Positions 1 to 64,000 of a stretch of DNA of 64,000 bases are shown here, in pieces. The position numbers were made by a program, and so were the translations under genes. The number at the start of each line of letters is the position of its first letter. Positions within the stretch are counted from its first letter, which is position 1. Origin of the DNA: Candidatus Omnitrophota bacterium (GTDB lineage Bacteria; Omnitrophota; Gorgyraeia; Ghiorseimicrobiales; Ghiorseimicrobiaceae); contig JAUXSB010000008.1 of NCBI GenBank assembly GCA_030681595.1, positions 89,587 through 153,586 of the forward strand, given 5' to 3'. Below the pieces are notes generated by a model. The model did not search any database, had not been told where the DNA came from, and was given only the letters and a program-made list of their open reading frames with translations.

Positions 1-556
1 TAAGGTATTAAATGATTTGCTGGATAAATACAGGATAAAAAAAGAAGACATCGGATTATTCGCTGTAGGTTTAGGGCCCGGATCATTTACTGGATTAAGG
101 ATTTCTTTATCTATTCTGAAGGGGCTCGTTTTAAGCTTAGAGAAAAAAGCAATTGGTATATCAAGCCTTGATGTTATCGCCGGTAATATAAACCAAGACG
201 GGTATTTATCGGTAGTATTAGATGCAAGGCGTGGTAATGTTTATACTGCTTCATATGAATATAAAAGTGACAAGCTTAAAAGAATAACGCCCTATCTACT
301 AATAAATTTTAATGATTGGCTTAAAGGTATAAAGAAGAAAACGTTTGTCTTGGGTGATGGAATATCCGTATATAATAGAGAATTATTAAAGGAAGAAAAT
401 ATTATTTGTCTTCCGGAAAAATTTTGGTATCCGGATGCAAAAAACCTATGCGCCTTAGCCCGCGAGAAGTTTAAAAAACATGGCCCGGATAATGTGGAGA
501 GATTGCTGCCGTTATATCTTTATCCAAAAGAATGCCAAATCAAAAGAGTTGGTTAG
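1..556 (+). CDS. tsaB: tRNA threonylcarbamoyladenosine biosynthesis protein TsaB/YeaZ (5' partial, runs off window start)
   Basis: GPGSFTGLRIS motif typical of TsaB. Reading frame is open back to position 2, so the N-terminus is missing. Confidence 0.65.
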   Translation, partial: KVLNDLLDKYRIKKEDIGLFAVGLGPGSFTGLRISLSILKGLVLSLEKKAIGISSLDVIAGNINQDGYLSVVLDARRGNVYTASYEYKSDKLKRITPYLLINFNDWLKGIKKKTFVLGDGISVYNRELLKEENIICLPEKFWYPDAKNLCALAREKFKKHGPDNVERLLPLYLYPKECQIKRVG

Positions 557-578
557 TTGGATAGTTTGTTAGTTAGTT

Positions 579-608
579 CCAACCAACCAACCAACCAACC
601 AACCAACC
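579..608. repeat. (CCAA)7.5 tetranucleotide microsatellite immediately upstream of the alr ATG
   Basis: ccaaccaacc... read directly. An imperfectly complementary TTGG/TTAG-rich tract (551-578) precedes it, giving a long imperfect palindrome. Confidence 0.9.
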
Positions 609-611
609 ATT

Positions 612-1718
612 ATGTTTTACCGTCCTACTTGGGTAGAGGTTAATTTAGGCAATATTGCTTATAATATAAATTCTATCCGCAGGCTTATTTCGCCTTATAC
701 CGAGATATTGGCTACAGTTAAGGCTGATGCTTACGGCCACGGCATAATCCCGGTTTCTAAAAAGCTTGTTTCTTTAGGTATAAATTACTTGGGTGTAGCT
801 ACCCTTGATGAGGCAATCGTATTACGTAATGCCGGGATAAAATGCCGTATTCTTATCCTCGGAGGAATTTTTCCTAAAGATGCGGATGCGGTTATTCGCT
901 ATAATTTGACGCAATCCGTATTTACAAAAGATGTGGCATATGCATTAAATTTAGCCGCAGAAAAAAATAAAAAGAAAGTACCCATACATATAAAAGTAGA
1001 TACAGGTATGGGCAGATTGGGCGTATGGCATAGTGATGTTTTTTCTTTTGTTTCTCAGATAAAAAGGTTTAAATCCCTTGACATCGAAGGGATATTTACG
1101 CATTTATCCAGCGCTGATGTTGATGAGAATTTTAGTAAGAGGCAGATTAGCGATTTCAAGGTTTTATTAGCCCGGTTAGAAAAAAGCGGGATATTCATAC
1201 CATTAAGGCATGTGGCAAACAGCCTGGGAATTCTTAAGTTTAAAGACAGTCATTTTAATCTTGTCAGGCCGGGGATTATTATTTATGGTCTTTATCCGAA
1301 AGACAACCTTAACATAAAACTTAAATCCGCCATGTCCCTAAAAACCAAGATAGTATACTTAAAAAAACTTCCTAAAGGCAGGAGCGTAAGCTATGGTCAT
1401 ACATATATTGCAGATAAAAGTACTATTATCGCGACACTTCCTATTGGTTACGGTGACGGCTACCCGCGGCTTTTATCTAACAGGGCGCCTGTCTTAGTCA
1501 AAGGCAGGCGGGCGAAGGTAGCCGGCAGGGTTTGTATGGATCAGGTAATGGTCGATGTCGGTCATATTAAAAATATTAAGGTGGGCGATACGGTTATTTT
1601 GATCGGTAAAAAAGGCGGTTGCGCTGTCACTGCGGAAGAGCTGGCAGGATTATCCGGAACTATTTGCTATGAGATAGTATGCGGTATCGGCTCAAGAGTG
1701 CCAAGGGTTTATATTTAA
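612..1718 (+). CDS. alr: alanine racemase
   Basis: PLP-lysine motif VKADAYGHG near the N-terminus; length 368 aa; C-terminal beta domain. Confidence 0.88.
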   Translation: MFYRPTWVEVNLGNIAYNINSIRRLISPYTEILATVKADAYGHGIIPVSKKLVSLGINYLGVATLDEAIVLRNAGIKCRILILGGIFPKDADAVIRYNLTQSVFTKDVAYALNLAAEKNKKKVPIHIKVDTGMGRLGVWHSDVFSFVSQIKRFKSLDIEGIFTHLSSADVDENFSKRQISDFKVLLARLEKSGIFIPLRHVANSLGILKFKDSHFNLVRPGIIIYGLYPKDNLNIKLKSAMSLKTKIVYLKKLPKGRSVSYGHTYIADKSTIIATLPIGYGDGYPRLLSNRAPVLVKGRRAKVAGRVCMDQVMVDVGHIKNIKVGDTVILIGKKGGCAVTAEELAGLSGTICYEIVCGIGSRVPRVYI

Positions 1719-2806
1719 GGAAGATTTTTAATAGCTATAACGCTGAAAATAATAAAAAAGGCATGGCTTAAGATAGCAGAAATAACCGGAGGTATTACTC
1801 CAAGCTTACCGAAGGCGATAGAGGTTTGATTAAAGACATAGTAAAGAAAACTAATTCCGATACATAATCCTAAAGAAGCAACTGCTTGGTCTCTTTTACT
1901 TTTTCCCAAAGCAAAAGGGATACCCACCAAAATTATCACAAGGCTGGTAAAAGGTAAAGTAAACCTATTGTATAAGTCAACTTTTAGATTTCTTAATACC
2001 GCGGTGGCCCCGCTATTAGACAGCCTTTTTATGTAATCGTTAAGCTGCGGAATATTCATAAACATAGCTTTCTGCTGCTGATTTACGAAATCCCGGGGCC
2101 TATCATTGAGGTACATTATTTTGTTTTTGAAATAAAACGGTTCCCCTAAAGGCCTGCCGTCTTTGTCGTAATAAGACATAATGCAATCCCTGAATAACCA
2201 GCGGTTCTTTTTAAAGTACGCTTCTTTGGCGGTAGTTTTTGAAATAACATTTTGATTTTCGTCGTGTTCAAGTATAACCACATTTTGCATCATCTGTTCT
2301 TTGGAGTGGTAAATATCAATAAAAAATTGCTTGTTGTCTTGTCCGTACACGGCAAGATTATATATGAACTTATTTTCAGGTGAACTACTTTTTTTAAACA
2401 TCTCGTTTTTCAGCTGATAATTAATGCTTTGTGCTTTCGGTAAAAAACGCTCATTGAGCATAAATACAAATGAGCTTACAATTAAACCGAACGCAAGCGC
2501 CGGCAGCGATATCCGCCAGATGCTTAGGCCGCTTGAACGCATGGCGATAATTTCATTGGATTTAGATAAATTGCCGATAGAATAAAGCAGGCTGAGAAGA
2601 CAAGCCATAGGAGCAACTTGTATGAACATAAGCGGCAGGAATGAGAGGTAATAATTCAGGAGTGCCGCGATAACCACCTTTTCTTTTAATACGTCATCTA
2701 AATGCGAGAATAAATCTACGATTACATATAGGAATAAGAAAATAAATATGCAGCCTAGAAACGTAAAAACCATTGATTTGGTTACATATCTGTCTAAAAT
2801 ACGCAT
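1715..2806 (-). CDS. LPS export ABC permease, LptF/LptG (YjgP/YjgQ) family
   Basis: Multi-TM protein. Start reassigned to MRILDRYVTKS, typical of LptF/G. Forms a pair with the upstream paralog. Confidence 0.68.
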   Translation of the reverse strand: MRILDRYVTKSMVFTFLGCIFIFLFLYVIVDLFSHLDDVLKEKVVIAALLNYYLSFLPLMFIQVAPMACLLSLLYSIGNLSKSNEIIAMRSSGLSIWRISLPALAFGLIVSSFVFMLNERFLPKAQSINYQLKNEMFKKSSSPENKFIYNLAVYGQDNKQFFIDIYHSKEQMMQNVVILEHDENQNVISKTTAKEAYFKKNRWLFRDCIMSYYDKDGRPLGEPFYFKNKIMYLNDRPRDFVNQQQKAMFMNIPQLNDYIKRLSNSGATAVLRNLKVDLYNRFTLPFTSLVIILVGIPFALGKSKRDQAVASLGLCIGISFLYYVFNQTSIAFGKLGVIPPVISAILSHAFFIIFSVIAIKNLP

Positions 2807-3888
2807 ATCGATAAGGTAAAAATTAGCCCCAGCAAACCGAATACAATGTTGGGCAGCCACATAGCCAATTGCGGTGGAATAGCGCCTTCAAGGCTTAAGG
2901 CATTTGCCCCCAGCATAAGAAGATAATATACGCCAAATATTACCAAAGCTAAGCCCAGATTTACTGATTTTAATCTTTGCTTGGTGATAATGCTTAAGGG
3001 GCATCCAATAAGGATTAGGACAAGGCAGGCAAAGGCAAGGGATATTTTTTTATGTATTTCCGTAATTAACGGGTTGGGGTCAACGCCGTCGCGTTTAACG
3101 CGCTTAATTTCTGTTTTGAGTTCTTCTATGGTCATATCTTTTGGTTTTTTGCTGATTTGGCCTTGCTGGGCTTTGGCAATATTTAAATTGATAAAATTAG
3201 TCTTGAAGTTTAATTTATAGAATACATTGGGATTGCTTGGATTAGGCTCGTCAGACGAGCCGTCCATGAGCTTCAGTTTAACCATTCCTTTATCCGGAAT
3301 GGAAATAAATTCTCCCCTTTTGGCAATTGTTGTGCGCGCCGGCCTTCCCGGTCCAAGCGGCTCGTATATGCGTATATTGGTGAGTTTATTCCCTTCTATT
3401 TTGTAAATAAAAATAATATATTTCTGGAAGGTATCAATAAATGTACCTGCCTCAAGCGTTGCCGTGGGGTTATTTATGCCGATATCCACCAAGGCCTTTC
3501 TTCTTTCAAAATTTGCCCCGGGCATGAGCTTGTTATTGAATATCACCATAAACAGGCTTGCGATTAATCCCAGGGTAAGAAGGGGCATAATTAAATGGAT
3601 TATATTTGTGCCTGTCGCTTTTATAGCGGCTATCTCATTATCTGATGAAATTCTGCCTAATGACCAGAGCGTGCTGGTGAATATCGCTAAAGGCAGGATA
3701 TAACTGAAAGGATAAAATAAGGAATAGAAAAATAATTTTATTACCATGCCAACCCCGACACCTTTATTAATAATTAAGCTGGTATATTGGGTTAAAAAGA
3801 CAAGAGAAAATATGAATATCAGAACCGCCATTGATAGTATAAATGGCGTTATAAATTCGGTTAGTACATATTTACGTAAAATCTTCAT
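2794..3888 (-). CDS. LPS export ABC permease, LptF/LptG (YjgP/YjgQ) family
   Basis: N-terminus MKILRKYVLTEF with TM segments, a periplasmic beta-jellyroll-like middle and C-terminal TMs. Overlaps the downstream paralog by 13 nt. Confidence 0.68.
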   Translation of the reverse strand: MKILRKYVLTEFITPFILSMAVLIFIFSLVFLTQYTSLIINKGVGVGMVIKLFFYSLFYPFSYILPLAIFTSTLWSLGRISSDNEIAAIKATGTNIIHLIMPLLTLGLIASLFMVIFNNKLMPGANFERRKALVDIGINNPTATLEAGTFIDTFQKYIIFIYKIEGNKLTNIRIYEPLGPGRPARTTIAKRGEFISIPDKGMVKLKLMDGSSDEPNPSNPNVFYKLNFKTNFINLNIAKAQQGQISKKPKDMTIEELKTEIKRVKRDGVDPNPLITEIHKKISLAFACLVLILIGCPLSIITKQRLKSVNLGLALVIFGVYYLLMLGANALSLEGAIPPQLAMWLPNIVFGLLGLIFTLSICVF

Positions 3889-4088
3889 AAATGAAGCCTT
3901 AACTTAGCGAGCCTAAAAGCGAAGCTAAGTTATTTGGCTGAATTTATCCCATTGAGCGTATCAAAATTATAGCATAGAATTTTGATACATCTTGCCCTCT
4001 GCAATTCGAAGAATTGCGAGGACTTAGTCCCTGAAATTACTTCGCAATTTCTAGGGGCGAAACGGGATGAAGTTGGTTTATTGCTCAT

Positions 4089-4790
4089 TTAGCTGGCAAA
4101 GGTTAATACGGAAACACTCTTTGCTCCCGATTCTTTTAAGATGCGCGCAGCCTCGGAACAGGTTGCGCCTGTCGTTAAAACATCGTCTATTAGCAAGACA
4201 TTTTGTCCGTAAAATTCATCGTTATGCTTTACCGCGAACGCGCCTTGTATATTTTTAAAGCGCGATTGCGCCTTTAATCTTACCTGCGCTTTATTATTAG
4301 AGAGGCGTATTAAGTTTCCGGCTGAATGCCGTATCTTGAATTTTTCTGCAATAGGTAAAGAAATAAGCTCAGATTGATTAAATTCCCTTTCTCTTAATTT
4401 TGAGCTCGACAGGGGGACAGGCACGATCACCGCTATTTTATCCATAGCGATATGAAAGCCGGTAATGAATTTTATTAAGATTTCCGTCAGAATGCCTGAA
4501 ATTTTAATTTTGCCTTTATATTTTAAGAGATGAATAAGTTCCGCGCTTGTGCCTACGTAACGGCATGGGCTAAAGGCCCGGTCAAAATATAATCTTATAT
4601 TTCGGCAGTATGGGCAATTGCCCTCTTTTAAATTCCTGCCGCAACGCCGACAAAATGGCGGTACGTTTATTTTGATGCTACTAAGGCAATCCCGGCAGAC
4701 AATAATTTCCTGCTCGACTAACTTTTTGCAAACCAAGCATTGTACAGGATAGATTATATTGATTAGGCCGGCTAAAATATCCCTCAACAT
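4089..4790 (-). CDS. ComF-family protein (double zinc ribbon + phosphoribosyltransferase domain)
   Basis: CLVCKK..CRDC and CRRCG..CPYC zinc-ribbon motifs, then the PRTase motif VLLIDDVLTTGAT. Confidence 0.7.
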   Translation of the reverse strand: MLRDILAGLINIIYPVQCLVCKKLVEQEIIVCRDCLSSIKINVPPFCRRCGRNLKEGNCPYCRNIRLYFDRAFSPCRYVGTSAELIHLLKYKGKIKISGILTEILIKFITGFHIAMDKIAVIVPVPLSSSKLREREFNQSELISLPIAEKFKIRHSAGNLIRLSNNKAQVRLKAQSRFKNIQGAFAVKHNDEFYGQNVLLIDDVLTTGATCSEAARILKESGAKSVSVLTFAS

Positions 4791-4798
4791 AAATAACT

Positions 4799-4858
4799 AT
4801 GATACAGTACTAAATATGAATTGTCAACGTTGACATAGCCGGAATTGGATAGTAAAAT
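4799..4858. promoter_or_regulatory. divergent sigma70-like promoter pair sharing a 14-bp perfect palindrome TGTCAACGTTGACA
   Basis: Plus strand: TTGACA(4830-4835)-17 nt-TAAAAT(4853-4858), with ATG at 4866. Minus strand: TTGACA (revcomp of 4822-4827)-17 nt-TATCAT (revcomp of 4799-4804), with comF ATG at 4790. Both starts lie 7-8 nt after the -10 box. Confidence 0.55.
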
Positions 4859-4865
4859 ATATACC

Positions 4866-5429
4866 ATGGAAAAGCAAGAAAATATGCAAGATTTAAGAGG
4901 GCAGTTATTTGGGCTTTTAAAAGAATATGCCTATAAAGAAGGCAGGATAGTTTTATCCAGCGGCAAGATCGGCAGTTATTACATTGATGCCCGCGTGGTG
5001 ACTTTAAGTTCTAAAGGGGCATATCTTGTTGCCGCGTTAATTTTGGATTTAACTAAAGGAAAGAAAATTTCTGCCATCGGCGGGCCTACGCTGGGTGCTG
5101 ATCCTTTCTTGGGGGCAATTGCAACCCTGTCTCTTTTGGATAAAAACCCTATCAATACCTTTATTATCAGAAAAACCCCAAAAGAACACGGCACCAAAAA
5201 AAGAATAGAAGGGCCGGCATTAAAAAAAGGCGACAGGGTCATTATCGTGGATGATGTCGCAACCTCAGGTAGCTCGCTTATTGATTGCGTATCTGTCTTG
5301 CGTGATGAAGGCGTGGTTATAGAAAGCGCCGTAGTCATTATTGACCGCGAAGAGGGTGCAGCGGAGAATCTTGCCCGGGTTAATTGCCCGCTTATCTCGA
5401 TTTTCAAAGCCTCGGATTTTAAGAAATAA
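4866..5429 (+). CDS. pyrE: orotate phosphoribosyltransferase
   Basis: PRPP-binding motif VIIVDDVATSGSS. ORF track starts at TTG 4845; the in-frame ATG at 4866 fits the promoter spacing better. Confidence 0.72.
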   Translation: MEKQENMQDLRGQLFGLLKEYAYKEGRIVLSSGKIGSYYIDARVVTLSSKGAYLVAALILDLTKGKKISAIGGPTLGADPFLGAIATLSLLDKNPINTFIIRKTPKEHGTKKRIEGPALKKGDRVIIVDDVATSGSSLIDCVSVLRDEGVVIESAVVIIDREEGAAENLARVNCPLISIFKASDFKK

Positions 5430-5447
5430 TCTTATCCCTTTTTAATT

Positions 5448-6032
5448 ATGTATCGGCAAATAATTTTAGCCTCTAACTCAAAAGCCCGTGCGGGATTATT
5501 AAAGAAAAGCGGCTTCAGGTTTAAGGTAAGGGCATCGGGTGTTAAAGAGGTAAAATACCGCCCCGGAATGTCCGTCAGGCGTTTGGTGATTTATAATTCC
5601 TGCCTAAAAGCCAAAAAGGTTATGGCGTCTTATAAAAATGAAATAATTATCGCGGCTGATACAGTGGTATTACAGAACAAAATGGTATTTGGTAAGCCAC
5701 GGGATAAAAAAGAGGCATTCCGGATTATTAAAAGATTATCTTCACAGCCGTCTTTTGTTTATACCGGCCTTGCTGTCGCAGATTGTAAAAATAATAAAAT
5801 ATACACCGACTGCGAAGTTACTAAAGTATGGATGTTAAAATTATCAGATAGCGAGATAAATGAATACCTTTCCATCGCGGATACAAAACACCTTAGTTTT
5901 GCCGGCGGTTTTGATATACAAGGGCGGGGGAGTTTATTTATTGAAAGGATCGACGGCTGTTTTTATAATGTAGTCGGCCTGCCTTTAGCTAAATTGCATA
6001 AACTTCTTAAAAAATGCGCGATAGGCTTATAG
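5448..6032 (+). CDS. maf: Maf-like nucleoside triphosphate pyrophosphatase
   Basis: N-terminal ILASNSKARAGLL, a Maf/Ham1 signature; 194 aa. Confidence 0.75.
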   Translation: MYRQIILASNSKARAGLLKKSGFRFKVRASGVKEVKYRPGMSVRRLVIYNSCLKAKKVMASYKNEIIIAADTVVLQNKMVFGKPRDKKEAFRIIKRLSSQPSFVYTGLAVADCKNNKIYTDCEVTKVWMLKLSDSEINEYLSIADTKHLSFAGGFDIQGRGSLFIERIDGCFYNVVGLPLAKLHKLLKKCAIGL

Positions 6033-6802
6033 TTTTTTTATTTTTCATTTTTCACTTTTCATTTTTGCTTTTATTTTCTGGCTGCGCCTCAGAATATAAT
6101 CTGGCGACTAGGCGCGAAGAAACACTCTTTTACTCTTCAGACAAAGAAATAAATTTAGGCCGCTCAATCGCAAAACAGGTTGAGGCAAAGTATAAGTTAG
6201 CAGAAGACGTTTCTCTGCAGGAGAGGGCGGATGTGATTGGGCAGAAGATCGCCGTTGTCTGTGACCGCAAAGATCTGGTTTATTATTTTAAGGTTATTGA
6301 TGAAAAAGAAGTAAATGCCGTTTCTCTCCCCGGAGGATTTATTTATATAAATAAAGGTCTTATGGATATAGCTAGCGATGATGAGCTTGCCTGTGTTATT
6401 GCTCACGAAGTAGGCCATATTGCTGCCCGCCATAGCATCAAGAAACTGCAGGCTTCAATGGGGTATATGCTGGCAAGGATTTTAACCGCTACTGCGACCA
6501 GTTCTGCCGAGGCGGTTTACGGCGCAGATTTAGCATTTAGCGAAATTATGATGGGCTATTCGCGCGATGACGAGCTCTTGGCAGACAAGGTAGGCATACG
6601 TTACGCCCAAAAAGCGGGCTTTGACCCCTATGCAATGATTAGTTTCCTGGGTAAGCTAAAAGAGGCTAAACGTAAAGAACCGGCCGCTCCCCTATCATAT
6701 GGCCGCACCCACCCTTATATGGCCGATAGAGTTGCTATTGTAAAGCAGGAATTAGGCGAAAATATCAGTTTTACGGATTATATTAACCGCGAAGAAAAAT
6801 AG
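6014..6802 (+). CDS. M48-family zinc metallopeptidase, probable lipoprotein
   Basis: HEVGHIAARH (HExxH) motif. Signal peptide with lipobox LLFSGC. Confidence 0.75.
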   Translation: MRDRLIVFLFFIFHFSFLLLFSGCASEYNLATRREETLFYSSDKEINLGRSIAKQVEAKYKLAEDVSLQERADVIGQKIAVVCDRKDLVYYFKVIDEKEVNAVSLPGGFIYINKGLMDIASDDELACVIAHEVGHIAARHSIKKLQASMGYMLARILTATATSSAEAVYGADLAFSEIMMGYSRDDELLADKVGIRYAQKAGFDPYAMISFLGKLKEAKRKEPAAPLSYGRTHPYMADRVAIVKQELGENISFTDYINREEK

Positions 6803-6805
6803 AAA

Positions 6806-7930
6806 ATGGCCTCAAAGGTTGCGATTAAAAAATGCCTGGATTACCAGGCGCAGAATGTTGAGCGGGCATTAAGAGAAGCGCTGAATTTAATCGGTGGCAT
6901 AACCAGTTTTATCAAACCGAATTCGCGCGTATTGCTTAAGCCGAATCTGCTGATGGCTATTGAACCTGACCGGGCGATTACCACCCATCCTGAAATAGTC
7001 AGGGCCGTAGTCCACATTTTAAAAGAAATCAATGCTGAAATTTATCTGGGGGATACGCCGAGCGTTTTTGGCAAATCGGAAGATTTAGCGATAGAAGAGA
7101 TCTATAAGAAAACGGGTATATATAAAATTGCTTCAGAAGAAGGGATAAAATTAGTTGAATTAAGGCAGAAGAATTTTAAGAAAGGCCTGCCGTTAACCGG
7201 TTTTTTGGATAATGTGGATGCGGTAGTAAACATTCCAAAATTTAAGACACACGGGCTTATGATTTTAACCGGCGCGGTAAAGAATCTTTTCGGCCTGATT
7301 CCCGGCCTGTCAAAAAGCGAGATGCATAAAAAATATTTTAAGGCGCATGAATTTGCCGCAATGCTGGTTGATGTCTATCAGGCAGTTTTGCCGGCTATTA
7401 ATATTGTAGATGCCGTAGAGGTTATTGAGGGGGATGGGCCCGCCACCAGCGGAGAGAAGCGGCGCGCAGGTTTGATTGTTGCCGGCGCTGATGCCGTAGC
7501 AGTTGACAGCGTATTGGCCCGTCTGATGAATTTAATGCCGGGTGATATTCCGGTGATTAACGAGGCGCAAAAACGCGATTTGGGCAATAGTAGTTTAGCT
7601 TCTCTGGAAGTTTTAGGCGAAAGCTTAGATGACGTTATCATCCCGGGTTTTAAACTGCCGAAAACGTCTTTAGTGTATAAAATTCCCAAGCCGGCATTTA
7701 ACCTGATAAAAAGGTTGTTGGATTACCGGCCGCAAATTAATCCTAAAATCTGTATTCGCTGTAAAAAATGCCAGACGATTTGCCCTAAGCAGGTAATTAC
7801 TATTGAGCCGAAAATAAAGATAGATTATTCCGGATGTATCCGTTGTTTTTGTTGCCAGGAGGTATGCCCGGTTAACGCGATTTCAGTAAAGAGAAGTTTA
7901 GCGGCAAGAATCTTAGGAATGAGAGGATAA
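6806..7930 (+). CDS. DUF362-domain protein with C-terminal 2x[4Fe-4S] ferredoxin domain
   Basis: C-terminal CIRCKKCQTICP and CIRCFCCQEVCP CxxCxxCxxxCP motifs. N-terminal region is DUF362-like. Confidence 0.55.
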   Translation: MASKVAIKKCLDYQAQNVERALREALNLIGGITSFIKPNSRVLLKPNLLMAIEPDRAITTHPEIVRAVVHILKEINAEIYLGDTPSVFGKSEDLAIEEIYKKTGIYKIASEEGIKLVELRQKNFKKGLPLTGFLDNVDAVVNIPKFKTHGLMILTGAVKNLFGLIPGLSKSEMHKKYFKAHEFAAMLVDVYQAVLPAINIVDAVEVIEGDGPATSGEKRRAGLIVAGADAVAVDSVLARLMNLMPGDIPVINEAQKRDLGNSSLASLEVLGESLDDVIIPGFKLPKTSLVYKIPKPAFNLIKRLLDYRPQINPKICIRCKKCQTICPKQVITIEPKIKIDYSGCIRCFCCQEVCPVNAISVKRSLAARILGMRG

Positions 7931-7931
7931 A

Positions 7932-8972
7932 ATGGCTATTGAGACGATAAAGTGGGAGAATGGTAAGGTAAAACTAATAGATCAGACCAAGCTTCCTCTA
8001 TCTTTAGAGTATATTATCTGTTCTGATGTAAAGACGCTTTGGCAGGCCATAAAGATGCTGAAAGTAAGAGGCGCTCCGGCTATCGGTATTGCAGCAGCCT
8101 TCGGGGTAGTTTTAGGGATAAGAAATTCCAAGGCAAAAACTTTTACTCAATTTGAAAAGGATTTATCAAGAGTAATTAAATATTTGGCTTCTTCGCGCCC
8201 GACGGCAGTTAACCTTTTTTGGGCGCTGGAAAGAATGAAAAAGGTTGCATTAAGCCACTCCAGCCATTCAATAAGCCGGATAAAAAAATTATTATATCAG
8301 GAATCCGTAAAAATTTTAAGCGAAGATAAAAATATCTGCCGCGCGATGGGTCACTACGGGGCCGGGTTAATTAAGGACAATGATAGAGTTTTGACTATTT
8401 GCAATGCCGGGGCCCTTGCCACAGGAGACTTTGGGACTGCCTTAGGCGTATTTTATCAGGCAAAGACAGAAGGTAAAAAATTTAAGGTTTATTCCTCTGA
8501 GACGCGGCCTTTGCTGCAGGGGGCGCGCCTGACGACGTGGGAACTGCTGCAGGAAGGCATAGACGTAACCCTAATCTGTGATAATATGGCGGCAAGCCTA
8601 ATGGAAAAAGGTTTAATAGGCAAGGTTTTTGTCGGGGCTGACAGGATTGCCGCAAACGGCGATACCGCCAATAAAATCGGGACTTACAGTTTGGCTGTGC
8701 TGGCGCATTATCATAAAATTCCTTTTTATGTGGTTGCGCCTAAATCCAGCTTTGATTTAAAGATTAAAAGCGGCAGAGATATTCCTATTGAAGAGCGCTC
8801 CGAAGATGAGGTCGTTGAAATTTATGGAAAGCGCATCGCGCCTATAGGCGTTAAAGTTTATAATCCGGCTTTTGATGTAACCCCTCATGGTTTAATTTCC
8901 TCCATTATTACTGAAAAGGGCGTTGTGAAGCCAGTATATAAAACAAATATCAGAAAGATGCTTGGGGCATAA
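7932..8972 (+). CDS. mtnA: S-methyl-5-thioribose-1-phosphate isomerase (eIF-2B alpha/beta/delta-like)
   Basis: Motifs ICNAGALAT and GADRIAANGDTANKIGTY, characteristic of MtnA. Confidence 0.7.
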   Translation: MAIETIKWENGKVKLIDQTKLPLSLEYIICSDVKTLWQAIKMLKVRGAPAIGIAAAFGVVLGIRNSKAKTFTQFEKDLSRVIKYLASSRPTAVNLFWALERMKKVALSHSSHSISRIKKLLYQESVKILSEDKNICRAMGHYGAGLIKDNDRVLTICNAGALATGDFGTALGVFYQAKTEGKKFKVYSSETRPLLQGARLTTWELLQEGIDVTLICDNMAASLMEKGLIGKVFVGADRIAANGDTANKIGTYSLAVLAHYHKIPFYVVAPKSSFDLKIKSGRDIPIEERSEDEVVEIYGKRIAPIGVKVYNPAFDVTPHGLISSIITEKGVVKPVYKTNIRKMLGA

Positions 8973-8975
8973 ATT

Positions 8976-9878
8976 ATGCTTTTAAATAAAATTGGCGAGT
9001 TTGGCTTAATTGAACGGTTTAAGAAAATAATAAAAACAGATTCATCGGTTATTGAAGGAGTGGGGGATGATTGCGCTGTCTTAGAGTTTGATAGGCGTAA
9101 CTACCAGCTTTTTACCTGTGATATGATAGTGGAGGGTGTAGATTTTCTGCCGCAAACAGACCCTTACCTTATCGGTAGAAAGGCCGTAGCCATTTCTCTA
9201 AGCGATATTGCCGCCTGCGGCGGGCTGCCAAAGCATTGCCTCGTGTCCTTAGGTATACCTAAGAAAACATCAGTTGAATTTGTGGATAGATTTTTTAGGG
9301 GTATGCGTGATCTAGCCAAAAAATACAAAATAAATATCGTTGGAGGGGATTTAAGTAAGTCTCGGCAGTTGACCGTTGATGTGAGCATGCTGGGTTTAGT
9401 GGAGAAGAAAAATCTGGTATTACGCAGCGGCGCACAAAAGGGGCAATTAATTTTCGTAACCGGAAAGTTAGGCGGGTCATTAAATTCAGGCAGGCATTTG
9501 AAATTTATCCCAAGGATAATTGAGTCGCGCTATTTGGTAAATAACTTTAAGCCCGGAAGTATGATTGATATCTCTGACGGCTTAGCCGCAGACTTGGGTC
9601 ATATATTGGAGAGAAGTAAAAAAGGGGCAATTCTTTATGAAACGCTTATCCCTAAAAATAATAATGTTACGCTTGGCGAAGCTTTATTCTCCGGTGAAGA
9701 TTTTGAACTATTGTTTACTTTACCTTTAAAGCAGGCAATAAATTTTAATAAGGTAAGGCATCCGCAAAATATGCGGTTTTTTTTAATTGGAGAGATATCG
9801 GATTATCCCGGAATAACCCTTGTTGATAGAAAGTTTTGCTGCCGCAAGGTAAAAGATAGCGGGTTTCGGCATTTTTAG
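8976..9878 (+). CDS. thiL: thiamine-monophosphate kinase
   Basis: AIR-synthase-related fold with GDDCAV motif; 300 aa. Confidence 0.72.
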   Translation: MLLNKIGEFGLIERFKKIIKTDSSVIEGVGDDCAVLEFDRRNYQLFTCDMIVEGVDFLPQTDPYLIGRKAVAISLSDIAACGGLPKHCLVSLGIPKKTSVEFVDRFFRGMRDLAKKYKINIVGGDLSKSRQLTVDVSMLGLVEKKNLVLRSGAQKGQLIFVTGKLGGSLNSGRHLKFIPRIIESRYLVNNFKPGSMIDISDGLAADLGHILERSKKGAILYETLIPKNNNVTLGEALFSGEDFELLFTLPLKQAINFNKVRHPQNMRFFLIGEISDYPGITLVDRKFCCRKVKDSGFRHF

Positions 9879-9914
9879 CGATGGCATAAGTTACCCGGAT
9901 AAATTAATAGTTTT

Positions 9915-9988
9915 GCGCTCGTAGCTCAACTGGATAGAGCGTCAGTCTTCGGAACTGAATGTTGGGAGTTCGACTCTCCCCGAGCGCG
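9915..9988 (+). tRNA. tRNA-Arg (anticodon TCG)
   Basis: Cloverleaf readable: acceptor gcgctcg/cgagcgc, anticodon stem tcagt/actga with loop cttcgga, T-arm gggag-ttcgact-ctccc. Confidence 0.8.
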
Positions 9989-10010
9989 GTAGATAATTTC
10001 TGCCCTTGGA

Positions 10011-10062
10011 CAGTGGCTTTGGCAAATTGCGCGCCAAACCACTGCCTTCTGGCTTGGAGTTT
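10011..10062 (+). terminator. hairpin after tRNA-Arg (12-bp stem with one bulge) followed by a T-rich tract
   Basis: cagtggctttggc...gccaaaccactg, then cttctggcttggagtttt. Confidence 0.35.
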
Positions 10063-10073
10063 TAAATTATATC

Positions 10074-10103
10074 TTGACAGGGAAGTTTGATAAGGAATAA
10101 AAT
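10074..10103 (+). promoter_or_regulatory. sigma70-like promoter TTGACA-N17/18-TAAAAT giving a (near-)leaderless PilZ transcript
   Basis: TTGACA at 10074-10079, -10 box at 10098-10103, ATG at 10110. Confidence 0.45.
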
Positions 10104-10109
10104 AATTAT

Positions 10110-10469
10110 ATGAGCGAGCGGCGCCAGTGTATCAGGATAAGCAAGTCTTTAGAAATAGAGTACCGCACCGTAAACAGGTTAATGGGTAGCAGGTCGCGCA
10201 GTACTGATATTTCAAGGGCGGGAATACGTTTGCCTATCATAGAGAAGTTTGACCCGGGAACACTTTTAAAGTTGGATATCCGTTTTGTGGGCCTTAAGCC
10301 TATAAGCGTAGTCGGTGAAGTGGTCTGGATGAATGAAAAGAAAGACGGTGACTTCAGGTTTGAAATAGGGGTAAGGTTTATTAATATTACTCATTATGAC
10401 CGTGAAGCCCTAAACAGCGTTATTCAAAAATTGGAAGATAAGGGCTCTGGAGAAGTGCGTTGGCTTTAA
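10110..10469 (+). CDS. PilZ-domain c-di-GMP receptor
   Basis: RxxxR motif (SERRQCIR) and D/N-x-S-x-x-G motif (TDISRAGIRL). Confidence 0.6.
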   Translation: MSERRQCIRISKSLEIEYRTVNRLMGSRSRSTDISRAGIRLPIIEKFDPGTLLKLDIRFVGLKPISVVGEVVWMNEKKDGDFRFEIGVRFINITHYDREALNSVIQKLEDKGSGEVRWL

Positions 10470-10542
10470 TGATCCCGAAGCCAGACTTTGTTTTTTTAAA
10501 GGCTTTGAGGGAAGAGCTACAATAATATTGAGAAACGCAAAA

Positions 10543-10702
10543 CTAATGGAACTTCTTCGCACACGAAATTTTTTGCCGTCTATTTCGGTTTACGCCTTTA
10601 GGTGTTACGCTCCATAGAAGATTGTCGCTACACCTTCGCCGTAATTCCTCGTAGACTTTTGCCAAAAAATTTCTTATTGTGTGCTTTCAGGAATTCCATT
10701 AG
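10543..10702. repeat. MITE-like or structured-RNA element: imperfect 35-42 nt terminal inverted repeats around an 83-nt core with nested dyads
   Basis: Left arm ctaatggaacttcttcgcacacgaaattttttgcc (10543-10577). Reverse complement of the right arm (10661-10702) is ctaatggaattcctgaaagcacacaataagaaattttttggc. Confidence 0.5.
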
Positions 10703-10734
10703 TTTTGCATACCTCTATAGGGTAGCGTTTGTTT

Positions 10735-11022
10735 ATGAATATAAAACAGATATTAGTTATATGCGGTTTAATTGGAATAATAGCATTGAGTTTATTGTTC
10801 CCGCCTAAGGTGTTGAAACGCGACGGAAGGGTAATAATGCGCTTTGCTCCACTTGAGACAAAAAAATTCCAAAGCCGCGGAATATTAATCCAGGCAGGTT
10901 ACCGTGACCCGAATCTGGAATGCGACTGGCAAAGATTAGCGCTTTTTATCGTTTTAGTTATTTTAGCCGGCGGGACAGCAGCTTATATATTTAGAGATAA
11001 GCGAAAAATAGAAAGTAGTTAG
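10735..11022 (+). CDS. small hypothetical membrane protein (2 TM)
   Basis: ORF with two hydrophobic segments; start moved to ATG 10735. No recognisable family. Confidence 0.3.
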   Translation: MNIKQILVICGLIGIIALSLLFPPKVLKRDGRVIMRFAPLETKKFQSRGILIQAGYRDPNLECDWQRLALFIVLVILAGGTAAYIFRDKRKIESS

Positions 11023-11140
11023 TTTCTGGGGCTATCAATAATAGAATAGCCCGTTTCTTTGCCCGATTAAATCTTTCCTTTAAGCCTTTAAGGTATTTCT
11101 TGATTTTACATAATGATACTCTTTCAAAATTAAGGATTTG

Positions 11141-11149
11141 TGGTATAAT
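11141..11149 (+). promoter_or_regulatory. extended -10 (TGgTATAAT) promoter for tRNA-Lys
   Basis: tggtataat read directly about 45 nt upstream of the tRNA. Confidence 0.4.
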
Positions 11150-11193
11150 TATTTTTACCTTTCTTTTTCTTTCTTCTTATCAGTTTTAATTTT

Positions 11194-11266
11194 GGGCCAT
11201 TAGCTCATCTGGTAGAGCAGGACACTCTTAATGTCAAGGTGGCAGGTTCGAGTCCTGCATGGCCCA
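11194..11266 (+). tRNA. tRNA-Lys (anticodon CTT)
   Basis: Acceptor gggccat/atggccc, D-arm gctc-atctggtaga-gagc, anticodon loop ctCTTaa, T-arm gcagg-ttcgagt-cctgc. Confidence 0.85.
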
Positions 11267-11328
11267 TTAATGACGCATCGTTTGCCACGATTAAACTGCC
11301 GTAAGCGATAGGACTGAATTAATCCCCA

Positions 11329-11751
11329 GTGAAAAATTACGAATTAATCGAGCATACAGCAGATATCGGCATCAGGTTAAAAGCTAAAAGCCTTAATGAA
11401 TTATTTAAAAATGCTGCCTTAGCGATGTTTGAGATTATGGCTGAAGACAAGTCGCCTGTCGCCTGTCACCGGTCGCCTGTAAAAATTGATATTGAACAAA
11501 AAGCGGATAATATAGAAGAGTTATTTATAAATTGGCTAAACGAGCTTCTTTCATTATCAGCGGTAAAAGAGCTGATATTCTCGGATTTTGCAATAAAAAA
11601 ACTTACCGAAAAATCCATAGAAGCAGTAGCATTAGGCGAAGATGCCTCGGATTATAAAGTAAACGTTGAAATCAAGGCCGCAACATACCATCAGTTAAAA
11701 TTAGAGCAGTCTAAAGCTGGTTGGTTGGGAGAGGTAATTTTTGATGTCTAA
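11329..11751 (+). CDS. archease (RtcB activator)
   Basis: N-terminal YELIEHTADIGIRL archease signature. GTG start. Overlaps rtcB by 11 nt. Confidence 0.72.
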   Translation: MKNYELIEHTADIGIRLKAKSLNELFKNAALAMFEIMAEDKSPVACHRSPVKIDIEQKADNIEELFINWLNELLSLSAVKELIFSDFAIKKLTEKSIEAVALGEDASDYKVNVEIKAATYHQLKLEQSKAGWLGEVIFDV

Positions 11752-13192
11752 TCCACTAGAGAAAATTGATGACTATCGCTGGCGCATACCTAAATCATAT
11801 AAGCCGGGTATGCGTGTTGACGGAATTATCTATGCGGATGAGTTGCTCTTAAAGGATATTTACCGGGACAAGGCGTTGGAACAGGTGGCGAATGTGGCAT
11901 TTTTGCCGGGGATTGTCAACGCCTCTTTAGCCATGCCGGATATACATTGGGGTTTTGGTTTTCCGATTGGAGGAGTTGCTGCTACTGATATCGAAAATGG
12001 GGGAGTAATTGCGCCTGGAGGAATTGGGTATGACATAAATTGCGGAGTGCGATTATTAAAAACAAATTTACAATATGAAGACGTAAAAGATAAAATTAAG
12101 GATTTGACTTGTGCCTTATTTTCAAATGTGCCCAGCGGGGTGGGTTCAAAAGGCGATATCAGAGTTTCAGTTAAAGAAGAAAGGGACATTTTGCTTAAGG
12201 GCGCTAAATGGGCGGTGGAAAAAGGCTATGGAACGCAGGATGATTTAGAGTGTTGCGAAGAATACGGCGCAATAGCCGGGGCAGACCCGGAGGCTGTTTC
12301 TGAAAGGGCGTACGAGAGAGGTAAAGCGCAGTCAGGAACCCTAGGTTCAGGCAATCATTTCTTGGAAGTGCAGGTGATTGACCAACTTTATGATCAGGAA
12401 CTCTCTGATGCTTTTGGTTTGGATTTGGGGCGGGTTTTAGTGATGATACATTCCGGCTCGCGCGGTTTCGGCTATCAGATCTGCGACGATTATGTAAGGC
12501 AGATGGTGCATTGCCTGCAAAAATACAATATAAATGTCCCTGACCGGCAGCTTGTTTGTTCCCCGGTAAATTCGCCTGAAGCCAAAGCTTATCTGGGGGC
12601 GATGAGGTGTGCTGCAAATTACGCCTGGGCAAACAGGCAGTGTTTGACGCACCTTGCGCGGATGAGTTTTGAAAAAATCTTTAATAGTTCCTGGCAAAAG
12701 CTTGGGATGCAACTTATATACGACGTAGCGCACAATATCGCGAAAATAGAAAAATATAATATTAACGGCAAGGAAAAGAATTTGTGCGTGCATCGTAAAG
12801 GGGCGACCCGCGCCTTTGGGCCGAATCATCCGGCTTTGCCTGACCGGTATAAAAAAACCGGCCAGCCCGTGATTATTCCCGGAGATATGGGGAGGAATTC
12901 ATACTTGCTCGTTGGAACTAAAAAAGCTGAAGAAGAAACATTTGGTTCAACTTGTCACGGTGCAGGCCGCCTTAAGTCGCGCACCGCAGCCAGTCATTCC
13001 ATAAATCTTAATGCCTTGCTGAAGCAGTTGGAAGCAAAGGGGATTACCGTTATGGCTTCCGGAAAAGGCACTATTGTTGAAGAAGCGCCGGAAGCTTATA
13101 AAGACGTGAATGAAGTCGTGGATGTGGTACATAATGCGGGGATATCCAAAAGAGTCGCCCGGATGCGGCCATTAGGAGTGATTAAAGGCTAG
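11741..13192 (+). CDS. rtcB: RNA-splicing ligase RtcB
   Basis: GYDINCG, GSRGFGYQ and HGAGR motifs; 483 aa. Confidence 0.85.
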   Translation: MMSNPLEKIDDYRWRIPKSYKPGMRVDGIIYADELLLKDIYRDKALEQVANVAFLPGIVNASLAMPDIHWGFGFPIGGVAATDIENGGVIAPGGIGYDINCGVRLLKTNLQYEDVKDKIKDLTCALFSNVPSGVGSKGDIRVSVKEERDILLKGAKWAVEKGYGTQDDLECCEEYGAIAGADPEAVSERAYERGKAQSGTLGSGNHFLEVQVIDQLYDQELSDAFGLDLGRVLVMIHSGSRGFGYQICDDYVRQMVHCLQKYNINVPDRQLVCSPVNSPEAKAYLGAMRCAANYAWANRQCLTHLARMSFEKIFNSSWQKLGMQLIYDVAHNIAKIEKYNINGKEKNLCVHRKGATRAFGPNHPALPDRYKKTGQPVIIPGDMGRNSYLLVGTKKAEEETFGSTCHGAGRLKSRTAASHSINLNALLKQLEAKGITVMASGKGTIVEEAPEAYKDVNEVVDVVHNAGISKRVARMRPLGVIKG

Positions 13193-13245
13193 GGCAGCCC
13201 CGGGCTTGTCGAAGGGGCGCCGCTGGGAGCAATAAAGGGATAGAA

Positions 13246-13620
13246 ATGGAAAAAAAAGATATTAATATTAAAATAATCGAAGGAAAACAGGCTGATATAA
13301 AGCTGGTGAAATTGGAAGGGGTTTTGGATACAATAACTGTGCCTAAACTCGATAGTTTTATGTCGAGCTTAACACACCGGGAAAATATTTGCGTAATTAT
13401 TGACTGCACGGCATTGACTTATATTAATAGTACAGGGCTTGCAACTTTGATATTATATTATATCCAGACAAAGAGGCGTAACGGGGCATTAAAATTAGTT
13501 ACGCGTTCCGAGTTTGTGGATGAGCTTATGAGCGTTTCAGGAGCAAGGAAGCTTTTAGATACATACGAAACAATAGAGGCGGCAATAAAAGATTGGGAAT
13601 TGCATAAAAAATCTGTATAA
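13246..13620 (+). CDS. STAS-domain anti-sigma-factor antagonist (SpoIIAA/RsbV-like)
   Basis: STAS fold pattern with conserved YINSTGL region (phosphorylatable Ser/Thr). Confidence 0.68.
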   Translation: MEKKDINIKIIEGKQADIKLVKLEGVLDTITVPKLDSFMSSLTHRENICVIIDCTALTYINSTGLATLILYYIQTKRRNGALKLVTRSEFVDELMSVSGARKLLDTYETIEAAIKDWELHKKSV

Positions 13621-13647
13621 TATATTATATTTGGGGGGGGCGTTTGT

Positions 13648-14103
13648 ATGAACAAGTTAAAAATAGAAATACCTAATGAATTCAGTTTTGTCAGAGGGGT
13701 TAGGGTCTGCGTGTCTAATATCGCTTCCAATTTTGGTTTTAGTGACAGGGAGGCATATCAGATAGAGACGATAGTAGACGAGTTGTGCAATAATGCCATA
13801 GAACATGGCGGAGGCCGGAATAAAGTCTTAAAAGAGAAAGACGCTATAAAAATCGAATGCGGTTTTAAGCCGGGGGAATTAGAGTTTTGTGTTAACGACA
13901 GCGGTGGAGAGGGTTTTAACCTTAAGGACGTATTGAAGCGCAATAAGCAACTAATTCAAAAAAATAGGCTTTTGGATAATTTGGATAAAAGAGGCAGGGG
14001 ATTACTCATTATCCAGCGTTTCGTGGATGAGCTAAAGGTTGATACGAGCAAAGGCGGCACCGCGGTTAAAATTATCAAGAAAGCAAAGAATCTTAAAGAG
14101 TAG
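13648..14103 (+). CDS. anti-sigma regulatory factor, Ser/Thr protein kinase (SpoIIAB/RsbW-like GHKL ATPase)
   Basis: N-box ELCNNAIEHGG and G-box DSGGEGF. Confidence 0.7.
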   Translation: MNKLKIEIPNEFSFVRGVRVCVSNIASNFGFSDREAYQIETIVDELCNNAIEHGGGRNKVLKEKDAIKIECGFKPGELEFCVNDSGGEGFNLKDVLKRNKQLIQKNRLLDNLDKRGRGLLIIQRFVDELKVDTSKGGTAVKIIKKAKNLKE

Positions 14104-14116
14104 GCGGGGTGATCTT

Positions 14117-14485
14117 ATGTTTAGTATAAACATAAAAGATGTAAAGGATGATTTAAAGCGGAAAGTTAGCCTCGTGGAATTGAAGGGAAAATTAGATATG
14201 GTCAGCAGCCCTTCTCTAAGCAGCGAAATAATTGCCCTTGTTGACCAGGGAGAGATATATTTTGTTTTAGATATGGATAATTTGGAGTATATCGATAGCG
14301 CAGGAATCTATGCTTTATTGCAATGTTATACGCGGCTTAAAGAAAAGAAGGGTTTTTTAAAGTTAGTGAAGCTGAATAAGAACGTCGGTGATATACTGAG
14401 TTCTATAGGAGTGACTAAAATCCTGCTTACCTATAATACAATCGAAGAGGCATTAAACCCCGTTAGAGATAATGAGAAAGACTAA
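14117..14485 (+). CDS. second STAS-domain anti-sigma-factor antagonist
   Basis: STAS-like with YIDSAGI motif. Start reassigned to ATG 14117 behind RBS aggcgggg. Confidence 0.62.
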   Translation: MFSINIKDVKDDLKRKVSLVELKGKLDMVSSPSLSSEIIALVDQGEIYFVLDMDNLEYIDSAGIYALLQCYTRLKEKKGFLKLVKLNKNVGDILSSIGVTKILLTYNTIEEALNPVRDNEKD

Positions 14486-14546
14486 TTTAGGTTGATAGCG
14501 AACTATGGAAGCACAAGTTTGTCAGCGAGATTTGTAAAGAACAGAC

Positions 14547-14564
14547 GCCCCGAAGCTTCGGGGC
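14547..14564. other. 18-bp perfect palindrome GCCCCGAAGCTTCGGGGC (GC-rich hairpin or protein-binding site) between STAS gene and serS
   Basis: Read directly. Not followed by a T-run. Confidence 0.5.
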
Positions 14565-14616
14565 TATCTCTAACGGGGTAAAAGTATAAAGGAATTATTC
14601 TAAAATTTGGGATGAT

Positions 14617-15909
14617 ATGTTAGACATAAAATTTATCCGGGAAAATGCCGATAAAGTTACCGCAGCTTTAAAAGACCGCGGCCTGAATTTTGATTTAGCC
14701 GAATTATTAAAAAATGATGCGAGGCGGCGCGAGCTTACCGCGAGGTTAGATGAACTGAGGGCTAAAAAAAACGCCGCTAACCAGCGCATAACGCAGGCCT
14801 TAAAAGAAAAGAAAGACCTTATGCCGGAAATAGCGGCAATGAAAGAAACCGCCGCCCAAATCGACAGTTTAGAAAAAGATGCCGGTGAATTTGAAGAGAA
14901 AATCGCAAAAATCATCCTAACCATTCCTAATATTCCGCATGAGAGTATTCCCCGGGGGGCACCCTCTGCCAATAAGGTTGTGCGTACTTGGGGGAGCCAG
15001 CGCGCTTTTGATTTTAAGCCGCTTAGTCATATTGAGCTATGCGCGCATTTAGACCTCATCGATTTTGCCCGCGCTTCCAAGATTACCGGTTCAAACTTTA
15101 TTTTATTTAAGGGGCAAGGCGCGCGCTTAGAACGCGCACTTTATAATTTTATGCTGGATCTGCATACTAAAGAACACGGTTATACTGAGATTTTTCCGCC
15201 GTTTTTAGTTAACCGTGCCTCAATGATTGGGACAGGACAGCTCCCAAAATTAGAAGAGGATATGTATCGCCTGAAAGATGACGACTTATTCCTTATCCCT
15301 ACTGCGGAGGTTCCGGTTACCAATATATTCCGCGATGATATTTTGGATGAGGGGCAGCTACCGGTATACTATACTGCCTATACTGCTTGTTTCCGGCGCG
15401 AGGCCGGCTCTTACGGTAAAGAAACTCGCGGCCTAATGCGCGTACACCAGTTTGATAAGGTGGAATTGGTAAAATTTGTGCGCCCGGATACTTCTTACGA
15501 CGAACTTGAGAAATTAGTTGCTAATGCTGAGAGAGTCTTGCAATTATTACGCCTGCCTTACCGGGTGGTAATGCTTGCTACCGGCGATATCAGTTTTTCT
15601 GCCGCCAAATGCTATGATTTAGAGGCATATGCTCCGGGGATGGATAAATGGCTTGAGGTTTCCAGCTGCAGTAATTTTGAAAGTTTTCAGGCCAGAAGGG
15701 CGAATATTAAATATAAACCGGCAAACCGGCAAACCGGCAAACCGGCAACTGAATATGTCCATACCTTAAACGGTTCAGGCGTGGCTTTAGCCCGTACCTA
15801 CGCCGCGATCTTAGAAAACTATCAGCGTCCGGATGGAAGTATGGAAATCCCTGAAGTTTTAGTGCCGTATATGGGTGGTTCGACTTTGCTCGCTACAAGA
15901 AAATCCTGA
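14617..15909 (+). CDS. serS: seryl-tRNA synthetase
   Basis: N-terminal coiled-coil arm plus class II core (motif 2 FRREAGS, motif 3 region VHTLNGSGVALARTY); 430 aa. Confidence 0.9.
   Translation: MLDIKFIRENADKVTAALKDRGLNFDLAELLKNDARRRELTARLDELRAKKNAANQRITQALKEKKDLMPEIAAMKETAAQIDSLEKDAGEFEEKIAKIILTIPNIPHESIPRGAPSANKVVRTWGSQRAFDFKPLSHIELCAHLDLIDFARASKITGSNFILFKGQGARLERALYNFMLDLHTKEHGYTEIFPPFLVNRASMIGTGQLPKLEEDMYRLKDDDLFLIPTAEVPVTNIFRDDILDEGQLPVYYTAYTACFRREAGSYGKETRGLMRVHQFDKVELVKFVRPDTSYDELEKLVANAERVLQLLRLPYRVVMLATGDISFSAAKCYDLEAYAPGMDKWLEVSSCSNFESFQARRANIKYKPANRQTGKPATEYVHTLNGSGVALARTYAAILENYQRPDGSMEIPEVLVPYMGGSTLLATRKS
15716..15747 (+). repeat. 4x tandem 8-nt repeat (AACCGGCA) inside the serS coding sequence
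   Basis: aaccggcaaaccggcaaaccggcaaaccggca encodes KPANRQTGKPA. Confidence 0.85.
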
Positions 15910-15953
15910 GCGTAGTCGAAGGAATGGACGGAAAGAGTAGGATAGGTTAACCT

Positions 15954-16637
15954 ATGGCAAAGAATAGCGCAGATGCAGAAAGATTCCTGCCTAAAGGCGG
16001 AGGCGGTGGAGTAGCCGTTTCGGTAAAAAGCAATAAACTTGTCTCTATTTTAAAACTCCTAATTTTTCTTTCTATTCTTCCGGTAGCAGCGGGAGTTTCT
16101 TATGGGTTTCTTAATACCTTTTCTGTCTTTGATAAGCAGATTACTGATGTATTCTGGGCAGGCGTGGCGGCATTTTTCTTGGTAGATTTAGTTATTCTTA
16201 GGCTGGCATCTCTATATAAAAAAGGGCAGCGGATTATTGAGATAATCTTCCATTTCGTAGCACCTTTGGTAAAATTTGCTCCGTATGTCCTGCCGATTTA
16301 TACTATTTTGATTTTAGTTTTTGCCGTTACCTTTAGTTTTTTTAAGGATATTTCTCCTTACCGGGATACGCTTTTATTTTTGACCGGCTTTAGCATCATT
16401 TTACATTTTGTCTATACCGCGGATGCTATGCGCGCAAAACAATCGGATTTTTTAAAGGCTAGTTATTTCTTTTCCATCGTACTTGTTTTTCTTTTTAATG
16501 TGATTATCCTTGCCGCGACGCTCAATAGATTCCTCCCTGAATTTTCCTTTATGCAATTCTTCCAGAACGCCTGTACTTCCACCAAAGATGCCTATAAGGT
16601 CATTTTTGACCAGTTCTTTGCGGTGAAAAACAGTTAA
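15954..16637 (+). CDS. hypothetical polytopic membrane protein
   Basis: About 6 hydrophobic segments after a Gly-rich N-terminus. No recognisable family. Confidence 0.4.
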   Translation: MAKNSADAERFLPKGGGGGVAVSVKSNKLVSILKLLIFLSILPVAAGVSYGFLNTFSVFDKQITDVFWAGVAAFFLVDLVILRLASLYKKGQRIIEIIFHFVAPLVKFAPYVLPIYTILILVFAVTFSFFKDISPYRDTLLFLTGFSIILHFVYTADAMRAKQSDFLKASYFFSIVLVFLFNVIILAATLNRFLPEFSFMQFFQNACTSTKDAYKVIFDQFFAVKNS

Positions 16638-16638
16638 A

Positions 16639-16667
16639 TTGACACCCTTAAGTTTCGGTGTTATTAT
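16639..16667 (+). promoter_or_regulatory. sigma70-like promoter TTGACA-N17-TATTAT for tRNA-Ser
   Basis: TTGACA at 16639-16644, TATTAT at 16662-16667, tRNA begins at 16692. Confidence 0.5.
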
Positions 16668-16691
16668 TAATTTTGTCTGTCTGTTATTTTA

Positions 16692-16780
16692 GGAGAGGTC
16701 GCATAGTTGGTTGAGTGCACCGGTCTTGAAAACCGGAAGGGGCCTAGTGTCCCTCGCGAGTTCGAATCTCGCCCTCTCCG
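16692..16780 (+). tRNA. tRNA-Ser (anticodon TGA), long variable arm
   Basis: Acceptor ggagagg/cctctcc, anticodon stem ccggt/accgg with loop ctTGAaa, long variable arm, T-arm gcgag-ttcgaat-ctcgc; 89 nt. Confidence 0.85.
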
Positions 16781-16794
16781 AAAAATTTTTATCT

Positions 16795-16822
16795 AAATAG
16801 TTAAGCAGTTCTGACACCGAGT
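16795..16822. repeat. 28-nt direct repeat copy 1 (aaatagTtaagcagttctgacaccgagt), immediately after tRNA-Ser
   Basis: 27/28 identical to 17215-17242. Contains the small hairpin gacac-cga-gtgtc. Confidence 0.8.
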
Positions 16823-16918
16823 GTCTGCGGAATAGGGAATTATGCAGAAACGACACGGTTTTTTCCGGGTCTAGATTATGAAACTACGAGACGTTCCCAG
16901 GTTTCAAGGGGTGTTTTT

Positions 16919-17137
16919 ATGGTGGCACGTATGGATTTTAAACTAAAAACTGAGTTTATTGAGCTGGATAATCTGCTTAAGGTGCTGAATTTTGTTGCAA
17001 GCGGAGCTGAGGCCAAGCAATACATACAATCTAATTCGATCAAAGTCAATGGGCAAGGCGAAGCTCGTATTCGTCGAAAACTGCGAGCGGGAGATTTCAT
17101 AGAATTTGGTCAGCAACAAATTAGTATTGTTGCGTAA
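16919..17137 (+). CDS. S4-domain RNA-binding protein (YbcJ-like)
   Basis: 72-aa S4 fold pattern (LDNLLKVLNFVASGAEAKQYIQSNSIKVNGQ). Confidence 0.55.
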   Translation: MVARMDFKLKTEFIELDNLLKVLNFVASGAEAKQYIQSNSIKVNGQGEARIRRKLRAGDFIEFGQQQISIVA

Positions 17138-17171
17138 TCTTCCGGACCGGTATTTCACTGGAGCTAAAAAT

Positions 17172-17248
17172 TCGGTGTTAGAACTCAGAATTTATTTATA
17201 ATTTTAATATTACCAAATAGGTAAGCAGTTCTGACACCGAGTTTTTTT
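17172..17248 (+). terminator. long-loop hairpin (14-bp stem with one G-U pair) plus T7 tract downstream of the S4 gene
   Basis: tcggtgttagaact (17172-17185) pairs with agttctgacaccga (17226-17239), followed by gttttttt. Confidence 0.4.
17215..17242. repeat. 28-nt direct repeat copy 2 (aaatagGtaagcagttctgacaccgagt)
   Basis: 27/28 identical to 16795-16822. A partial inverted copy lies at 17172-17185. Confidence 0.8.
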
Positions 17249-17371
17249 AGAGATAAAAAGTTTAGAATTGAAAACCTTAACTGATGAAGCAGAAGTGATA
17301 AGCTAGAGAGCAATGGTTTGGCCTCCGATAGCCAAAGCCATAAAAGCAGAATAAATTTAAAAAGGCAGGGC

Positions 17372-18691
17372 ATGGGAAAAAGAAATAGACTTTATAATGA
17401 AGCAAATGTTCTTCCTGATAATTTGGAATTAAATGATGAATTCGTAGGCACCTTTAATTTAATAGAAAATACGACTGACAACATTTTTATTACCGGCAAG
17501 GCAGGTTCTGGTAAATCAACCCTCCTTAAATATTTTAAAAAAAATACCTCAAAAAATGTTGCCGTTTTAGCTCCGACCGGTGTTGCGGCAGTAAACATTG
17601 GCGGCCAGACAGTACACTCTTTTTTCAGATTTCCTCCTCGCTTAATTCAAAAGGGCAATATCCGTAGAAGACGTAACAGCGAAGTTATTCAAAAACTCGA
17701 TACAGTAATAATCGATGAGGTTTCTATGGTGCGCGCTGACCTCATGGACGGAATTGACCATGCGCTTAGAATAAATCGGGACGAAATGAAGCTGCCATTC
17801 GGTGGCGTCCAAATGGTATTTTTTGGAGATTTGTTTCAACTTTCTCCTGTAGTAGAGAAGGAAGCGCGAGATATTTTGGAACAGCGATATGGTAGTCCGT
17901 ATTTTTTTAGCGCAAAGGTTTTTAATAAACTAAGGCTGCGATATGTGGAATTGAGTAAAAATTACCGCCAATCAGATGTTCAATTTATTAATTTATTGAA
18001 TAAGATCCGGAATAAAACTCAAGGGGTTGATGACCTTAATAAGCTAAATGAAAGAGTGAGAAATATAATTCCAAGAGATTCTAAGCACTATGTTATTTTA
18101 ACGACTACCAATAGCCGCGCCAATGTGGTAAATGAAGGAAAATTAGCCGATCTAGTTGGCAAAGAATATAAATATGAAGCCGCTATTACTAAAGAATTTA
18201 ATGAATCTGCTTATCCAGGGGAACATTGTTTGAGGCTTAAGAAGGGCTCACAGATTATTTTGATAAGAAATGATCCAGATAAAAGATGGGTTAATGGCAC
18301 CATTGCTCAGATTGTGGCGCTATCTTCAGACACTATAAGAGTTTCTATAAATGGGAGTATTCACGAGGTGCCAAAATCAAGCTGGGAAAAGATTGAGTAC
18401 GAATATAATCGAGACGAAGATAAAATTGAAGAACGAATAATTGGCACCTTTGAACAGTATCCGATAAAACTCGCTTGGGCAATTACCATTCACAAGAGTC
18501 AGGGGCAAACTTTTGATAACATTGTTATAGATTTAGGAGCCGGAGCCTTTACTCATGGCCAGGTATATGTTGGCCTTAGCCGCTGCACTTCATTGAAAGG
18601 CATTATCTTAAAAAGGCCAATATTTGCCAGGGATATTATTTTTGATGAAAGAGTCCATGAGTTTAGAAGCAGATTTCTGAATTTAATATAA
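17372..18691 (+). CDS. Pif1/RecD-like SF1B DNA helicase
   Basis: Walker A GKAGSGKST, Walker B VIIDEVSM, FFGDLFQLSPV (Pif1 motif III-like) and TIHKSQGQTFD. Track start TTG 17318; first in-frame ATG is 17372. Confidence 0.7.
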   Translation: MGKRNRLYNEANVLPDNLELNDEFVGTFNLIENTTDNIFITGKAGSGKSTLLKYFKKNTSKNVAVLAPTGVAAVNIGGQTVHSFFRFPPRLIQKGNIRRRRNSEVIQKLDTVIIDEVSMVRADLMDGIDHALRINRDEMKLPFGGVQMVFFGDLFQLSPVVEKEARDILEQRYGSPYFFSAKVFNKLRLRYVELSKNYRQSDVQFINLLNKIRNKTQGVDDLNKLNERVRNIIPRDSKHYVILTTTNSRANVVNEGKLADLVGKEYKYEAAITKEFNESAYPGEHCLRLKKGSQIILIRNDPDKRWVNGTIAQIVALSSDTIRVSINGSIHEVPKSSWEKIEYEYNRDEDKIEERIIGTFEQYPIKLAWAITIHKSQGQTFDNIVIDLGAGAFTHGQVYVGLSRCTSLKGIILKRPIFARDIIFDERVHEFRSRFLNLI

Positions 18692-18746
18692 AAAACGGGT
18701 AATTCCGAATTCCGTTGGCACGTACCTAATTTAGGAGATTTTTCAG

Positions 18747-19400
18747 ATGCGCATATTACTTATATCTTCAAGTCCGCATAAGGAAAAAAGCCAGACCTTT
18801 TTCCTGGCAAAAGAGGTAGCTAAAGGATTTCCCAGTTCTGTAATAATCGAAATCATACATCTCTGCGATTACAAGATTGAGTTTTGCCGCCATTGCGAGA
18901 GCTGTCATAGAAAAATTATGCTTTGCCCGATAGAAGACGATGCCGGCATAATTTTAGAGAAAATGCTTAAGGCCGAAGGGATAATCTTTGCCTCGCCAAA
19001 CTATATAAATCAGATTACTGCTTCAATGAAGGCGCTCTGGGAACGCGCAGGCCATTTTATCCACTGCCGGCGGCTCTTAGGCAAGTATGTTGTGGGTGTC
19101 GTTTCTTCGGGAAGTGGTGAGGATAGAACTGTTTTAGATTATATTCAGCACTATGCCAATATCTGCGGGGCTCTGTATACGGGAGGTGTTTCTTCTCGCG
19201 CGCCGATTAACAAGGAAACAAAGGAAGAAGCCCGTAACTTAGGCGATAAGCTAATGTTGGATATCCAGGAAAAGAGAGTTTCCTCAGAACAGATAAAAGT
19301 TATTGAGGAGTTTAAGGAGCATTTTGCGGATATAATCAAGATGAAAAAAGATGATTGGAAAGAGGAGTATCATTACTGGCTAAATAAGGGGTGGTTATGA
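18747..19400 (+). CDS. iron-sulfur flavoprotein (Isf-like, NADPH-dependent FMN reductase fold)
   Basis: Flavodoxin-like fold with compact Cys cluster CRHCESCHRKIMLC (Cx2Cx2Cx6C), typical of Isf. Confidence 0.6.
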   Translation: MRILLISSSPHKEKSQTFFLAKEVAKGFPSSVIIEIIHLCDYKIEFCRHCESCHRKIMLCPIEDDAGIILEKMLKAEGIIFASPNYINQITASMKALWERAGHFIHCRRLLGKYVVGVVSSGSGEDRTVLDYIQHYANICGALYTGGVSSRAPINKETKEEARNLGDKLMLDIQEKRVSSEQIKVIEEFKEHFADIIKMKKDDWKEEYHYWLNKGWL

Positions 19401-19523
19401 ATATCTTACTTTTTTTTGGCGGGGCATCGCGCCCGCCTGACTTCATTCGGGCAGGCAAAATCTAATCGCCAGCCACCGCCGAATGGCGGGGTGCCGCCAA
19501 CGGCGGCATTGGCAGATTTTGCT

Positions 19524-19550
19524 TGACAAAATATAAAAAGATGGTATACT
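19524..19550 (+). promoter_or_regulatory. sigma70-like promoter TTGACA-N15-TGgTATACT for the cold-shock gene
   Basis: TTGACA at 19524-19529, extended -10 tggtatact at 19542-19550. Gives a roughly 170-nt 5'UTR. Confidence 0.5.
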
Positions 19551-19583
19551 CGTACCAGTAAATAAGAGTTTAGAAGTCTGAAG

Positions 19584-19619
19584 CCGTAAGGGTAGGATAT
19601 CTGACCTTGCGGTTTTTTT
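19584..19619 (+). terminator. attenuator-like hairpin (8-bp stem with G-U pair) plus T7 inside the csp 5'UTR
   Basis: ccgtaagg...ccttgcgg followed by ttttttt. Confidence 0.4.
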
Positions 19620-19725
19620 GTTATTGTCATTGTTTGCCCAGTTAGGAATCTATGATTCTGGCAGGTAAAGATGATGTGGATTTCTAGCCGGTTTACTAAA
19701 TTTTGAGAAAAGGAGGTAGCAAGCA

Positions 19726-19926
19726 ATGGCAAAAGGAACAGTAAAGTGGTTCAGTGACCAGAAGGGTTATGGATTCATCACCCCCGAAAACGGAAAAGAT
19801 GTATTTGTGCATCATTCCGCGATCCAGGGCGATGGTTTTAAATCTTTAGCAGAAGGCCAGCAAGTCGAGTTCAATATCGAACAAGGCTCTAAAGGCGAAC
19901 AGGCTACAAACGTAGTGAAGCTGTAA
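19726..19926 (+). CDS. cspA: cold-shock protein (CspA family)
   Basis: [18 protein letters not shown] with RNP1/RNP2 motifs; 66 aa. RBS aggagg upstream. Confidence 0.92.
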
Positions 19927-19942
19927 ATCTGGAATAAAACAA

Positions 19943-19976
19943 GGCCCGGCATCTTTTTAGATCCGGGCCTTTTTTT
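19943..19976 (+). terminator. intrinsic terminator of csp
   Basis: ggcccgg-catctttttagat-ccgggcc followed by ttttttt. Confidence 0.75.
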
Positions 19977-20007
19977 ATAATTAAGTGGCATTGAGTGAAA
20001 GGATGCG

Positions 20008-20736
20008 ATGCAAATATTTGTAGGTAATTTATCGTTTGCTTCTACTGATGCAGAGGTAAAGGAGCTTTTTGAAGGTTTTGGGAGTGTTGCTTCTGTTGTA
20101 ATTATAAAGGAGAAAAACGGAGTTAAGTCCCGGGGATTTGGCTTTGTGGAGATGTCCCTCGATCAGGAAGCACAAGCTGCCATCGCCGCTTTAGACGGCA
20201 AGGAGTTTATGGGCCGGCCTCTAAATGTTAGCCCGGTGCGCCCTAAAACGCAAAATGAGAGCCGCGCCGATGAAGTAAAAAATATGCAGGCAAAGATTAA
20301 TGTTAAAACCGAAGCGTATCCCGAGGAACATTTTCAGCAGGAGAAAACACAAAAGGATAACCGGTTTAGTCCGATTTCTAACAAAACGGGCGGATATAAA
20401 AGAGGAAGGCGTTCGCTCAGCTTTTTGAAGAAACGCGCCGCCGCCGGCATTATTGAGGAAGAGATTAAGCCTCGGATAAAAAGTCATGAGAATCCTATGC
20501 GCTGGCGAAAAAGACAAGGCCAAGACAAGCCTTGGCATAAAGGCCGCAGTACGCCTGAACCCGGACAGAGAACTGAGGGCGAACATAAACCTGAAAGAAG
20601 AATTGAGGGAGCCTTTATGCCTTGGAAGAAATCCGCAGGTGGTTCTAAACCTTTGCGTAAGAGTGATGCGCGTAAGTACCATTCCTCGTTTAAAAGCCGC
20701 AAAAGACCCGGCGGCTATAAAAGAGGTGTAGGTTAG
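20008..20736 (+). CDS. RRM-domain RNA-binding protein with long Arg/Lys/Gly-rich C-terminal tail
   Basis: RNP-2 IFVGNL and RNP-1 RGFGFVEM, then a low-complexity basic tail. Confidence 0.7.
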   Translation: MQIFVGNLSFASTDAEVKELFEGFGSVASVVIIKEKNGVKSRGFGFVEMSLDQEAQAAIAALDGKEFMGRPLNVSPVRPKTQNESRADEVKNMQAKINVKTEAYPEEHFQQEKTQKDNRFSPISNKTGGYKRGRRSLSFLKKRAAAGIIEEEIKPRIKSHENPMRWRKRQGQDKPWHKGRSTPEPGQRTEGEHKPERRIEGAFMPWKKSAGGSKPLRKSDARKYHSSFKSRKRPGGYKRGVG

Positions 20737-20804
20737 TAGAAAGTTAATTCTCTTGATAGATGTTTTGTTTAGTAGTAAAATTAATAAAATAACCCAAGGG
20801 TGTT

Positions 20805-22538
20805 ATGCATTATTTTACCGAGCAAAACATTTTTATTTTTCTGGTACAGGTTTTTTTGCTTTTGGGGTTAGCTAGGGCGGCGGGAGAGTTATTCCGCAGG
20901 TTCAGGCAGCCCGCACTCACAGGAGAAATTTTAGTAGGTGTAATTTTAGGCCCCACCATTTTTGGCAGGTTCCTGCCGAATTTATATCAGAACATTTTCC
21001 CGCAGGATATCACGCAGAAGAATATGCTTGAGACGGTAATCTGGCTAGGGCTTTTATTCTTCCTTTTGGAGACAGGCCTGAAGATGGATTTTTCCAGTGC
21101 CTGGCGCCATCGCGGCAAGGCGCTTACCATAGCACTTACCGGTATTATTGTGCCGATGGCTTTAGGTTTTTTTGCCTGCCTTTTATTGCCGGAGCATTAC
21201 TTGGTAAATCCCCGAGAGCGGCTGGTTTTCGCCTTTTTTATGGCGACCGTAATGACGATCAGCGCGATGCCGACTGCCGCGCGCGCCTTAAACGATTTGG
21301 ACTTAGCTAAGACCGACTTGGGTTTTTTGATAATGTCGGCACTCTCGGTGAATGAAATTATCGGCTGGGTGGTTTTCGCGTTTATTTTGCATTTTCTTAA
21401 TCCCGCAGAGAGTATTCAGGCGCAAAAAATATTTCTGATTTTTTCCGGCATTGTGGCGGTAATCATTTTTTGCCTTACCTTCGGCCGCAGGTTTAGCGAT
21501 TTTGTAATTTCCAAGATAAAGGAGTATGGCCTGCCTGAGCCGGCGAGCTCTTTGACTTTTATATCTTTGCTGGGTTTTCTCTGCGGGGCGATATTTCAGA
21601 AAATAGGCGTAAGCGCCCTCTTAGGATTTTTTATCGCCGGCATAATGGCAGGGGAGGCAAGGGCGCTTTCGGAAAGAACACGGCAGGTAATTTCCCAGAT
21701 GGTTTATGCCATATTTATTCCGCTATTTTTTGCCGGAATCGGGCTTAAGGCGGATTTTGTAAAACATTTTGATGTTGGCCTTGTAATTTTTATCGCGGGC
21801 TTAGGGATATTTGGGAAGTTTTTTGGGGCATGGCTAGGTGCCTTATTCAGCGGGCTTGCCAAAGAAAACATAATGCCGCTTGCTATCGCGCATACCCCTG
21901 GCGGCTCAATGGAGATCGTTATCGGAATTTTAGCTTTGCAATACGGCTTGATTAATGAAGTAGTATTTGTGGCGATAGTCTCAGGAGGTATAATTTCATC
22001 ACTTATCCTTGGGCCGTGGTTAAAATACGTAGTAAATAAGCGCAAGGAAATAAGTATTCTTGAATTTTTCTCAAAGCGCGTTGTAATTGCCGATTTAAAG
22101 TCAGGAGAGCGCAACGGCGCAATCCATGAGCTCTGCACAGTTATTGCCGAGCAGGGAAATACTCCACATCCGGATACTTTATATTCTGCGGTATTGCGAA
22201 GGGAAAATACAATGGGTACGGCAATAGAAGAGGGGGTGGCTATTCCGCATGCGCGCCTTGGTTCTTTGGTTAAGCCGATAGTCGCTTTCAGCAGGTCAAA
22301 CCGTGGTATAGAATGGAATTCTCCCGATGGAAAACCCACGCATTTTATTTTTTTAATCCTTACGCCAAAGGAAGACGACTGGTCGCAGGTTGAGATATTG
22401 CGGATTATTGCCAAGGCAATGAGCGATAAGAATGTAAGCCAGGCAATAGCAAAGGCAGGCGACCATAATGATCTGTGGCAGGCGCTTGAGCATGCCTTTA
22501 CCCAGCACCGTATTGCAAGGAAAGGGAAGGGCAAATAA
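20805..22538 (+). CDS. CPA2-family cation/proton antiporter fused to a C-terminal PTS EIIA(Ntr)-type domain
   Basis: About 12 TM Na_H_exchanger-like core. C-terminal domain has the phospho-His motif GVAIPHARL and the EIIA-2 pattern. Confidence 0.62.
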   Translation: MHYFTEQNIFIFLVQVFLLLGLARAAGELFRRFRQPALTGEILVGVILGPTIFGRFLPNLYQNIFPQDITQKNMLETVIWLGLLFFLLETGLKMDFSSAWRHRGKALTIALTGIIVPMALGFFACLLLPEHYLVNPRERLVFAFFMATVMTISAMPTAARALNDLDLAKTDLGFLIMSALSVNEIIGWVVFAFILHFLNPAESIQAQKIFLIFSGIVAVIIFCLTFGRRFSDFVISKIKEYGLPEPASSLTFISLLGFLCGAIFQKIGVSALLGFFIAGIMAGEARALSERTRQVISQMVYAIFIPLFFAGIGLKADFVKHFDVGLVIFIAGLGIFGKFFGAWLGALFSGLAKENIMPLAIAHTPGGSMEIVIGILALQYGLINEVVFVAIVSGGIISSLILGPWLKYVVNKRKEISILEFFSKRVVIADLKSGERNGAIHELCTVIAEQGNTPHPDTLYSAVLRRENTMGTAIEEGVAIPHARLGSLVKPIVAFSRSNRGIEWNSPDGKPTHFIFLILTPKEDDWSQVEILRIIAKAMSDKNVSQAIAKAGDHNDLWQALEHAFTQHRIARKGKGK

Positions 22539-22541
22539 ACC

Positions 22542-23234
22542 ATGTTTAGAATATCGCCTACAACAGGTTTAAACCTTTTTAAGGGATGCCCGCGTTGTTT
22601 TTGGCTGCATTATAACCGAAAGATTGCGCGCCCGCGCGGAATTTTTCCCTCTTTACCCGGCGGGATGGATTTAGTGATTAAGGAATATTTTAATGCTTAC
22701 CGCGGAAAACTTCCTCCGGAACTTGAGGGTAAAATAAAAGGAAAGCTTATGCCGGATTTGGCACTTCTGGAGAAATGGCGCAACTGGAGGACCGGCCTTG
22801 AATACTGCGATAAAGCCTTGGATGCGGTTTTGTTCGGCGCGCTCGATGATTGCCTTGTTGAGGGAGATTTATATATTCCGCTTGATTATAAAACTAAAGG
22901 CAGCGCCCCTAATGACGGCGATTCTGAAAAATATTACCAGACGCAGTTAGACAGCTATGCCTTTTTATTAAGCGCAAATGGCTACCGTACGGCAGATTTT
23001 GCCTATTTAGTTTATTATTACCCCGCAAAGGTAGAAAAAGACGGAATGGTGAAATTTAACATCAAGGCATGCGAAATAGGGACCAGTATTACGCGGATAA
23101 AAAAACTTTTTAGCGAAGCAGTCGAAGTGCTTAAAGGCGCGATTCCTAAGGCGGCGTATACCTGCGAATATTGCTCATGGCATAATAGCCGCCTGAGTGC
23201 CGAAGATAAATACTTCGGCAAATCGCTTATTTGA
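22542..23234 (+). CDS. Cas4/RecB-like PD-(D/E)xK nuclease, standalone
   Basis: N-terminal SPTxxxxxFxxCPRCFWLHY (Cas4 CPR motif), GALDD (motif II), IPLDYKTK ((D/E)xK), QTQLDSY (QxxxY) and a C-terminal CEYC pair, 4 Cys in total. Start lies 4 nt after the antiporter stop. Confidence 0.5.
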   Translation: MFRISPTTGLNLFKGCPRCFWLHYNRKIARPRGIFPSLPGGMDLVIKEYFNAYRGKLPPELEGKIKGKLMPDLALLEKWRNWRTGLEYCDKALDAVLFGALDDCLVEGDLYIPLDYKTKGSAPNDGDSEKYYQTQLDSYAFLLSANGYRTADFAYLVYYYPAKVEKDGMVKFNIKACEIGTSITRIKKLFSEAVEVLKGAIPKAAYTCEYCSWHNSRLSAEDKYFGKSLI

Positions 23235-23279
23235 TATTAAGTTTGCTGTTTTAGCGGATATTCTATCCGCAAGCGCCAT

Positions 23280-23669
23280 ATGGATAGAAAAAAGCTTGCC
23301 CTCATACATATTATTAAAAAAGAGCTGAACTTAAGCGACGCTGAATACAGAGATATTTTACGTAATGCCTGCGGTGTGAATAGCGCGAAAGAATTAGACG
23401 AGGGAAAGTTCAAAAAACTAATGCGCTATTTTGTGCGCAGTAAATATTACCGGGTTAATTCGCACGGCTTGACCTTAAGGCAAAAACTGTATATCCAAAG
23501 CCTTGCCCAAAAATTAGAATGGCTGCCTGAACACCTGCGTAATTTCACCCACAAATACTATCATAAGTCTGACATGACACAGTTGACAAAAGAAGAAGCG
23601 AGCAGGCTCATTGAATCCTTAAAAAATATCAGAGTTCACGCTTCCATTAAAGATGAGGGGTTACGTTAG
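23280..23669 (+). CDS. GemA-like (phage Mu gp16, DUF1018) small protein
   Basis: Pattern LALIHIIKKELNLSDAEYRDILRNACGV.SAKEL....FKKLMRYF resembles the DUF1018/GemA consensus. Assigned from memory of that family. Confidence 0.35.
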   Translation: MDRKKLALIHIIKKELNLSDAEYRDILRNACGVNSAKELDEGKFKKLMRYFVRSKYYRVNSHGLTLRQKLYIQSLAQKLEWLPEHLRNFTHKYYHKSDMTQLTKEEASRLIESLKNIRVHASIKDEGLR

Positions 23670-23779
23670 CGCAAGGCTATGCGAATTGGTATGATGTGCC
23701 GGATGAAGAGGTAATTGAGGCAATGAACAGATTTAAGATTGAAAATTAATCATTTTACTATTAGAATAAAGGTCAATAG

Positions 23780-24700
23780 ATGAGCGATAATCGTGATGTT
23801 GCATACGCCGCGTTTGGTTTTGTAGCCGGTATCTGCGCTTTTTTCTGGGGATTTAACCGGCTGCGCAGGAAAAGATTGATTGAAAATATTCCTACTTCTA
23901 CGGTGCGCGGCATGGCAATGGGGCTTGTGGAGATAAGCGGCAAGGCAAAGAAAGTTACATCGCTTAAAAGCCCCCTTACACAGACCGAATGCGTTTTGTT
24001 CCAGTATAAGGTGGAAGAGTATCGAAAAAGCGGAAAATCCGGTTCATGGGTAACCATTGCTTCCGGAAACAGTTTTGATTGCCCTTTCTGGCTTGAGGAT
24101 GAGACCGGAAAAATTATGGTTTTTCCCAAAGGAGCGGAATTTATCTGGCCGCTTGATTTTCAATCCAGGACAGGGTTTGGTATTGAAATGCCTTATACCT
24201 TGACTAATTTTATGGTAAACAAGGGTATTAATTACAAGGACTTTTTTGGTGTGCGGCCGCTACGTTTTAGCGAATGGTTTATCTGTGAGGGTGAGACAGT
24301 GTATGCCCTTGGTTCTACCAAGAAAAGGGAGGGAACAACTAAGATTTACAGCGAGCAGATTATACGGCGTATTGAAAAATTAAAAGAAAATAAAGAAAGA
24401 ACGAAGGAAATAGACTTAAATAAAGACGGCCAGGTTAGTATAGAAGAATGGGATGGGGCGGTAAGGAAAATTGAGGCGGAGGTATTAAAAGAAGCGCTAA
24501 ATATAGATCAGGCTGATAATGTTTATGATATTATAATTACAAAAGGTGATACGGAAAAAATATTTATTATTTCTGACCAGAGCGAAAAAGATTTGACTAA
24601 AAAATTAACTCAGCAATCTGCGTTAGGAATTTACGGTGGAGGATTTTTAAGCGTAGCTACACTCGCGTACGTATTATTTAGATTAGGATTTTTTAACTAA
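23780..24700 (+). CDS. membrane protein with N- and C-terminal TM helices and an EF-hand loop; GIDE-like LemA partner (tentative)
   Basis: TM at residues about 10-30 and 280-300. Canonical EF-hand loop DLNKDGQVSIEE. Sits immediately upstream of lemA. Confidence 0.35.
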   Translation: MSDNRDVAYAAFGFVAGICAFFWGFNRLRRKRLIENIPTSTVRGMAMGLVEISGKAKKVTSLKSPLTQTECVLFQYKVEEYRKSGKSGSWVTIASGNSFDCPFWLEDETGKIMVFPKGAEFIWPLDFQSRTGFGIEMPYTLTNFMVNKGINYKDFFGVRPLRFSEWFICEGETVYALGSTKKREGTTKIYSEQIIRRIEKLKENKERTKEIDLNKDGQVSIEEWDGAVRKIEAEVLKEALNIDQADNVYDIIITKGDTEKIFIISDQSEKDLTKKLTQQSALGIYGGGFLSVATLAYVLFRLGFFN

Positions 24701-24714
24701 GAAAAGGGGGTAAT

Positions 24715-25287
24715 ATGGTTGCGGCGATAATAGGGTTTGTACTTTTATTATTGGTAGTTGGGGTTTTGCTTTATTTTGTTTCAGTTTACAACGGCTTGGT
24801 GCGGCTTGCGCGCAACATTGAAAAGGCATGGGCGAATATCGACGTTTTATTGAAGCAGCGCCACGACGAGGTTTCTAAATTAATTAAAATCTGCGAAGGA
24901 TACATGAAATATGAAAGAGAAACCTTAGAAAAGATTACCGCAGCGCGTACCGTTTGTATGCAGGCAAAGGGTGCAAAAGACTCAGCCGCCGCGGAGAATC
25001 TGTTGAGCGGGGCATTAAAGACGCTCTTTGCGGTTGCGGAAAATTACCCCGATTTAAAGGTAAATCAGAATTTTCTGCAATTACAGGAACGGGTCAGTTA
25101 TTTAGAAAATCAGATTGCCGACCGCAGGGAATTTTTTAATGACTCGGTGAATGTTTATAATATCCGTATAAACCAGATTCCTGATATGTGGGTGGCAAGG
25201 CAAATGAGCCTTGTGCCTAAAGAAATGTTTAAGGTTGGCGAGGAAGATAAGAAAGACGTTGAGATAAAATTTGACTTTCCAAAATAA
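24715..25287 (+). CDS. LemA-family protein
   Basis: N-terminal TM, then LemA-typical helices (NGLVRLARNIEKAWANIDVLLKQRHDEV...). Confidence 0.75.
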   Translation: MVAAIIGFVLLLLVVGVLLYFVSVYNGLVRLARNIEKAWANIDVLLKQRHDEVSKLIKICEGYMKYERETLEKITAARTVCMQAKGAKDSAAAENLLSGALKTLFAVAENYPDLKVNQNFLQLQERVSYLENQIADRREFFNDSVNVYNIRINQIPDMWVARQMSLVPKEMFKVGEEDKKDVEIKFDFPK

Positions 25288-25309
25288 CTATAGTTTTTAT
25301 TGACTGTCT

Positions 25310-25804
25310 ATGCAAATAAAAAAGGAAAGAAGAAAATATCTTAGATACAATACTGAGGTTAAGATTTATTTTCATGTAAACTACGACCTTAAAACTAAAG
25401 TAAGGTTTCAGGTTTTAGATGAGAAAGAAAGCATGCTGCTATCAAAGAAATACCCCGCTTTAAGCAGAGACGTCAGCGCGGAGGGTTTGCGTTTTAATTC
25501 GGGTAAAGAGCTTAAGAAGGGAAATAGCCTTTATTTGGAAGTGTATTTACCAAGGAAGAAACGGCCTGTGCGTATGACAGGCCAGGTCAGGTGGTCAAAA
25601 AAAGTTTTGGGCTCCGGCTCCGGTAAAAATAAATTTGATACAGGGGTAAAATTATTAACTGTTTCGGGTAAGCCTGTTTCTAACTCAATTTATTTCGATA
25701 ACGAAAGCAGGGTTATCTGGAGCACGGTTTTGGATTCTGTCTTTGGCAGCTTCCGTAAGCTGATGCAAAAAAACACAGTTCCGCGGCGAGGTAACCGATT
25801 ATGA
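25310..25804 (+). CDS. PilZ-domain protein
   Basis: RRKYLRY (RxxxR) and RDVSAEGLRFNS (DxSxxG). Confidence 0.58.
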   Translation: MQIKKERRKYLRYNTEVKIYFHVNYDLKTKVRFQVLDEKESMLLSKKYPALSRDVSAEGLRFNSGKELKKGNSLYLEVYLPRKKRPVRMTGQVRWSKKVLGSGSGKNKFDTGVKLLTVSGKPVSNSIYFDNESRVIWSTVLDSVFGSFRKLMQKNTVPRRGNRL

Positions 25805-26280
25805 CAAGCAAAATTATACGAAGGCTAAATAAAAAAGTTGAGCGCCGGCGTTTTTTACGGCATTCGATGTGTTTTCCGCTTAGCTTTAGAGTAGCCCATG
25901 GAAGAGAAGGTAAAATCACAAAAGAAGAGATTTCCCTGACTAAGGATGTAAGCTGGGGAGGTTTATTGTTTTCGGCAAAGCACCGGGTTGAAAAAGGGAC
26001 CCCTATCGTTATAGCCATGCCTGTGCAGGATAAGATATTTAAAGTTAAGGCGAAGGTTGCGCGTTGTGTGATTAACCCGGACGCGAAACTTTATGATATC
26101 GGTGTTTATTTTCAAAGATTCAGCGAAGCGTTTAAGGTAAAATTGATTGAACAGATGTATCTAATCAGCGAATACCGGGAGCTGCGCAGTGTAGAGTTAG
26201 GCAGGATGCTGTCTATGCAGGAGGCTTCTGAGGAATGGATAAAACGCTATTCAGCGAGGTTTCAAAGGATTTATTGGTAA
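25801..26280 (+). CDS. PilZ-domain protein
   Basis: ERRRFLRH and TKDVSWGGLLFS motifs. Overlaps the upstream PilZ gene by 4 nt. Confidence 0.55.
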   Translation: MTSKIIRRLNKKVERRRFLRHSMCFPLSFRVAHGREGKITKEEISLTKDVSWGGLLFSAKHRVEKGTPIVIAMPVQDKIFKVKAKVARCVINPDAKLYDIGVYFQRFSEAFKVKLIEQMYLISEYRELRSVELGRMLSMQEASEEWIKRYSARFQRIYW

Positions 26281-26313
26281 TTTAAGATTATGAGTTTAGC
26301 ACGGCAATAATAC

Positions 26314-26341
26314 TTGCTTTTTTGCGATTTTTTGATATACT
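26314..26341 (+). promoter_or_regulatory. putative sigma70 promoter TTGCTT-N16-TATACT at the head of the glycan locus
   Basis: Read directly about 45 nt upstream of ugd. Confidence 0.35.
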
Positions 26342-26384
26342 GATTAATTCAAATAGGAACATAACTATATGGTAGAGTAATAGT

Positions 26385-27683
26385 ATGAATATCGCGGTAA
26401 TAGGCACAGGGTATGTAGGTTTGGTTACCGGCACCTGTTTTGCGGAGCTGGGTAATAAGGTTGTCTGCGTAGATAGCAACAGGAAAAAAATAGATAACCT
26501 CAAAAAACTTATTATGCCCATATACGAACCGGGCCTTGAAGATCTAGTAAGGCGAAACGTAAAGGAAAAACGCCTTAATTTTTCTGTAAATATCAAATCG
26601 GCAGTTGAGAATTCCGAAATCATTTTTATTTGCGTCAATACCCCCCCTAAAGAAAATGGCGAAGCAGATTTGACTTTCGTAGAGAATGTGGCGAAAGAGA
26701 TCGCGCTTTGCATGGATTCTTACCGTTTAATTGTAGATAAATCAACCGTTCCAGTCGAGACAGGCAAATGGGTAGAACATACCGTAAAAATAAATTTAAA
26801 GCGCAAAAAAAACGTAGAATTTGACGTGGCTTCAAGCCCGGAATTTTTAAGGGAGGGCAGCGCGATTTATGATTTTATGCACCCGGACAGGATTGTTATA
26901 GGCGCAGAAAGCCGGAAAGCAAAGGATATATTAATTAGGCTTTATAAGCCGCTCAATGCGCCTTTAGTGGTTACGGATATAAAGTCAGCAGAATTGATAA
27001 AGCACGCATCAAACTCCTTTTTAGCCACAAAAATTTCTTTTATTAACGCGGTCAGCCGCCTCTGTGAGAAAGTCGGCGCGGATACTACCAAGGTTGCGGA
27101 AGGCATGGGGCTGGATAGAAGGATTGGCAGGAGTTTTCTTGACGCTGGAATTGGCTACGGCGGAAGCTGTTTTCCCAAGGATGTGTCCGCATTTATAAAG
27201 ATTGCCGAAAAAAACGGCTATGATTTTTCTCTCTTAAGGGAAACTGAACGTATCAATGCTGAGCAGATAAAATTATTTATAAAAAAGATAGAGGATAGCC
27301 TTTGGATTATAAAAGACAAGCTAATCGGCGTGTTGGGTTTGGCTTTTAAACCGGGGACAGATGATTTACGAAATGCGCCCTCCATTGAAATAATTAATAC
27401 CCTTATCTTGGAGGGGGCCAAGATAAGGGTGTTCGATCCGCAGGCAATGCAGAAGGCGCAAGAATTTTTTGGCGATAAGGTTAAATTTTGCAAGAATGCC
27501 TATGAGGCGGCGAAGGGCTCTGATTGCCTGACAATTGTTACCGAGTGGGACGAATTTAAGGAGATGGATCTGGCGCGTATTAAAAAGGAAATGAGGCAGC
27601 CTCTTGTTATTGATGGGCGGAATATTTTTGATCCAGAGCAGATGAGAAAAAACGGGATAAGATATTTATCGATAGGAAGATAA
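26385..27683 (+). CDS. ugd: UDP-glucose 6-dehydrogenase
   Basis: NAD-binding IAVIGTGYVGLVTG, catalytic GGSCFPKD; 432 aa. Confidence 0.85.
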   Translation: MNIAVIGTGYVGLVTGTCFAELGNKVVCVDSNRKKIDNLKKLIMPIYEPGLEDLVRRNVKEKRLNFSVNIKSAVENSEIIFICVNTPPKENGEADLTFVENVAKEIALCMDSYRLIVDKSTVPVETGKWVEHTVKINLKRKKNVEFDVASSPEFLREGSAIYDFMHPDRIVIGAESRKAKDILIRLYKPLNAPLVVTDIKSAELIKHASNSFLATKISFINAVSRLCEKVGADTTKVAEGMGLDRRIGRSFLDAGIGYGGSCFPKDVSAFIKIAEKNGYDFSLLRETERINAEQIKLFIKKIEDSLWIIKDKLIGVLGLAFKPGTDDLRNAPSIEIINTLILEGAKIRVFDPQAMQKAQEFFGDKVKFCKNAYEAAKGSDCLTIVTEWDEFKEMDLARIKKEMRQPLVIDGRNIFDPEQMRKNGIRYLSIGR

Positions 27684-27684
27684 A

Positions 27685-28989
27685 ATGAGCTATAGCAGAT
27701 TAAAAGATAGAATAAATTCAAAGAAAGCAAAAATTTGTGTTATTGGGTTAGGCTATGTCGGCCTTCCTTTAGCGGTTGAATTTGCCAAGGGGGGGTTTAA
27801 GGTTAGCGGCATAGATACTGATGCGGATAGGGTTAATAATGTCATAAATTCTGTGCCTTATATTTTGGATGTTCCTATTGAAGAGATAAAAAAAGTGGTA
27901 AAGTCAGGCAGGCTTTCTGCTACAACAAAATTTGATGCCTTAAAGGATGCGGATGCAGTGGTTATTTGTGTGCCGACGCCGCTTAAGAAGCGCAACCAGC
28001 CGAATATATCTTATATTGTAAGCGCGGTAAAAGAAATTACCAAATACCTGCATAAAGATGAATTAGTCGTTTTAGAAAGTACTACTTATCCCGGCACAAC
28101 CGATGAGGTAATTTTGCCGATCTTAGAGAAAAGCGGCTTATCCTGCGGCCGCGATTTTTATCTGGCGTTTTCTCCGGAGAGGATTGACCCGGGTAATGAA
28201 AAATACCCGTTTAAGAAAATCCCCAAGGTAGTCGGCGGGATAACTTCTGAAGCTACGGATTTAGTAAAGACGCTTTATGAGAAAGTAATCGTAAGGGTAA
28301 TACCTGTATCTTCACCAAGAGTGGCAGAGACGGTAAAATTGCTGGAAAATACCTTTCGCCTGATAAATATTGGCTTGGTTAACGAGTTGGCGATGATGGC
28401 GCAGAAGATGAATATTGATATATGGGAGGTTATTGACGCAGCTTCGACTAAACCGTTCGGGTTTATGCCGTTTTATCCCGGCCCCGGGGTGGGTGGGCAC
28501 TGCATTCCCAAAGATCCATTATACCTTTATTGGAAGGCGCGGCATCATGGGTTTACCTCTAAGTTTATAAGGCTGGCTTCACAGATAAACTCTCATATGC
28601 CGAGTTATGTTGTGCATAAAACCGAAGAAATATTAGCGAATAAAAATATCGCCATAAAAGATGCCAAGGTTTTAGTATTGGGGGCAACTTATAAAAAAGA
28701 CGTTAAAGACCTGCGTAAATCTCCCGCGCTTGAAATAATTGATTTGTTGTTAAAAAAAGCAGGTAAAGCCGCTTATTCTGACCCGCTGATTCCTTATTTG
28801 AAGTTTGATTCTATAAATTTGAAGTCGGAGAATCTTAGCGCGAAAGCGCTTAAGAAATATGATTGCGTGATTTTGGCTACTAATCATTCGGCTTTTGATT
28901 ATGATTTAATCAGGAAGCATTCTTTGCTTATTTTTGACACAAGGAATGTATATAAAGGCATAAAAGACGAAAAGATTTTTAAGCTATAA
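27685..28989 (+). CDS. UDP-N-acetyl-D-hexosamine 6-dehydrogenase (WbpA/WecC/TviB-like)
   Basis: ICVIGLGYVGLPLA and GGHCIPKDP motifs, plus the C-terminal UDP-binding domain. Confidence 0.75.
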   Translation: MSYSRLKDRINSKKAKICVIGLGYVGLPLAVEFAKGGFKVSGIDTDADRVNNVINSVPYILDVPIEEIKKVVKSGRLSATTKFDALKDADAVVICVPTPLKKRNQPNISYIVSAVKEITKYLHKDELVVLESTTYPGTTDEVILPILEKSGLSCGRDFYLAFSPERIDPGNEKYPFKKIPKVVGGITSEATDLVKTLYEKVIVRVIPVSSPRVAETVKLLENTFRLINIGLVNELAMMAQKMNIDIWEVIDAASTKPFGFMPFYPGPGVGGHCIPKDPLYLYWKARHHGFTSKFIRLASQINSHMPSYVVHKTEEILANKNIAIKDAKVLVLGATYKKDVKDLRKSPALEIIDLLLKKAGKAAYSDPLIPYLKFDSINLKSENLSAKALKKYDCVILATNHSAFDYDLIRKHSLLIFDTRNVYKGIKDEKIFKL

Positions 28990-29093
28990 TTGAGGCAAAG
29001 GAAAGGCGATTTTAAGTTTTAGGTATTAAGGAATTAAGTATTAATTCGTCATTCGAAATTCGGGTTTAATATTTATTAAAATTAGAGGTTATT

Positions 29094-30029
29094 ATGGATA
29101 AGTTTTTAGTTACCGGCGGCGCAGGTTTTATCGGTTCGCACATAGTAGAGAGATTGCTAAAAGATGGGCATTTCGTGCGTGTTTTGGATAATCTTTCCAG
29201 CGGCAAGAAGGAAAACCTTGATTTAACGAATCCTAATTTGGAGTTATTCGTAGGTGATATAGTAAATTATGAAGATTGCCGCAACGCGTTAAGGGGGATA
29301 GAGTTTTGCCTGCATCAGGCCGCCTTACGTTCAGTGCCTAAATCCATGTTAAATCCCTATGATTACAATAAAGTAAATATTGACGGGATTCTGAATATGT
29401 TAAGGGCAGCGCGTGAAGCGGGAATAAAACGCTTTGTCTTTGCGTCTTCTAGTTCTGTATACGGCGATACAAATATTTTTCCGCAAAAGGAAGAGCATCT
29501 GCCGCGGCTTATTTCGCCTTATGCTTTAAGTAAATTAGCCGGAGAGTACTATTGCCGTATTTTTTCAAAAAATTACGGCCTGGAAACCGTGTCATTGCGT
29601 TATTTTAATGTTTTTGGGCCGCGCCAGGCATTAGATGATGAGTATTCCGTAGTAATACCTAAATTTATCGCTAATATGCTTAAGGATTTGCCGCCTCCTG
29701 TGCATGGCGATGGCAGGCAATCCCGCGATTTTACTTATGTCGAGAGTATAGTTGAAGCCAATGTACTTTCGGCCCTGACAGCAAATGTTAAATGTGAGGT
29801 ATTTAATGCTGCCTGCGGAAAAGATTACTCGATTTTGGAAATTGTAGGCGCCTTGAATAAGATAATGCATAAAAAAATACGCCCGGTATTTGAACCTTCA
29901 CGTATGGGTGACGTAAAGCGTACATTAGCAGATATCAGCCGGATTAAGAAGAGCTTAAAATATAGGCCGCAGGTTAGTTTTGAGGACGGTTTGGCTACTA
30001 CGGTTAACTGGGTTAGTTCAAGGCTCTAA
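29094..30029 (+). CDS. NAD-dependent nucleotide-sugar 4-epimerase (WbpP/TviC-like SDR)
   Basis: GGAGFIGSH and YALSKLAGE (YxxxK). Confidence 0.7.
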   Translation: MDKFLVTGGAGFIGSHIVERLLKDGHFVRVLDNLSSGKKENLDLTNPNLELFVGDIVNYEDCRNALRGIEFCLHQAALRSVPKSMLNPYDYNKVNIDGILNMLRAAREAGIKRFVFASSSSVYGDTNIFPQKEEHLPRLISPYALSKLAGEYYCRIFSKNYGLETVSLRYFNVFGPRQALDDEYSVVIPKFIANMLKDLPPPVHGDGRQSRDFTYVESIVEANVLSALTANVKCEVFNAACGKDYSILEIVGALNKIMHKKIRPVFEPSRMGDVKRTLADISRIKKSLKYRPQVSFEDGLATTVNWVSSRL

Positions 30030-30060
30030 CCATATATATAGCAAATAGTTAAGTACATCA

Positions 30061-30088
30061 ATATCCCTATTTATCAAAATAGGGATAT
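30061..30088. terminator. 28-bp perfect hairpin/palindrome ATATCCCTATTT-ATCA-AAATAGGGATAT followed by a T-rich tract (terminator and/or operator)
   Basis: 12-bp perfect stem with a 4-nt loop, followed by tgttttatc. Sits 27 nt upstream of a promoter. Confidence 0.6.
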
Positions 30089-30114
30089 TGTTTTATCGGC
30101 CGGCGAAAAATGCC

Positions 30115-30142
30115 TTGACATAGCCTCAAAATATGGTAACAT
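30115..30142 (+). promoter_or_regulatory. internal sigma70-like promoter TTGACA-N16-TAACAT
   Basis: TTGACA at 30115-30120 and TAACAT at 30137-30142. The first ATG (30146) would lie upstream of the predicted start site, so ATG 30170 is the more likely start codon. Confidence 0.45.
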
Positions 30143-30169
30143 TTTATGTATGTTTTTGAAAGGATCAAT

Positions 30170-30409
30170 ATGGGGAATAATCATTTAACCGCAAGACAGG
30201 CGCAGATTTACGAGTTTCTAAAAGGTTACTTTTTGCGGAATGGCCATTCGCCTTACTTGCGCGAGATACAGGATGGATGCCAAGTGAAGTCGCATAAGTC
30301 AGTGATCGACAAACTGTTGGCGCTTGAGCGAAAAGGCTACATACGCAGAAGGCTTAATAAACACCGAAGCATAAAACTTGTAGCGCAGAAAGAAAACCAG
30401 GTGGTTTAG
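30170..30409 (+). CDS. LexA-N-terminal-domain-only winged-helix DNA-binding protein (no S24 peptidase domain)
   Basis: LTARQAQIYEFLKGYFLRNGHSPYLREIQ...LLALERKGYIRR closely matches the LexA DNA-binding domain pattern. Stop TAG abuts the uxs ATG. Confidence 0.55.
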   Translation: MGNNHLTARQAQIYEFLKGYFLRNGHSPYLREIQDGCQVKSHKSVIDKLLALERKGYIRRRLNKHRSIKLVAQKENQVV

Positions 30410-31342
30410 ATGAAGAAAACAGTTTTAGTCACAGGCGGCGCAGGATTTATCGGTTCACATCTATGTGGCAGGCTGATAACTAAAGGATATAAGGTAATTT
30501 GTATGGATAACTTGCTTACCGGCAGGCTATCTAATGTCCGCCGCCTCTTAAAAGATAAAAACTTTAGGTTTATAAAACATAACATTTGTGATTATATTAA
30601 GATAAGTTCTAAAATAGGCTATATCTTGCATTTTGCCTCACCGGCAAGCCCCGCCGATTATTTAAATTATCCGATTCAAACCCTGAAAGTCGGTTCTTTG
30701 GGTACCCATAATGCCTTAGGTTTGGCTAAAGCCAAAAGAGCGGTTTTTTTGCTTGCTTCGACTTCGGAAGTTTATGGGGACCCTTTAGTGCATCCTCAAT
30801 CCGAGAGCTATTGGGGCAATGTTAACCCTGTAGGCCCGCGGGGCGTGTACGACGAAAGCAAGCGTTTTGCTGAAGCAATAACTTTGGCGTATCATCGCGT
30901 GCACAAGATCGATACTAAGATTGTGCGTATTTTTAATACCTACGGGCCGCAAATGAGAAAAAATGACGGCCGGGCAATTCCTAATTTTATATCTCAGGCA
31001 TTGTCCAATCGCGATATTACTGTTTACGGCAAGGGAAGCCATACCCGTAGCTTCTGTTATATTGACGATTTGATAGATGGCATATTCAGGTTAATGCTCT
31101 CAAAGATCAATGAACCGGTTAACGTAGGCAACCCCGCAGAATACACGGTGCTAAGATTGGCCAAGGAAATAGTTAAGTTGACCGGATCAAAAAGCAAAAT
31201 TGTTTTTAAGCCCCTGCCGCAGGATGACCCAAAAGTCCGCTGCCCGGATATCACAAAAGCCAAAAAGGTGTTGGGATGGTTGCCTAGCGTTTCTTTGAGC
31301 GATGGCCTAAAAAAAACCATAGAATATTTTCGGAGTAGATAA
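30410..31342 (+). CDS. uxs: UDP-glucuronate decarboxylase (UDP-xylose synthase-like SDR)
   Basis: [15 protein letters not shown] and [10 protein letters not shown]...[11 protein letters not shown]...[19 protein letters not shown]. Confidence 0.78.
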
Positions 31343-31343
31343 T

Positions 31344-32486
31344 ATGCAAATACCGTTACTGGATTTAACAAGTCAGTATAAGAGTATTAAAAGCGAGATA
31401 GATGAGGCAATAGAGCAGGTTTTGAATAACGGAACATTTATCTTGGGAGAAAATGTACGCAGACTCGAAGAAGAAATCGCTCATTTTATTGGCACGGGTT
31501 TTGGTATAGGAGTTGCTTCCGGCACCGATGCCCTGGAGTTATCTCTTACGGCATTAGGTATAGGTGAGGGCGATGAGGTGATTACTACGCCTTTTACTTT
31601 TATCGCGACAGCCGAGGCGATTTGCGCTGTGGGAGCCAAGCCGGTATTTATAGACATCGACCTAGATACCTATAACATTGATCCGCAAAAAGTGAGAGAA
31701 TATTTACGCAAAGCGCAGAGCGCAAAGCGCAGAGCGATAAAAGCTCTAATCCCCGTGCATTTATACGGCCAGACATGCCTGATGGATGAATTATGCGAAA
31801 TTACCAAGGAATATAAAATAAAAATGGTTGAGGATTGCGCTCAGGCAATAGGCGCCGAATGCCGGGGCAAAAAAGTCGGCTCTTTTGGCGACTGCGCCGG
31901 TTTTAGTTTTTTCCCGAGCAAGAACTTAGGCGCTTACGGTGACGGCGGGATGGTGCTTACAAATAATCCGGAGGTAGCCGCAACATTAAAAATGCTGCGC
32001 GCACACGGCAGCAGCAAGAAATATTTCCATAAAATAAAAGGCCGTAACAGCCGCCTTGATGAATTACAGGCCGCAATTTTAAGAGTGAAGTTAAAGAAAA
32101 TATCTGGCTGGAACCAGGCACGGATAAAATACGCTAATTTATACAATACTCTTTTTAGTAAGCAAGAGTTAGAAAAAGAGATAATATTGCCAAAATCTCA
32201 AGGAGATAGGCTGCATATTTACCATCTTTATTGTATACGCGTAAAAAATAGGGATAAGCTCAAGGAGTTTTTAGCTGCCAATGGTGTTTCTTGCGCCATA
32301 CATTACCCATTGGGTATTCATCTCCAGGAAGTCTATAAAAATTTAGGATATAAGAATGGGGATTTGCCGAATAGCGAATTAGCCTCTTCGCAGATCCTTG
32401 CTTTGCCTTTATATCCGGAAATGAGCATTGAACAGATTGAGTATGTGGTAGATAAAATAAACTCTTTTTATTCAAAAGGAGCGTAG
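31344..32486 (+). CDS. DegT/DnrJ/EryC1/StrS-family PLP-dependent sugar aminotransferase (WbpE/ArnB-like)
   Basis: Fold-type I aminotransferase pattern with PLP-lysine region FSFFPSKNLGAYGDGG. Confidence 0.8.
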   Translation: MQIPLLDLTSQYKSIKSEIDEAIEQVLNNGTFILGENVRRLEEEIAHFIGTGFGIGVASGTDALELSLTALGIGEGDEVITTPFTFIATAEAICAVGAKPVFIDIDLDTYNIDPQKVREYLRKAQSAKRRAIKALIPVHLYGQTCLMDELCEITKEYKIKMVEDCAQAIGAECRGKKVGSFGDCAGFSFFPSKNLGAYGDGGMVLTNNPEVAATLKMLRAHGSSKKYFHKIKGRNSRLDELQAAILRVKLKKISGWNQARIKYANLYNTLFSKQELEKEIILPKSQGDRLHIYHLYCIRVKNRDKLKEFLAANGVSCAIHYPLGIHLQEVYKNLGYKNGDLPNSELASSQILALPLYPEMSIEQIEYVVDKINSFYSKGA

Positions 32487-33497
32487 ATGCTTAAAATAGC
32501 GCAGATTGGGATAGGCAGTTGGGGGCGTAACCTTTTAAGGAATTTTGCCGCACTTTCCGATTCACAGGTTACGCTATGTTGTGACCAGAATAAGAAGGTG
32601 CTGGAGAGCATAAAGGCGCAATATAACAATAAGATAAAGGTTACTACAAGGTTTGATGATATATTGGAAGATCCCGATATTGATGCGGTAGTTGTCGCGA
32701 CACTTCCCCAAACACACGCCCATTTTGCCATAAAGGCGCTGTCAAGCGGAAAACATGTCTTTGTTGAAAAGCCGTTATCTTTAGATATTGCCGACGCTGA
32801 AAAAATGATAAAAGCGGCAGAGAGAAACAAGCGCCTCTTGATGGTCGGGCATTTACTCTTATATCATCCGGCAGTAAGAAAGCTAAAAGGCTATATTGAA
32901 CAAGGCTATTTAGGCGATGTGCGTTACTTATATTCGACAAGGGTGAATCTTGGGCAGGTCCGCGAGATGGAAAATGCTCTTTGGAGCCTTACGGCGCATG
33001 ACATATCCGTAGCGATGTATTTATCAAATAAAAAACCGCTTAAAGTTTCCGCCACCGGCAAAGCGTATCTTAGAAAAAATATACAGGATGTAGTTTTTTT
33101 AAATATCAGTTTTAAAGACAATGTTATCGCCCATATACATGCCAGTTGGCTTGACCCGCATAAAATAAGAAAATTCACCGTTGTCGGCTCAAAGAAAATG
33201 GCAGTGTTTGATGATATGGACCCGGCTGAAAAAATCCGTATTTACGACAAAGGCTATGATTGGCAGAAAAACGTGGGCACATACGATACTTTTCTTACTT
33301 TAAGAGAAGGAGATATTAATATCCCGCGCGTAGACATGGTTGAGCCGTTAAAGCTTGAATGCCAGCATTTTGTTGATTGTATCAGGGATAGAAAAAGGCC
33401 TTTTACAGACGGAGAAAGCGGATTGTCTGTCTTAAAAGTTTTGAAGGCCGCACAGGAGTCTCTAGAATTAGATGGCGTACCGGTCAAAATCAAATAA
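32487..33497 (+). CDS. Gfo/Idh/MocA-family oxidoreductase (WbpB-like sugar 3-dehydrogenase candidate)
   Basis: N-terminal Rossmann [11 protein letters not shown] and the family's C-terminal domain. Confidence 0.72.
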
Positions 33498-33513
33498 AAA
33501 ACGGGATTATTTT

Positions 33514-34068
33514 GTGCATGAGTCGTCCTATGTAGACAAAAATGTCTCAATAGGCAGAGGTACCAAAATCTGGCATTTCTGCCATATTTTGGAAGGTTCC
33601 GCTATAGGCACGAACTGTAAGATCGGGCAAAATGTCGTAATCGGGCCGAATGTAAGGATAGGTAATAATGTTAAAATACAAAATAATGTTTCTGTTTATC
33701 CGGGCGTAATATTGGAAGACGATGTATTTTGCGGCCCAGCGTGTGTTTTTACGAATGTTTTTAACCCTAGGGCCGACATAGCAAGGATGGATGAGATGCG
33801 CCATACTTTGGTAAAAAAAGGCGCTACTATTGGTGCAAATGCCACGATTGTCTGCGGCCATACTATAGGTAGATATGCCTTTATAGGCGCAGGAGCGGTA
33901 GTTACTAAAAATACCCCGGATTTCGCTCTGGTTTATGGTAATCCTGCCAGAGTGTCCGGCTATATGTGTGAGTGTGGCATAAAACTAAAATTTAATAAAT
34001 TAAGCGCTTATTGTGTTGCTTGCGGCAGGCGGTATAGGATTAAGAAAGGAATAGTAGAAAATGAGTAA
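33514..34068 (+). CDS. left-handed beta-helix (hexapeptide) sugar N-acetyltransferase (WbpD-like)
   Basis: Hexapeptide repeats ([25 protein letters not shown]). GTG 33514 chosen as start; track gave 33472, which overlaps the upstream gene. Confidence 0.65.
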
Positions 34069-35719
34069 AGCAAAGAAACTGCGGGAGTTGTTCGCTAATG
34101 AGAAAATAATACGCGTAGTTGGCGCGCATAACGCCTTAAGTGCGAAGTTAGTCGAAGGCGCGGGGTTTGATGCGGTCTGGTCAAGCGGTTTAGAGATTTC
34201 AACCAGCTTTGGCGTTCCGGACGCGAATATTCTTACTATGACTGATTTCCTGAATGTTTCTAGTATTATGAATGAGGCCGTCTCTATACCTATCGTTGCT
34301 GATTGTGATACGGGGTTTGGTAATTCTAATAACGTGATTCACATGGTTAAAAAGTATGAAGCCGCGGGGATAGCCGCGGTTTGCCTAGAGGACAAATATT
34401 TCCCTAAGGTTAATAGTTTTATTCCGGGAAGGCAGGAGTTGGCTTCGATTTCGGAATTTGTCGGTAAGATTTTGGCGGCCAAAAATGCCCAGCTTAGTAA
34501 GGATTTTATGGTTATCGCCAGGGTAGAAGCATTAATTGCCGGATGGGGAATGGATGAAGCATTGAGGAGGGCGGGGGCCTACGCGGATGCCGGAGCAGAC
34601 GCTATACTTATCCATAGTAAAAGTAAAACTATCGATGAAATAGCTGAGTTTGCAAAGCGTTGGAAAAATATGTCGCCGTTGGTTGTCGTGCCTACGACTT
34701 ACTGCGATGTCCATATTGACGATTTAAGCCGTATCAACATCAAGATGGTTATTTACGCCAATCAAGGAATAAGGGCATCGATAAAGTCGATGCAGGAGGT
34801 TCTTGGGCGAATACATAAGGATGGGACTAGTAGAAATATCGAAAACCATATCAGTACCATGGAAGAAGTTTTTTGCCTCCAGGGCATGCATAAAATGAAA
34901 GAAGATGAACTTGTTTATTCATCCACAAGCGATAAGATTGTAGCTGTTATACCTGCCGCGGGGGATCATTTAGAAGAATATTCGATGAAAGATATATCAA
35001 AAGATATCCCGATTACGATGCTGGACATTAATGGTAAATCGCTCTTGCAGCGCCAGGCCGATATATTAAACAGGTCAAAAATCTATGATATCAGAGTGAT
35101 CGGCGGGTATAAAAAAGAAAAAATAAGCGTCGAAGGCGTAAAAATTATACCTAATTTAGAATATGAAACGCGGGGAATGATCCATTCGATTATGTGCGCG
35201 TTGAAAGACATTAAAGATTCGGCGTTTATTATATACGGAGATACACTTTTTGACTATTTGCTTATCAGTAAGATATTGAATACCCGCCGTGATATAACAT
35301 TGGCAGTTGATACAAGTAATGTGATAGGTGATGCTGGAACGGGCAAGAAGCCGGAGCTTGTTTTGACTGATGGCCCGGTTAAATCCCGGAGAAGAAGTTT
35401 GCATCAGGATAGCCTGCATGCGGTGAAAGACATCGGAAGCTCTGTTAAATACGCAAAGGATAATTTACAATTTACCGGTATTATGTTTTTATCGCAAAAA
35501 GGCGTAGAGATATTCAAGAAGAATTACGCCAAATATGAAAAAGAATACGCGCGGTCAAAGTCGCCAGAGGCAGGTACCTTTTGCCGCATGAATCTAATCG
35601 ATTTTTTAAAAAAATTGCATGATTCAGGCTATGGAATTGACTGTCTGTATGTTAATTCCGGGTGGATGGAAATCCATTCGCTCGATGATTATAAGCTTGC
35701 CTGCTCAATTTTTAAATAA
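34061..35719 (+). CDS. ppm: phosphoenolpyruvate phosphomutase fused to a C-terminal nucleotidyltransferase domain
   Basis: ICL/PEP-mutase fold with the Ppm-diagnostic [10 protein letters not shown] (EDK-x5-NS) and [10 protein letters not shown]-terminal roughly 250 aa is NTP-transferase-like (IVAVIPAAG...). Confidence 0.78.
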
Positions 35720-35728
35720 AGAAATTTT

Positions 35729-36217
35729 ATGATTAGGGTAAAAGATTTTTGGGATTATTTAGCGGGAAAAAATTTTATTTTTTTTAGCGGGGTACCGTGC
35801 TCTATTTTTAAAACGGTGTTAGATGAGGCAATAAATAGCGAAATCATTACATATGTTCCGGCTGTGCGGGAAGATGTTGCCATGGGAGTAAGCTCCGGCG
35901 CGTATTTGGCGGGCAAGAAAAGCGGAATTTTAATTCAAAATTCAGGGTTGGGGCATATCGTAAATACCCTGACTTCGTTTAACCTTATTTACAAAATTCC
36001 CGTCCTCATGTTTATCAGTTGGCGCGGCTATATGGGTAAAGACGCTCCGGAGCATAAAATTATGGGTAGGAAAACGATAAGTTTGTTGAGTGGCCTTGAT
36101 ATACCGCATAGGGCGCTTAGCGTAGATTTTGACAAAGATTTGAACTGGGCAATCGGCATAATGGAAAAGAAACACATCCCCGTTGCGTTAATAGTTAAAG
36201 AGGGCCTATTTAAATGA
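35729..36217 (+). CDS. ppd: phosphonopyruvate decarboxylase, alpha (N-terminal ThDP pyrimidine-binding) subunit
   Basis: TPP_enzyme_N-like 162-aa protein directly after ppm, overlapping the beta subunit by 4 nt. Confidence 0.7.
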   Translation: MIRVKDFWDYLAGKNFIFFSGVPCSIFKTVLDEAINSEIITYVPAVREDVAMGVSSGAYLAGKKSGILIQNSGLGHIVNTLTSFNLIYKIPVLMFISWRGYMGKDAPEHKIMGRKTISLLSGLDIPHRALSVDFDKDLNWAIGIMEKKHIPVALIVKEGLFK

Positions 36218-36777
36218 CGACCGAGGATATCTTGAGATCAGTCTTAGCTTTTAAGGTTGATAACGCCGTATACCTTTTTACTAACGGCTATATCAGCCGG
36301 CAGGCCTACGGAATCGCCGATAGCGCTAAGAATTTTTATTTGATCGGGTCAATGGGGTTAGTTTCTTCCTTAGGGTTAGGAATCGCCATGAACTCTAAAA
36401 AGAAAGTTGTCGTTCTAGACGGAGATGGAAGCATCTTGATGAATATGGGCACAATGCCGCTTATCGGGTACATAGAACCGAATAATTTGATACATTTTAT
36501 TTTGGATAACTTTGCCTATCATAGTACCGGTAACCAGCCGACTATTTCGGAAAATATAGATTTTTTAAAGATGGCTTGCGCTTGTGGGTACAAAAAGGTG
36601 TTTCGTTTTAAAAAGATCAGTGAATTTAAGAGCGCGCTACCAGAAATATTTAATGCTTGCGGCCCGGTTTTTGTGCATATGGTTATCGGCAAGAATGATT
36701 CCAGCGCCGGCCCCCGGGTGGGCCTGGCTCCTCTTATGCTCGCGCGACGCATTAGGAAAACCATAAGGTCTCTTTAA
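36214..36777 (+). CDS. ppd: phosphonopyruvate decarboxylase, beta (ThDP-binding) subunit
   Basis: ThDP motif GDGSILMNMG...N. Confidence 0.72.
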   Translation: MTTEDILRSVLAFKVDNAVYLFTNGYISRQAYGIADSAKNFYLIGSMGLVSSLGLGIAMNSKKKVVVLDGDGSILMNMGTMPLIGYIEPNNLIHFILDNFAYHSTGNQPTISENIDFLKMACACGYKKVFRFKKISEFKSALPEIFNACGPVFVHMVIGKNDSSAGPRVGLAPLMLARRIRKTIRSL

Positions 36778-36779
36778 TT

Positions 36780-37934
36780 ATGTTTCATATTTTTACTGTT
36801 ATAGGCGCTCGGCCACAATTTGTTAAAGCGGCGGTAGTTTCTCTGGCAATAAAGAGGCTGGGGCGTGGTATTATTAAAGAGTCTATTATACACACGGGAC
36901 AGCATTACGACTATAGTATGAGCGGTATTTTTTTTAAAGAATTGAATATTCCCCGGCCGATAGATAATCTTAATGTTGGTTCTTTTAGCCATGGTAAGCA
37001 GACCGGTATTATGCTGGAGAGGCTGGAAAGGGTTTTTATTAGGGATCATCCTGATATGGTTTTAGTTTACGGCGATACAAATTCTACTTTGGCGGCAACG
37101 CTCGCCGCCGCTAAATTGCACATACCTGTCGCCCATGTGGAAGCCGGCATGCGCAGTTTCAATAAATTAATGCCGGAAGAACTTAACCGTGTAGCGGTAG
37201 ACCACATGAGCGATATTTTATTCTGTTCTTCGGATGCCTCGGTAAAGAATTTACGCCGGGAAGGAATACCGGATAAAAATAACGGTAAGTGCTGCGTTGT
37301 GTTAAATGTAGGCGATGTTATGGTTGATGCTTTAAAATTTTTTTATAGTTATGCAGAGAAGAGGTCAAAAATATTAGCTAAATTGAATCTTAAGCCCCGG
37401 AATTATTACTTAGTTACTGTGCATAGGGCAGAAAATACGGATAGTTTGGAAAAATTAAAAGTTATTTTTAAATCTTTGAATATCATCGCCGAGAAAGGCA
37501 GTTGTGTCGTGATTCCCATGCACCCGCGCACTCTCAGCGCGTTGAAAAGATTGGGGATGAAGAATTTTTCAAAAAATATGCGTATAATCGGACCTGTTTC
37601 TTATTTTGATATGCTGCTTTTGGAAAAAAACGCGGCAGGAATTTTTACTGATTCAGGCGGCGTGCAAAAAGAAGCCTATATTTTTAGAGTGCCTGCTATT
37701 ACATTGAGGACAGAGACAGAGTGGGTGGAGACCGTAAAGAGCGGATGGAATACCTTGGTGCCAATAAACGAAAAGGCGATTATGTTGGCTTTTGATAAGA
37801 TGGCGCGCTTTAAGCGGGATTCTTTGAGGGTCACAAGCAATATTTACGGTGACGGGAAGGCATCTGGCCGCATAGCCGGTTTTTTTCAAAAATATTTTAT
37901 AACAACAGTAAAAATTAAACCAGGACTCGGCTAA
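36780..37934 (+). CDS. UDP-N-acetylglucosamine 2-epimerase (WecB/WbpI/NeuC family)
   Basis: FHIFTVIGARPQFVKAA N-terminus, HVEAGMRS and PMHPRT motifs. Confidence 0.8.
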   Translation: MFHIFTVIGARPQFVKAAVVSLAIKRLGRGIIKESIIHTGQHYDYSMSGIFFKELNIPRPIDNLNVGSFSHGKQTGIMLERLERVFIRDHPDMVLVYGDTNSTLAATLAAAKLHIPVAHVEAGMRSFNKLMPEELNRVAVDHMSDILFCSSDASVKNLRREGIPDKNNGKCCVVLNVGDVMVDALKFFYSYAEKRSKILAKLNLKPRNYYLVTVHRAENTDSLEKLKVIFKSLNIIAEKGSCVVIPMHPRTLSALKRLGMKNFSKNMRIIGPVSYFDMLLLEKNAAGIFTDSGGVQKEAYIFRVPAITLRTETEWVETVKSGWNTLVPINEKAIMLAFDKMARFKRDSLRVTSNIYGDGKASGRIAGFFQKYFITTVKIKPGLG

Positions 37935-38110
37935 TGAGGTTTGCCAAAGAATGTTAAGCCTAAAAGAAATCAGGGCAAAATACCAGTCTCCTTGGTATGA
38001 GAAGAAGAGAATTAACAATACGATTTATTTTTTTTGTACCGCCGTAGGCAGCTTAAGGCATGGTTTTGATCCCGCCCTTATCTTAATACTCGGTTTTTGC
38101 GCTTCTCCGG
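37792..38110. repeat. segmental duplication copy A (3' end of the 2-epimerase gene + intergenic + 5' part of the CDP-alcohol phosphatidyltransferase gene; carries an internal 281-bp deletion)
   Basis: 37792-38020 is about 97% identical to 39444-39673. 38021-38110 aligns to 39955-40046. Confidence 0.85.
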
Positions 38111-38211
38111 GGGTTATTTTTTACGGCCTACTTTCTTATTTATTTAAGATGGAAGAACTTAAGTTTGTATTATCATTAATTCGAAAAAAACCATCAGAAG
38201 TTGCAGTTTAA
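37951..38211 (+). pseudogene. truncated remnant of the CDP-alcohol phosphatidyltransferase gene
   Basis: MLSLKEIRAKYQSPWYEKKRINN is joined directly to IYFFCTAVGSLRHGFDPALILILGFCAS (residues about 1-23 and 120-150 of the intact copy at 39604). Confidence 0.7.
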
Positions 38212-38255
38212 AATAAACTGATCGGCTTTACGCATAAATTTTAACAGGACATGAG

Positions 38256-39368
38256 ATGCATTCACGAATAAAAATTTTGATATTTTCATTCCTTCCGCTT
38301 ATACTGTTGCTATTTTTCGGCGAGTTATTTTGCAGGGTGAGGTCCTATGTTCGAGACAAAGATGCCTCTTATTTGCTTACGCCGTTAATCAGGAAAGAGA
38401 AGTCCGTAGAGTATCAATTCCAGGCTAGCCATTTTTTTAAAGGCAGCCCTGATTGGTATTATAAGTTAAAACCCGCTTCTTACTCTCCTCATAAAATTTC
38501 TGGTTATTGCGGCCGCTATACAATAAATTCGCTTGGATTCCGCGGCAAGGAATTCGATCCGTTCAATAAGGATGGGAAGCTGAGGATATTTTGTGTCGGC
38601 GAATCCAGTACCTTTTGTGCCGAGTCGTCCGATGCGGACACCTGGCCGGCGCGGCTAGAATACTACTTGGACAAAAATAAAGAAGATAGTTATGAGGTAA
38701 TAAACAGCGGTTTCCCCGGATATTACAGCTGGAATTATATCAATCTTATCCGCCTTGAGTTAATAAAATATAAACCTGATATGTTGATTATTTACGCAGG
38801 GATAAATGATTTATACGGCAGCATTGAGAAGAAGAAAAAAATAATTAACAGGATGGCAGATTATATCCATGCTTTATTATATTATCGCGGGTCTATGTTT
38901 TATGCCTTGTTTTCAGAAAAGGTGAAAGTTGCGACAAATTCTCACAGACCAATAAATATTGATACGATTGATAGTATCGGAACTTATATTAATAATATTG
39001 AAGGTATAATTAAAATCTGTAAAGATAACGGTATAAGGGTTATATTGGTGAGGCAGTTGCTTTATGCGCCTAATGAAATATTCGCGCGCGATAATTTAAC
39101 ACTGGAAGGGGTTAGGAAGGCTTTAGAGGCAATGCCGTCAGATAGCCATGGCGTGAACTATTCTACTTATCTGGAATTCTATCGCCATTATGAATTAATG
39201 GAATCTTTGGCAAAGTTATCCAGTAAATACACCATAACCACATTAGATTTTAGAGGAGAATTTTTAAAGGTTTTGGCTAATGATAAGGGAAAGCTTTTCT
39301 TTGATATGGTACACCTGACTCTTTATGGGAATGACCTTTTAGCCAAATTAATATCAGGCTTCATTTAG
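38256..39368 (+). CDS. SGNH/GDSL-family hydrolase with N-terminal membrane anchor
   Basis: Block I FCVGESST, block III GINDL, block V DMVHLT. Inserted between the two duplication copies. Confidence 0.6.
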   Translation: MHSRIKILIFSFLPLILLLFFGELFCRVRSYVRDKDASYLLTPLIRKEKSVEYQFQASHFFKGSPDWYYKLKPASYSPHKISGYCGRYTINSLGFRGKEFDPFNKDGKLRIFCVGESSTFCAESSDADTWPARLEYYLDKNKEDSYEVINSGFPGYYSWNYINLIRLELIKYKPDMLIIYAGINDLYGSIEKKKKIINRMADYIHALLYYRGSMFYALFSEKVKVATNSHRPINIDTIDSIGTYINNIEGIIKICKDNGIRVILVRQLLYAPNEIFARDNLTLEGVRKALEAMPSDSHGVNYSTYLEFYRHYELMESLAKLSSKYTITTLDFRGEFLKVLANDKGKLFFDMVHLTLYGNDLLAKLISGFI

Positions 39369-39443
39369 AAAAGCAGTATTTCAAAAACGATAAACAATAA
39401 ATGAGCATAAAACAGAAAATATTTATTTTTTTAATCCTTGGTT

Positions 39444-40046
39444 TTTGATAAAATGGCGCGCTTTAAGCGGGATTCTTTGAGGGTCACAAGCAATATTTAC
39501 GGTGACGGGAAGGCATCTGGCCGCATAGCCGGTTTTTTTAAAAAATATTTTATAACAACAGTAAAAATTAAACCAGGACTCTGCTAATGGGGTTTGCCAA
39601 AGAATGTTAAGCCTAAAAGAAATCAGGGAAAAATACCAGTCTCCTTGGTATGAGAAGAAGAGAATTAACAATATTTTCTCGCGGTATTTCTATACTGCCA
39701 TAGCAACTGTATTGGTCAAGTTTATTTTGCCTACAAAGATTACAGCTAATCAGATTACTGTAAGTTGGGTTATCCTGGGTTTTTTAGGGTGTTTGCTATT
39801 TACCGCGGGAAATTATTGGGTTAGTATCTTGGCCGTTTTGGTTATACAGTTGCATGTTGTTTTAGATTATGTGGATGGCCCGATTGCAAGGGCGCGCAAT
39901 AAAAAAAGCTTCAAAGGCATCTATATTGAACGCGTAGGGCATGATCTCATCTATACGATTTATTTCTTTTGTATCGCCGTAGGCAGCTTAAAGCATGGTT
40001 TTGATCCCACCCTTATTTTAATACTCGGTTTTTGCGCTTCGGTGGG
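39444..40046. repeat. segmental duplication copy B (intact)
   Basis: Carries a 44-codon remnant of the epimerase 3' end (39444-39580) upstream of the intact phosphatidyltransferase gene. Confidence 0.85.
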
Positions 40047-40395
40047 AGGTTTTTTTTATAAGCATGCCAGGCGGGCAAAGATTTATTGCTCGCTTACCTC
40101 AAAAAAAAATACGCCTGAGAATAACGTTGCCTTAGGAGGGCAGGCCGGAAATATGAAGGTTTCCGGTAAGAAGAAGCCAAGTTTTGCGCGTAGAGTCTAT
40201 CGAAGTTCGTTGATTATATGGGAACCTGTTTTTTTTACCGCGGTTTCATTGGTGCTGGCAATATTTGACCGCTTATATTTCTTACCCATATTTTATGGAT
40301 TGACGTATCCTTTGCATTTTGTGCTTTCGTATGTTTACCAGGCGCGTATGGCGGATAAAGAGGTTGATAAATTAACGGATATGACGGGTGATTAA
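39604..40395 (+). CDS. CDP-alcohol phosphatidyltransferase-family membrane protein
   Basis: DYVDGPIARARNKKSFKGIYIERVGHD (D-x2-DG-x2-AR...G...D-like motif) and about 6 TM segments. Confidence 0.62.
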   Translation: MLSLKEIREKYQSPWYEKKRINNIFSRYFYTAIATVLVKFILPTKITANQITVSWVILGFLGCLLFTAGNYWVSILAVLVIQLHVVLDYVDGPIARARNKKSFKGIYIERVGHDLIYTIYFFCIAVGSLKHGFDPTLILILGFCASVGGFFYKHARRAKIYCSLTSKKNTPENNVALGGQAGNMKVSGKKKPSFARRVYRSSLIIWEPVFFTAVSLVLAIFDRLYFLPIFYGLTYPLHFVLSYVYQARMADKEVDKLTDMTGD

Positions 40396-40401
40396 ATTAT
40401 T

Positions 40402-41151
40402 ATGAGAGCGATAATTATTGCCGCTGGAAGGGCAAAGCGCATGGGGCATTTATCGGATAGCCTACCGAAGTGCCTGCTTCAGGTTAACGGTAAAACCGTA
40501 TTAGCGCATCAAATCGATGCCTTAAGGGCGTCTAAGATCAATGATATTGTAGTAATTAAGGGTTACAAAAAAGACCTTATTGATTATCCCGAAATACGTT
40601 ATCGTATCAACGATAATTATATGAACAATAATATTTTGAATTCTTTATTTTGTGCCGAAGAGGATATTAGTGGAGATGTCTTAATTACATACGGCGATGT
40701 GTTGTTTAGGCCAACTATAGTCAGTAAATTATTCAATACAGAGGGCGATTTTGTGATAGCTGTTGAGGATGGCTGGCGCAGCCGCTATCATGAAAGGGAT
40801 GCCCACCCTCTAAGTGAGGCGGAAAATGTTGTTATGGACAGCCAGAGGCGCTTAATTGAAATCGGCAAAATTATGAATGGTAAAGATAGCGCTAATGCCG
40901 AGTTTATAGGTATGCTGAAGTTGAGTGCTTCCGGCGCTCAGATACTAAAAAAGGTATTCCGTGAGGTTAAACTAAAACTTTCCGGCAAACCGTTTCAGCG
41001 CGCTGTTACGTTTGAGCAGGCTTATTTGACTGATATGCTTCAGGAGCTGGCTGACAGGAATTATGTATTGCCCTGCGTTGACGCCGCGGGAGATTGGGCA
41101 GAAATTGATACTCCCCAGGATTATCAGTTTGCCCAGAAAATGTTCGCATAG
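40402..41151 (+). CDS. sugar-phosphate/phosphonate nucleotidyltransferase (LicC/PntC-like NTP_transferase)
   Basis: MRAIIIAAGRAKRMG N-terminal Rossmann-like signature. Confidence 0.6.
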   Translation: MRAIIIAAGRAKRMGHLSDSLPKCLLQVNGKTVLAHQIDALRASKINDIVVIKGYKKDLIDYPEIRYRINDNYMNNNILNSLFCAEEDISGDVLITYGDVLFRPTIVSKLFNTEGDFVIAVEDGWRSRYHERDAHPLSEAENVVMDSQRRLIEIGKIMNGKDSANAEFIGMLKLSASGAQILKKVFREVKLKLSGKPFQRAVTFEQAYLTDMLQELADRNYVLPCVDAAGDWAEIDTPQDYQFAQKMFA

Positions 41152-42027
41152 ATGAATAACTATACGGCATTTGCGCTTATACTTGTTTCGGCATTAATTC
41201 ATCCTTTTTGGAATATATTGCTCAAGGCAAGTAGAGATAAAGTAATTTTTTATTTTAATATACATTTATTTTTCACGGTATTTTTTAGTTTTATCCTTTT
41301 TATATACCCGGTAACGTCTTTGGACGGCGCTGCCTGGTTTCTGGTTTTATTATCCAGCGTCGCGCATTTTTTTTATCAGTTGTTTCTTTGTAAGGCATAC
41401 AAATTAGGGGATTTATCGGTAACTTATCCTATTGTCAGGTCAGCGCCTCTATTTGTGGCAGCTATGGGGTTCTTTTTTCTTGGCGAGAAGCCATCATTGA
41501 TTGCCGTATTCGGGATTGCGCTTACAGTAATCGGAGCCCAGATGATTAACCAAAAGGAGCTGTCGTTAAGGCATTTTATTAATTCATGGAGGCATTCCGA
41601 AAAGCGGATTATTTTAGCGGCTGTTCTTACAGCTATGTTTTCCGCGGTATATTCCGTTATAGATAAGAAAGGCGTATTGAAGGTAGAGCCGGTTTTGTTC
41701 TTTTATCTTTTTTTTGCTTTTTCAGGGGCGATGTTTGGTATATACCTATTTTTTTCTAAAAAAAGACGGCATATTTATAGAGATTATACCAATAGGGATA
41801 AATACAAGATTGCCTTAGCGGCAATATTAGAATTTTCTTCCTATCTTTTAATACTATATGCCTTCAGGGTTCTTAATGTGGCGCATGTTGTAGCGATACG
41901 CCAAATAAGCGTGGTATTCGGTGCTATCTTAGGAATATTCATCTTAAAGGAGAGATGTGGAAGGATAAGGATATTGGCGTCTTTCGTTATATGCCTGGGA
42001 ATTTATTTTTTGGTCGCGTATAAATAA
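41152..42027 (+). CDS. EamA/DMT-superfamily transporter
   Basis: 10 predicted TM segments arranged as two 5-TM repeats. Confidence 0.6.
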   Translation: MNNYTAFALILVSALIHPFWNILLKASRDKVIFYFNIHLFFTVFFSFILFIYPVTSLDGAAWFLVLLSSVAHFFYQLFLCKAYKLGDLSVTYPIVRSAPLFVAAMGFFFLGEKPSLIAVFGIALTVIGAQMINQKELSLRHFINSWRHSEKRIILAAVLTAMFSAVYSVIDKKGVLKVEPVLFFYLFFAFSGAMFGIYLFFSKKRRHIYRDYTNRDKYKIALAAILEFSSYLLILYAFRVLNVAHVVAIRQISVVFGAILGIFILKERCGRIRILASFVICLGIYFLVAYK

Positions 42028-42059
42028 AATAATTTTTTAGAAAATAAGGAGATCACGCA

Positions 42060-43280
42060 ATGGAACACAATGGTAATAAAAGAGAGAACAAGGAAAAAAT
42101 TGCCTTGTTTCCCGGTATGGCGGGTTTGACCAGAGATATTATTGAGCGTATGAAATCCGAAGGGGTCAAGCTTCTTTCTTTGGATATTATGGTTACCCAG
42201 AAATGTAATTTTTGTTGCAGCTATTGTTACGCCGAGGGGTCTCCTGCGAAAACTAATGAGCTTAGTATGAAAGAGGCAATGGCAATCGTTGATGAAGCCA
42301 TCGGGTTAGGCGTGAGGATTATTAATATGCAGGGCGGAGAGCCGCTTATGTGGCATCCCGCGGATTGGAAGGGTAAAAGCGGAGAAGCGCTATTTCATCT
42401 TATGGAATATATCCGCGGCTCTTTTGCTAAGAAAGGCCTGCCGCTTGACCTGGTAAGCTTTACAGACGTGGCTTTAATTACTGAGGAAAAGGCGCGTAGG
42501 CTTGCCGGTTTAGGTGTCGCGCTCTGTTGTAAGCTTGATTCGCTTGATCAGGATATTCAGGATAAGTTACTGGGGACGCCTGGTGGCGCAAAAAAGATGA
42601 TGCAGGGTTTTAACAATTTAATCATGGCTGGCTACGGATCGAAAGATATGCCGACGATTTCTACGAATACCGTAGTCACAACTTTAAACTACGGCGTAAT
42701 TAAAGATGTCTTTAGATGGTCCAGAAGTCATGGGTTTCGCCCTTTTGTGATTCCGGTGCATGTTCACGGAAGGGCTAAAGAGAATAGCGATATTATGCTT
42801 TCGGGTAAAGAAACAAAAAGCACGCTTAGCCCCAAAGATATAAAAACATTATTTGAAGAATTGGCAAAGATAGACAGGGAGGAATTCGGGATAAATTGGG
42901 AACCGCTCAGTCCCTGGATAGAAAATAAGGCCTGTTCTCGCCATTTAGGAGGCGTGCATATTAGGGCAGATGGTGTTGTTGTTCCTTGCTCCGAGGCGCC
43001 TGACCGCTGGGCGTTGGGGGATATCCGTAAGCAGTCTCTAAGTGAGATAGTTCTTTCAGAAAAAGTTGAGAAATTCAGGCAGGTCTATAGCCAGCTGCAT
43101 GAGCATTCCAAATGTTCTCCTAATAATTGCCCTTTAAGTGCTGCGAAGAAATGCTATGGTTGCAGGACCAGGGCTTATGACGAGTCCGCATTTGACGAGA
43201 ACGGTAATTTTGATGCCGCCAGATTAAATCCTGACAGTTTTTTTGCCGGTGATCCGGCTTGTTGGCGCGGCACGGAGTAA
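42060..43280 (+). CDS. radical SAM enzyme with C-terminal SPASM/twitch-like Cys-rich domain
   Basis: CNFCCSYC (Cx3Cx2C). C-terminal CSEAP...CSPNNCPLSAAKKCYGCRT. Confidence 0.62.
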   Translation: MEHNGNKRENKEKIALFPGMAGLTRDIIERMKSEGVKLLSLDIMVTQKCNFCCSYCYAEGSPAKTNELSMKEAMAIVDEAIGLGVRIINMQGGEPLMWHPADWKGKSGEALFHLMEYIRGSFAKKGLPLDLVSFTDVALITEEKARRLAGLGVALCCKLDSLDQDIQDKLLGTPGGAKKMMQGFNNLIMAGYGSKDMPTISTNTVVTTLNYGVIKDVFRWSRSHGFRPFVIPVHVHGRAKENSDIMLSGKETKSTLSPKDIKTLFEELAKIDREEFGINWEPLSPWIENKACSRHLGGVHIRADGVVVPCSEAPDRWALGDIRKQSLSEIVLSEKVEKFRQVYSQLHEHSKCSPNNCPLSAAKKCYGCRTRAYDESAFDENGNFDAARLNPDSFFAGDPACWRGTE

Positions 43281-43297
43281 TTTAAAATACCTAATAT

Positions 43298-44659
43298 ATG
43301 GCAAAAGTTACTGTATATATAACAGCGCATAATTACGGCAAGTACGTTAAAAAGGCTATAGATAGCGTTTTGAGCCAGAAATTTAATGACTGGGAATTGA
43401 TTGTTATTAATGATGGCTCAACCGATAACACTAAAGAGATCCTCAAAAAATATAGTTCACATGGCAAGATAAAAGTTATACATCAAGAAAAAAAAGGTTT
43501 AGCCGTAAGTAATAATATCGCGCTGAGGCTTTCGCGCGGCGAATATATCATGCGTCTTGACGCGGATGACTACCTTGATGAAAATGCGCTGTTAGTCCTG
43601 TCTAATATTTTAGATAGCCATCGCGATGTGGGCTTGGTCTATCCTGACTATTATAGGGTAGATGAAAAGGGTGAGATTATTGATATAGAAAGAAGGAAAA
43701 AGGTCGGCAAAGATGCAAAATTGCTGGATCTGCCAGCGCATGGGGCATGCACGATGATACGTAAATCATGCCTTTTGGATTTAGGCGGCTACGATGAATC
43801 GCTTTCGTGCCAGGATGGATATGACCTATGGATAAGGTTTATAAACAGATTTAAGCCGTATAACGTGAATATTCCATTATTTTATTACCGGCAGCATCCC
43901 TTAAGCCTTACGCGCGACCGGGAGAAAATACTTCTCACCAGGCATGGCATAAAGAGGAATTTCGTAAGGAAGAATTTTCTAAAAATCCCCAAAGTTTTGG
44001 CAATAATACCAATAAGAAAAGAATCGGATGCAAGCACGGCTTCCGCTTTAAAGGAATTTACAGGCAGGCCATTAATTGATTTTACCATTTTGGAAGCGAA
44101 AAAAACAAAGCTGCTTGATAAAATAGTAGTTAGTTCTGACGATGACCGGATACTTAAATACGCGGCTAAATTTAGCGGTATATCATGTGTTAGGCGCCCT
44201 GAGGAATTATCTTTACCGAATTCGCGTATAGAGCCGACGGTTGATTATGTGCTTAAAGCGTTAAGAAGAGAAGCGGGTTATAAACCGGACGCGGTTATGT
44301 TGTTATATATCCATACGCCGTTAAGAAAATATATTCATATTGAGAAAGCCATTGATACAATGCTTATTTTTGGCGTAGACAGCGTGGTATCGGTTTGCGA
44401 AGATTATAGTTTTTATTATCGCCACAACAAAAATGGGCTTACGCCGTTTTCGCGCAAGCGGCTTTTGCGCCTTGAACGGGAAGCGCTCTATAAAGAAAAT
44501 TGCGCTTTATATCTTTCGCGTGTATCTTCGATTACGAAAGATAATTTTTTGGGAAAGCGGATTGGGCATATTACGATGCTGCCGCAGGAAAGTATAAAGT
44601 TAGACAATGAATTTGATTTTTGGCTGGCGGAAAAGATCGCTAAAGAATGGAAAAACTAA
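43298..44659 (+). CDS. bifunctional GT2 glycosyltransferase / CMP-sugar synthetase-like (CTP_transf_3) protein
   Basis: N-terminal GT2 (VINDGSTDNT, RLDADD). C-terminal NeuA/KdsB-like domain (LAIIPIRKESDAST...VVSSDDDRI). Confidence 0.62.
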   Translation: MAKVTVYITAHNYGKYVKKAIDSVLSQKFNDWELIVINDGSTDNTKEILKKYSSHGKIKVIHQEKKGLAVSNNIALRLSRGEYIMRLDADDYLDENALLVLSNILDSHRDVGLVYPDYYRVDEKGEIIDIERRKKVGKDAKLLDLPAHGACTMIRKSCLLDLGGYDESLSCQDGYDLWIRFINRFKPYNVNIPLFYYRQHPLSLTRDREKILLTRHGIKRNFVRKNFLKIPKVLAIIPIRKESDASTASALKEFTGRPLIDFTILEAKKTKLLDKIVVSSDDDRILKYAAKFSGISCVRRPEELSLPNSRIEPTVDYVLKALRREAGYKPDAVMLLYIHTPLRKYIHIEKAIDTMLIFGVDSVVSVCEDYSFYYRHNKNGLTPFSRKRLLRLEREALYKENCALYLSRVSSITKDNFLGKRIGHITMLPQESIKLDNEFDFWLAEKIAKEWKN

Positions 44660-45813
44660 AATTAATTTCGAAACGCATCAAAAATCCTATCGGATGCCTG
44701 CCGCTTCGTAAATACGCAAGTAGTGCAAAAAGCGTATTAATAATTACGGATGATAATACCAGGTTTACTCCGTTAAAAAGCATATTGCCGATAGTATTAA
44801 ATGAATTAAGGGACGCGGGGATAACCAATAAACAGCTAAAGATATTAATTGCATCCGGCACGCATCGGCCGATGACAAAAAAAGAGATTAGAGATAAATT
44901 CGGCTCTGCGCTCGCAGCCAATTACAAAATCTATAATCATTCTTGGAATAAAGAATCTTCCTTATCAAGGATCAGCGAAAAAATCAGAGGCAGGCGTATT
45001 TGCATTAACCGCCTGGCAAAGGAGGCGGATTTTATAGTAGGCATAGGAAGCATTGTGCCGCATGCTACGACAGGGTTTTCAGGCGGCGGTAAAATAATCT
45101 TGCCCGGTATTTGCGGCAAGGAAACAGTTGAAGACATGCATTGGGAGGCTTTAAATTTCCAGATGAAAGAAATCTTAGGGGTTTATGATAACCCTATGCG
45201 CAGGAGGGTGGATTCCGTAGCAGAAAAATCAGGGCTTAAGTTTATAGTTAACGCGATTATGGATTGTAAGGGCAGGCTTGTAGATGTGGTAGCCGGCGAT
45301 CCGGTTAAGGCGCATAAAAAGGGAGTAGAGCTCGCAAAAGCTATATTTGGCCTGCCTATGGATAGCCTAGCCGATATCGTAATAGCGGATGCAAAGCCTA
45401 TGGATATAGATTTACGTCAGGCAATTAAAGCGGTTGCTTCAAGCGAACTTGCTGTTAAAGACGGCGGAGTTATTATACTTTTGGCGAGATGCCCTGAAGG
45501 GGCGGCACCGCAGTTTCCGGAATTTGAAAAATACGGATTTAGCGACCCTGATAAATTAAAAGTTATGGCAGAAAAAGGAAAAATAAATAGATTAGCCGCT
45601 TATACATTGATTGCCATAGGGAGAATCATAAAGTATAAAGCGAAGGTTATTTTAGTCTCAAAAGGGATACCTCGCGGGGCTGCCGAAAAGTTAGGATTTC
45701 TCTGGGCGAGATCTTTGGAAGCCGCCTTGAGAAAAGCAAAAGATTTAAGCGGACAGAATGCGAGAGTTGTTTTTTTGAAGAGGGCCTGCGAAGTATTACC
45801 GTTGATGAATTAG
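44647..45813 (+). CDS. LarA-like (DUF2088, lactate-racemase N-terminal-domain family) protein
   Basis: Whole-protein pattern resembles nickel-pincer-nucleotide-dependent LarA homologs, with a GFSGGGKIILPG region. Assigned by pattern memory only. Confidence 0.45.
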   Translation: MEKLKLISKRIKNPIGCLPLRKYASSAKSVLIITDDNTRFTPLKSILPIVLNELRDAGITNKQLKILIASGTHRPMTKKEIRDKFGSALAANYKIYNHSWNKESSLSRISEKIRGRRICINRLAKEADFIVGIGSIVPHATTGFSGGGKIILPGICGKETVEDMHWEALNFQMKEILGVYDNPMRRRVDSVAEKSGLKFIVNAIMDCKGRLVDVVAGDPVKAHKKGVELAKAIFGLPMDSLADIVIADAKPMDIDLRQAIKAVASSELAVKDGGVIILLARCPEGAAPQFPEFEKYGFSDPDKLKVMAEKGKINRLAAYTLIAIGRIIKYKAKVILVSKGIPRGAAEKLGFLWARSLEAALRKAKDLSGQNARVVFLKRACEVLPLMN

Positions 45814-45841
45814 AATGTAATTTAATAATTTGGAGGCATAA

Positions 45842-46516
45842 TTGTCTGAAAGAGTCGGTAGGTTAATAAAAAAAACCATCGGCAAGCTACCTTTTTTTAT
45901 CAGGAAAATATATACAAAAAGGAAGAAGCGCGAAGAGTTGTTTGACTATTGGACTTCTCCTAATGATGGTAACAATAATCCTACAGAATATTTAAAATGT
46001 AGGGAGCGTAGCGCCTTTTTGCTGAATTTGATTACAAAATATCTTGACAAAAAAGACAGAGTTCTAGAAATCGGATGCAATGTGGGACGTAATCTCAATG
46101 AGTTATTTTGCGCAGGTTTTAACAATCTATCCGGTGTTGAAATAAACAAGAACGCAATAGAAATAATGAAAACGGTATATCCAAATATGGCGCAGGTAAT
46201 TAAGATTTATCAGGGACCTGTTGAGAATTTTATTGGAAGTTTCGAAGATGATTCTTTTGACTCTGTATATACGATGGCCGTCTTGGAGCACATACATACG
46301 GATAGCGAATTCATATTTTCGCATATGGCACGAATAGCCAGGAAAATTTTAGTTACGATTGAAGATGAAAGAGGAGTATCCTGGCGGCATTTTCCGCGGA
46401 ACTATAAGAAGGTCTTTGAGGATTTAGGAATGAGGCAGATAGAGGAGATTAGTTTGAAGCAAACCAAAGTCGAAGGACTGGATAAAAAATTTTTTGCCAG
46501 AGTTTTTAAAAAATGA
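45842..46516 (+). CDS. class I SAM-dependent methyltransferase
   Basis: VLEIGCNVGRNL (motif I). TTG start behind RBS tggagg. Confidence 0.55.
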   Translation: MSERVGRLIKKTIGKLPFFIRKIYTKRKKREELFDYWTSPNDGNNNPTEYLKCRERSAFLLNLITKYLDKKDRVLEIGCNVGRNLNELFCAGFNNLSGVEINKNAIEIMKTVYPNMAQVIKIYQGPVENFIGSFEDDSFDSVYTMAVLEHIHTDSEFIFSHMARIARKILVTIEDERGVSWRHFPRNYKKVFEDLGMRQIEEISLKQTKVEGLDKKFFARVFKK

Positions 46517-48135
46517 ACAACTATAGAACAAGCATAGTAGCTATAATACCAGCAAAAACGGATTCAAAGAGGTTGCCTAATAAAAATATGGCCCTAATAA
46601 ATGGTAAGCCGCTTTTATATTATACGATTAAGACGGCAAAGGAATGCGGGCTGTTGGATAAGATATATGTCTCAACCGATTCAGCGACTATCGCGGAGTT
46701 CGCAAAGAAAGAAGGAATATCTGTGATTATGCGTCCTGCCGAACTCGCAGGAGAAACGCCTGTGGTTGAAGTCTACCGTCATGCTTTGTTGAACGTCCCC
46801 GATGAAGATATCGTCTATGTAGTTGGACTTCAGCCCGACCACCCTGACCGGACCATAGATTTAGAAAAAGCAATAAAATTTGCCTTAGAAAAGGATTTAG
46901 ATGACTTAATAAGCATTGATTCCAGCGGATTAAAAAACGGCTCCATTAGGATAATGAAAGCGCAGGCTTTAAAGGAAGGAAGGATAAGCGTAAATTCAGG
47001 TTCGATTATAGATAATTCGACCAACATCCATTCATTAGGAGACCTAAAAATTGCTCAGATTCGACTTAAACAAAAAGGCCATCCTTTGACCATTAAAATA
47101 AATGGTAAGATTGTCTCAAAACAATCACCCACTTTTATAATTGCCGAAGGCGCCTGTAATCATATTTGCGATATGGACATTGCCAAAAAGATGATTGATG
47201 CGGCGGAGGCTTCAGGTGCCGATGCCATAAAGTTCCAGACGTATAAAGCCGAGCGGCTGGTCGCAAAAGACGCAAAAACCTACTGGAATTACAGTTCGGT
47301 AAAATCTCAATATGAATATTATAAAAAATTAGATAAGTTTGACCGGGATGAATATAAGGTTTTGTTTGACTACGCGAAAAATAAAGAAATAATAGTTTTT
47401 TCAAGCCCGTTTGATGCAGAAAGCGCTGATATGCTTAATGAGTTAGGTATGCCTTTATTTAAAATCGCCTCTTGCCTTATTCCCGACTTAAAGCTAATAA
47501 AACATATCGCCAAATTTAAAAAACCGATTATTCTCTCCTTGGGCGGTTCAGAAGTTGATGAGATAAAGGAAGCGATAGATGTGATATACAGCCAAGATAA
47601 TTATTCCTTAATCCTTCTTGCCTGTACATTGAGCTATCCTTCAAAAAATGAGGATGCACATCTTTTGCGCATACGTTCACTGCAACTGATGTTTCCGGAT
47701 ACAGTTATCGGCTATTCCGATCATACCGAGCCCGATGAAAATATGGTCATACCTTCGCTTGCCGTAAGCCTGGGGGCAAAAGTAATTGAAAAACATTTTA
47801 CGCTTGATAGGGCAATGACCGGTTCAGGACATTCTTTTTCTGTTGATCCAGTTTGCCTTAAAAAAATGGTTGAAAATATAAGATTAGCGGAAAAAGTAAT
47901 GGGAAGTGCCGAGATAGCGGTTAAGGGAGCGGAAGAAAAAACGCGCCTTGGCGCGCGGATGAGCGTTGTGGCGGCAAGAGAGATTAAAAAAGACGCGGTA
48001 ATAACCGAAGATATGCTTACGGTTTTAAGGCCGGGGACAGGCATATCGCCGCGGTTCATTAGCAAAATAGCTAATAAGAGGGCAAAACGCGATATCGCGG
48101 CATTTGACCAATTAAACTGGGATGATATTGAATAA
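46513..48135 (+). CDS. fusion of CMP-nonulosonate synthetase-like cytidylyltransferase (N-terminal) and NeuB-family nonulosonic acid synthase with SAF domain (C-terminal)
   Basis: N-terminal IVAIIPAKTDSKRLPNKN...VSTDS. C-terminal PTFIIAEGACNH...ADAIKFQTYK (NeuB TIM barrel) and a SAF domain. Confidence 0.75.
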   Translation: MNNYRTSIVAIIPAKTDSKRLPNKNMALINGKPLLYYTIKTAKECGLLDKIYVSTDSATIAEFAKKEGISVIMRPAELAGETPVVEVYRHALLNVPDEDIVYVVGLQPDHPDRTIDLEKAIKFALEKDLDDLISIDSSGLKNGSIRIMKAQALKEGRISVNSGSIIDNSTNIHSLGDLKIAQIRLKQKGHPLTIKINGKIVSKQSPTFIIAEGACNHICDMDIAKKMIDAAEASGADAIKFQTYKAERLVAKDAKTYWNYSSVKSQYEYYKKLDKFDRDEYKVLFDYAKNKEIIVFSSPFDAESADMLNELGMPLFKIASCLIPDLKLIKHIAKFKKPIILSLGGSEVDEIKEAIDVIYSQDNYSLILLACTLSYPSKNEDAHLLRIRSLQLMFPDTVIGYSDHTEPDENMVIPSLAVSLGAKVIEKHFTLDRAMTGSGHSFSVDPVCLKKMVENIRLAEKVMGSAEIAVKGAEEKTRLGARMSVVAAREIKKDAVITEDMLTVLRPGTGISPRFISKIANKRAKRDIAAFDQLNWDDIE

Positions 48136-49951
48136 GATTAGGTATTTTTTAAAGAGATACCCTGATAAGAAGGCAGTGATATTAGTAAATTTAATAAATC
48201 CGGCGCATAGACTGGATCATTACCTTTGCGCCATACCAAAAGATTCGACTTTTATTTTTTGGGGTATTGATATACCGCGTGGATTAAAAGAACTAGGCTT
48301 AAACATAAAGACATCCGAGGGTTATTTGGATGCTAACGATTATAAGGCCATCGATAGTTATGTATTCAGAGGCCTAAGCAAGTCTTGGTATTTGCATAAT
48401 AGCATTACTGATTATAAGGGAATTCATTTAGGTAAAATATTTGAATACGATTTCCAGAAATTTTTAGTGCCGAGAATAAAAAATTTAGAGATTTTGAGCA
48501 AGGTATGCAGCGCGGAAAAACCCGAGAAAATAATAGTGTTGGATGATTCCGGTGAATTATGGACCGCAGCCAAGTTATACGCAAAAATCGTTGATATCCC
48601 GGTGCTGACGGTAAAAATCAATAACACAAAAGTGGGATGTTTAGCACGGGTAAGCTCATATTTGAAACGCGCTCTTTCCCAGGCGTTAAGCGGTGTTATA
48701 AATTACGTATCATTAAAGCGGCTTTATCGGCAAGCGAATGCCAAACATACTTTGGTGGATGCAAAACTATTTAACTATTTTTCCGGGCATAATAGCGGCA
48801 TGGCAGTTATGCCGTCTATATTAGATGGCGGTTTTAATTATCGCTGGAAAATATTTTCTTTGCGGCAGCCTTATTTATCGTTTTATTCTTCCGGACGCGC
48901 GCGGTATCTAAAAGAATATAACGTTTACAGAAGGCGGTGGCATCTTTTATCGTCCGATAAAGGATTCCGGGATATTTTTACCTATAAAGGTATTCCTTTG
49001 TGGGATATCCTTCATTTAAAGCTTGCCGATTTTTTTCTAAAAGGTATTCCGCGTATAATTAGTAATTTTAAGCTATTGGATAATTTGTGCCAAAGGCTTG
49101 ACATAAAATCCGTGTTGTTGCGCAACGATGTAAAAGAACAGGAGCGAACAATGATTTTATCTCTGCGCCTGCATAAAATCCCTTCTTTGGTTATGCAGCA
49201 TGGCATATTGGCGGAATCAAACGGCCACAATGAATTATTGGCGGATAAATTTATCGCCTGGGGAAAAGCGTCAGCCGATTGGTATGAGAAGTTCGGAAAT
49301 TCAAAGGATAAATTTTTTATAGCGGGCAATCCGCGTTTTGATAAATTAAAAGATTGGAAGCCCGAGCTATCCAGGGATATTTTATATAAGAAACTTGGCA
49401 GGGATTTAAATAAAAAAACAATTTTATTTGCCACACAACAAGTTAATAAATTCTCTTCTTTCTGGACCGATGATTTATTCTGGGTGATGGCGGATGAGTT
49501 GTTAAAATGCATCAAAGGGAGGCCCGACATTCAGTTAATTATAAAATGTGACCCTTATGAAGATGTGCTGCCGTATAACAGGATAGCCGCTTATTATCCT
49601 GATGCGCAGGTAACAACTATCAGGAATTTTGATATTTATACGCTAATATACCATTCCGATCTAGTAATTACGCTTGATTCAACGGTGGGCCTAGAGGCTA
49701 TGCTTTTTGATAAACCGTTGATTACCTTTAATTTAACCACTAGGGAAGACAGGGTTCCTTATGCGCAAAAAGGCGCGGCAGTCGCTGTCTATAAGGATGA
49801 TACTTTGGGGGATGCGATTGAGCGGGTATTAAATGATAAAAATTTAGCCCTTCAGCTTAAAGAAGAGAGGAAAAAATTTATTTTGGAATACGCTAACAAT
49901 ATCGAAAACAAGGCCAGGGAAAAGATGCTAGCGATAGTCAGGGAAAGATGA
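48122..49951 (+). CDS. TagF/KpsS-like (Glyphos_transf / capsule-synthesis family) GT-B transferase, putative
   Basis: C-terminal half resembles CDP-glycerol glycerophosphotransferases (HGILAE...IAGNPRFDKL; ILFATQQ...). Low-confidence family call. Confidence 0.38.
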   Translation: MILNKIRYFLKRYPDKKAVILVNLINPAHRLDHYLCAIPKDSTFIFWGIDIPRGLKELGLNIKTSEGYLDANDYKAIDSYVFRGLSKSWYLHNSITDYKGIHLGKIFEYDFQKFLVPRIKNLEILSKVCSAEKPEKIIVLDDSGELWTAAKLYAKIVDIPVLTVKINNTKVGCLARVSSYLKRALSQALSGVINYVSLKRLYRQANAKHTLVDAKLFNYFSGHNSGMAVMPSILDGGFNYRWKIFSLRQPYLSFYSSGRARYLKEYNVYRRRWHLLSSDKGFRDIFTYKGIPLWDILHLKLADFFLKGIPRIISNFKLLDNLCQRLDIKSVLLRNDVKEQERTMILSLRLHKIPSLVMQHGILAESNGHNELLADKFIAWGKASADWYEKFGNSKDKFFIAGNPRFDKLKDWKPELSRDILYKKLGRDLNKKTILFATQQVNKFSSFWTDDLFWVMADELLKCIKGRPDIQLIIKCDPYEDVLPYNRIAAYYPDAQVTTIRNFDIYTLIYHSDLVITLDSTVGLEAMLFDKPLITFNLTTREDRVPYAQKGAAVAVYKDDTLGDAIERVLNDKNLALQLKEERKKFILEYANNIENKAREKMLAIVRER

Positions 49952-51369
49952 AAAAAGTCCTTCTTATAAATCCGCCTTCAGGTATGTACATAAGGGATGA
50001 CCGCTGTCAAGTCCCGGTTAAGGGCATTTCTTCTGCCCTGCGTACACCGCTGGATTTGGCGTATATGGCGGCTGTGCTGGAGCAATCAGGCAATCAATGT
50101 GTGATTAGAGATTATCCTGCGGAAAGGAAAAACTGGCAAGACCTTAAGGATGATTTAAAGCAAACTAAATTCGATATACTTATCATCAGCGTTACTACCC
50201 CTACGGTTTATATCGATATTATTGCTTGCGATATCGCCAAGGAGCTAAATCCGCAAATTGTGACTATTGCTAAGGGGGCGCATTTTGCCGCGCAAGATTT
50301 AGAAATTATTGAGCATTTTAAAAGTTTGGATATCGTTATACGCGGCGAATATGAGTTGGCGGTTGGTGAAATAGCCGATAAAAATGACCTTTCGGGTGTT
50401 TTAGGCATTACATACCGGATAAACGGCGCAATTAAAAAAAATCCCGATAGGCCATTCTTGGAAAATATGGACATCCTGCCTTTTCCCGCCCGGCATCTTT
50501 TAAATAACAGCCTATACACACGGCCGGATACGGGTGAAACGATGACCTCCATTCAGACAAACAGGGGTTGCCCTGCCAGATGCGTATACTGTTTGGTAAG
50601 CCTTGTATCCGGCAGAAAAATAAGGGCGAGGTCTGCGGAAAATATAGTTCGCGAAATGCAGGTTTGTAAAGAAAAGTTTGGAATAAAAAACTTTTATTTT
50701 AGGGCCGATACTTTTACCTGGGATAAAGAATGGATGATAGAAGTATGCAAAAATATCATAGAGCGAAAGCTTAATGTGAGCTGGGTATGTAACAGCCGGG
50801 TTGACACAATAGATAAAGAGCGCCTTGAGTGGTTAAAAAAGGCTGGTTGTTGGATGATAGGTTTTGGCATTGAAAGCGGCGATCAGGATATTTTAAATAA
50901 AATGAAAAAAGGTATAACATTAAAGCAGGCATTGGATTCCGTTTTCCTCTCTCGGCAATTCGGGATGAAGACATATTTATTTTGGGTCTTAGGCCTGCCG
51001 TGGGAAACCGAAGAATCTATTAGAAATACCATGAAATTCGCAAAAAAGATACAGGGCGATTTTGCGGAATTTCATATTGCTTATCCTTTTCCGGGGACCG
51101 AGTTTTACAATATTGGTTTAGAGAATAATTTATTCAAGGCCCAGGACCTTTATAAGGGCGATGTTAAGGCCGGGATAGTAGGGAGTTTTACTTTGCCAAA
51201 AGAAAAATTGCTGCAGTACCAGAAAGAGATAACCATGAGCTATTATTTGTCTTTTGGCAGGATTCTAAGATTGCTTAGCGGGGTTAAGTCGCCAAAGGTT
51301 TTGGCAAATTATATTACCAAAGGGTATTCTGTATTATTTAATCGCGGAGGAAGCGACAGCAATGGATGA
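49948..51369 (+). CDS. class B (B12-binding domain) radical SAM protein, cassette 1
   Basis: N-terminal B12-binding-like domain, TNRGCPARCVYC (Cx3Cx2C). Paralogous to 56109 and 62353. Confidence 0.75.
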   Translation: MKKVLLINPPSGMYIRDDRCQVPVKGISSALRTPLDLAYMAAVLEQSGNQCVIRDYPAERKNWQDLKDDLKQTKFDILIISVTTPTVYIDIIACDIAKELNPQIVTIAKGAHFAAQDLEIIEHFKSLDIVIRGEYELAVGEIADKNDLSGVLGITYRINGAIKKNPDRPFLENMDILPFPARHLLNNSLYTRPDTGETMTSIQTNRGCPARCVYCLVSLVSGRKIRARSAENIVREMQVCKEKFGIKNFYFRADTFTWDKEWMIEVCKNIIERKLNVSWVCNSRVDTIDKERLEWLKKAGCWMIGFGIESGDQDILNKMKKGITLKQALDSVFLSRQFGMKTYLFWVLGLPWETEESIRNTMKFAKKIQGDFAEFHIAYPFPGTEFYNIGLENNLFKAQDLYKGDVKAGIVGSFTLPKEKLLQYQKEITMSYYLSFGRILRLLSGVKSPKVLANYITKGYSVLFNRGGSDSNG

Positions 51370-52078
51370 GAGAAGTAAAGTTATAGTGGTCATGCCGGCG
51401 TATAACGCGGATAGGACCTTAAAAAAGACATACGAGGAAATACCCAAGGAATATGTCGATGAGATAATTTTAGTTGATGACGCCAGCCAAGATAATACGA
51501 TAGAGGTGGCTAAGAAGCTGGGAATTGAAGTCATTGCACACGAAAAGAACAAAGGCTACGGCGGCAACCAGAAGACATGTTATAAAAATGCTTTAGAAAG
51601 AGGTGCAGCAGTTATAGTCATGGTTCATCCTGATTATCAGTATGATCCTTCGTCCATACCGCAAATGATTAAGCCGATACTTGAGAAGAAGGTAGATATC
51701 ATGTTCGGCTCGCGGATGATTTATAAACGTGATGCGCTCAAAGGAGGCATGCCGTTATATAAGTTCGTCAGTAATATATTTTTAACAACACTGGAAAATA
51801 TCGTATTTAAGCGTTCTTTATCCGAATATCATACGGGCCTGCGCGCTTATAGCAGGAAGTTTTTGGAATCGATTGATTTTTGCGCTTTATCCGACGGGTT
51901 TGTCTTTGATACGGAGATAATTGCTGAAGCTACGAAATTAAAATTTAAAATCGGAGAAGTGCCGATAAAGACGCGCTATCTGGATGATTCTTCGTCGATA
52001 TCGTTTCGCGCCAGCGTAAAATACGGATTGAAAACTTTGAAGGTCCTATACGATTATATGATAAAGGCGAAGAAATAA
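51362..52078 (+). CDS. GT2 polyprenyl-phosphate sugar synthase (DPM1/ArnC/GtrB-like), cassette 1
   Basis: VVMPAYNA..., ILVDDASQDNT and DxD-type motifs; 238 aa soluble GT-A. Confidence 0.72.
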   Translation: MDERSKVIVVMPAYNADRTLKKTYEEIPKEYVDEIILVDDASQDNTIEVAKKLGIEVIAHEKNKGYGGNQKTCYKNALERGAAVIVMVHPDYQYDPSSIPQMIKPILEKKVDIMFGSRMIYKRDALKGGMPLYKFVSNIFLTTLENIVFKRSLSEYHTGLRAYSRKFLESIDFCALSDGFVFDTEIIAEATKLKFKIGEVPIKTRYLDDSSSISFRASVKYGLKTLKVLYDYMIKAKK

Positions 52079-52084
52079 TTTATT

Positions 52085-52741
52085 ATGCAGATTAGAATAC
52101 CAAAACGGAATAAGCACCCTGTTGTCGGGGATAATCTTACCAGGTTTTATCATTATCCGGTATTAAATTATTTTTTCTTGCGTCGGCTTACAATGACCTT
52201 AGGTTTTATGCCTGACGGAAAATTTGATTCAGTCCTGGAGATTGGTTTTGGAAGCGGGGTCTTTTTGCCTGAATTATCCAGGCGTTCAAAGCGTCTCTTT
52301 GGTTTAGATGTGCATGAACATATACTGAAAGTAAAGGATATGCTAGCTTGCGAAAATATCAAAGCTGAGTTAATAAAGGGGAGTATAGTGCACCTGCCTT
52401 ACAAAGACGCCTCATTTGATTGTGTAATCAGTATCGCGACATTAGAACATATAAACGAATTATCTTTAGCGATATCCGAAATAATACGCGTATTAAAAAA
52501 GGGCGGGCTTATGATACTGGGTTTTCCGGTAGAAAATAAGCTGTCTGATCTGTTATTGGTATTAACCGGAAGCGTGCGCGCTTACAAAAAGAAGTTAAAG
52601 GAAATCCACCCAAATAGCCATAATAAGATAATTAGCGAAATCAAGAGGCAATGCGGAAACGATATGAAGATAAGGCTCTTTCCGAATTTTTTGCCTTTGG
52701 ATTTAGCGTTATACTGTAGTTGTATGAGTAGAAAGGTTTAA
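52085..52741 (+). CDS. class I SAM-dependent methyltransferase
   Basis: VLEIGFGSGVF (motif I), LKKGGLMIL. Confidence 0.6.
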   Translation: MQIRIPKRNKHPVVGDNLTRFYHYPVLNYFFLRRLTMTLGFMPDGKFDSVLEIGFGSGVFLPELSRRSKRLFGLDVHEHILKVKDMLACENIKAELIKGSIVHLPYKDASFDCVISIATLEHINELSLAISEIIRVLKKGGLMILGFPVENKLSDLLLVLTGSVRAYKKKLKEIHPNSHNKIISEIKRQCGNDMKIRLFPNFLPLDLALYCSCMSRKV

Positions 52742-52746
52742 GTAAG

Positions 52747-54354
52747 ATGCGGAAAAATCGCACTGCACTGATATTCGGATTATTTTTTCTTTTGGGGATA
52801 GCCTCAAGAGTCATATTCGCGGTCAAAGATTTTACCCATTTGGATGAAGTTTTGTATGCCATCGGCTCCGTTGACTTTTCAGTAAAAAATGCTACGCCGC
52901 CTTCTCCGGGATATTTTCTCTACATAATGAGCGCAAGGTTCCTGAATATTTTTACCAATAACCCGCATACCTCGTTAATGGCCCTCAGTATTATTTATAG
53001 CGGCGCAATAGCCGGGCTGATTTATTATTTTGCGAAACTGCTAAAGAGTGAGGCAGTTGGGATTATTGCGGCGCTGCTTTTTTTAACCAGCCCTTTGTTT
53101 TGGTATAAAGGGGTGACGATATTTGGATACCTTAATTCGGGATTTTTTATATTATTAACCGCGTTATTGGGTTGGCGCATAGTTGCCGAAAAAAAGACAG
53201 GCCTATTATTCTGGTTTTCGCTGTCTTTTGCTATTTTGACCGGTGTCCGGCCACAAGAATTCCCCATAATGTTTCCGCTATATATTTTTGTCTTAGCCCA
53301 CTTAAATATTAGAGAGGCAATAAGGTCTATTTTTATTTTTGGCCTTACTTGCTGCGCGTGGCTTATTCCGCTTCTTGTTATGTCCGGCGGATTGAGAGAA
53401 TACATTTCGGTTTTGAAAGATGCAAGCGGTTATGTGGCTTATGATTCGATATTCGGCGGGAGTTTTACGGCGAAGCTAAATAACCATTTAGTAAGGATGG
53501 AAAGGTATTTTATCTGGGCATATTTTTTGGGGGTTATGCCTTTTATTTATTATATAGGCAAATTTTTTTATATTCCCAATCTTGTTAATGAAAAAAAAGC
53601 GCAGTTTTTCGCCGTATGGCTGTTTCCCGCGCTTATTTATAATGTTTTTATTCAGTTCGGCGAAATCGGCCACGGCATGAGCTGGGGGTTGGGATTTTTA
53701 ATAATTATAGCAGAAGCCGTTACGGTTATTTGCGACGACGTCTTAGGAGCATTGTCAGCCTTATCGCGTAAGGGTATAAGAATATCAAACGCTATTATCC
53801 AAAGCCCGTATGTAAGAAAAATAACTAGCGCACTTGTAGTGGGGCCGATAATTATTTTTAATTGTTTTATATTTTTTCATGATTTTGATAAAGACAAACA
53901 TGATTTCTACGATTTTCGTAAATACCGGCAGTTTAATTATAATGATGTGTTAAAAAAGAGCCGTTTTCTAAAATCCAAGGTTGATTTTATCAAGAAAAAT
54001 TTTAATCAAAAAAATATCGCGGTATTAGTAACGGGAACTTTTGGCCACCAGGTTATGTATCGCCTGGAGGAGGCGCTTATTATTCAGGCCGGCGTGATTA
54101 TGAGAGAAGACCATACCAGTTTTTCCACTTGGCAGAAATTAAAACCACGGTATTACGAAAACGCGAATGAGTTTGTTATCCCCGAAGGAATTCAATATTT
54201 AGTTCTATTTGACGATATATTTGTTCCATATTTCAAAAATACCCAAGATAATAATTGTTACAGGATAGATGATACGCATAAATTATTTGTGCATAAAGTA
54301 AGCCCGGGCGAGAGGCTTAATTTTGCCTATCAGGCGATAACAATTAACTACTGA
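52747..54354 (+). CDS. GT-C-fold polytopic membrane glycosyltransferase (PMT/ArnT-like), putative, cassette 1
   Basis: About 11 TM segments, first-loop HLDEV acidic motif, C-terminal soluble domain. Confidence 0.4.
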   Translation: MRKNRTALIFGLFFLLGIASRVIFAVKDFTHLDEVLYAIGSVDFSVKNATPPSPGYFLYIMSARFLNIFTNNPHTSLMALSIIYSGAIAGLIYYFAKLLKSEAVGIIAALLFLTSPLFWYKGVTIFGYLNSGFFILLTALLGWRIVAEKKTGLLFWFSLSFAILTGVRPQEFPIMFPLYIFVLAHLNIREAIRSIFIFGLTCCAWLIPLLVMSGGLREYISVLKDASGYVAYDSIFGGSFTAKLNNHLVRMERYFIWAYFLGVMPFIYYIGKFFYIPNLVNEKKAQFFAVWLFPALIYNVFIQFGEIGHGMSWGLGFLIIIAEAVTVICDDVLGALSALSRKGIRISNAIIQSPYVRKITSALVVGPIIIFNCFIFFHDFDKDKHDFYDFRKYRQFNYNDVLKKSRFLKSKVDFIKKNFNQKNIAVLVTGTFGHQVMYRLEEALIIQAGVIMREDHTSFSTWQKLKPRYYENANEFVIPEGIQYLVLFDDIFVPYFKNTQDNNCYRIDDTHKLFVHKVSPGERLNFAYQAITINY

Positions 54355-54360
54355 GTAAGA

Positions 54361-56103
54361 ATGCAGAAAAAAGGGGTTTTTACGATTTCGATTGATACCG
54401 AACTTGCCTGGGGTACTTTTGACCTTGGCGGCCATATTAAGTATAAAGAGGCATATAAAAAATACCGCCCGATCATTGCCAAGGTTTTAGGCTTATTTGA
54501 TAAATACGAAATACCCGCCACTTGGGCAATAGTGGGGCATCTTTTTTTGGAGGGCTGTAAAAAAGATGGCGGTATGGCGCATCCTGAGATAATCCGCCCG
54601 CAGCATAAATGGTTTAGCGGTGATTGGCTTAGGCTTGATCCAGCGACGAACGTTATGGCGGATGATTTATGGTATGGCAGCGATATAGTGAAGATGATTT
54701 TAAGCGCTCAAACTAAACAAGAAATAGCCAGTCATTCTTTTTGCCATATGATATTTTCCGATCCCGGGTGCTCTAGCGAAGCAGCCGAATCAGACTTGGC
54801 TAAGTGCGTAGATTTAGCGAAAAAAGAAGGTATCGATTTAAAAACTTTCGTTTTCCCGCGTAATTCCGGAGGGCATTTTGACCTATTGGCAAAATATGGT
54901 TTTAATGTTTTTCGCGGGCAACGCGAGTTATTTCCCTGTTTTAAATTGGGCTATTTGCAAAGGTTATTATATTTTGTTTCCGATTTATTCTGTATATCGC
55001 CGCCTGTTGTTGTCCCCAATCCTATGCCGCGCCAAGGATTAATTGAGGTAAGGGATTCAATGTTATTCAGATTTTCATATGGAATAAGCAGGTTTATACC
55101 TAAAGGCGCGCGTTTTAAACGGGCAAAGAAAGGGATTAACAAAGCGGTAGCCGAAGGTAAAATATTCCATCTTTGGTTTCACCCGTTTAATTTCGCATGG
55201 CAGACGGAAAGTTTATTTGATGAGTTAGAACATATTTTGAGTTACGCGCAACAATTTCGCGAAGAAGGGAAATTGGATATCTCTACTTTATATGATGCCG
55301 CACAAGCCTTCCCTGATATGAGCGATGACGGCGAACGCTTTAACCCGCTGGGCGTGATTTTGCATAATGACCGTAGCGGCCTGTTTAAGAAGGATTATTC
55401 GGATAACCTCAATGATTACCATTCAAATGCTTTTAAATACGGCCGTAAAAAAGTAGAGCCTTTATTTTTTGATTTCTTGGGCCATCTTAACGGCAAGAAG
55501 CGTATATTAGATTTGGGTTCAGGGACCGGTTATTTTTTAAATTTAGTGCGTAAGAACGGCTTTGAAGGGGTGGGCCTTGATATTTCCGGAAATATGCTTA
55601 AGCAGCTGAAAAATAATTATCCCCAGCTGCGCGTTAATCAGGCGGATGCCAGGAATACTCCTTTTAGAGATAATACTTTTGACGCGGTGGTCAGCATTGA
55701 AACATTAAGGTATTTTAGTGACAGGAAACCTCTTTTAAGGGAAATATTTAGGGTTGTTAAGCCCGGAGGGTTGGTTTTTATTACCGCCGCCCCGGCATTT
55801 GCGTTAAATTTCTATGGGTTTTTTAACGCTTTTTGCCGTTTTCTAAGGCTGAAAAAATTTGTTTCATGTTTTCAGTCTTTTGAAACCGTTGGGTCATTGC
55901 AGGGAAAACTTAAAAACGTGGGTTTCGTTGATATCAAGGTTTCCGGGCGTTTTTTCGGCCCGTATTTTTTACTGGATAAAATATTTCCAAGAATCAGCTC
56001 GTTTTTAATGCGTAAATTTGAACCGCTGGACGATAGGCTGTCTAGCTTGGATAACTTAAGGAACCTCTCTAATCATTTAATCGCAGTGGCAAAAAAACCT
56101 TAA
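54361..56103 (+). CDS. bifunctional polysaccharide-deacetylase-like (CE4/NodB-like) / class I SAM methyltransferase protein
   Basis: N-terminal ISIDTELAWG and HSFCHM (NodB motifs 1/2-like). C-terminal RILDLGSGTGYF and VVKPGG. Confidence 0.5.
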   Translation: MQKKGVFTISIDTELAWGTFDLGGHIKYKEAYKKYRPIIAKVLGLFDKYEIPATWAIVGHLFLEGCKKDGGMAHPEIIRPQHKWFSGDWLRLDPATNVMADDLWYGSDIVKMILSAQTKQEIASHSFCHMIFSDPGCSSEAAESDLAKCVDLAKKEGIDLKTFVFPRNSGGHFDLLAKYGFNVFRGQRELFPCFKLGYLQRLLYFVSDLFCISPPVVVPNPMPRQGLIEVRDSMLFRFSYGISRFIPKGARFKRAKKGINKAVAEGKIFHLWFHPFNFAWQTESLFDELEHILSYAQQFREEGKLDISTLYDAAQAFPDMSDDGERFNPLGVILHNDRSGLFKKDYSDNLNDYHSNAFKYGRKKVEPLFFDFLGHLNGKKRILDLGSGTGYFLNLVRKNGFEGVGLDISGNMLKQLKNNYPQLRVNQADARNTPFRDNTFDAVVSIETLRYFSDRKPLLREIFRVVKPGGLVFITAAPAFALNFYGFFNAFCRFLRLKKFVSCFQSFETVGSLQGKLKNVGFVDIKVSGRFFGPYFLLDKIFPRISSFLMRKFEPLDDRLSSLDNLRNLSNHLIAVAKKP

Positions 56104-56108
56104 ATTTT

Positions 56109-57509
56109 ATGGCTGATGTAGTCCTTATTAACCCGGCATATAACAATATTATTTATTCGGAAGCAAAAATCAAGGCGGGTGTTCCGGTTAATCCGTTGCT
56201 TAATCTGGCGCTTTTAGCGGCAGAGCCGGTTAAGGCCGGCATTGCGACAGAAATATGGGATTTGAATTTAGTCCCGGATCCTGACGACTTTGTCAAGCGA
56301 GAGATTCAGGCAAAAAAACCGAAGCTGGTGGGGATTACTTTTACGACGCCTCTTTTTGCGGAATCGGTTAGATTGGCCGGTATCATTAAGGCGATAGACA
56401 AAACAATAGTTTTGGTTGCCGGCGGGCCGCATGCCACAACGTTTCCCGAAGATGTACTTAAAAATTCATCTTTTGATGTGGTGGCGGTAGGGGAAGCGGA
56501 TTTTATAATAACCAAGCTTTTAAATTTGCCTTTTAAGGAGATAGAGGGGATTGTTTTTAAAGAGGGCAGTGAAATAGTAGGTACACCCGAGGCCGCGAGA
56601 ATGGATAATTTGGATAACCTCCCGTTTCCGGCTTGGCATCTTTATGACTTAAATAAGTATAATAGGTCATCGCTGTCCAATAAGGCTAGCCCTCCCGGTT
56701 ATTTAGAGACGAGCCGCGGTTGCCCATGGGGATGCGTATTCTGTAATAAAAATATTCAAGGTACAAAGTTTAGGCCGAAGTCGGCAAAACGAGTGGTTGA
56801 CGAAATAGAATTTATGTTAAAAGCAGGGTTTAGGGAGATAAATTTTCTTGATGATACATTCTCTACCGATTTAAATAGGGCAAAATTAATCTGCGAAGAA
56901 ATCATCAGGCGCGGCCTTAAATTTCCCTGGCATCCCTTAAATGGCATGAGGGTGGATAGGGTTGACAGCGAGCTCTTTTCATTGATGAAACGCAGCGGCT
57001 GTTATAAAGTTTCTTTTGGCATCGAGTCTGGTAACCAGGAGATATTAGATAGGATTAATAAGGGCATAAAGCTTGAGCAAGTTATCCGAGCGGTTAAATT
57101 GGCCAAGAAAGAGGGATTTGAGACATTTGGTTATTTTATGTTGGGGCTGCCGGGGGAGACCGAAAGCACAATGAAGGAAACGGTCAGGTTTGCTAAAAAA
57201 CTCAAACTTGATATGGCAAAGTTTAATATTACTATTCCGCTGCCGGGAACGGAAATTTTCAAAGAATGGGACGAAAAAGGCTGTATTAAGACTAAAGACT
57301 GGGCGAAATATAATTTTTATGCTCCATATGAAGCAATTTATGAACACCCTACAGTGCCACATAGCATTTTAAACAAGTCTTATAGAAACGCATATTTAGC
57401 TTTTTATTTTGACCCCTCATTTTTATTGCGCAGGTTTTTCGGAGGCATAAAAAGGGGAGTTTTGTTAAGAGATATTAAATTATTTTTTAAAACCAGTTGG
57501 TTTAATTAG
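56109..57509 (+). CDS. class B (B12-binding domain) radical SAM protein, cassette 2
   Basis: TSRGCPWGCVFC. Co-linear similarity to 49948 and 62353. Confidence 0.75.
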   Translation: MADVVLINPAYNNIIYSEAKIKAGVPVNPLLNLALLAAEPVKAGIATEIWDLNLVPDPDDFVKREIQAKKPKLVGITFTTPLFAESVRLAGIIKAIDKTIVLVAGGPHATTFPEDVLKNSSFDVVAVGEADFIITKLLNLPFKEIEGIVFKEGSEIVGTPEAARMDNLDNLPFPAWHLYDLNKYNRSSLSNKASPPGYLETSRGCPWGCVFCNKNIQGTKFRPKSAKRVVDEIEFMLKAGFREINFLDDTFSTDLNRAKLICEEIIRRGLKFPWHPLNGMRVDRVDSELFSLMKRSGCYKVSFGIESGNQEILDRINKGIKLEQVIRAVKLAKKEGFETFGYFMLGLPGETESTMKETVRFAKKLKLDMAKFNITIPLPGTEIFKEWDEKGCIKTKDWAKYNFYAPYEAIYEHPTVPHSILNKSYRNAYLAFYFDPSFLLRRFFGGIKRGVLLRDIKLFFKTSWFN

Positions 57510-57519
57510 CGGGTTTATC

Positions 57520-58254
57520 ATGAAACTATCATTAGTAATTCCAGCGCATAATGAAGAAACCTCTATTGGACGGGGCATCGAAGAATTGATAATTGAGCTG
57601 TCCAAAGAAGAAATCAGCTATGAGGTAATCGTGGTAAACGATAACAGCAGGGATAATACTCGTAAGGTTATTGAAGAACTGTCAAAAAAATATCCGGGAA
57701 TAAAGCTGATTAACCGTAATCCACCGAATGGTTTTGGCCGCGCCATAAGAGAGGGGCTAAACAATGTTACCGGAGACGTAGTGGGTATTGTGATGGGCGA
57801 TTTATCGGATGAGCCGAAAGATGTGGTCAGGTGTTTTCGCAAAATTCAGGAAGGTTACGATTGCGTATTTGGTTCCCGTTTTATGCGGGGCTCGAAAGTC
57901 AAAGATTATCCGTTAATTAAGCTCGTCATCAATCGTATCGCTAATCTGTTTATCCAAATCATGTTTCTTACCAAGGCCAATGATATCACCAACGCGTTTA
58001 AATTTTACAAGGCAGGCGTCATTAAGGCGGTTATGCCGCTGCAGTCGTTATATTTTAATATTACTGTTGAAATCCCGTTGAAGGCGATGGTGCGTGGTTT
58101 TTCCTACGTTCAAATACCGATTAATTGGTATGGCAGGGAAAGCGGCGTATCAAAATTAAGCGTAAGGCAAATGGGCAGGAAGTATCTTTTTATGGTCTTG
58201 TATGTTTGGCTGGAAAAGATGCTCTTGGCCGATGAAATAAACAGGCAAAAATGA
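57520..58254 (+). CDS. GT2 polyprenyl-phosphate sugar synthase (DPM1/ArnC-like), cassette 2
   Basis: SLVIPAHNEE and IVVNDNSRDNT. Stop overlaps the next ATG (ATGA). Confidence 0.72.
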   Translation: MKLSLVIPAHNEETSIGRGIEELIIELSKEEISYEVIVVNDNSRDNTRKVIEELSKKYPGIKLINRNPPNGFGRAIREGLNNVTGDVVGIVMGDLSDEPKDVVRCFRKIQEGYDCVFGSRFMRGSKVKDYPLIKLVINRIANLFIQIMFLTKANDITNAFKFYKAGVIKAVMPLQSLYFNITVEIPLKAMVRGFSYVQIPINWYGRESGVSKLSVRQMGRKYLFMVLYVWLEKMLLADEINRQK

Positions 58255-59795
58255 TTAAGATAAATAATATAAAAGCGAATTATTTTTTGCTGATTTTTTT
58301 AGCAGCAGTATCACTCAGGTCGGTAAATTTAACCCAGCCGTTACTGGAAGGGGCAGCGACACGTCAGGTTGAGAATGCGATGATCGCCCGTAATTTTTAT
58401 CAGGATAAGCTGGATATTTTTTATCCCTACCTTAATGATTTCGGGAAAGACCCAGCCTATCAAATGATTGAATTTCAGCTGATCCCGTTTTTAGGGGCCA
58501 TAATTTATCGCCTGCTGGGAGGGGTTTATGAGCCTGTTTTAAGGTGCATCATAATATTTTTCTTTGGATTAAGCACGGTATTCCTTTACAAGCTTCTAAA
58601 GTACTATTTCGATAGAACTTTAGCCCTTTGCGCGGTATTTGTTTTTTCTTTCAGCCCGATCAGCATTTACCTGGGTAGGGCTTTTCATTATGAAATGCCG
58701 ATGTTATTTTTTATTTTAGCGTCCCTTTATTATTTTTCTTTATGGATGGATCGTAAAAAGCGTATTTATTTATTTATTTCCGCTCTTTGCTGCAGCGTAG
58801 CATTATTATTAAAGGTAATAAATTTTTATGTGATATTTATTCTGTTATTCTTGGCGGCAGAAAAATTTAGAGGAAAAATATTTAAGAAATTAGATTTATA
58901 TATTTTTGCGGGGATAGTTTTTCTTTTTGTTGTCCCTTGGTATATGCATGCGCGCAGCGTTATGGTTAGATATCCGAATATGTATTCATTTTATTATAAT
59001 GACACTTTTGGTTTTATGTGGAAGATGATGAAGTTTTGGTTATCCAACCCGTTATTTTATAAAATAAATTTTGACAATCTGGTTACTTATACGCTTACGC
59101 CGTTAGGGTTTGGCCTGGCAATTGCCGGATTTTTTATGAAATCCGAAAACAGGAACGACCGGTTGATCTATGCTTGGTTATTGAGTGCCTGTATTTTATT
59201 TATCGCGGCCCCCGCGGAGGCAACACAAGGTTATTACCAAATTCACTTCCTCGTTCCCTGCAGCTTATTGATTGGGAAAGCGCTGACAAAATTAATAAAG
59301 TTAAATTTTTTTGGCAAAACTACCTTTGACAGAAAGTTATTTATTTGTGCTCTTTTACTAATTGTATTTGTTGTGGTAACCCGGTACTCTATCGGCCTTT
59401 ATCGGGTACCGGAAAGCCTGGGCAATGTTGTTAAAACCGGTAAAGTTGTGCAGTCCCTGACGAAAAATGAAGATTTGCTTATTGCTTCCGCGGGCAATAG
59501 CGCTGAGCTATTGTATTATTCTAACCGCAGTGGTTGGCCTTTTATGATAGATTTGGAGGCAAAGCGCCAGCAAGATAAGACCGACGGAACGGATGTTTCT
59601 AGGAAAATTTATGACCCGATTGAGGTTTTAGAGCGCCTAAGAAAAGAAGGGGCGGGTTATTTTGTCAGCGCGTCTAAGGAGAATGAATTTTTAAAGAACA
59701 AAATATTTTCCGAATACATGTTTGCGAATTACAAACTAATAAGGGAAACTCCGGATTATATCATTTTTGATCTGAGGGGTAAGGAAAAAAGATAA
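58251..59795 (+). CDS. GT-C-fold membrane glycosyltransferase (ArnT/PMT-like), cassette 2a
   Basis: About 12 TM segments and a C-terminal periplasmic-type domain. Confidence 0.42.
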   Translation: MIKINNIKANYFLLIFLAAVSLRSVNLTQPLLEGAATRQVENAMIARNFYQDKLDIFYPYLNDFGKDPAYQMIEFQLIPFLGAIIYRLLGGVYEPVLRCIIIFFFGLSTVFLYKLLKYYFDRTLALCAVFVFSFSPISIYLGRAFHYEMPMLFFILASLYYFSLWMDRKKRIYLFISALCCSVALLLKVINFYVIFILLFLAAEKFRGKIFKKLDLYIFAGIVFLFVVPWYMHARSVMVRYPNMYSFYYNDTFGFMWKMMKFWLSNPLFYKINFDNLVTYTLTPLGFGLAIAGFFMKSENRNDRLIYAWLLSACILFIAAPAEATQGYYQIHFLVPCSLLIGKALTKLIKLNFFGKTTFDRKLFICALLLIVFVVVTRYSIGLYRVPESLGNVVKTGKVVQSLTKNEDLLIASAGNSAELLYYSNRSGWPFMIDLEAKRQQDKTDGTDVSRKIYDPIEVLERLRKEGAGYFVSASKENEFLKNKIFSEYMFANYKLIRETPDYIIFDLRGKEKR

Positions 59796-59836
59796 CTAGC
59801 GCTATTAGGCATAGCAAGAAAGATAAAAAGGGCAAA

Positions 59837-61354
59837 ATGGGATTTAAGGGGAAAACATTGTTTTTTATAATTTTATTTATTGCTATTTCTTTGCGGCTCG
59901 TTAACTTGGATAAGGGGTATAGTTCAGATGAGGGCTGGCTTCTTAGGGCATCGGAAGTGAAGAGAAGCGAACTCATTCCTTTTTTAAGCAAGGGGCGGAG
60001 CGTCTATCCGCCGCTTTCGCCGTTTTTGTTAGGCCTCTGGCGTAATTTTAGCAATAATGAGATTTGGGTGCGAAGTTATTTCGTAAGTTTTGGTATCGCG
60101 TTATGCCTGCTTATTTATTTTTTAGGAAAAATTCTTAATGGCGCTAAATTTGGTTTATTGGTTTTTTTTATCGCGGCTGTTTCGCCTTTATTGATATGGG
60201 CTTCGCAGTTTATAAGAAGCTACGCGGATTCATCGTTTTGGGTTGTGCTTTCGGCGTTTTTTTTGGTAAAGCTGCTCAAGGATGGGTTTAGGTTTAACAA
60301 TATTTTGGGATATATCTTAGCCTCAACTGTTTCGCTTTATTCGTCGTATCTTAATATTATTATTTTATTTGCCTATAACCTGGCGGTAGCCGCGTTGTAT
60401 TTTCATAGAGGCATTAATTTCTTAAGGAAATGGTTTTATTTACAGCTTGTAATAGGGCTAATGTTTTTGCCATGCCTATCTTTACTTCTTAAGCAGTCTG
60501 CCTTGGCAACAGCCATTGATGTGAAATGGGGGGAGCGCGGATTCAATATCCTCGGCATAAATATAGGCTATTACGCGCGCGGCGTTGCCGCTCTTTTCGG
60601 GATGGACCCGGCTTTTTTAGCGCTTACGTCATTTAGGGATAAGTATAGTTTATGGCTTTTGTGCGCTTTAGCGGTATTAGCTTTCTCGATTATGATTTAT
60701 TTTTCTCTTAAAGGAATAAGTAACCTCTGTAAAATTTTCCAGGAAAAAAGAGTACCGCTATTTTTTCCTGCCACATCAATTCTCTCTCTATTGGTTTATC
60801 TTATCTTGGTCGAAGTAAAGCATTTTCCGTTACAGCCGGAATATCTTATCACGCCGCATATTTTATTTTTATTTGTCATTGCGGCAGCGCTATATTCTTC
60901 CAAAAATTCATCCAAAATAAACTATGTTGTATTGGGTGTTGTGTCTTTGGCTATGTCACTGAGGTTTAGTGAAGCGGTTAAGCCCGAATTTGATACTAAA
61001 AAATCTTCTATCTATTTATCTAAAAATGCAAAGCCCCAAGATTGTATTTTACTAATCAGAAATACTAATCATTACATAACGCCTGATAAATTTAGGCTAG
61101 TTAGCATGAGTAGCCTTTTAAATAAGAATAGCGATGCGGATATGTATGAGCCGCTTAGTGAACCCGCCCAAGATTTTCTTCTGAGTATTAAAGCGCAATA
61201 TGAAGATATCTGGTTTTACCGTTTGTACGGCAATGATGAAATATTAGGCGCTAATAAACTGATAATTGATTGGCTTTCTGTAAATGGTTATGCGATTGAT
61301 GGGATAGAGAAGTTAAGAAGGGTGGATATAATAAAATACACAAGGGAAGATTAA
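59837..61354 (+). CDS. GT-C-fold membrane glycosyltransferase (ArnT/PMT-like), cassette 2b
   Basis: First-loop SSDEGW (DE motif) and about 12 TM segments. Confidence 0.42.
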   Translation: MGFKGKTLFFIILFIAISLRLVNLDKGYSSDEGWLLRASEVKRSELIPFLSKGRSVYPPLSPFLLGLWRNFSNNEIWVRSYFVSFGIALCLLIYFLGKILNGAKFGLLVFFIAAVSPLLIWASQFIRSYADSSFWVVLSAFFLVKLLKDGFRFNNILGYILASTVSLYSSYLNIIILFAYNLAVAALYFHRGINFLRKWFYLQLVIGLMFLPCLSLLLKQSALATAIDVKWGERGFNILGINIGYYARGVAALFGMDPAFLALTSFRDKYSLWLLCALAVLAFSIMIYFSLKGISNLCKIFQEKRVPLFFPATSILSLLVYLILVEVKHFPLQPEYLITPHILFLFVIAAALYSSKNSSKINYVVLGVVSLAMSLRFSEAVKPEFDTKKSSIYLSKNAKPQDCILLIRNTNHYITPDKFRLVSMSSLLNKNSDADMYEPLSEPAQDFLLSIKAQYEDIWFYRLYGNDEILGANKLIIDWLSVNGYAIDGIEKLRRVDIIKYTRED

Positions 61355-61358
61355 AATT

Positions 61359-62345
61359 ATGAAAAAAGTATTAATAACAGGAGTGGCAGGTTTTGTTGGT
61401 TCAAATTTAGCAAAGGAACTATTGGATAGGGGCTATGAAGTTATCGGAATTGATAACTATTCTCAGGGGTTTAAGAGAAATATACAGGATTTATTTGCTA
61501 ATCAGGCTTTTAAATTTTACGAAGGGGATGTATGCGATAAAGATTTTTGCGATAGGCTCATAGGCGATGTGGGGGGAGTCTTTCATCTGGCGGCTTTTAA
61601 AATACCGCGTTACGGCGGCGCCTTAGATACATTGCATATAAACACAAGAGGAACAGAAAATATTTTAGAGGGAGCACGGAAAACTAAATGCAAGGTTGTT
61701 TTTGCTTCAACTTCCGATATTTATGGCAAAAACCCGGATATCCCGTTTAATGAGGGCTCTGACCTGGTCTTGGGGCAGACCAATATTAAGCGTTGGAGTT
61801 ACGCCGTTTCTAAAATATTTGATGAGCACTTATGTTATGCTTATCAGGAAAAATATGGGTTGCCTGTAACGATTGTTCGTTATTTTGGCGGCTACGGGCC
61901 GAATCAGAATATAACCTGGCGCGGCGGGCCGCAATCGGTTTTTATCGAATGCGCTTTAGGCAAAAAACCAATCCCTATTCACGGAAATGGAAAGCAAAGA
62001 AGAAGTTTTACTTATATTTCTGATATTATCAATGGTACAATTTTGGCTATGGAAAGGGATAAAACCATAGGCGAAGCATTTAATATCGGCAATGATAGGG
62101 AAATCGAAATAATAGAGTTGGCGAAAATGATTTGGCGCATGGTTAACCCGGATGGGGAGCCGCGGATAGAATTTATCGAATACGGCAGCTTTTCGGGAAA
62201 ATATGAAGATGTCCAGCGCCGTATACCGGATATAACTAAATCAAAACAATTATTAGGGTTTGAGGCCAGTGTTGAGTTGGAAGAAGGCCTTCCGTTGGCA
62301 ATCGATTGGCAAAAGCGGATCCCAAGCGAAGAGAAGGGTAGTTGA
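61359..62345 (+). CDS. NAD-dependent nucleotide-sugar epimerase/dehydratase (UXS/ArnA-decarboxylase-like SDR)
   Basis: TGVAGFVGSN, YAVSKI (YxxxK), VRYFGGYGPNQ. Confidence 0.72.
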   Translation: MKKVLITGVAGFVGSNLAKELLDRGYEVIGIDNYSQGFKRNIQDLFANQAFKFYEGDVCDKDFCDRLIGDVGGVFHLAAFKIPRYGGALDTLHINTRGTENILEGARKTKCKVVFASTSDIYGKNPDIPFNEGSDLVLGQTNIKRWSYAVSKIFDEHLCYAYQEKYGLPVTIVRYFGGYGPNQNITWRGGPQSVFIECALGKKPIPIHGNGKQRRSFTYISDIINGTILAMERDKTIGEAFNIGNDREIEIIELAKMIWRMVNPDGEPRIEFIEYGSFSGKYEDVQRRIPDITKSKQLLGFEASVELEEGLPLAIDWQKRIPSEEKGS

Positions 62346-62352
62346 TACGATT

Positions 62353-63768
62353 ATGGTAGATATTGTATTAGTTTATCCTCCTGTTTCTTTAGGCGGCAGG
62401 TATAAGAAAGTAGCCACAGGCCATGAGGTGGCCCCTCAGCCGCTAATTTACCTCGCGGCTTACTTACGCGAAAATAATTTTAAGCCTCAGATTATAGATT
62501 CAAACGCCTTAGGTTTGAACCATGAAGAAACGGTAAAAAAGATACTTAGCTATAATCCCCGCTATGTGGGGATAACTTCCCCGACTATGCTTATATCAGC
62601 CGCCGCTAAATTATCGCAAATGATAAAATGCCTAAATCCCGGCGTTGTTACGATAGTAGGCGGGCCGCATATCACAGCCGTTCCCGATGAGACAATGAAA
62701 ATGTATCCCGATATTGACATCGGTGTTCTTGGGGAGGGGGAGATTACGTTAGTGGAGTTGATCAATACATTAGATAAGAGGGCCGATATCGGTAAAGTTG
62801 ACGGGATAATTTTTAGGGATGGCGCGGAATTAAAAAAAACAGCCCAAAGGGAATTTATAAAAGATATAGATATTTTGCCTTTTCCGGCATGGGATATGTT
62901 GCCGGATCTCTTGGCGCATTATCAGCAGTCAGCCGCCAGAATAAACCGGATACCGAATATTTCTCTTGTTTCATCGCGCGGCTGCCCGTTTAAATGTATA
63001 TTTTGTGCCAGGAATGTATTTGGCAATACTACAAGGACGCACAGCGCGGGCTATGTCATCAATGAAATAAAGTATTTAATAAATAAATATAAAATTAAGA
63101 GTGCAAGCTTTGAGGATGAGAATTTTGTTGTTTATCGCAGCCGGCTGATAGAGTTTTGTAACCGCGTTATAGAAGAAAAAATCGATATAACTTGGGATTG
63201 CGCCTCCAACATAAATGCTATAAATCCGGAAATTTTATCTTTAATGAAAAAAGCTGGCTGCTGGCAGATTAATTACGGAATAGAGAGCGGATCGCAAAGA
63301 ATTTTAGATTTTATCAAAAAAGATATACGGCTAGAAAAAGTCAACGAAGCGCTTAAAATGACGAAGAACGCCGGCATAGTTACAAAGGGGTATTTTATCA
63401 TCGGCCATCCCACAGAAACACTCGAATCTATCCAGGAAACAATAGATTTCATAAAGAAAATAGATTTGGATGTATTCCAGATGTCTTTTATGATACCCCT
63501 GCCGGGTACGGAATTTTATTCTATCGCCAGCCGGTATGGGGAATTTAATAATGATTGGGATAACATGAATATCTGGACGCCGCTTTTTATACCCAGCGGA
63601 TTGACTCGGGCGGATCTGGAAAAAGAGTCGAAGAGGGCATACAGGGAATTTTATTTTCGAAGGGCGCCTATTGCGACATATTTAAAGCGTATGGCAAGAA
63701 GCACAAATTTCTTTAAATTTTTTAAGGACGGGTTTAAAATATTAAAATTTATCCTCGAGAATGACTGA
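62353..63768 (+). CDS. class B (B12-binding domain) radical SAM protein, cassette 3
   Basis: SSRGCPFKCIFC. Track ORF begins at 62260 and overlaps the upstream gene; ATG 62353 (MVDIVLVYPP) matches the paralog N-termini. Confidence 0.7.
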   Translation: MVDIVLVYPPVSLGGRYKKVATGHEVAPQPLIYLAAYLRENNFKPQIIDSNALGLNHEETVKKILSYNPRYVGITSPTMLISAAAKLSQMIKCLNPGVVTIVGGPHITAVPDETMKMYPDIDIGVLGEGEITLVELINTLDKRADIGKVDGIIFRDGAELKKTAQREFIKDIDILPFPAWDMLPDLLAHYQQSAARINRIPNISLVSSRGCPFKCIFCARNVFGNTTRTHSAGYVINEIKYLINKYKIKSASFEDENFVVYRSRLIEFCNRVIEEKIDITWDCASNINAINPEILSLMKKAGCWQINYGIESGSQRILDFIKKDIRLEKVNEALKMTKNAGIVTKGYFIIGHPTETLESIQETIDFIKKIDLDVFQMSFMIPLPGTEFYSIASRYGEFNNDWDNMNIWTPLFIPSGLTRADLEKESKRAYREFYFRRAPIATYLKRMARSTNFFKFFKDGFKILKFILEND

Positions 63769-64000
63769 TGATTATATTCATTGTACCGGTTTATAACGAA
63801 GCTCAGAATATTGTAAATTTACTTGCCAGGACCCATGGAGAGATGGCGCACAATGGTTTGCCGTATAAGATGATAGTTGTAAATGACGGTAGCACGGACG
63901 GGACCGAAAAAAAGGTTGAATCTTTAATGGGCAAGTTTAATATTGAAATTTGCAGCCATTACCCAAATAAAGGGGTCGGCGAAGCTTTTCGCGTTGGATT
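63768..64000 (+). CDS. GT2 polyprenyl-phosphate sugar synthase (DPM1-like), cassette 3, 3' partial
   Basis: MIIFIVPVYNEAQNI...MIVVNDGSTDGT. ATG overlaps the rSAM stop (TGATG). Runs off the window end. Confidence 0.6.
   Translation, partial: MIIFIVPVYNEAQNIVNLLARTHGEMAHNGLPYKMIVVNDGSTDGTEKKVESLMGKFNIEICSHYPNKGVGEAFRVG

Follow-up and report, generated by a model that had tools for sequence, protein, structure and literature searches.

The DNA analysed here (the window, a 64-kb stretch from a Candidatus Omnitrophota MAG) carries a glycan locus in which a small winged-helix (wHTH) gene stands among genes for nucleotide-sugar enzymes. The first genes of the locus encode a UDP-glucose dehydrogenase, a TviB/WbpA-like dehydrogenase and a TviC-like epimerase, and these are followed by a terminator, a promoter and the wHTH gene. 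The relevant features are as follows.

From about 26385: start of the glycan locus, preceded by two PilZ genes
29094..30029, + strand: SDR sugar epimerase (TviC-like UDP-GlcNAcA 4-epimerase), final gene of the preceding unit (Pfam Epimerase, 2e-58)
30059..30096, + strand: predicted intrinsic terminator with a 14-bp perfect stem, the 4-nt loop ATCA and a TTTTAT tail (from folding and comparison of orthologues)
30115..30142, + strand: predicted sigma-70-type promoter (-35/-10 placement conserved in orthologous loci)
30129..30144, no strand: 16-bp dyad AAATAT-GGTA-ACATTT, proposed as operator on the basis of sequence conservation
30158..30164, + strand: RBS GAAAGGA, 5 nt 5' of the ATG (from sequence; orthologues have GGGG/GAGG in the equivalent position)
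30170..30409, + strand: gene for a 79-aa LexA-type winged-helix protein (PF01726, 3e-15)
30410..37934, + strand: co-directional, tightly packed downstream genes, probably co-transcribed (from profile matches and spacing)

The top NCBIfam match of the epimerase is TviC (8e-75, under the TviC cut-off). The genes from 30410 to 37934 encode, in this order, a UXS-like SDR, a DegT aminotransferase, a WbpB-like 3-dehydrogenase, a hexapeptide acetyltransferase, a PEP mutase-nucleotidyltransferase fusion, a split TPP decarboxylase and a UDP-GlcNAc 2-epimerase, with more transferases following. The TAG stop codon of the wHTH gene directly adjoins the ATG of the next sugar gene at 30410, and the operon would reach to about 37934, the earliest intergenic gap of more than 100 nt downstream of the wHTH gene being found after that position. 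With nucleotide-sugar enzymes on both flanks, the small ORF does lie in the glycan setting ascribed to it in the initial annotation. An Rfam scan of 29000-31000 detected neither a riboswitch nor a known sRNA, only sub-threshold noise.

Several other features of the region were observed. The fusion gene (TIGR02320, 1e-97) and the split TPP-dependent decarboxylase after it (34061-36777) suggest a phosphonate of the 2-aminoethylphosphonate type as a constituent of the glycan that this unit makes. A 236-nt direct repeat, with copies at 37785-38020 and 39438-39673 that are 97% identical and 1653 nt apart, flanks a GDSL-lipase-like gene (38256-39368) on both sides; within its first copy are the UDP-GlcNAc 2-epimerase gene's 3' end and a hairpin, CTGGCCGCATAGCCGG, with T7 after it, and the repeat looks like an insertion or duplication scar within the glycan locus. 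Further 5', genes for a PIF1-like helicase, a PD-(D/E)XK nuclease and a Mu GemA-like protein (17318-23669) may be the remnant of a mobile element, and the two adjoining PilZ-domain genes immediately 5' of the glycan locus (25310-26280) may provide a link to c-di-GMP.

The ORF at 30170-30409 has 80 codons including the stop. The initial annotation had recognised the N-terminal winged-helix domain of LexA in it, which stands (Pfam LexA_DNA_bind covers profile positions 2-64 of 65), while the length of 80 aa given there has to be corrected to 79. The NCBI annotation has a protein of 87 aa starting at the ATG at 30146; as this codon is just 4 nt 3' of the -10 hexamer, and as all orthologues share the start MGNNHLT, the true product is likely the 79-aa form. 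A family-profile search of the PDB retrieved LexA structures at 7e-12. The AF2 model (pLDDT 82) consists of three helices and a two-strand wing and superposes on the DNA-bound E. coli LexA domain (3JSO) at about 1.0-1.1 Å with a TM of 0.75-0.81, and Foldseek matched LexA chains at an rmsd of 0.9-1.4 Å. The recognition helix reads S41-H42-K43-S-V-I-D47-K-L.

The remainder of a LexA protein is missing. Against the LexA equivalog TIGR00498 the protein scores 56 bits, the cut-off being 110.95, and only positions 2-74 of 203 are aligned. The ORF ends after the wing, so that the S24 peptidase/dimerisation domain is absent, as had been stated previously; because the linker, the Ala-Gly cleavage site and the Ser/Lys dyad are missing along with S24, the protein cannot respond to RecA*, and cleavage of the RecA type is impossible. 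Beyond the wing there is a short tail, which varies among the homologues and is modelled by AF2 with low confidence, and neither the sequence alignment nor the model contains a recognisable dimerisation module.

About 45 Omnitrophota loci were covered by our comparison. In a protein collection clustered at 90% identity there are 30 homologues, of which the 23 close ones (≥56% identity) all have the DNA-binding domain (DBD) only and are 71-98 aa long; 21 alignment columns are invariant among these 23. A scan of one genome per GTDB species gave 36 Omnitrophota species-level loci, each from a separate assembly, and in 36 of 36 the ORF ends after the wing, the 13 remaining loci of the scan being full-length LexAs from other phyla. 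Among the Omnitrophota loci compared, the small gene is single-copy per genome. Above 95 bits, a search of 1.8 billion representative proteins yielded about 20 short ones.

In every locus examined, the small gene is co-directional with nucleotide-sugar or glycan genes, and many of the gaps to its neighbours are below 30 nt or are 4-nt overlaps. The downstream neighbours (n=38) include 13 DegT aminotransferases, 13 SDRs like that of the window and 4 PMT_2, the remainder including GT2, NeuB and a carbamoyltransferase, while 15 SDR epimerases and 4 UGDH (UDP-sugar dehydrogenases) are found among the upstream neighbours (n=38). The LexA-DBD-only protein is a conserved gene of Omnitrophota surface-sugar operons, and the comparison is in agreement with the previous suggestion of a regulator gene dedicated to the glycan locus. 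The databases name the protein ‘LexA repressor’ or ‘hypothetical’, and in the literature we found no paper connecting LexA-domain proteins with Omnitrophota or with glycan loci. Two loci have a second HTH_24 protein and a HepT/MNT-like toxin-antitoxin pair after the wHTH/SDR pair (L183, 4121-5631; L186, 572-907), and locus content is therefore variable.

The promoter of the initial annotation, TTGACA-N16-TAACAT, is present upstream of the gene. Its -35 box TTGACA (30115-30120) and -10 box TAACAT (30137-30142) are separated by a 16-nt spacer, and an extended -10 TG is found at 30134-30135, which gives 10 of 12 hexamer matches plus TG and would place the transcription start near 30149. Both boxes keep their position in orthologous loci whose flanks are otherwise unalignable, and the extended -10 architecture recurs in most of these.

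The extended -10 and -10 elements are covered by a 16-mer, AAATATGGTAACATTT (30129-30144), with the dyad consensus AAATRT-N4-AYATTT in the family, which has no other match in the 64-kb window. When the 98 intergenic regions of 40 loci were searched by k-mer enrichment, and also by eye, the sole conserved non-coding motif was AAATATGG/TATGGTAA, that is, the dyad 16-mer. The 14 top matches of a PWM scan of 411 kb are all on the coding strand and 5' of the small gene, and their scores are clearly set apart from the rest. The pattern AAA[AT]RT-RRYA-AYATT[TC], searched on both strands, has 22 matches in 452 kb of Omnitrophota loci where we estimate that about 0.1 would be expected by chance; each locus has one, on the coding strand, and in every case it heads the unit in which the protein is encoded.

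Three loci show that the dyad goes with the transcription unit rather than with the immediate 5' end of the gene. In L042 it is found 4.4 kb 5' of the gene, heading a sat-cysC-carbamoyltransferase-...-wHTH operon, and in L188 and L189 the small gene is the tenth of a long operon with the dyad 7.6 kb upstream, before the first gene past lptD. The earlier notion of a switch in the middle of the operon holds for the lineage of the window only; in other species the dyad is at the operon head, 4-8 kb 5' of the gene. In the 452 kb of loci scanned, the dyad was found at the heads of glycan operons alone and not at DNA-repair genes. As neither the S24 domain nor, in these loci, an SOS regulon is found, we regard the protein, on sequence grounds, as a LexA-domain derivative and not as a LexA.

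About half of the loci have no strong dyad within their 5-kb flanks; most of the operon heads concerned probably fall outside these flanks. A relaxed search of the loci without a strong site gave a few candidates with 1 mismatch, for example AGATAT-TATA-ATATTT, 114 nt upstream in L030. Two matches near full-length lexA genes were judged to be coincidental: the one in L062 is located in a very AT-rich spacer beside better 7-bp palindromes, and the lexA next to the one in L071 has Cheo-type GAAC-N4-GTTT boxes. The palindromes in L062 (4905-4985, 5' of a full-length Ignavibacteria lexA) are the perfect 7-bp repeats ACCAAAT-AAA-ATTTGGT and ACCATAC-AGAA-GTATGGT, which are candidate LexA boxes of the Ignavibacteria lineage. 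An 8-mer, AGCCACCA/TGGTGGCT, is shared by intergenic regions of 8 loci and may be tRNA-related.

One question is whether the 16-mer is anything other than a strong, conserved sigma-70 extended -10 promoter, in which case the wHTH protein would have other targets or no role here. The 16-mer fits TTGACA-N16/17-TRTGnTAAYAT, and its common form doubles as a generic extended -10 promoter (TRTGnTAAYAT). When metagenomes were scanned with the -35 box included (TTGAY-N9/10-AAATATGGTAAYATT), at least 120 matches were obtained, on contigs of 19-62% GC, mostly AT-rich, and with unrelated genes downstream; one of the genes preceded by an identical 16-mer is a Firmicute-like lexA with its own Cheo-type boxes. 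Only 2 of 81 metagenome sites are near a LexA-DBD gene. Being so common 5' of unrelated genes, the 16-mer sequence by itself is no proof of a dedicated operator; since we estimate that tens to hundreds of chance or generic-promoter matches are to be expected, the metagenome scan neither defines a regulon nor disproves an operator.

Within the Omnitrophota loci, however, several features of the 16-mer speak for more than a promoter. No other promoter among the 98 intergenic regions of the same loci has the motif. Its dyad symmetry is perfect in some loci: the perfect palindrome AAATGT-GATA-ACATTT is found in L183, L185 and L187, and AAATAT-GGTA-ATATTT in 8 loci, six of the Tyr type described below (L018, L041, L042, L044, L188, L189) and two from metagenomes (L068, L098). 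The dyad centre varies (GGTA, GATA, AGTA, AGCA) while the arms are constant. In L024, L031 and L039 the extended -10 TG is lost but both arms are kept. L024 has a separate upstream promoter, TTGACG-18-TATTAT, which leaves the dyad at about +5 to +20, directly 5' of the RBS, and in L039 it is the left arm and not the right that the -10 box (TAAAAT, 17 nt past TTGACA) overlaps. Also, in none of the 22 sites has the -10 box drifted to TATAAT; its two non-consensus positions (TAAYAT vs TATAAT, with A at position 3 and Y at position 4) remain unrepaired, and precisely these bases are the dyad partners of T6 and R5.

Finally, a base in the right arm follows residue 42 of the protein, the second residue of the recognition helix: His42 goes with C in 11 of 11 cases and Tyr42 with T in 10 of 10. 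The number of independent events is small: a weak NJ tree groups nearly all His-type proteins in one clade, L187 being possibly a second origin, so that the covariation amounts to one, perhaps two, independent events and is largely a single phylogenetic split. Taken together, the perfect palindromes, constant arms, shifting register, unrepaired -10 box and tracking of residue 42 favour a separate protein-binding dyad, and we consider a promoter without operator function unlikely, though still deserving of some weight. A site at -22 to -7, or just past the start, would fit repression by occlusion and not activation.

It is much less probable that the protein is no transcription factor at all but a domesticated winged-helix with a role in glycan synthesis, for example as a co-translated partner of the SDR or aminotransferase. 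Such a role would agree with its tight translational coupling to enzymes (4-nt overlaps), with the lack of a dimerisation domain and with its frequent position deep within an operon. However, the recognition helix and the wing are the best-conserved regions of the 23 homologues, with S41, K43, D47, N63, H65 and R66 invariant, and the protein is folded like the LexA domain in its DNA-bound form. A fixed protein partner is also argued against by the downstream gene, which varies between loci (DegT, SDR, PMT_2, GT2, NeuB).

The remaining candidate for an operator is the palindrome ATATCCCTATTT-ATCA-AAATAGGGATAT at 30061-30088, which the initial annotation had placed correctly upstream of the ORF and for which it had suggested two functions, to terminate the epimerase gene and to serve the small regulator as operator. 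Its perfect arms extend to 14 bp, at 30059-30072 and 30077-30090 (CAATATCCCTATTT / ATCA / AAATAGGGATATTG, then TTTTAT). No palindrome of this kind occurred in 100 shuffles of the window, and it is the sole inverted repeat of ≥10 nt in 29900-30500. The predicted RNA hairpin is stable (-17.5 kcal/mol, z = -6.3) and begins 29 nt after the stop of the co-directional epimerase gene at 30029; its weaknesses as a terminator are a T-tail of only 4 U and G-C in only 4 of the 14 stem pairs. The -35 box starts about 24-25 nt after the stem and 20 nt after the T-tail.

Hairpins occur at the same place in four other loci: CAGCCCAGA...TCTGGGCTG followed by TTTTCGTT in L001 (-20.4 kcal/mol), ATCCCTAT...ATAGGGAT with T6 in L002 (-15.9 kcal/mol), CCTATTA...TAATAGG with T6 in L015 (a weak stem, -6.5 kcal/mol), and GCAGGGCACCC...GGGTGCCCTGC with a T-run in L024. 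The stem sequences differ among these and the window, and the hairpin with its T-run alone persists. As it is thus conserved as a structure and not as a sequence, we interpret the hairpin as the ordinary intrinsic terminator of the upstream epimerase unit and not as an operator, so that of the two functions proposed for it only the first is retained. A shared operator would have to be conserved in L001, where the recognition helix is nearly identical to that of the window protein, yet the stem is unrelated. Many loci have no intergenic space at all 5' of the small gene. Further copies of the palindrome are absent from the 64-kb window with up to 3 mismatches allowed, and a half-site search of the window gave chance-level matches only. 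The dual function is hardly tenable: the palindrome is perfect, unique in the window, far above chance and just upstream of the -35 box, and its inner AAATAG resembles the half-site AAATRT, but stems differ between loci despite near-identical recognition helices, the hairpin is missing where the gene is embedded in an operon, and the inner half-sites (CTATTT-N4-AAATAG) are everted relative to the conserved dyad.

The four closest loci (window 30030-30058; L001 5860-5890; L002 5485-5512; L015 4865-4895) share a short conserved stretch, TATA...ATAGTTAnnTAMA, directly 5' of the hairpin, and this may reflect mere recent common ancestry.

Of the explanations considered, we favour, with somewhat better than even confidence, a cleavage-independent autorepressor that is derived from LexA and dedicated to the glycan operon, acting via the 16-bp dyad. 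From the sequence patterns described, we infer that the protein would bind the dyad, would repress by this binding and would assemble on the DNA as two monomers. Isolated LexA N-terminal domain still recognises its operator, weakly, and dimerises on DNA, which makes such an assembly plausible. The upstream unit (two sugar dehydrogenases and the epimerase) would be transcribed as far as the terminator at 30059-30096, and a new unit would begin 20 nt further on, with RNA polymerase engaging the near-consensus extended -10 promoter and starting near 30149. The first product would be the 79-aa wHTH protein, which, translationally coupled to the sugar-modifying enzymes, would accumulate alongside them. 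Two monomers would then assemble on the dyad at 30129-30144, covering the extended -10 and -10 elements, and its occupancy would exclude RNA polymerase, resulting in negative feedback on the glycan unit from 30170 to about 37934. The proposed loop would have no RecA-dependent relief of repression.

For the phylum as a whole, we consider it an evenly balanced proposition that the Omnitrophota possess a module in which a DBD-only paralogue or descendant of LexA has been rewired from SOS control to an autorepression of surface-glycan operons that does not depend on cleavage. Such a module would have its own box, AAATRT-N4-AYATTT, with box and gene moving together in operon rearrangements and residue 42 setting the C/T position.

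The Omnitrophota are uncultured, often ultra-small and possibly host-dependent, and so their surface glycans likely matter to their lifestyle. The present analysis provides a candidate regulator, a putative operator at single-base resolution and a predicted His42-C/Tyr42-T specificity pair, all of which can be tested without cultivation. It also provides an example of the reuse of the LexA DNA-binding domain outside SOS, minus the cleavable domain, and so bears on the evolution of LexA binding motifs and regulons.

The LexA SOS repressor (PF01726 plus PF00717; TIGR00498) shares with the 79-aa protein the N-terminal winged-helix fold, at about 30% identity. LexA has a palindromic site over its own promoter, and with the dyad as a putative counterpart we propose a similar autorepression for the 79-aa protein. 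The two differ in that the 79-aa protein lacks linker, cleavage site, Ser/Lys dyad and dimerising S24, and in that its site, in the 452 kb of loci scanned, is tied to glycan operons and not to repair genes. With 6-bp arms and a 4-bp spacer the dyad is comparable in size to known LexA boxes, the motif diversity of which has been reviewed (PMC8565304), while AAATRT-N4-AYATTT is absent from the LexA boxes listed there. In size and fold the protein corresponds to the isolated LexA N-terminal fragment (PDB 1LEA, residues 1-84; TM 0.78 query-normalised, 0.85 1LEA-normalised). That fragment, however, is a proteolytic or engineered product, while the DBD-only form of Omnitrophota is a native gene in 36 or more species.

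Polysaccharide operon regulators encoded within their locus include UpxY/UpxZ of Bacteroides and enterobacterial RfaH with ops/JUMPStart, which act on elongation or antitermination via NusG-like proteins and RNA/DNA pause signals. Like the system described here, these have a small regulator gene, or a site, that serves long glycan operons specifically and is located at or near the operon head. In contrast to them, the Omnitrophota protein is a wHTH with a promoter-overlapping dyad, which would imply control of initiation, and its gene is present once per genome, not once per locus. The uncoupling of the LexA wHTH from the peptidase domain is also seen in other lineages, where proteins with tandem double LexA-DBD and no S24 occur (P0038, P0045, P0046, P0053, P0054). 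These have two domains per chain and a LexA-like recognition helix, SPNGV.CHL, and would act as single-chain ‘dimers’.

Follow-up and report, generated by a model that had tools for sequence, protein, structure and literature searches.

A putative phosphonate head-group module in a surface-glycan locus of an Omnitrophota MAG

Of the pathways that proceed through the PEP mutase Ppm, those leading to 2-aminoethylphosphonate (AEP) clearly predominate, and 56% of the ppm neighbourhoods belong to them (Li & Horsman 2022). The commonest architecture of Ppm itself, with 33% of all Ppm, is a fusion to a PF12804 domain, whereas Fom1 of fosfomycin biosynthesis bears an N-terminal cytidylyltransferase domain of family PF01467 (Rice 2019, PMC6697681). 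In Tde-PntC, replacing either Arg15 or Lys25 by Ala leaves less than 10% of the activity (Rice 2019, PMC6697681). A further set of ppm neighbourhoods, 'Post-Ppd other', exemplified by Campylobacter GCF 385, with its radical-SAM gene, and Fibrobacter GCF 60, was flagged by its authors as a likely source of new phosphonate chemistry (Li & Horsman 2022). Here, a 64-kb stretch of DNA (hereafter the window), part of a 190-kb contig of an Omnitrophota MAG, is compared with these systems. A phosphonate head-group module lying in an LPS/glycan locus is, as a whole, the best explanation of its content, albeit a tentative one.

The module comprises a Ppm~NT fusion ORF of 552 aa (34061-35719, + strand), the N-terminal domain of which (34061..34930, +) is, on sequence grounds, a PEP mutase with all catalytic residues present. 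Pfam profile matches placed PF13714 (PEP_mutase) at aa 7-251 (E 1.6e-56), and the NCBIfam PEP mutase model TIGR02320 scored 326.5 bits against a cut-off of 319.55. Phosphonopyruvate hydrolase (297, cut-off 374), methylisocitrate lyase (182, cut-off 354) and carboxyPEP mutase (114, cut-off 420) were rejected as NCBIfam assignments, the last two being the ICL-fold groupings raised in the earlier note. The closest solved structures are themselves PEP mutases, namely 5unc (2.6e-105) and the Mytilus enzyme 1m1b (2.3e-76). The EDKxxxxxNS motif by which an ICL-fold protein had been recognised as Ppm (aa 110-119, nt 34388-34417) held on alignment with 1m1b. In this alignment, S42, D54, D81, D83 and E110 fall on Mytilus S46, D58, D85, D87 and E114, and K116, N118, S119, R154 and H185 on K120, N122, S123, R159 and H190, with D54 and S42 as the equivalents of the active-site Asp58 and Ser46. 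None of these ten catalytic residues varies across 19 aligned homologues. At the motif site, the phosphonopyruvate hydrolase 2dua reads EDKTFPKDTS.

The start of the adjoining gene, 9 nt past the ppm stop codon, opens a pair overlapping by 4 nt that would encode a split phosphonopyruvate decarboxylase (Ppd), with a RhiE-like alpha subunit (35729..36217, +, 162 aa) as the ThDP pyrimidine-binding half and a RhiF-like beta subunit (36214..36777, +, 187 aa) as the ThDP diphosphate-binding half. The two products share out the 360 positions of TIGR03297, with alpha covering 2-155 (120 bits) and beta 171-358 (167 bits), and the sulfopyruvate decarboxylase ComD/ComE scores were lower (107 and 152 bits). 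They also match RhiE (PDB 9iz3_A, 1.1e-40) and RhiF (9iz3_B, 3.7e-28), respectively, and beta further matches PF02775 (E 7e-16), with a readable GDG...DN ThDP motif. All three ORFs are thus as the earlier note had described them, and its statement that Ppm and Ppd lead to phosphonoacetaldehyde (PnAA) agrees with the family assignments of both enzymes. Judging by these assignments, a split Ppd is not new and corresponds to a known form, as in the solved heteromeric RhiEF (PDB 9IZ3). The conversion of PEP to PnAA is near certain as a prediction: the Ppm domain would yield phosphonopyruvate, and the RhiEF-type two-subunit ThDP decarboxylase would turn it into PnAA, pulling an unfavourable equilibrium forward.

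The surface-glycan context proposed earlier for the module was upheld, as were two of the downstream neighbours that had been named, a nucleotidyltransferase (NTase) and a CDP-alcohol phosphotransferase-family protein; for the third, a TagF-like transferase at 48122, weak TagF or capsule-synthesis-like matches only were found. The CDP-alcohol phosphotransferase-family membrane protein (39604..40395, +; PF01066, 32.8 bits, cut-off 22) carries the variant motif DYVDGPIAR-x8-G-IYI-E-RVGH-D. Compared with the reference motif of this family of polytopic membrane proteins, D-x2-D-G-x2-A-R-x8-G-x3-D-x3-D, Glu occupies the third acidic position and the fourth acidic residue is shifted by one position, a departure that weighs against the head-group module. 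The protein is syntenic in L001, L005, L006, L031 and L034, and is our candidate for transferring the activated head group. The standalone LicC/PntC-like NTase (40402..41151, +; PF12804, E 9e-16) has the signature AAGRAKRMGHLSDSLPK, in which Arg and Pro-Lys are intact and Ala takes the place of the second Gly in GXG, together with an ExD motif (WAEID). Of 41 family members compared, all retain R13, 40 K23 and 39 D236, and these residues make the protein a candidate true cytidylyltransferase. Next to it lie an EamA/DMT-family membrane transporter (41152..42027, +; PF00892, E 6e-27) and a radical-SAM/SPASM protein (42060..43280, +; PF04055 and PF13186), two conserved partners that the earlier note did not include. 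Among NCBIfam models, the transporter matches TIGR03340 best ('phosphonate utilization associated putative membrane protein'), though its 155 bits stay under the cut-off of 288, and EamA adjoins Ppm~NT in 12 loci. The radical-SAM/SPASM protein reached no NCBIfam model at cut-off. About 80 of its 84 homologues share at least 58% identity with it, the next ones falling to 34%, and C49/C53/C56 (CX3CX2C) and seven C-terminal SPASM cysteines are invariant in the family. Its AF2 model (pLDDT 85) has anSME 4k39 as its closest solved fold (TM 0.62-0.69), at only ~20% identity. As a member of a tight, uncharacterised family tied to phosphonate clusters, it is a candidate PnAA-tailoring enzyme.

The enzymes that usually act on PnAA were not obvious to the earlier note, whether a PhnW-like AEP transaminase (AEPT) or a FomC/PhpC-like Fe-alcohol dehydrogenase (Fe-ADH), and the ORF scan agrees. 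Neither Aminotran_5 (PF00266) nor Fe-ADH (PF00465) was detected among the scanned ORFs of at least 150 aa in the 64-kb window; the scan covered all of these but seven located before position 20 kb, which at 151-262 aa are too short for AEPT or Fe-ADH (~350-370 aa). Likewise, tblastn with an AEPT query gave no match in the type-C loci. A further 11 fusion loci do have Fe-ADH (cluster c14). The radical-SAM/SPASM gene occurs without AEPT or Fe-ADH in 10 of the 37 H-type fusion loci (the window, L001, L005, L006, L007, L022, L027, L030, L031 and L034), which come from Omnitrophota, Chloroflexota, Planctomycetota and Deltaproteobacteria and usually include a standalone NTase. The absence of both enzymes is therefore conserved in ten loci, the window among them, across several phyla. 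Three of these loci (L001, L005 and L006) share Ppm~NT, PpdAB, NT, EamA, radical-SAM/SPASM, a 2-epimerase and the CDP-OH transferase, and L027 is a minimal EamA-rSAM/SPASM-Ppm~NT-Ppd operon with opposite-strand genes on both sides. A scan centred on the radical-SAM/SPASM gene recovered homologues of at least 31% identity in 18 loci, where the flanked ones mostly adjoin Ppd, NT, EamA or Fe-ADH; in 62 more distant radical-SAM/SPASM loci, Ppm, Ppd, NT and Fe-ADH were never found, and an AEPT-like match was found once. Thus, a conserved trio of nucleotidyltransferase, transporter and radical-SAM genes sits beside Ppm-Ppd where the usual next enzyme is missing.

Based on this conserved gene order, our best guess is that PnAA is tailored by the radical-SAM protein, then CMP-activated by the NTase at 40402 and finally transferred by the CDP-alcohol-transferase-like protein. 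PnAA would bypass the usual AEPT or Fe-ADH, and the radical-SAM/SPASM protein would tailor it, or a close derivative, a step that has about an even chance of belonging to the pathway. The LicC/PntC-like NTase would then activate the resulting phosphonate with CTP, and the protein at 39604 would phosphonylate a hydroxyl of a lipid or glycan; the cargo of the EamA/DMT protein may be the activated donor or an intermediate of the pathway.

An ordinary AEP (Pnt) pathway is the alternative that survives best, and it is unlikely, if by no means negligible. In that case, AEP would be formed by another aminotransferase or by an AEPT whose gene lies beyond the window, and would then be CMP-activated and transferred to lipid or glycan, with the trio genes as accessories. 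The general prevalence of AEP speaks for it, as do the 28 of 87 loci that have AEPT and the related Omnitrophota loci L002 and L167, in which AEPT stands beside Ppd; the window covers just 64 kb of its contig, and an AEPT could lie elsewhere in the incomplete genome. Against it, the ten syntenic loci from several phyla have no AEPT within +/-10 kb, nor does the closed four-gene operon of L027 contain one. The NTase and CDP-OH transferase of the window moreover come from other families than their AEPT-linked counterparts, with ~25% identity for the NTase and 30% over only 106 residues for the transferase. A weak point in the same direction is that the contigs of the window locus, L001, L005 and L006 are not represented among the 120 best AEPT homologues.

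The trio could also work in the manner of LicC/LicB, on an imported head group that is not a phosphonate (choline or an amino alcohol, for example). It would then lie near Ppm-Ppd only because the two decorate one glycan, and the fate of PnAA would be independent of it. EamA and the choline permease LicB belong to the same superfamily, and among solved relatives the NTase at 40402 is nearer LicC (6.3e-16) than Tde-PntC (9.5e-05). What sets a preference for a phosphonate (AEP) or for phosphocholine in such enzymes is steric, and the regions concerned align poorly here. Furthermore, in L167 the NT-EamA-rSAM/SPASM trio is in one operon with, and set apart from, a complete, self-sufficient AEP core that has its own NTase and CDP-OH transferase, so that the trio could serve a second, separate head group, which counts against our preferred explanation. 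We nonetheless regard this as improbable, since no LicA-type kinase was found in the window, radical-SAM/SPASM homologues directly adjoin Ppd in many loci (L087, L090, L091, L103), the EamA and radical-SAM/SPASM genes of L027 are partnered only by Ppm~NT and Ppd, and the top family match of EamA is a phosphonate-associated DMT.

The C-terminal part of the fusion (34943..35719, +) bears on the third alternative. That Ppm is fused to a C-terminal nucleotidyltransferase, as the earlier note had it, is borne out at the level of family and fold: PF12804 NTP_transf_3 matched aa 320-409 (35.0 bits, cut-off 27), and the AF2 model of the domain (pLDDT 88) had LicC 1jyk (TM 0.70/0.80) and PntC 6pd2 (TM 0.72) as its top Foldseek matches. 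The fusion is not new but the commonest known form; a homologue scan gave at least 4411 homologues at E <= 1e-20, the best 120 of which all have PF13714 and mostly a PF12804 match. The fused domain and the standalone NTase at 40402 are paralogues sharing 32% identity. In the fused domain, the signature GXG(T/S)R-X4-8-PK is broken, with S308 at the Arg site and I318 at the Lys site, and H539 replaces the conserved Asp, giving WMEIH in place of WxEID (metal-binding ExD). A motif census found R13 kept in 4 of 72 fused domains and K23 in none of 36 scorable H-type domains, the window's included, the D236 site of which holds His in 32 and D, N or R in the others. The paralogue retains the catalytic Arg and Lys as well as the Asp, whereas the fused domain lacks the first two and has His for the third, and is therefore probably not the working cytidylyltransferase. 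CMP activation by it is doubtful, as the missing residues are those needed for cytidylyl transfer (Rice 2019). The Arg and Lys that would hold CTP at its alpha-phosphate and at the pyrophosphate to be released appear lost, and the fold and substrate-side residues appear kept; from these residues, there is about an even chance that the domain is a ligand-binding or scaffolding paralogue rather than a catalytic cytidylyltransferase. A compensating basic residue may come from another loop, and L027, in which a standalone NTase is absent within 21.6 kb, counts against a pseudo-enzyme, suggesting that this locus either has an active fused domain or can do without nucleotidyl activation.

A Fom1/Fom3-like logic would require an active fused NTase making a CMP-phosphonate (e.g. 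CMP-HEP), to be C-methylated by one or more B12 radical-SAM enzymes before transfer. The likeness consists of a Ppm fused to a nucleotidyltransferase-type domain and of three B12-binding radical-SAM genes in the wider locus (49948, 56109 and 62260), which the earlier note had correctly listed. B12 radical-SAM genes directly adjoin Ppd in the fusion loci L002, L016 and L167, L008, where no Ppd is visible, has one after Ppm~NT, and Fom1/Fom3 itself is the precedent (Rice 2019, PMC6697681). We consider this logic quite improbable here. The earlier description of the domain order as the reverse of Fom1 is misleading because the Fom1 domain belongs to a different family; no Fom1-type N-terminal PF01467 was found in the fusion, in which Ppm starts at aa 7 and the sole extra domain is the C-terminal PF12804. 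The two are of unrelated folds (LicC type for PF12804) and not a permutation. In addition, the window has no FomC-type Fe-ADH to make HEP, and the fused domain is without the Arg15 and Lys25 equivalents. At 13-26 kb downstream, the B12 radical-SAM genes are scattered among glycosyltransferase (GT2) and methyltransferase genes. Their products share only 28-35% identity with the B12 radical-SAMs found next to Ppd in other loci, reached no NCBIfam cut-off, PhpK-type P-methylase models included, and carry no orthology evidence for Fom3 function. C-methylation of the phosphonate, as had been suggested, is thus unsupported, as is any connection of these three genes with the phosphonate.

A remnant in decay, formerly an AEP cluster but now without AEPT and PntC and unable to complete a phosphonate, would fit a gene order resembling L167 minus its block of B12-rSAM, AEPT and NT', and a recent rearrangement at the epimerase/CDP-OH transferase junction (a 1.65-kb insertion with a flanking 236-nt repeat), but is highly improbable given ORFs that are all intact and translationally coupled, invariant Ppm catalytic residues and an AEPT-less arrangement kept across phyla at 47-91% protein identity.

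A phosphonate head-group module, which we prefer, can be set against several known systems. LicABCD phosphocholine decoration likewise combines a LicC-like NTase with an EamA/DMT protein, for CMP activation followed by surface-glycan transfer; in contrast, the window has neither LicA kinase nor LicD transferase, and its genes are linked to Ppm/Ppd and a radical-SAM enzyme. RhiE/RhiF of rhizocticin biosynthesis in Bacillus subtilis (PDB 9IZ3/9IZ4) are similarly adjacent genes of ~160 and ~190 aa for two ThDP-binding halves, but the window lacks the RhiG aldolase and peptide-ligase genes of the rhizocticin cluster and offers another pathway context. Like the 'Post-Ppd other' neighbourhoods, it has Ppm and Ppd and lacks all seven known branch-point enzymes; the association of NT, EamA and radical-SAM/SPASM, and the MAG-only lineages, are not described in that inventory of complete RefSeq genomes (Li & Horsman 2022). 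The Pnt pathway of the 'Burkholderiales_CDP-OH' cluster type (Rice 2019; Li & Horsman 2022) shares a Ppm with C-terminal PF12804, Ppd, a second, adjacent standalone LicC-like NTase, a CDP-alcohol phosphotransferase-family protein and a cell-envelope context. An example is the aepX-aepY-AEPT region of the Mycetohabitans endofungorum megaplasmid (L168), and in the cultured Burkholderiales example, too, a canonical standalone NTase is paired with a non-canonical fused domain. Unlike this type, the window has no AEP transaminase or 2OG oxygenase, its Ppd is split, its NTase and CDP-OH transferase are of different subfamilies, and it has EamA and radical-SAM/SPASM genes.

The phosphonate genes of the window begin with an ORF (34061-35719) whose 552-aa product joins a PEP mutase (Ppm) domain (PF13714, aa 7-251, E 1.6e-56) to a C-terminal nucleotidyltransferase (NTase)-fold domain (PF12804, 35 bits for a cut-off of 27), as had been read from the sequence alone. 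The protein passes the NCBIfam PEP mutase equivalog model (326.5 bits vs 319.55) and reaches none of the NCBIfam cut-offs for phosphonopyruvate hydrolase, methylisocitrate lyase or carboxyPEP mutase. Its nearest solved relatives are PEP mutases, namely 5unc (2.6e-105) and the Mytilus enzyme 1m1b (2.3e-76). In the active-site alignment proposed by the earlier note, all catalytic residues, S42/S46 and D54/D58 among them, are in register with 1m1b, and they are invariant in 19 homologues; at the site of the EDKxxxxxNS motif, phosphonopyruvate hydrolase has EDKTFPKDTS. Nothing that the earlier note had named as speaking against a Ppm was found. The split phosphonopyruvate decarboxylase (Ppd) was also rightly recognized, as each of the two ORFs (PpdAB, 35729-36217 and 36214-36777) scores higher against its half of the Ppd model than against sulfopyruvate decarboxylase. 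The alpha ORF begins 9 nt past the ppm stop and overlaps the beta ORF by 4 nt, and their closest solved relatives are RhiE (1.1e-40) and RhiF (3.7e-28), the heteromeric Ppd characterised by Nakamura et al. 2024 (reviewed in PMC12141560; structures PDB 9IZ3 and 9IZ4).

Neither the order of the fusion nor the split Ppd is new, both being textbook for the field, and the finding as first written consists of ordinary, already catalogued features. About 60% of EDKxxxxxNS-motif proteins are fused to another domain, the commonest partner being PF12804 (33%), followed by the Fom1-type PF01467 (23.6%) (Rice et al. 2019, PMC6697681). Since Fom1 carries PF01467 and the window protein PF12804, two different families, the "reverse order of Fom1" put forward previously is no rearrangement of the same parts. 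The 552-aa fusion has at least 4411 homologues at E <= 1e-20; among the best 120 of these, nearly all are 523-564 aa long (one has 478 aa), PF13714 is found in 120/120 and a PF12804 match in most. Full-length fusions in 80 genome loci come from Omnitrophota, Scalindua, Chloroflexota, Nitrospirota, Acidobacteriota, Planctomycetota and archaea.

Based on the clustering of ORFs from 87 loci and Pfam annotation of the recurrent clusters, the surroundings of these fusions can be divided into three module types. Type A, found in Nitrospirota and Deltaproteobacteria, comprises Ppd, a class-V aminotransferase (the AEP transaminase, AEPT) and an NTase, often with an NTase-CDP-OH transferase fusion and an LPG-synthase-TM protein. 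Type B, found in Chloroflexota and others, comprises PpdAB, an Fe-alcohol dehydrogenase (Fe-ADH) and an NTase. Type C combines Ppd, an EamA transporter and a radical-SAM/SPASM protein, usually with a standalone NTase, and has neither AEPT nor Fe-ADH; it includes the window and loci L001, L005, L006, L007, L022, L027, L030, L031 and L034, with L001 showing the same gene order and a Ppm 91% identical to that of the window. Two classes of fused domain, H-type (including the window) and K-type, are told apart by the residues at their Lys and Asp positions. A tblastn tally over 37 H-type loci gave the radical-SAM/SPASM gene as only partner in 10, Fe-ADH only in 9, both in 2, AEPT in 6 (one also with Fe-ADH) and none of the three in 10, six of which lie on short contigs and three of which, from Scalindua, lack a visible Ppd; the radical-SAM/SPASM gene was found in none of the K-type loci. 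One alternative is that an AEPT encoded elsewhere in the genome supplies the missing step, and the view is of 64 kb of an incomplete genome. Among the best 120 AEPT homologues, none lay on the contigs of the window locus or its relatives, which is weak negative evidence. In the three Candidatus Scalindua loci (L003, L008 and L023), no Ppd occurs within +/-10 kb of the fusion. After the fusion comes EamA in L003 and L023 or, in L008, a B12 radical-SAM gene; these loci could represent a pathway from phosphonopyruvate without decarboxylation, or Ppd could be encoded elsewhere.

A second alternative is the Fom1/Fom3-like model of the earlier note, which drew on the three B12 radical-SAM proteins of the window. 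By family these are real class-B enzymes, and an association of B12 radical-SAM genes with Ppd recurs in L002, L016 and L167 (in L008 the gene follows the fusion, with no Ppd in view). The window copies reach no NCBIfam cut-off and are separated from Ppd by 13-26 kb, being encoded downstream between genes for GT2, PMT_2 and methyltransferase proteins. With the Ppd-adjacent proteins of L002 and L167 they share just 28-35% identity, and for this low identity their orthology was rejected as Fom3-like evidence. The window offers no specific evidence that its own B12 radical-SAM proteins act on a phosphonate.

The radical-SAM/SPASM protein (at 42060) belongs to a family of 84 database proteins, all environmental and named just "radical SAM protein", about 80 of which share at least 58% identity before a drop to 34%. 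Scanning metagenomes with the family alignment yielded 18 loci at >=31% identity, and phosphonate genes adjoin those with usable flanks: Ppd in L087, L090, L091, L092, L093, L094, L095 and L103, an NTase like the standalone one of the window in L087, L089, L093, L094, L095, L098, L100 and L102, EamA in L088 and L089, and Fe-ADH in L093, L094, L098, L100, L102 and L103. More distant radical-SAM/SPASM loci had Ppm, Ppd, NTase or Fe-ADH in 0/62, with a single AEPT-like match in one. The >=58% subfamily, to which the window protein belongs, occurs without Fe-ADH, and the 31-37% subfamily usually occurs with it. The cleanest case is a Deltaproteobacteria MAG (L027, 7869-12822), in which EamA, radical-SAM/SPASM, the Ppm fusion and a Ppd of fused alpha+beta form make up a four-gene operon bounded by opposite-strand genes. 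The main caution comes from L167 (1-12735), where a complete AEP core (Ppm fusion, PpdAB, B12 radical-SAM, AEPT, an NTase and a CDP-OH transferase) is followed in the same operon by the NTase-EamA-radical-SAM/SPASM trio and then by another B12 radical-SAM gene. The NTase and transferase of this core belong to other families than those of the window (about 25% identity, and 30% over only 106 residues). The trio may therefore use the same phosphonoacetaldehyde (PnAA) pool, supplied by one Ppm/Ppd, for a second head group; that it serves something else entirely appears less likely.

An AlphaFold model of the radical-SAM/SPASM protein (pLDDT 85) is closest to anSME, the anaerobic sulfatase-maturing dehydrogenase (TM 0.62-0.69, ca. 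20% identity), and such a predicted fold fits radical H-abstraction with auxiliary clusters without identifying the substrate. Attempts to place the protein more narrowly were unsuccessful: NCBIfam returned just weak AhbD, NirJ and MoaA matches far under cut-off, and its fold neighbours, generic anSME and sactipeptide maturases, are non-diagnostic. An anSME role in maturing a sulfatase-fold phosphonyl enzyme was not adopted, as no sulfatase-family gene occurs in the window, although such genes are found beside or near phosphonate genes in L007, L020 and L029. Genes of the sulfatase/alkaline-phosphatase superfamily (PF00884) recur in phosphonate loci L007 (15558-16688), L020, L029, L100 and L103, directly after the radical-SAM/SPASM gene in L007 and a few kb away in L100 and L103. 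Literature searches for SPASM proteins with PEP mutase, or for Omnitrophota with phosphonate, returned nothing relevant. The trio could alternatively fill a LicB/LicC-like role, with its LicC/PntC-like NTase (at 40402) and its EamA protein (at 41152); this reading has to be set against the Ppd genes that adjoin the radical-SAM/SPASM gene in eight of the scanned loci and against the best family match of the EamA protein, the phosphonate-associated TIGR03340 (155 bits, under the cut-off of 288). Gene decay in the window, the weakest alternative, would have to be squared with the AEPT-less, alcohol-dehydrogenase-less cassette that recurs in a number of phyla, anaerobic and for the most part uncultured. 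What becomes of PnAA is a genuine question, and one that is a conserved property of this recurrent cassette.

The fused NTase-fold domain has LicC as sole match among solved structures (E 0.0011), and its AlphaFold model (60 homologues, pLDDT 88) adopts the LicC/PntC fold (1jyk, TM 0.70/0.80; 6pd2, TM 0.72). It is a paralogue of the standalone NTase (32% identity, E 1e-36). The signature of these enzymes is GXG(T/S)RX4-8PK; alanine mutants of Arg15, Lys25 and Lys153 in Tde-PntC retain <10% activity, and FrbH and YgbP lose all activity when the corresponding Lys is changed to Ala (Rice et al. 2019, PMC6697681). The standalone NTase has the N-terminal signature AAGRAKRMGHLSDSLPK, with R13 and K23 at the Arg and Lys positions, and a C-terminal WAEID motif, whereas the fused domain has S308, I318 and WMEIH. 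In an alignment of 76 fused domains (72 scorable at the Arg, Lys and Asp positions; all from proteins at least ca. 40% identical to the 552-aa fusion) and 41 standalone NTases, the latter kept Arg in 41/41, Lys in 40/41 and Asp in 39/41. The fused domains kept the signature Arg in 4/72, and half of the 72 have no catalytic Lys. The 36 K-type domains (Nitrospirota/Acidobacteriota) keep Pro-Lys and ExD; the 36 scorable H-type domains have a hydrophobic residue after the invariant Pro, and 32 of them have His in place of Asp. The fused domain is conserved, with 37-60% identity beside 60-76% in the Ppm domain.

Because the Arg is almost never kept, the Lys is missing in half and the adjacent genes usually include a canonical NTase, these sequence comparisons suggest a regulatory or scaffolding role for the fused domain, for which cytidylyl transfer by the known mechanism is unlikely. 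The domain retains a conserved substrate-side Arg, the Asp of YGD and the ExD Glu, and we infer that it has a ligand, which may be the phosphonate or its CMP conjugate. Against a non-catalytic domain, a compensating residue is possible, and 21.6 kb of L027 contain no standalone NTase. The one Burkholderiales example added to the sample of fusions is from a cultured organism with the Burkholderiales CDP-OH architecture, Mycetohabitans endofungorum (megaplasmid NZ_CP062169.1, 543224-548307), which encodes a CDP-OH transferase, a 2OG oxygenase, an LPG-synthase domain, a canonical NTase, the aepX fusion, aepY and AEPT. Its aepX domain is a third variant that keeps Pro-Lys, has lost ExD (WRGVN in place of WxEID) and so degenerates differently from that of the window, and directly upstream lies a fully canonical "phosphocholine cytidylyltransferase family protein". 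This pair agrees with the remark of Li & Horsman 2022 that such clusters have two PntCs, one fused to Ppm.

The window has a G+C content of about 40% and carries nearly all genes on the + strand. Housekeeping genes fill its first 24 kb (alanine racemase, LptF/LptG, RtcB, SerRS, Pif1 helicase and three tRNAs), LptF/LptG indicating a diderm organism, and a bacterial RRM_1 (RNA-recognition-motif) protein is encoded at 20008-20736. Shortly before the glycan genes, a run kept in L001 encodes a GIDE-domain protein, LemA and two PilZ-domain proteins (23780-26280); the two PilZ proteins beside polysaccharide genes suggest that the latter are under c-di-GMP control. A single long glycan locus then extends from about 26.4 kb to the window end. 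It comprises two nucleotide-sugar dehydrogenases, two SDR epimerase/dehydratases, a DegT aminotransferase, a GFO oxidoreductase (UDP-GlcNAc 3-dehydrogenase-like), a hexapeptide acetyltransferase, a WecB-type non-hydrolysing 2-epimerase (295 bits, cut-off 210), NeuB-domain and CMP-sugar-synthetase-domain fusions, several GT2 and PMT_2 proteins, methyltransferases and the three B12-binding radical-SAM proteins. The oxidoreductase, DegT and acetyltransferase were rejected as PnAA enzymes, since they fit, with the WecB-type epimerase, a WbpB/E/D-type UDP-2,3-diacetamido-uronic acid route; their synteny with ppm is limited to close relatives. Condensation of PEP with PnAA by the NeuB-domain protein was likewise set aside; its domain scores NeuB/PseI-like, and the locus has plausible nonulosonic-acid genes. 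This protein is a fusion of truncated CTP_transf_3, NeuB and SAF (46513-48135); its homologues and those of a GT2-CTP_transf_3 (PseF-like) fusion (43298-44659) adjoin the Ppm cassette in a Planctomycetaceae locus (L030), and a NeuB-type gene also adjoins Ppm in L010 and L036, which may be a sign that the phosphonate is paired with a nonulosonic-acid-type sugar.

Several other features of the locus were recorded. A LarA-family homologue (nickel-pincer-cofactor 2-hydroxyacid racemase/epimerase; 44647-45813) is syntenic after the GT2-CTP_transf_3 gene in L001, L005 and L006; it falls under every NCBIfam subfamily cut-off (best, malate racemase LarAH6, 296 bits vs 500), and no larB, larC or larE was seen in the window. 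Two large ORFs, at 52747-54354 (535 aa; faint PMT_2 match, E 0.004) and 59837-61354 (505 aa), have no significant Pfam/NCBIfam match and are probably polytopic membrane glycosyltransferases or polymerases. Two copies of a 236-nt direct repeat (37785-38020 and 39438-39673), 97% identical and at a spacing of 1653 nt, enclose an SGNH/GDSL-family gene (38256-39368) and an 86-aa ORF (37951-38211) that opens with a duplicate of the first part of the CDP-OH transferase gene. The relative L001 (91% identical) has the CDP-OH transferase gene directly behind the epimerase gene, so that the 1.65 kb in the window were either inserted recently or duplicated in assembly. In the metagenomic relative L006 (3796-5919), an intein (PF14890 Intein_splicing) interrupts an NAD-dependent epimerase/dehydratase gene. 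Rfam and tRNA scans revealed no regulatory RNA near the genes, and promoter/terminator scans were near background. The sole other assembly of the organism (L004) ends about 480 nt past window position 63768 and gave no useful extension downstream.

By homology, the Ppm domain converts PEP to phosphonopyruvate, from which PpdAB yields PnAA; we infer all later steps. Synteny suggests that the radical-SAM/SPASM enzyme would tailor PnAA or a near derivative, that the canonical NTase would form a CMP conjugate, that the CDP-alcohol-transferase-family protein (at 39604; variant motif DYVDGPIAR-x8-G-x3-E) would transfer the phosphonyl group onto a hydroxyl of a lipid or glycan, and that EamA would move an intermediate or the activated donor. 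From its sequence, the fused NTase-like domain is a putative binding or scaffolding module. Two testable hypotheses follow: the fused domain is non-catalytic, and the radical-SAM enzyme opens a new route out of PnAA. The radical-SAM/SPASM protein of the window and its ca. 80 relatives may be a new O2-independent phosphonate branch-point enzyme acting on PnAA or 2-hydroxyethylphosphonate, and the PF12804 domains fused to about one third of all Ppm may be non-catalytic paralogues rather than cytidylyltransferases; we regard this reading as rather improbable. For specialists, both the role of the fused domain and the missing branch-point enzyme could matter. The NTase fusion claimed for about 60% of Ppm enzymes has been read as two co-evolving catalytic activities. 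The cassette of Ppm fusion, Ppd, EamA and radical-SAM/SPASM is a concrete, clonable candidate for a "post-Ppd other" pathway, where new phosphonate chemistry is expected. If the branch-point reading is true, anaerobes (Omnitrophota, Dehalococcoidia, Planctomycetota and Deltaproteobacteria) would gain a route to C1-type or novel phosphonate head groups, which could include methyl- or hydroxymethyl-phosphonate esters on surface glycans. Suggestive in this respect are the positions of the two radical-SAM/SPASM subfamilies, one, as in the window, straight after Ppm-Ppd and the other after Ppm-Ppd-Fe-ADH, the place held in aerobes by the O2-dependent enzymes HEPD and MpnS.

Follow-up and report, generated by a model that had tools for sequence, protein, structure and literature searches.

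A probable duplicative insertion of an SGNH hydrolase gene at an epimerase–phosphatidyltransferase boundary in a Candidatus Omnitrophota surface-glycan cluster

RESULTS AND DISCUSSION

Organization of the locus

The Candidatus Omnitrophota genome analysed here contains a nonulosonic-acid/phosphonate surface-glycan cluster, to which a WecB-type epimerase gene and a CDP-alcohol phosphatidyltransferase (PT) gene belong. The region around these two genes is organized as follows, with positions counted in the window, by which we mean the whole 64 kb stretch of DNA that was analysed.

36780..37934, + strand: non-hydrolysing UDP-GlcNAc 2-epimerase gene of the WecB type, intact, 384 aa, MDP1853033.1 (Pfam Epimerase_2, 338 bits)
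37785..38124, + strand: copy A of the repeated unit, 340 nt after the loss of 282 of its 622 nt, made up of the epimerase tail, a 16-nt spacer, PT codons 1-23 and PT codons 118-152
37951..38211, + strand: 86-aa chimeric ORF, a probable PT remnant, MDP1853034.1, annotated as 'hypothetical protein'
38018..38020, + strand: deletion junction of copy A, a 282-nt in-frame loss with microhomology ATA
38125..39437, + strand: unique insert, 1313 nt, missing from all relatives
38256..39368, + strand: SGNH/GDSL hydrolase gene, intact, 370 aa, MDP1853035.1 (PF13472, 41.3 bits against a cut-off of 32.9)
39438..40059, + strand: copy B of the repeated unit, full length at 622 nt
39438..39587, + strand: dead epimerase tail, the last 50 codons without the upstream gene body
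39604..40395, + strand: gene of the CDP-alcohol phosphatidyltransferase family, intact, 263 aa, MDP1853036.1 (PF01066, 32.8 bits; cut-off 22)

The intact epimerase also matches TIGR00236 wecB (295 bits, cut-off 210), and its last 50 codons lie inside repeat copy A. The intact PT is 92 % identical to its orthologue in the relative L002 and retains its native upstream 166 nt. Within the PT signature D-x2-D-G-x2-A-R-x8-G-x3-D-x3-D, residues D88, D91, G92, A95, R96 and G105 are present and invariant, and the final two Asp positions are represented by E/D109 and H113-D114 throughout the family of this protein. Promoter and terminator counts equal the shuffled expectation, and a weak hairpin with a T-run, located in the epimerase tail of the repeat, does not exceed what is expected by chance. 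The known RNAs in the window are three tRNAs, all far from this region.

A direct-repeat search of the 64 kb window returned only two repeats of at least 40 nt, D1 and D2, and their being the sole ones excludes chance as an explanation. D1 is 236 nt long and 97 % identical (37785-38020 repeated at 39438-39673); D2 is 107 nt long (38018-38124 repeated at 39953-40059), of which 88 nt are well conserved, the repeat search giving 90 % identity overall. D1 and D2 are parts of a single 622-nt unit, which occurs on either side of the unique 1313-nt insert and is composed of the last 50 epimerase codons (49 aa and the stop), the 16-nt spacer and PT codons 1-152. Copy A ends in a 3′-truncated gene and copy B begins with a 5′-truncated one, the homology stopping at 38124/38125 in copy A and at 40059/40060 in copy B. 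At the base level the copies differ at 6 of 233 nt in D1 and at five positions in the first 88 nt of D2, the last 19 nt of D2 hold a cluster of mismatches, and the longest identical run is 87 nt. The divergence of D1 does not differ significantly from that of D2 (Fisher p = 0.18), and a reading of gene conversion from heterogeneous divergence was dropped for this reason. The deletion in copy A removes the equivalent of 39671-39952, exactly 94 codons in frame, at a 3-nt ATA microhomology.

A sequence-only reading of this stretch had already described a duplication bracketing the SGNH gene, which the repeat search and base-level comparison bear out, and had placed the SGNH gene and the 86-aa remnant correctly. 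Its repeat of about 230 bp at about 97 % identity agrees with D1, whereas the roughly 45 epimerase codons that it assigned to the repeat number 50; a deletion in the upstream copy is present, although it measures 282 nt, in frame, and not 281 bp. The further match of about 90 bp corresponds to the 88 well-conserved nt of the fuller D2 block, and the dead epimerase tail of copy B is real but has 50 codons, counting the stop, rather than 44.

The insert and its SGNH hydrolase

The SGNH protein has an N-terminal transmembrane helix (residues 7-25) that would anchor it in the membrane, with flanking charges that are ambiguous as to topology, and it keeps the catalytic set Ser117, Gly152, Asn184, Asp350 and His353, distributed over blocks I (GESS, with S117), II (G152), III (GIND, with N184) and V (D350-x-x-H353). 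Among 18 SGNH homologues, S117, N184, D350 and H353 never vary and G152 hardly does (conserved in at least 90 %). The AlphaFold model (pLDDT 82) adopts a flavodoxin-like SGNH fold, and Foldseek matches it with probability 1.0 to many SGNH esterases at target-normalised TM-scores of about 0.6-0.79; the structural matches include acetyl-xylan esterases, TesA and PatB, the best of them being carbohydrate acetyl-esterases. Because of this fold and these best matches, a glycan O-acyl esterase is a reasonable guess for the predicted product, and relatives of the SGNH family are situated in glycan clusters. The protein shares its fold, the conserved Ser-Asp-His residues and the oxyanion Gly/Asn blocks with the acetyl-xylan esterases 7ddy and Axe2 and with PatB (7tjb), but is only 12-18 % identical to them in sequence and differs in its extra N-terminal transmembrane helix, a β-rich module (about 90 residues) and an inserted helical segment. 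No partner acyltransferase (AT3/MBOAT) adjoins the gene.

The nearest SGNH homologue is 47-49 % identical, and none above 50 % identity was found among about 15 billion proteins. A recent intragenomic paralogue is thus ruled out as the source, there being no protein of 50-100 % identity from any source, the source metagenome-assembled genome (MAG) included. The gene has a G+C content of 0.376 (window mean 0.409, sd 0.026), and neither its GC3 nor its codon usage stands out within the window, so that no independent hint of a foreign source comes from composition. For the stretches of 131 nt and 69 nt that flank the gene within the insert, neither 100 retrieved loci nor the remainder of the window contained a match, and no plasmid, phage or viral relative was found that might represent the donor: a tblastn search with the SGNH protein gave one weak partial plasmid match and zero phage matches, and an IMG/VR scan gave zero. 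An IS element or transposon was rejected, as the insert ends carry no inverted repeats, there is no transposase, SGNH is the sole gene and the duplication is 622 nt long. An integron gene cassette was likewise rejected, the 69-nt downstream flank having no inverted repeat and so no attC-like palindrome.

The empty site in related lineages

The relative L002 (87-89 % nt identity) is collinear with the window over 29084-51077, and contigs L101-L105 from Hainich groundwater are 88-93 % identical to the window at the nucleotide level. In both of these sister lineages the epimerase and PT genes are adjacent, and there is neither an SGNH gene nor a repeat; the same holds for the more distant L097. 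The equivalent of copy B (39438-40059) is contiguous in L002, at about 9848-10456, and no pre-existing repeats are present at the relatives' empty sites. Since L002, the Hainich lineage and L097 are all without the SGNH gene, the insertion is derived and lineage-specific. That insertion or recombination introduced the gene had been proposed from the sequence, with its presence or absence in relatives as a check, and the empty site supports an insertion in this lineage.

At 328 comparable sites, copies A and B share 10 derived states relative to both outgroups, with six private changes in A and eight in B, and the duplication is therefore younger than the lineage split. The event had been called recent, which holds in a relative sense only, the copies being about 3.4 % apart and having had time enough for a 282-nt deletion. 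No strain closer than the sister lineages was present in the genome and metagenome contig collections searched. The cluster as a whole is a slot-wise mosaic, in which the genes that occupy the slots between shared core genes vary from one lineage to the next.

Mode of insertion

The flanking direct repeats together correspond to one contiguous fragment of the uninterrupted target, as in the products of Campbell-type integration, and the layout matches a one-step duplicative insertion. We consider it probable (at about 0.62) that a 1313-nt segment with the SGNH gene entered the boundary between the wecB-type epimerase and PT genes in this lineage by duplicative insertion, with duplication of a 622-nt target. 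The event would have doubled 50 epimerase codons, the spacer and 152 PT codons, and with the target duplicated the epimerase would stay intact through copy A and the PT, with its native upstream region, through copy B. A single step would require two illegitimate joints only, at 38124/38125 and 39437/39438. One option is a circle carrying the SGNH segment and the 622-nt target fragment, integrated by one homologous crossover; another is a replication template switch out to the SGNH donor and then back to an upstream position. No donor sequence was found by which to check the joints for microhomology or to tell the two options apart, and as the insert has no replication, recombinase or mobility function, the circular intermediate is hypothetical. 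The SGNH enzyme may add or remove an O-acyl group on the glycan of the cluster, and the gene is presumably kept by selection, since a crossover between the two 236-nt repeats would excise it cleanly.

A history in two steps, with a tandem duplication across the epimerase/PT boundary coming first and the SGNH segment later being inserted into, or replacing, the dispensable junction, would produce an identical end structure, although we think it unlikely. Bacterial genomes often undergo tandem duplication, which transformation can set off (PMC3784515), and where the genes of an operon are so closely packed, only at the redundant junction would an insertion do no harm, so that survivorship could explain the coincidence. 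Such a history, however, needs three illegitimate joints as against two and an unstable duplication that persists until a second rare event, and no relative carries the duplication without the insert.

Fate of the redundant copies

Both redundant halves are in decay, the truncated PT having shed 282 nt that include its active-site motif and the epimerase tail having gathered substitutions. Of the four epimerase-tail changes, three arose in copy B, where the tail is dead, whereas the PT N-terminus changed in copy A, where the PT is dead. The 86-aa ORF consists of PT residues 1-23, PT residues 118-152 and 29 insert-derived codons; PT residues 23-116 are missing, and with them the whole D88/D91/G92/A95/R96/G105 family motif, and the product has no Pfam match. 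Because the 282-nt loss takes out the entire catalytic motif, the sequence supports the view, already taken in the sequence-only reading, that this ORF is a dead PT remnant, whatever its entry in the public record. That the ORF has been kept as a small membrane protein, perhaps to modulate the PT or to aid SGNH translation, seems to us improbable. The start codon and an ancestral GAGG Shine-Dalgarno-like motif are kept, the deletion is in frame, there is one strongly hydrophobic segment and NCBI treats the ORF as a protein; nevertheless, a deletion has a one-in-three chance of an in-frame outcome, this copy has acquired non-synonymous changes and, towards its 3′ end, a dense run of substitutions, and the ORF has no homologue as such (it forms a cluster of one) and no catalytic motif.

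We regard as very improbable a history in which the common ancestor of the whole clade already had the SGNH gene and the repeats, the relatives having lost both by repeat recombination and gene conversion making the repeats look young. A crossover anywhere in D1 would leave a scar-free empty site, so that an empty site alone is no proof of absence, but independent losses would be required in L002, the Hainich lineage and L097, as would a conversion that homogenised the two copies at the 10 shared derived sites, and the search of about 15 billion proteins gave no SGNH homologue of more than 50 % identity.

Support for the assembly

Contigs of an independent assembly (Logan, k=31) cover 37991-39482 (L001) and 39644-42537 (L107), both at 100 % identity to the window, and each starts or stops at a distance of exactly one 31-mer from the base at which the copies first differ, as the repeats predict. 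They span the deletion junction, the SGNH gene and the left edge of copy B, and the end of D1 into the PT interior; the outer links, from the epimerase body to copy A and from 39483-39643, in the first ~200 nt of copy B, to the contigs on either side, come from the MAG assembly alone. An empty-site variant in the same sample was sought through the downstream gene, and only the expected contig was returned. That strains from one sample were assembled into a chimera, or that the repeats were mis-joined, is hardly credible. Although the MAG was built from short reads and the Logan graph (k=31) is interrupted in this repeat-bearing region, about a dozen substitutions and the 282-nt deletion separate the copies, so that no identical repeat has been collapsed or doubled, the 87-nt run is shorter than normal reads and large assembler k-mers, and the independent contigs, which largely answer the earlier worry about an artefact, cross the key junctions without a mismatch.

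Comparison with known systems

In Campbell-type integration, for example in insertion-duplication mutagenesis, a circular molecule with an internal target fragment enters by a single crossover. The locus resembles such products in that the insert lies between direct repeats that equal one target fragment, with 3′-truncated and 5′-truncated copies, and in being reversible by repeat recombination. It differs in that the insert is without vector, replicon or recombinase and no circular intermediate has been observed, and, unlike the fragments used in insertion mutagenesis, the fragment in the window straddles a gene boundary and neither neighbour is disrupted. Capsule and O-antigen loci gain tailoring genes at gene boundaries, leaving truncated copies of neighbours behind, and gene remnants likewise lie beside the acquired gene here; in contrast to those remnants, the event can be traced to the exact base at each of its two boundaries, and sister lineages supply the empty site. 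Transformation of Streptococcus pneumoniae triggers merodiploids with unstable duplications of 100-900 kb bounded by IS-derived repeats (Johnston et al., 2013; PMC3784515). Those too are partial duplications made by recombination, in which an intact and an altered copy coexist and the spare is free to decay (PMC3784515), whereas the duplication in the window is 0.6 kb long, had no prior repeats at the empty site and has persisted to about 3 % divergence.

The repeats had also been called a recombination hotspot, an inference that their length and the 87-nt longest identical run would suggest; no recombinant between them was seen. That the SGNH gene and the repeats constitute a self-contained, homology-guided cassette is improbable. 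If it were true, recombination in D1 would excise a 1653-nt circle containing the SGNH gene and one repeat and restore a perfect epimerase–PT junction, and the circle could enter any related genome by a single crossover. The outcome would be recombinase-free on-off switching and sharing of glycan O-acylation among Omnitrophota, and such a cassette would explain the slot-wise mosaic of the cluster.

Significance

The locus offers a rare footprint of gene gain in a surface-glycan cluster that is legible base by base, with its joints, duplicated target, decaying halves and empty site, and it flags an 86-aa "hypothetical protein" of the public record as a gene remnant. The event is a clean yet ordinary kind of cluster gene gain in an uncultured Omnitrophota lineage, and it shows a tightly packed operon gaining a tailoring gene without harm to either neighbour.

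Structure of the duplication

The SGNH hydrolase gene lies between two copies of a duplicated unit of 622 nt, which comprises the last 50 codons of a WecB-type UDP-GlcNAc 2-epimerase gene, a 16-nt spacer and the first 152 codons of a CDP-alcohol phosphatidyltransferase (PT) gene. A search for repeats in 36000-41500, and then in the entire window, returned just two families of direct repeats of at least 40 nt, and this search and the base-level comparison show the duplication flanking the SGNH gene to be real and unique in the window. The first block (37785-38020, matching 39438-39673) is 236 nt long and 97 % identical, and the second pairs 38018-38123 with 39953-40058. Compared base by base, the copies differ at six of 233 nt in the first block and at five of the first 88 nt of the second, the last 19 nt of which form a dense patch of differences; the longest identical run is 87 nt, and the copies cease to match at 38124|38125 (upstream copy, A) and 40059|40060 (downstream copy, B). 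The two blocks are a single unit, split in copy A by an in-frame deletion of 282 nt (94 codons, equivalent to 39671-39952) with a 3-nt microhomology, ATA, at its junction. The sequence-only reading, that a duplication brackets the SGNH gene and leaves a PT pseudogene, is thus confirmed as a finding and supported in its interpretation, with small corrections: it had put the deletion at 281 nt and the epimerase part at about 45 codons, and was otherwise right in its description.

Features of the site
36780-37934, epimerase gene, complete, its 3′ end supplied by copy A
37785-38124, copy A, the 622-nt unit minus 282 nt
37951-38211, PT remnant ORF (86 aa), a dead PT fragment
38125-39437, unique insert of 1313 nt between the copies, with one gene, 131 nt upstream of it and 69 nt downstream
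38256-39368, SGNH hydrolase gene, intact
39438-40059, copy B, the full 622-nt unit
39438-39587, epimerase tail, a dead fragment
39604-40395, PT gene, complete, its 5′ end and upstream region supplied by copy B

Assembly support and the empty site

The Logan k=31 assembly of SRR13727519 provides an independent check. Two of its contigs, L001 (37991-39482) and L107 (39644-42537), are identical to the window; L001 starts one 31-mer ahead of 38021, the first A-specific base past the shared stretch, and ends one 31-mer past the B-specific base 39452, and L107 starts one 31-mer ahead of 39674, the first B-specific base. The reads therefore hold both continuations past the shared 44-mer, as well as the deletion junction and the joint of the SGNH flank with the orphan epimerase tail. 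A maximum identical run of 87 nt can be resolved by ordinary reads; the outer links of the repeat region come from the MAG assembly.

Comparison with relatives reveals the empty site. Window positions 29084-51077 align collinearly with the Logan contig L002 at 87-89 % nucleotide identity, and in L002 the epimerase gene adjoins the PT gene with a 20-nt spacer; the alignment stops at 38020 and restarts at 39440, so that L002 lacks the insert and the second copy and nothing else there. For five contigs from Hainich groundwater (L101-L105), identity is 88 % over the epimerase gene and 92-93 % downstream, and four of them (L101-L103 and L105) also have the empty site, L104 beginning too near the PT gene to show the epimerase. 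No repeats are present at the empty site in these close relatives. Among contigs whose PT is 50-55 % identical, epimerase and PT genes are adjacent in L097 and separated by a Wzx-like flippase gene in L006 and L098.

Proteins encoded at the site

The four proteins of the site are MDP1853033-MDP1853036 in the NCBI MAG of Candidatus Omnitrophota, where the contig that encodes them is 190,713 nt long. The epimerase is of the non-hydrolysing WecB type (Pfam Epimerase_2, 338 bits; TIGR00236, 295 bits against a cut-off of 210). The intact PT exceeds the PF01066 threshold (32.8 bits against 22) and comes from a small family, some 23 clusters in the database, whose CDP-alcohol signature has D88, D91, G92, A95, R96 and G105 as invariant residues. 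In all 20 aligned members E/D109 and H113-D114 replace the last two aspartates of the signature; the best NCBIfam matches are inositol-phosphate transferases, scoring under the cut-offs of those models. The 86-aa ORF joins PT residues 1-23 and 118-152 to 29 codons from the insert; lacking residues 23-116, it has lost the whole catalytic signature, and a profile search gives it no Pfam match, in agreement with its earlier description as a pseudogene and chimeric remnant. In the public record it is a 'hypothetical protein' (MDP1853034.1, locus tag Q8L26_02350), not a pseudogene. The ancestral Shine-Dalgarno-like GAGG 5′ of the PT start is kept before the remnant (37937) and has become GGGG before the functional gene (39590).

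Direction, age and mechanism

With L002 and L102 as outgroups, copies A and B have ten derived states in common over 328 comparable sites, with six changes private to A and eight to B, indicating that the duplication arose on the window's own branch. When four outgroups are used (L002, L101, L102 and L105), the dead copy B carries three of the epimerase tail's four changes and the dead copy A the only one in the PT N-terminus; the second block has two on A and three on B. Synonymous divergence between the window and L002 is 0.27-0.76 per gene (dN/dS 0.05-0.18), against about 2 % divergence of the dead halves; the event, previously called recent, is thus young relative to the lineage split, though not brand new. 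About five A-specific substitutions are packed into the 19 nt at 38106-38124, beside the right joint (post-hoc binomial P, 3e-4), and might reflect error-prone synthesis at the joint or plain decay of a variable codon stretch.

On either side of the insert stands a copy of a single contiguous target fragment, cut at its 3′ side on the left and at its 5′ side on the right. One homologous crossover with a circular molecule bearing the target fragment would yield this topology. Replication that changed template to a donor and then returned to a position farther upstream would give an identical outcome; by either route two illegitimate joints would suffice. Tandem duplication followed by insertion of the SGNH gene at its junction is possible, and transformation can trigger duplications (PMC3784515), but this order requires three joints, as well as an unstable intermediate that lasted a long time, and is less economical. 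A mobile element is rejected, the insert having neither mobility function nor inverted repeat, as is a plasmid, phage or viral origin, since searches of such sequences gave no relative beyond one weak partial plasmid hit. Neither flank of the insert has a match among the 100 loci compared or elsewhere in the window. Codon usage of the SGNH gene is typical of the window, and the donor was probably similar in base composition.

The surrounding glycan cluster

Fusion proteins encoded in the cluster are PEP mutase/nucleotidyltransferase, GT2/cytidylyltransferase and NeuB/cytidylyltransferase. Its other products, in addition to the epimerase and PT, are a split phosphonopyruvate decarboxylase, a nucleotidyltransferase, an EamA transporter, a radical SAM enzyme and a LarA homologue. 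The PEP mutase/MobA-like fusion and the decarboxylase, as two ORFs of 162 and 187 aa, occupy 34061-36777, with no obvious next-step phosphonate aminotransferase or dehydrogenase nearby; this module is limited to the window clade (the window and L002, with its 3′ end visible in L102). Compared with L002, L097, L006 and L098, 33472-48135 is a mosaic in which variable slots separate conserved core genes (hexapeptide transferase, epimerase, PT, GT2/cytidylyltransferase, LarA-like and NeuB/cytidylyltransferase). The slot 5′ of the epimerase holds the phosphonate module, an NTP-transferase or a methyltransferase; that between epimerase and PT is empty or holds the Wzx flippase or SGNH gene; and that 3′ of PT holds nucleotidyltransferase-EamA-radical SAM, a deacetylase and formyltransferase, or nothing. 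A second presence/absence difference, without flanking repeats, is a SAM-methyltransferase gene (45842-46516, 224 aa) between the LarA-like and NeuB-like genes, which matches TIGR03587 (pseudaminic-acid-associated methylase) weakly and is missing from the close L002 and present in the distant L006 (65 % aa identity). The homologue of LarA, a nickel-pincer racemase, in this nonulosonic-acid cluster (44647-45813) is kept in L002, L097 and L006 of the relatives examined, not in L098, and may be a sugar-acid epimerase. Three tRNA genes (9915-9988, 11194-11266 and 16692-16780) account for every Rfam match in the window.

The SGNH hydrolase and its retention

The SGNH protein exceeds the PF13472 threshold (41 bits against 33) and keeps all four blocks: GESS with S117, G152, GIND with N184, and D350-x-x-H353. 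S117, N184, D350 and H353 do not vary among 18 homologues, and G152 is nearly invariant. It has an N-terminal hydrophobic helix (residues 7-25), and its AlphaFold model (pLDDT 82) has structural matches, at 12-18 % identity, to acetyl-xylan esterases, GDSL lipases, TesA and PatB; the protein collection searched holds no relative at 50-100 % identity. Homologues in other genomes sit among glycosyltransferases, and our best guess is that the protein may add or remove O-acyl groups on the cluster's glycan. A crossover anywhere in the 236-nt block would remove the gene and recreate the ancestral junction. That the gene has survived about 2-3 % divergence may be an indirect sign that it is useful. 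The event is of a known type, its traces are well preserved here, and its general interest is modest.
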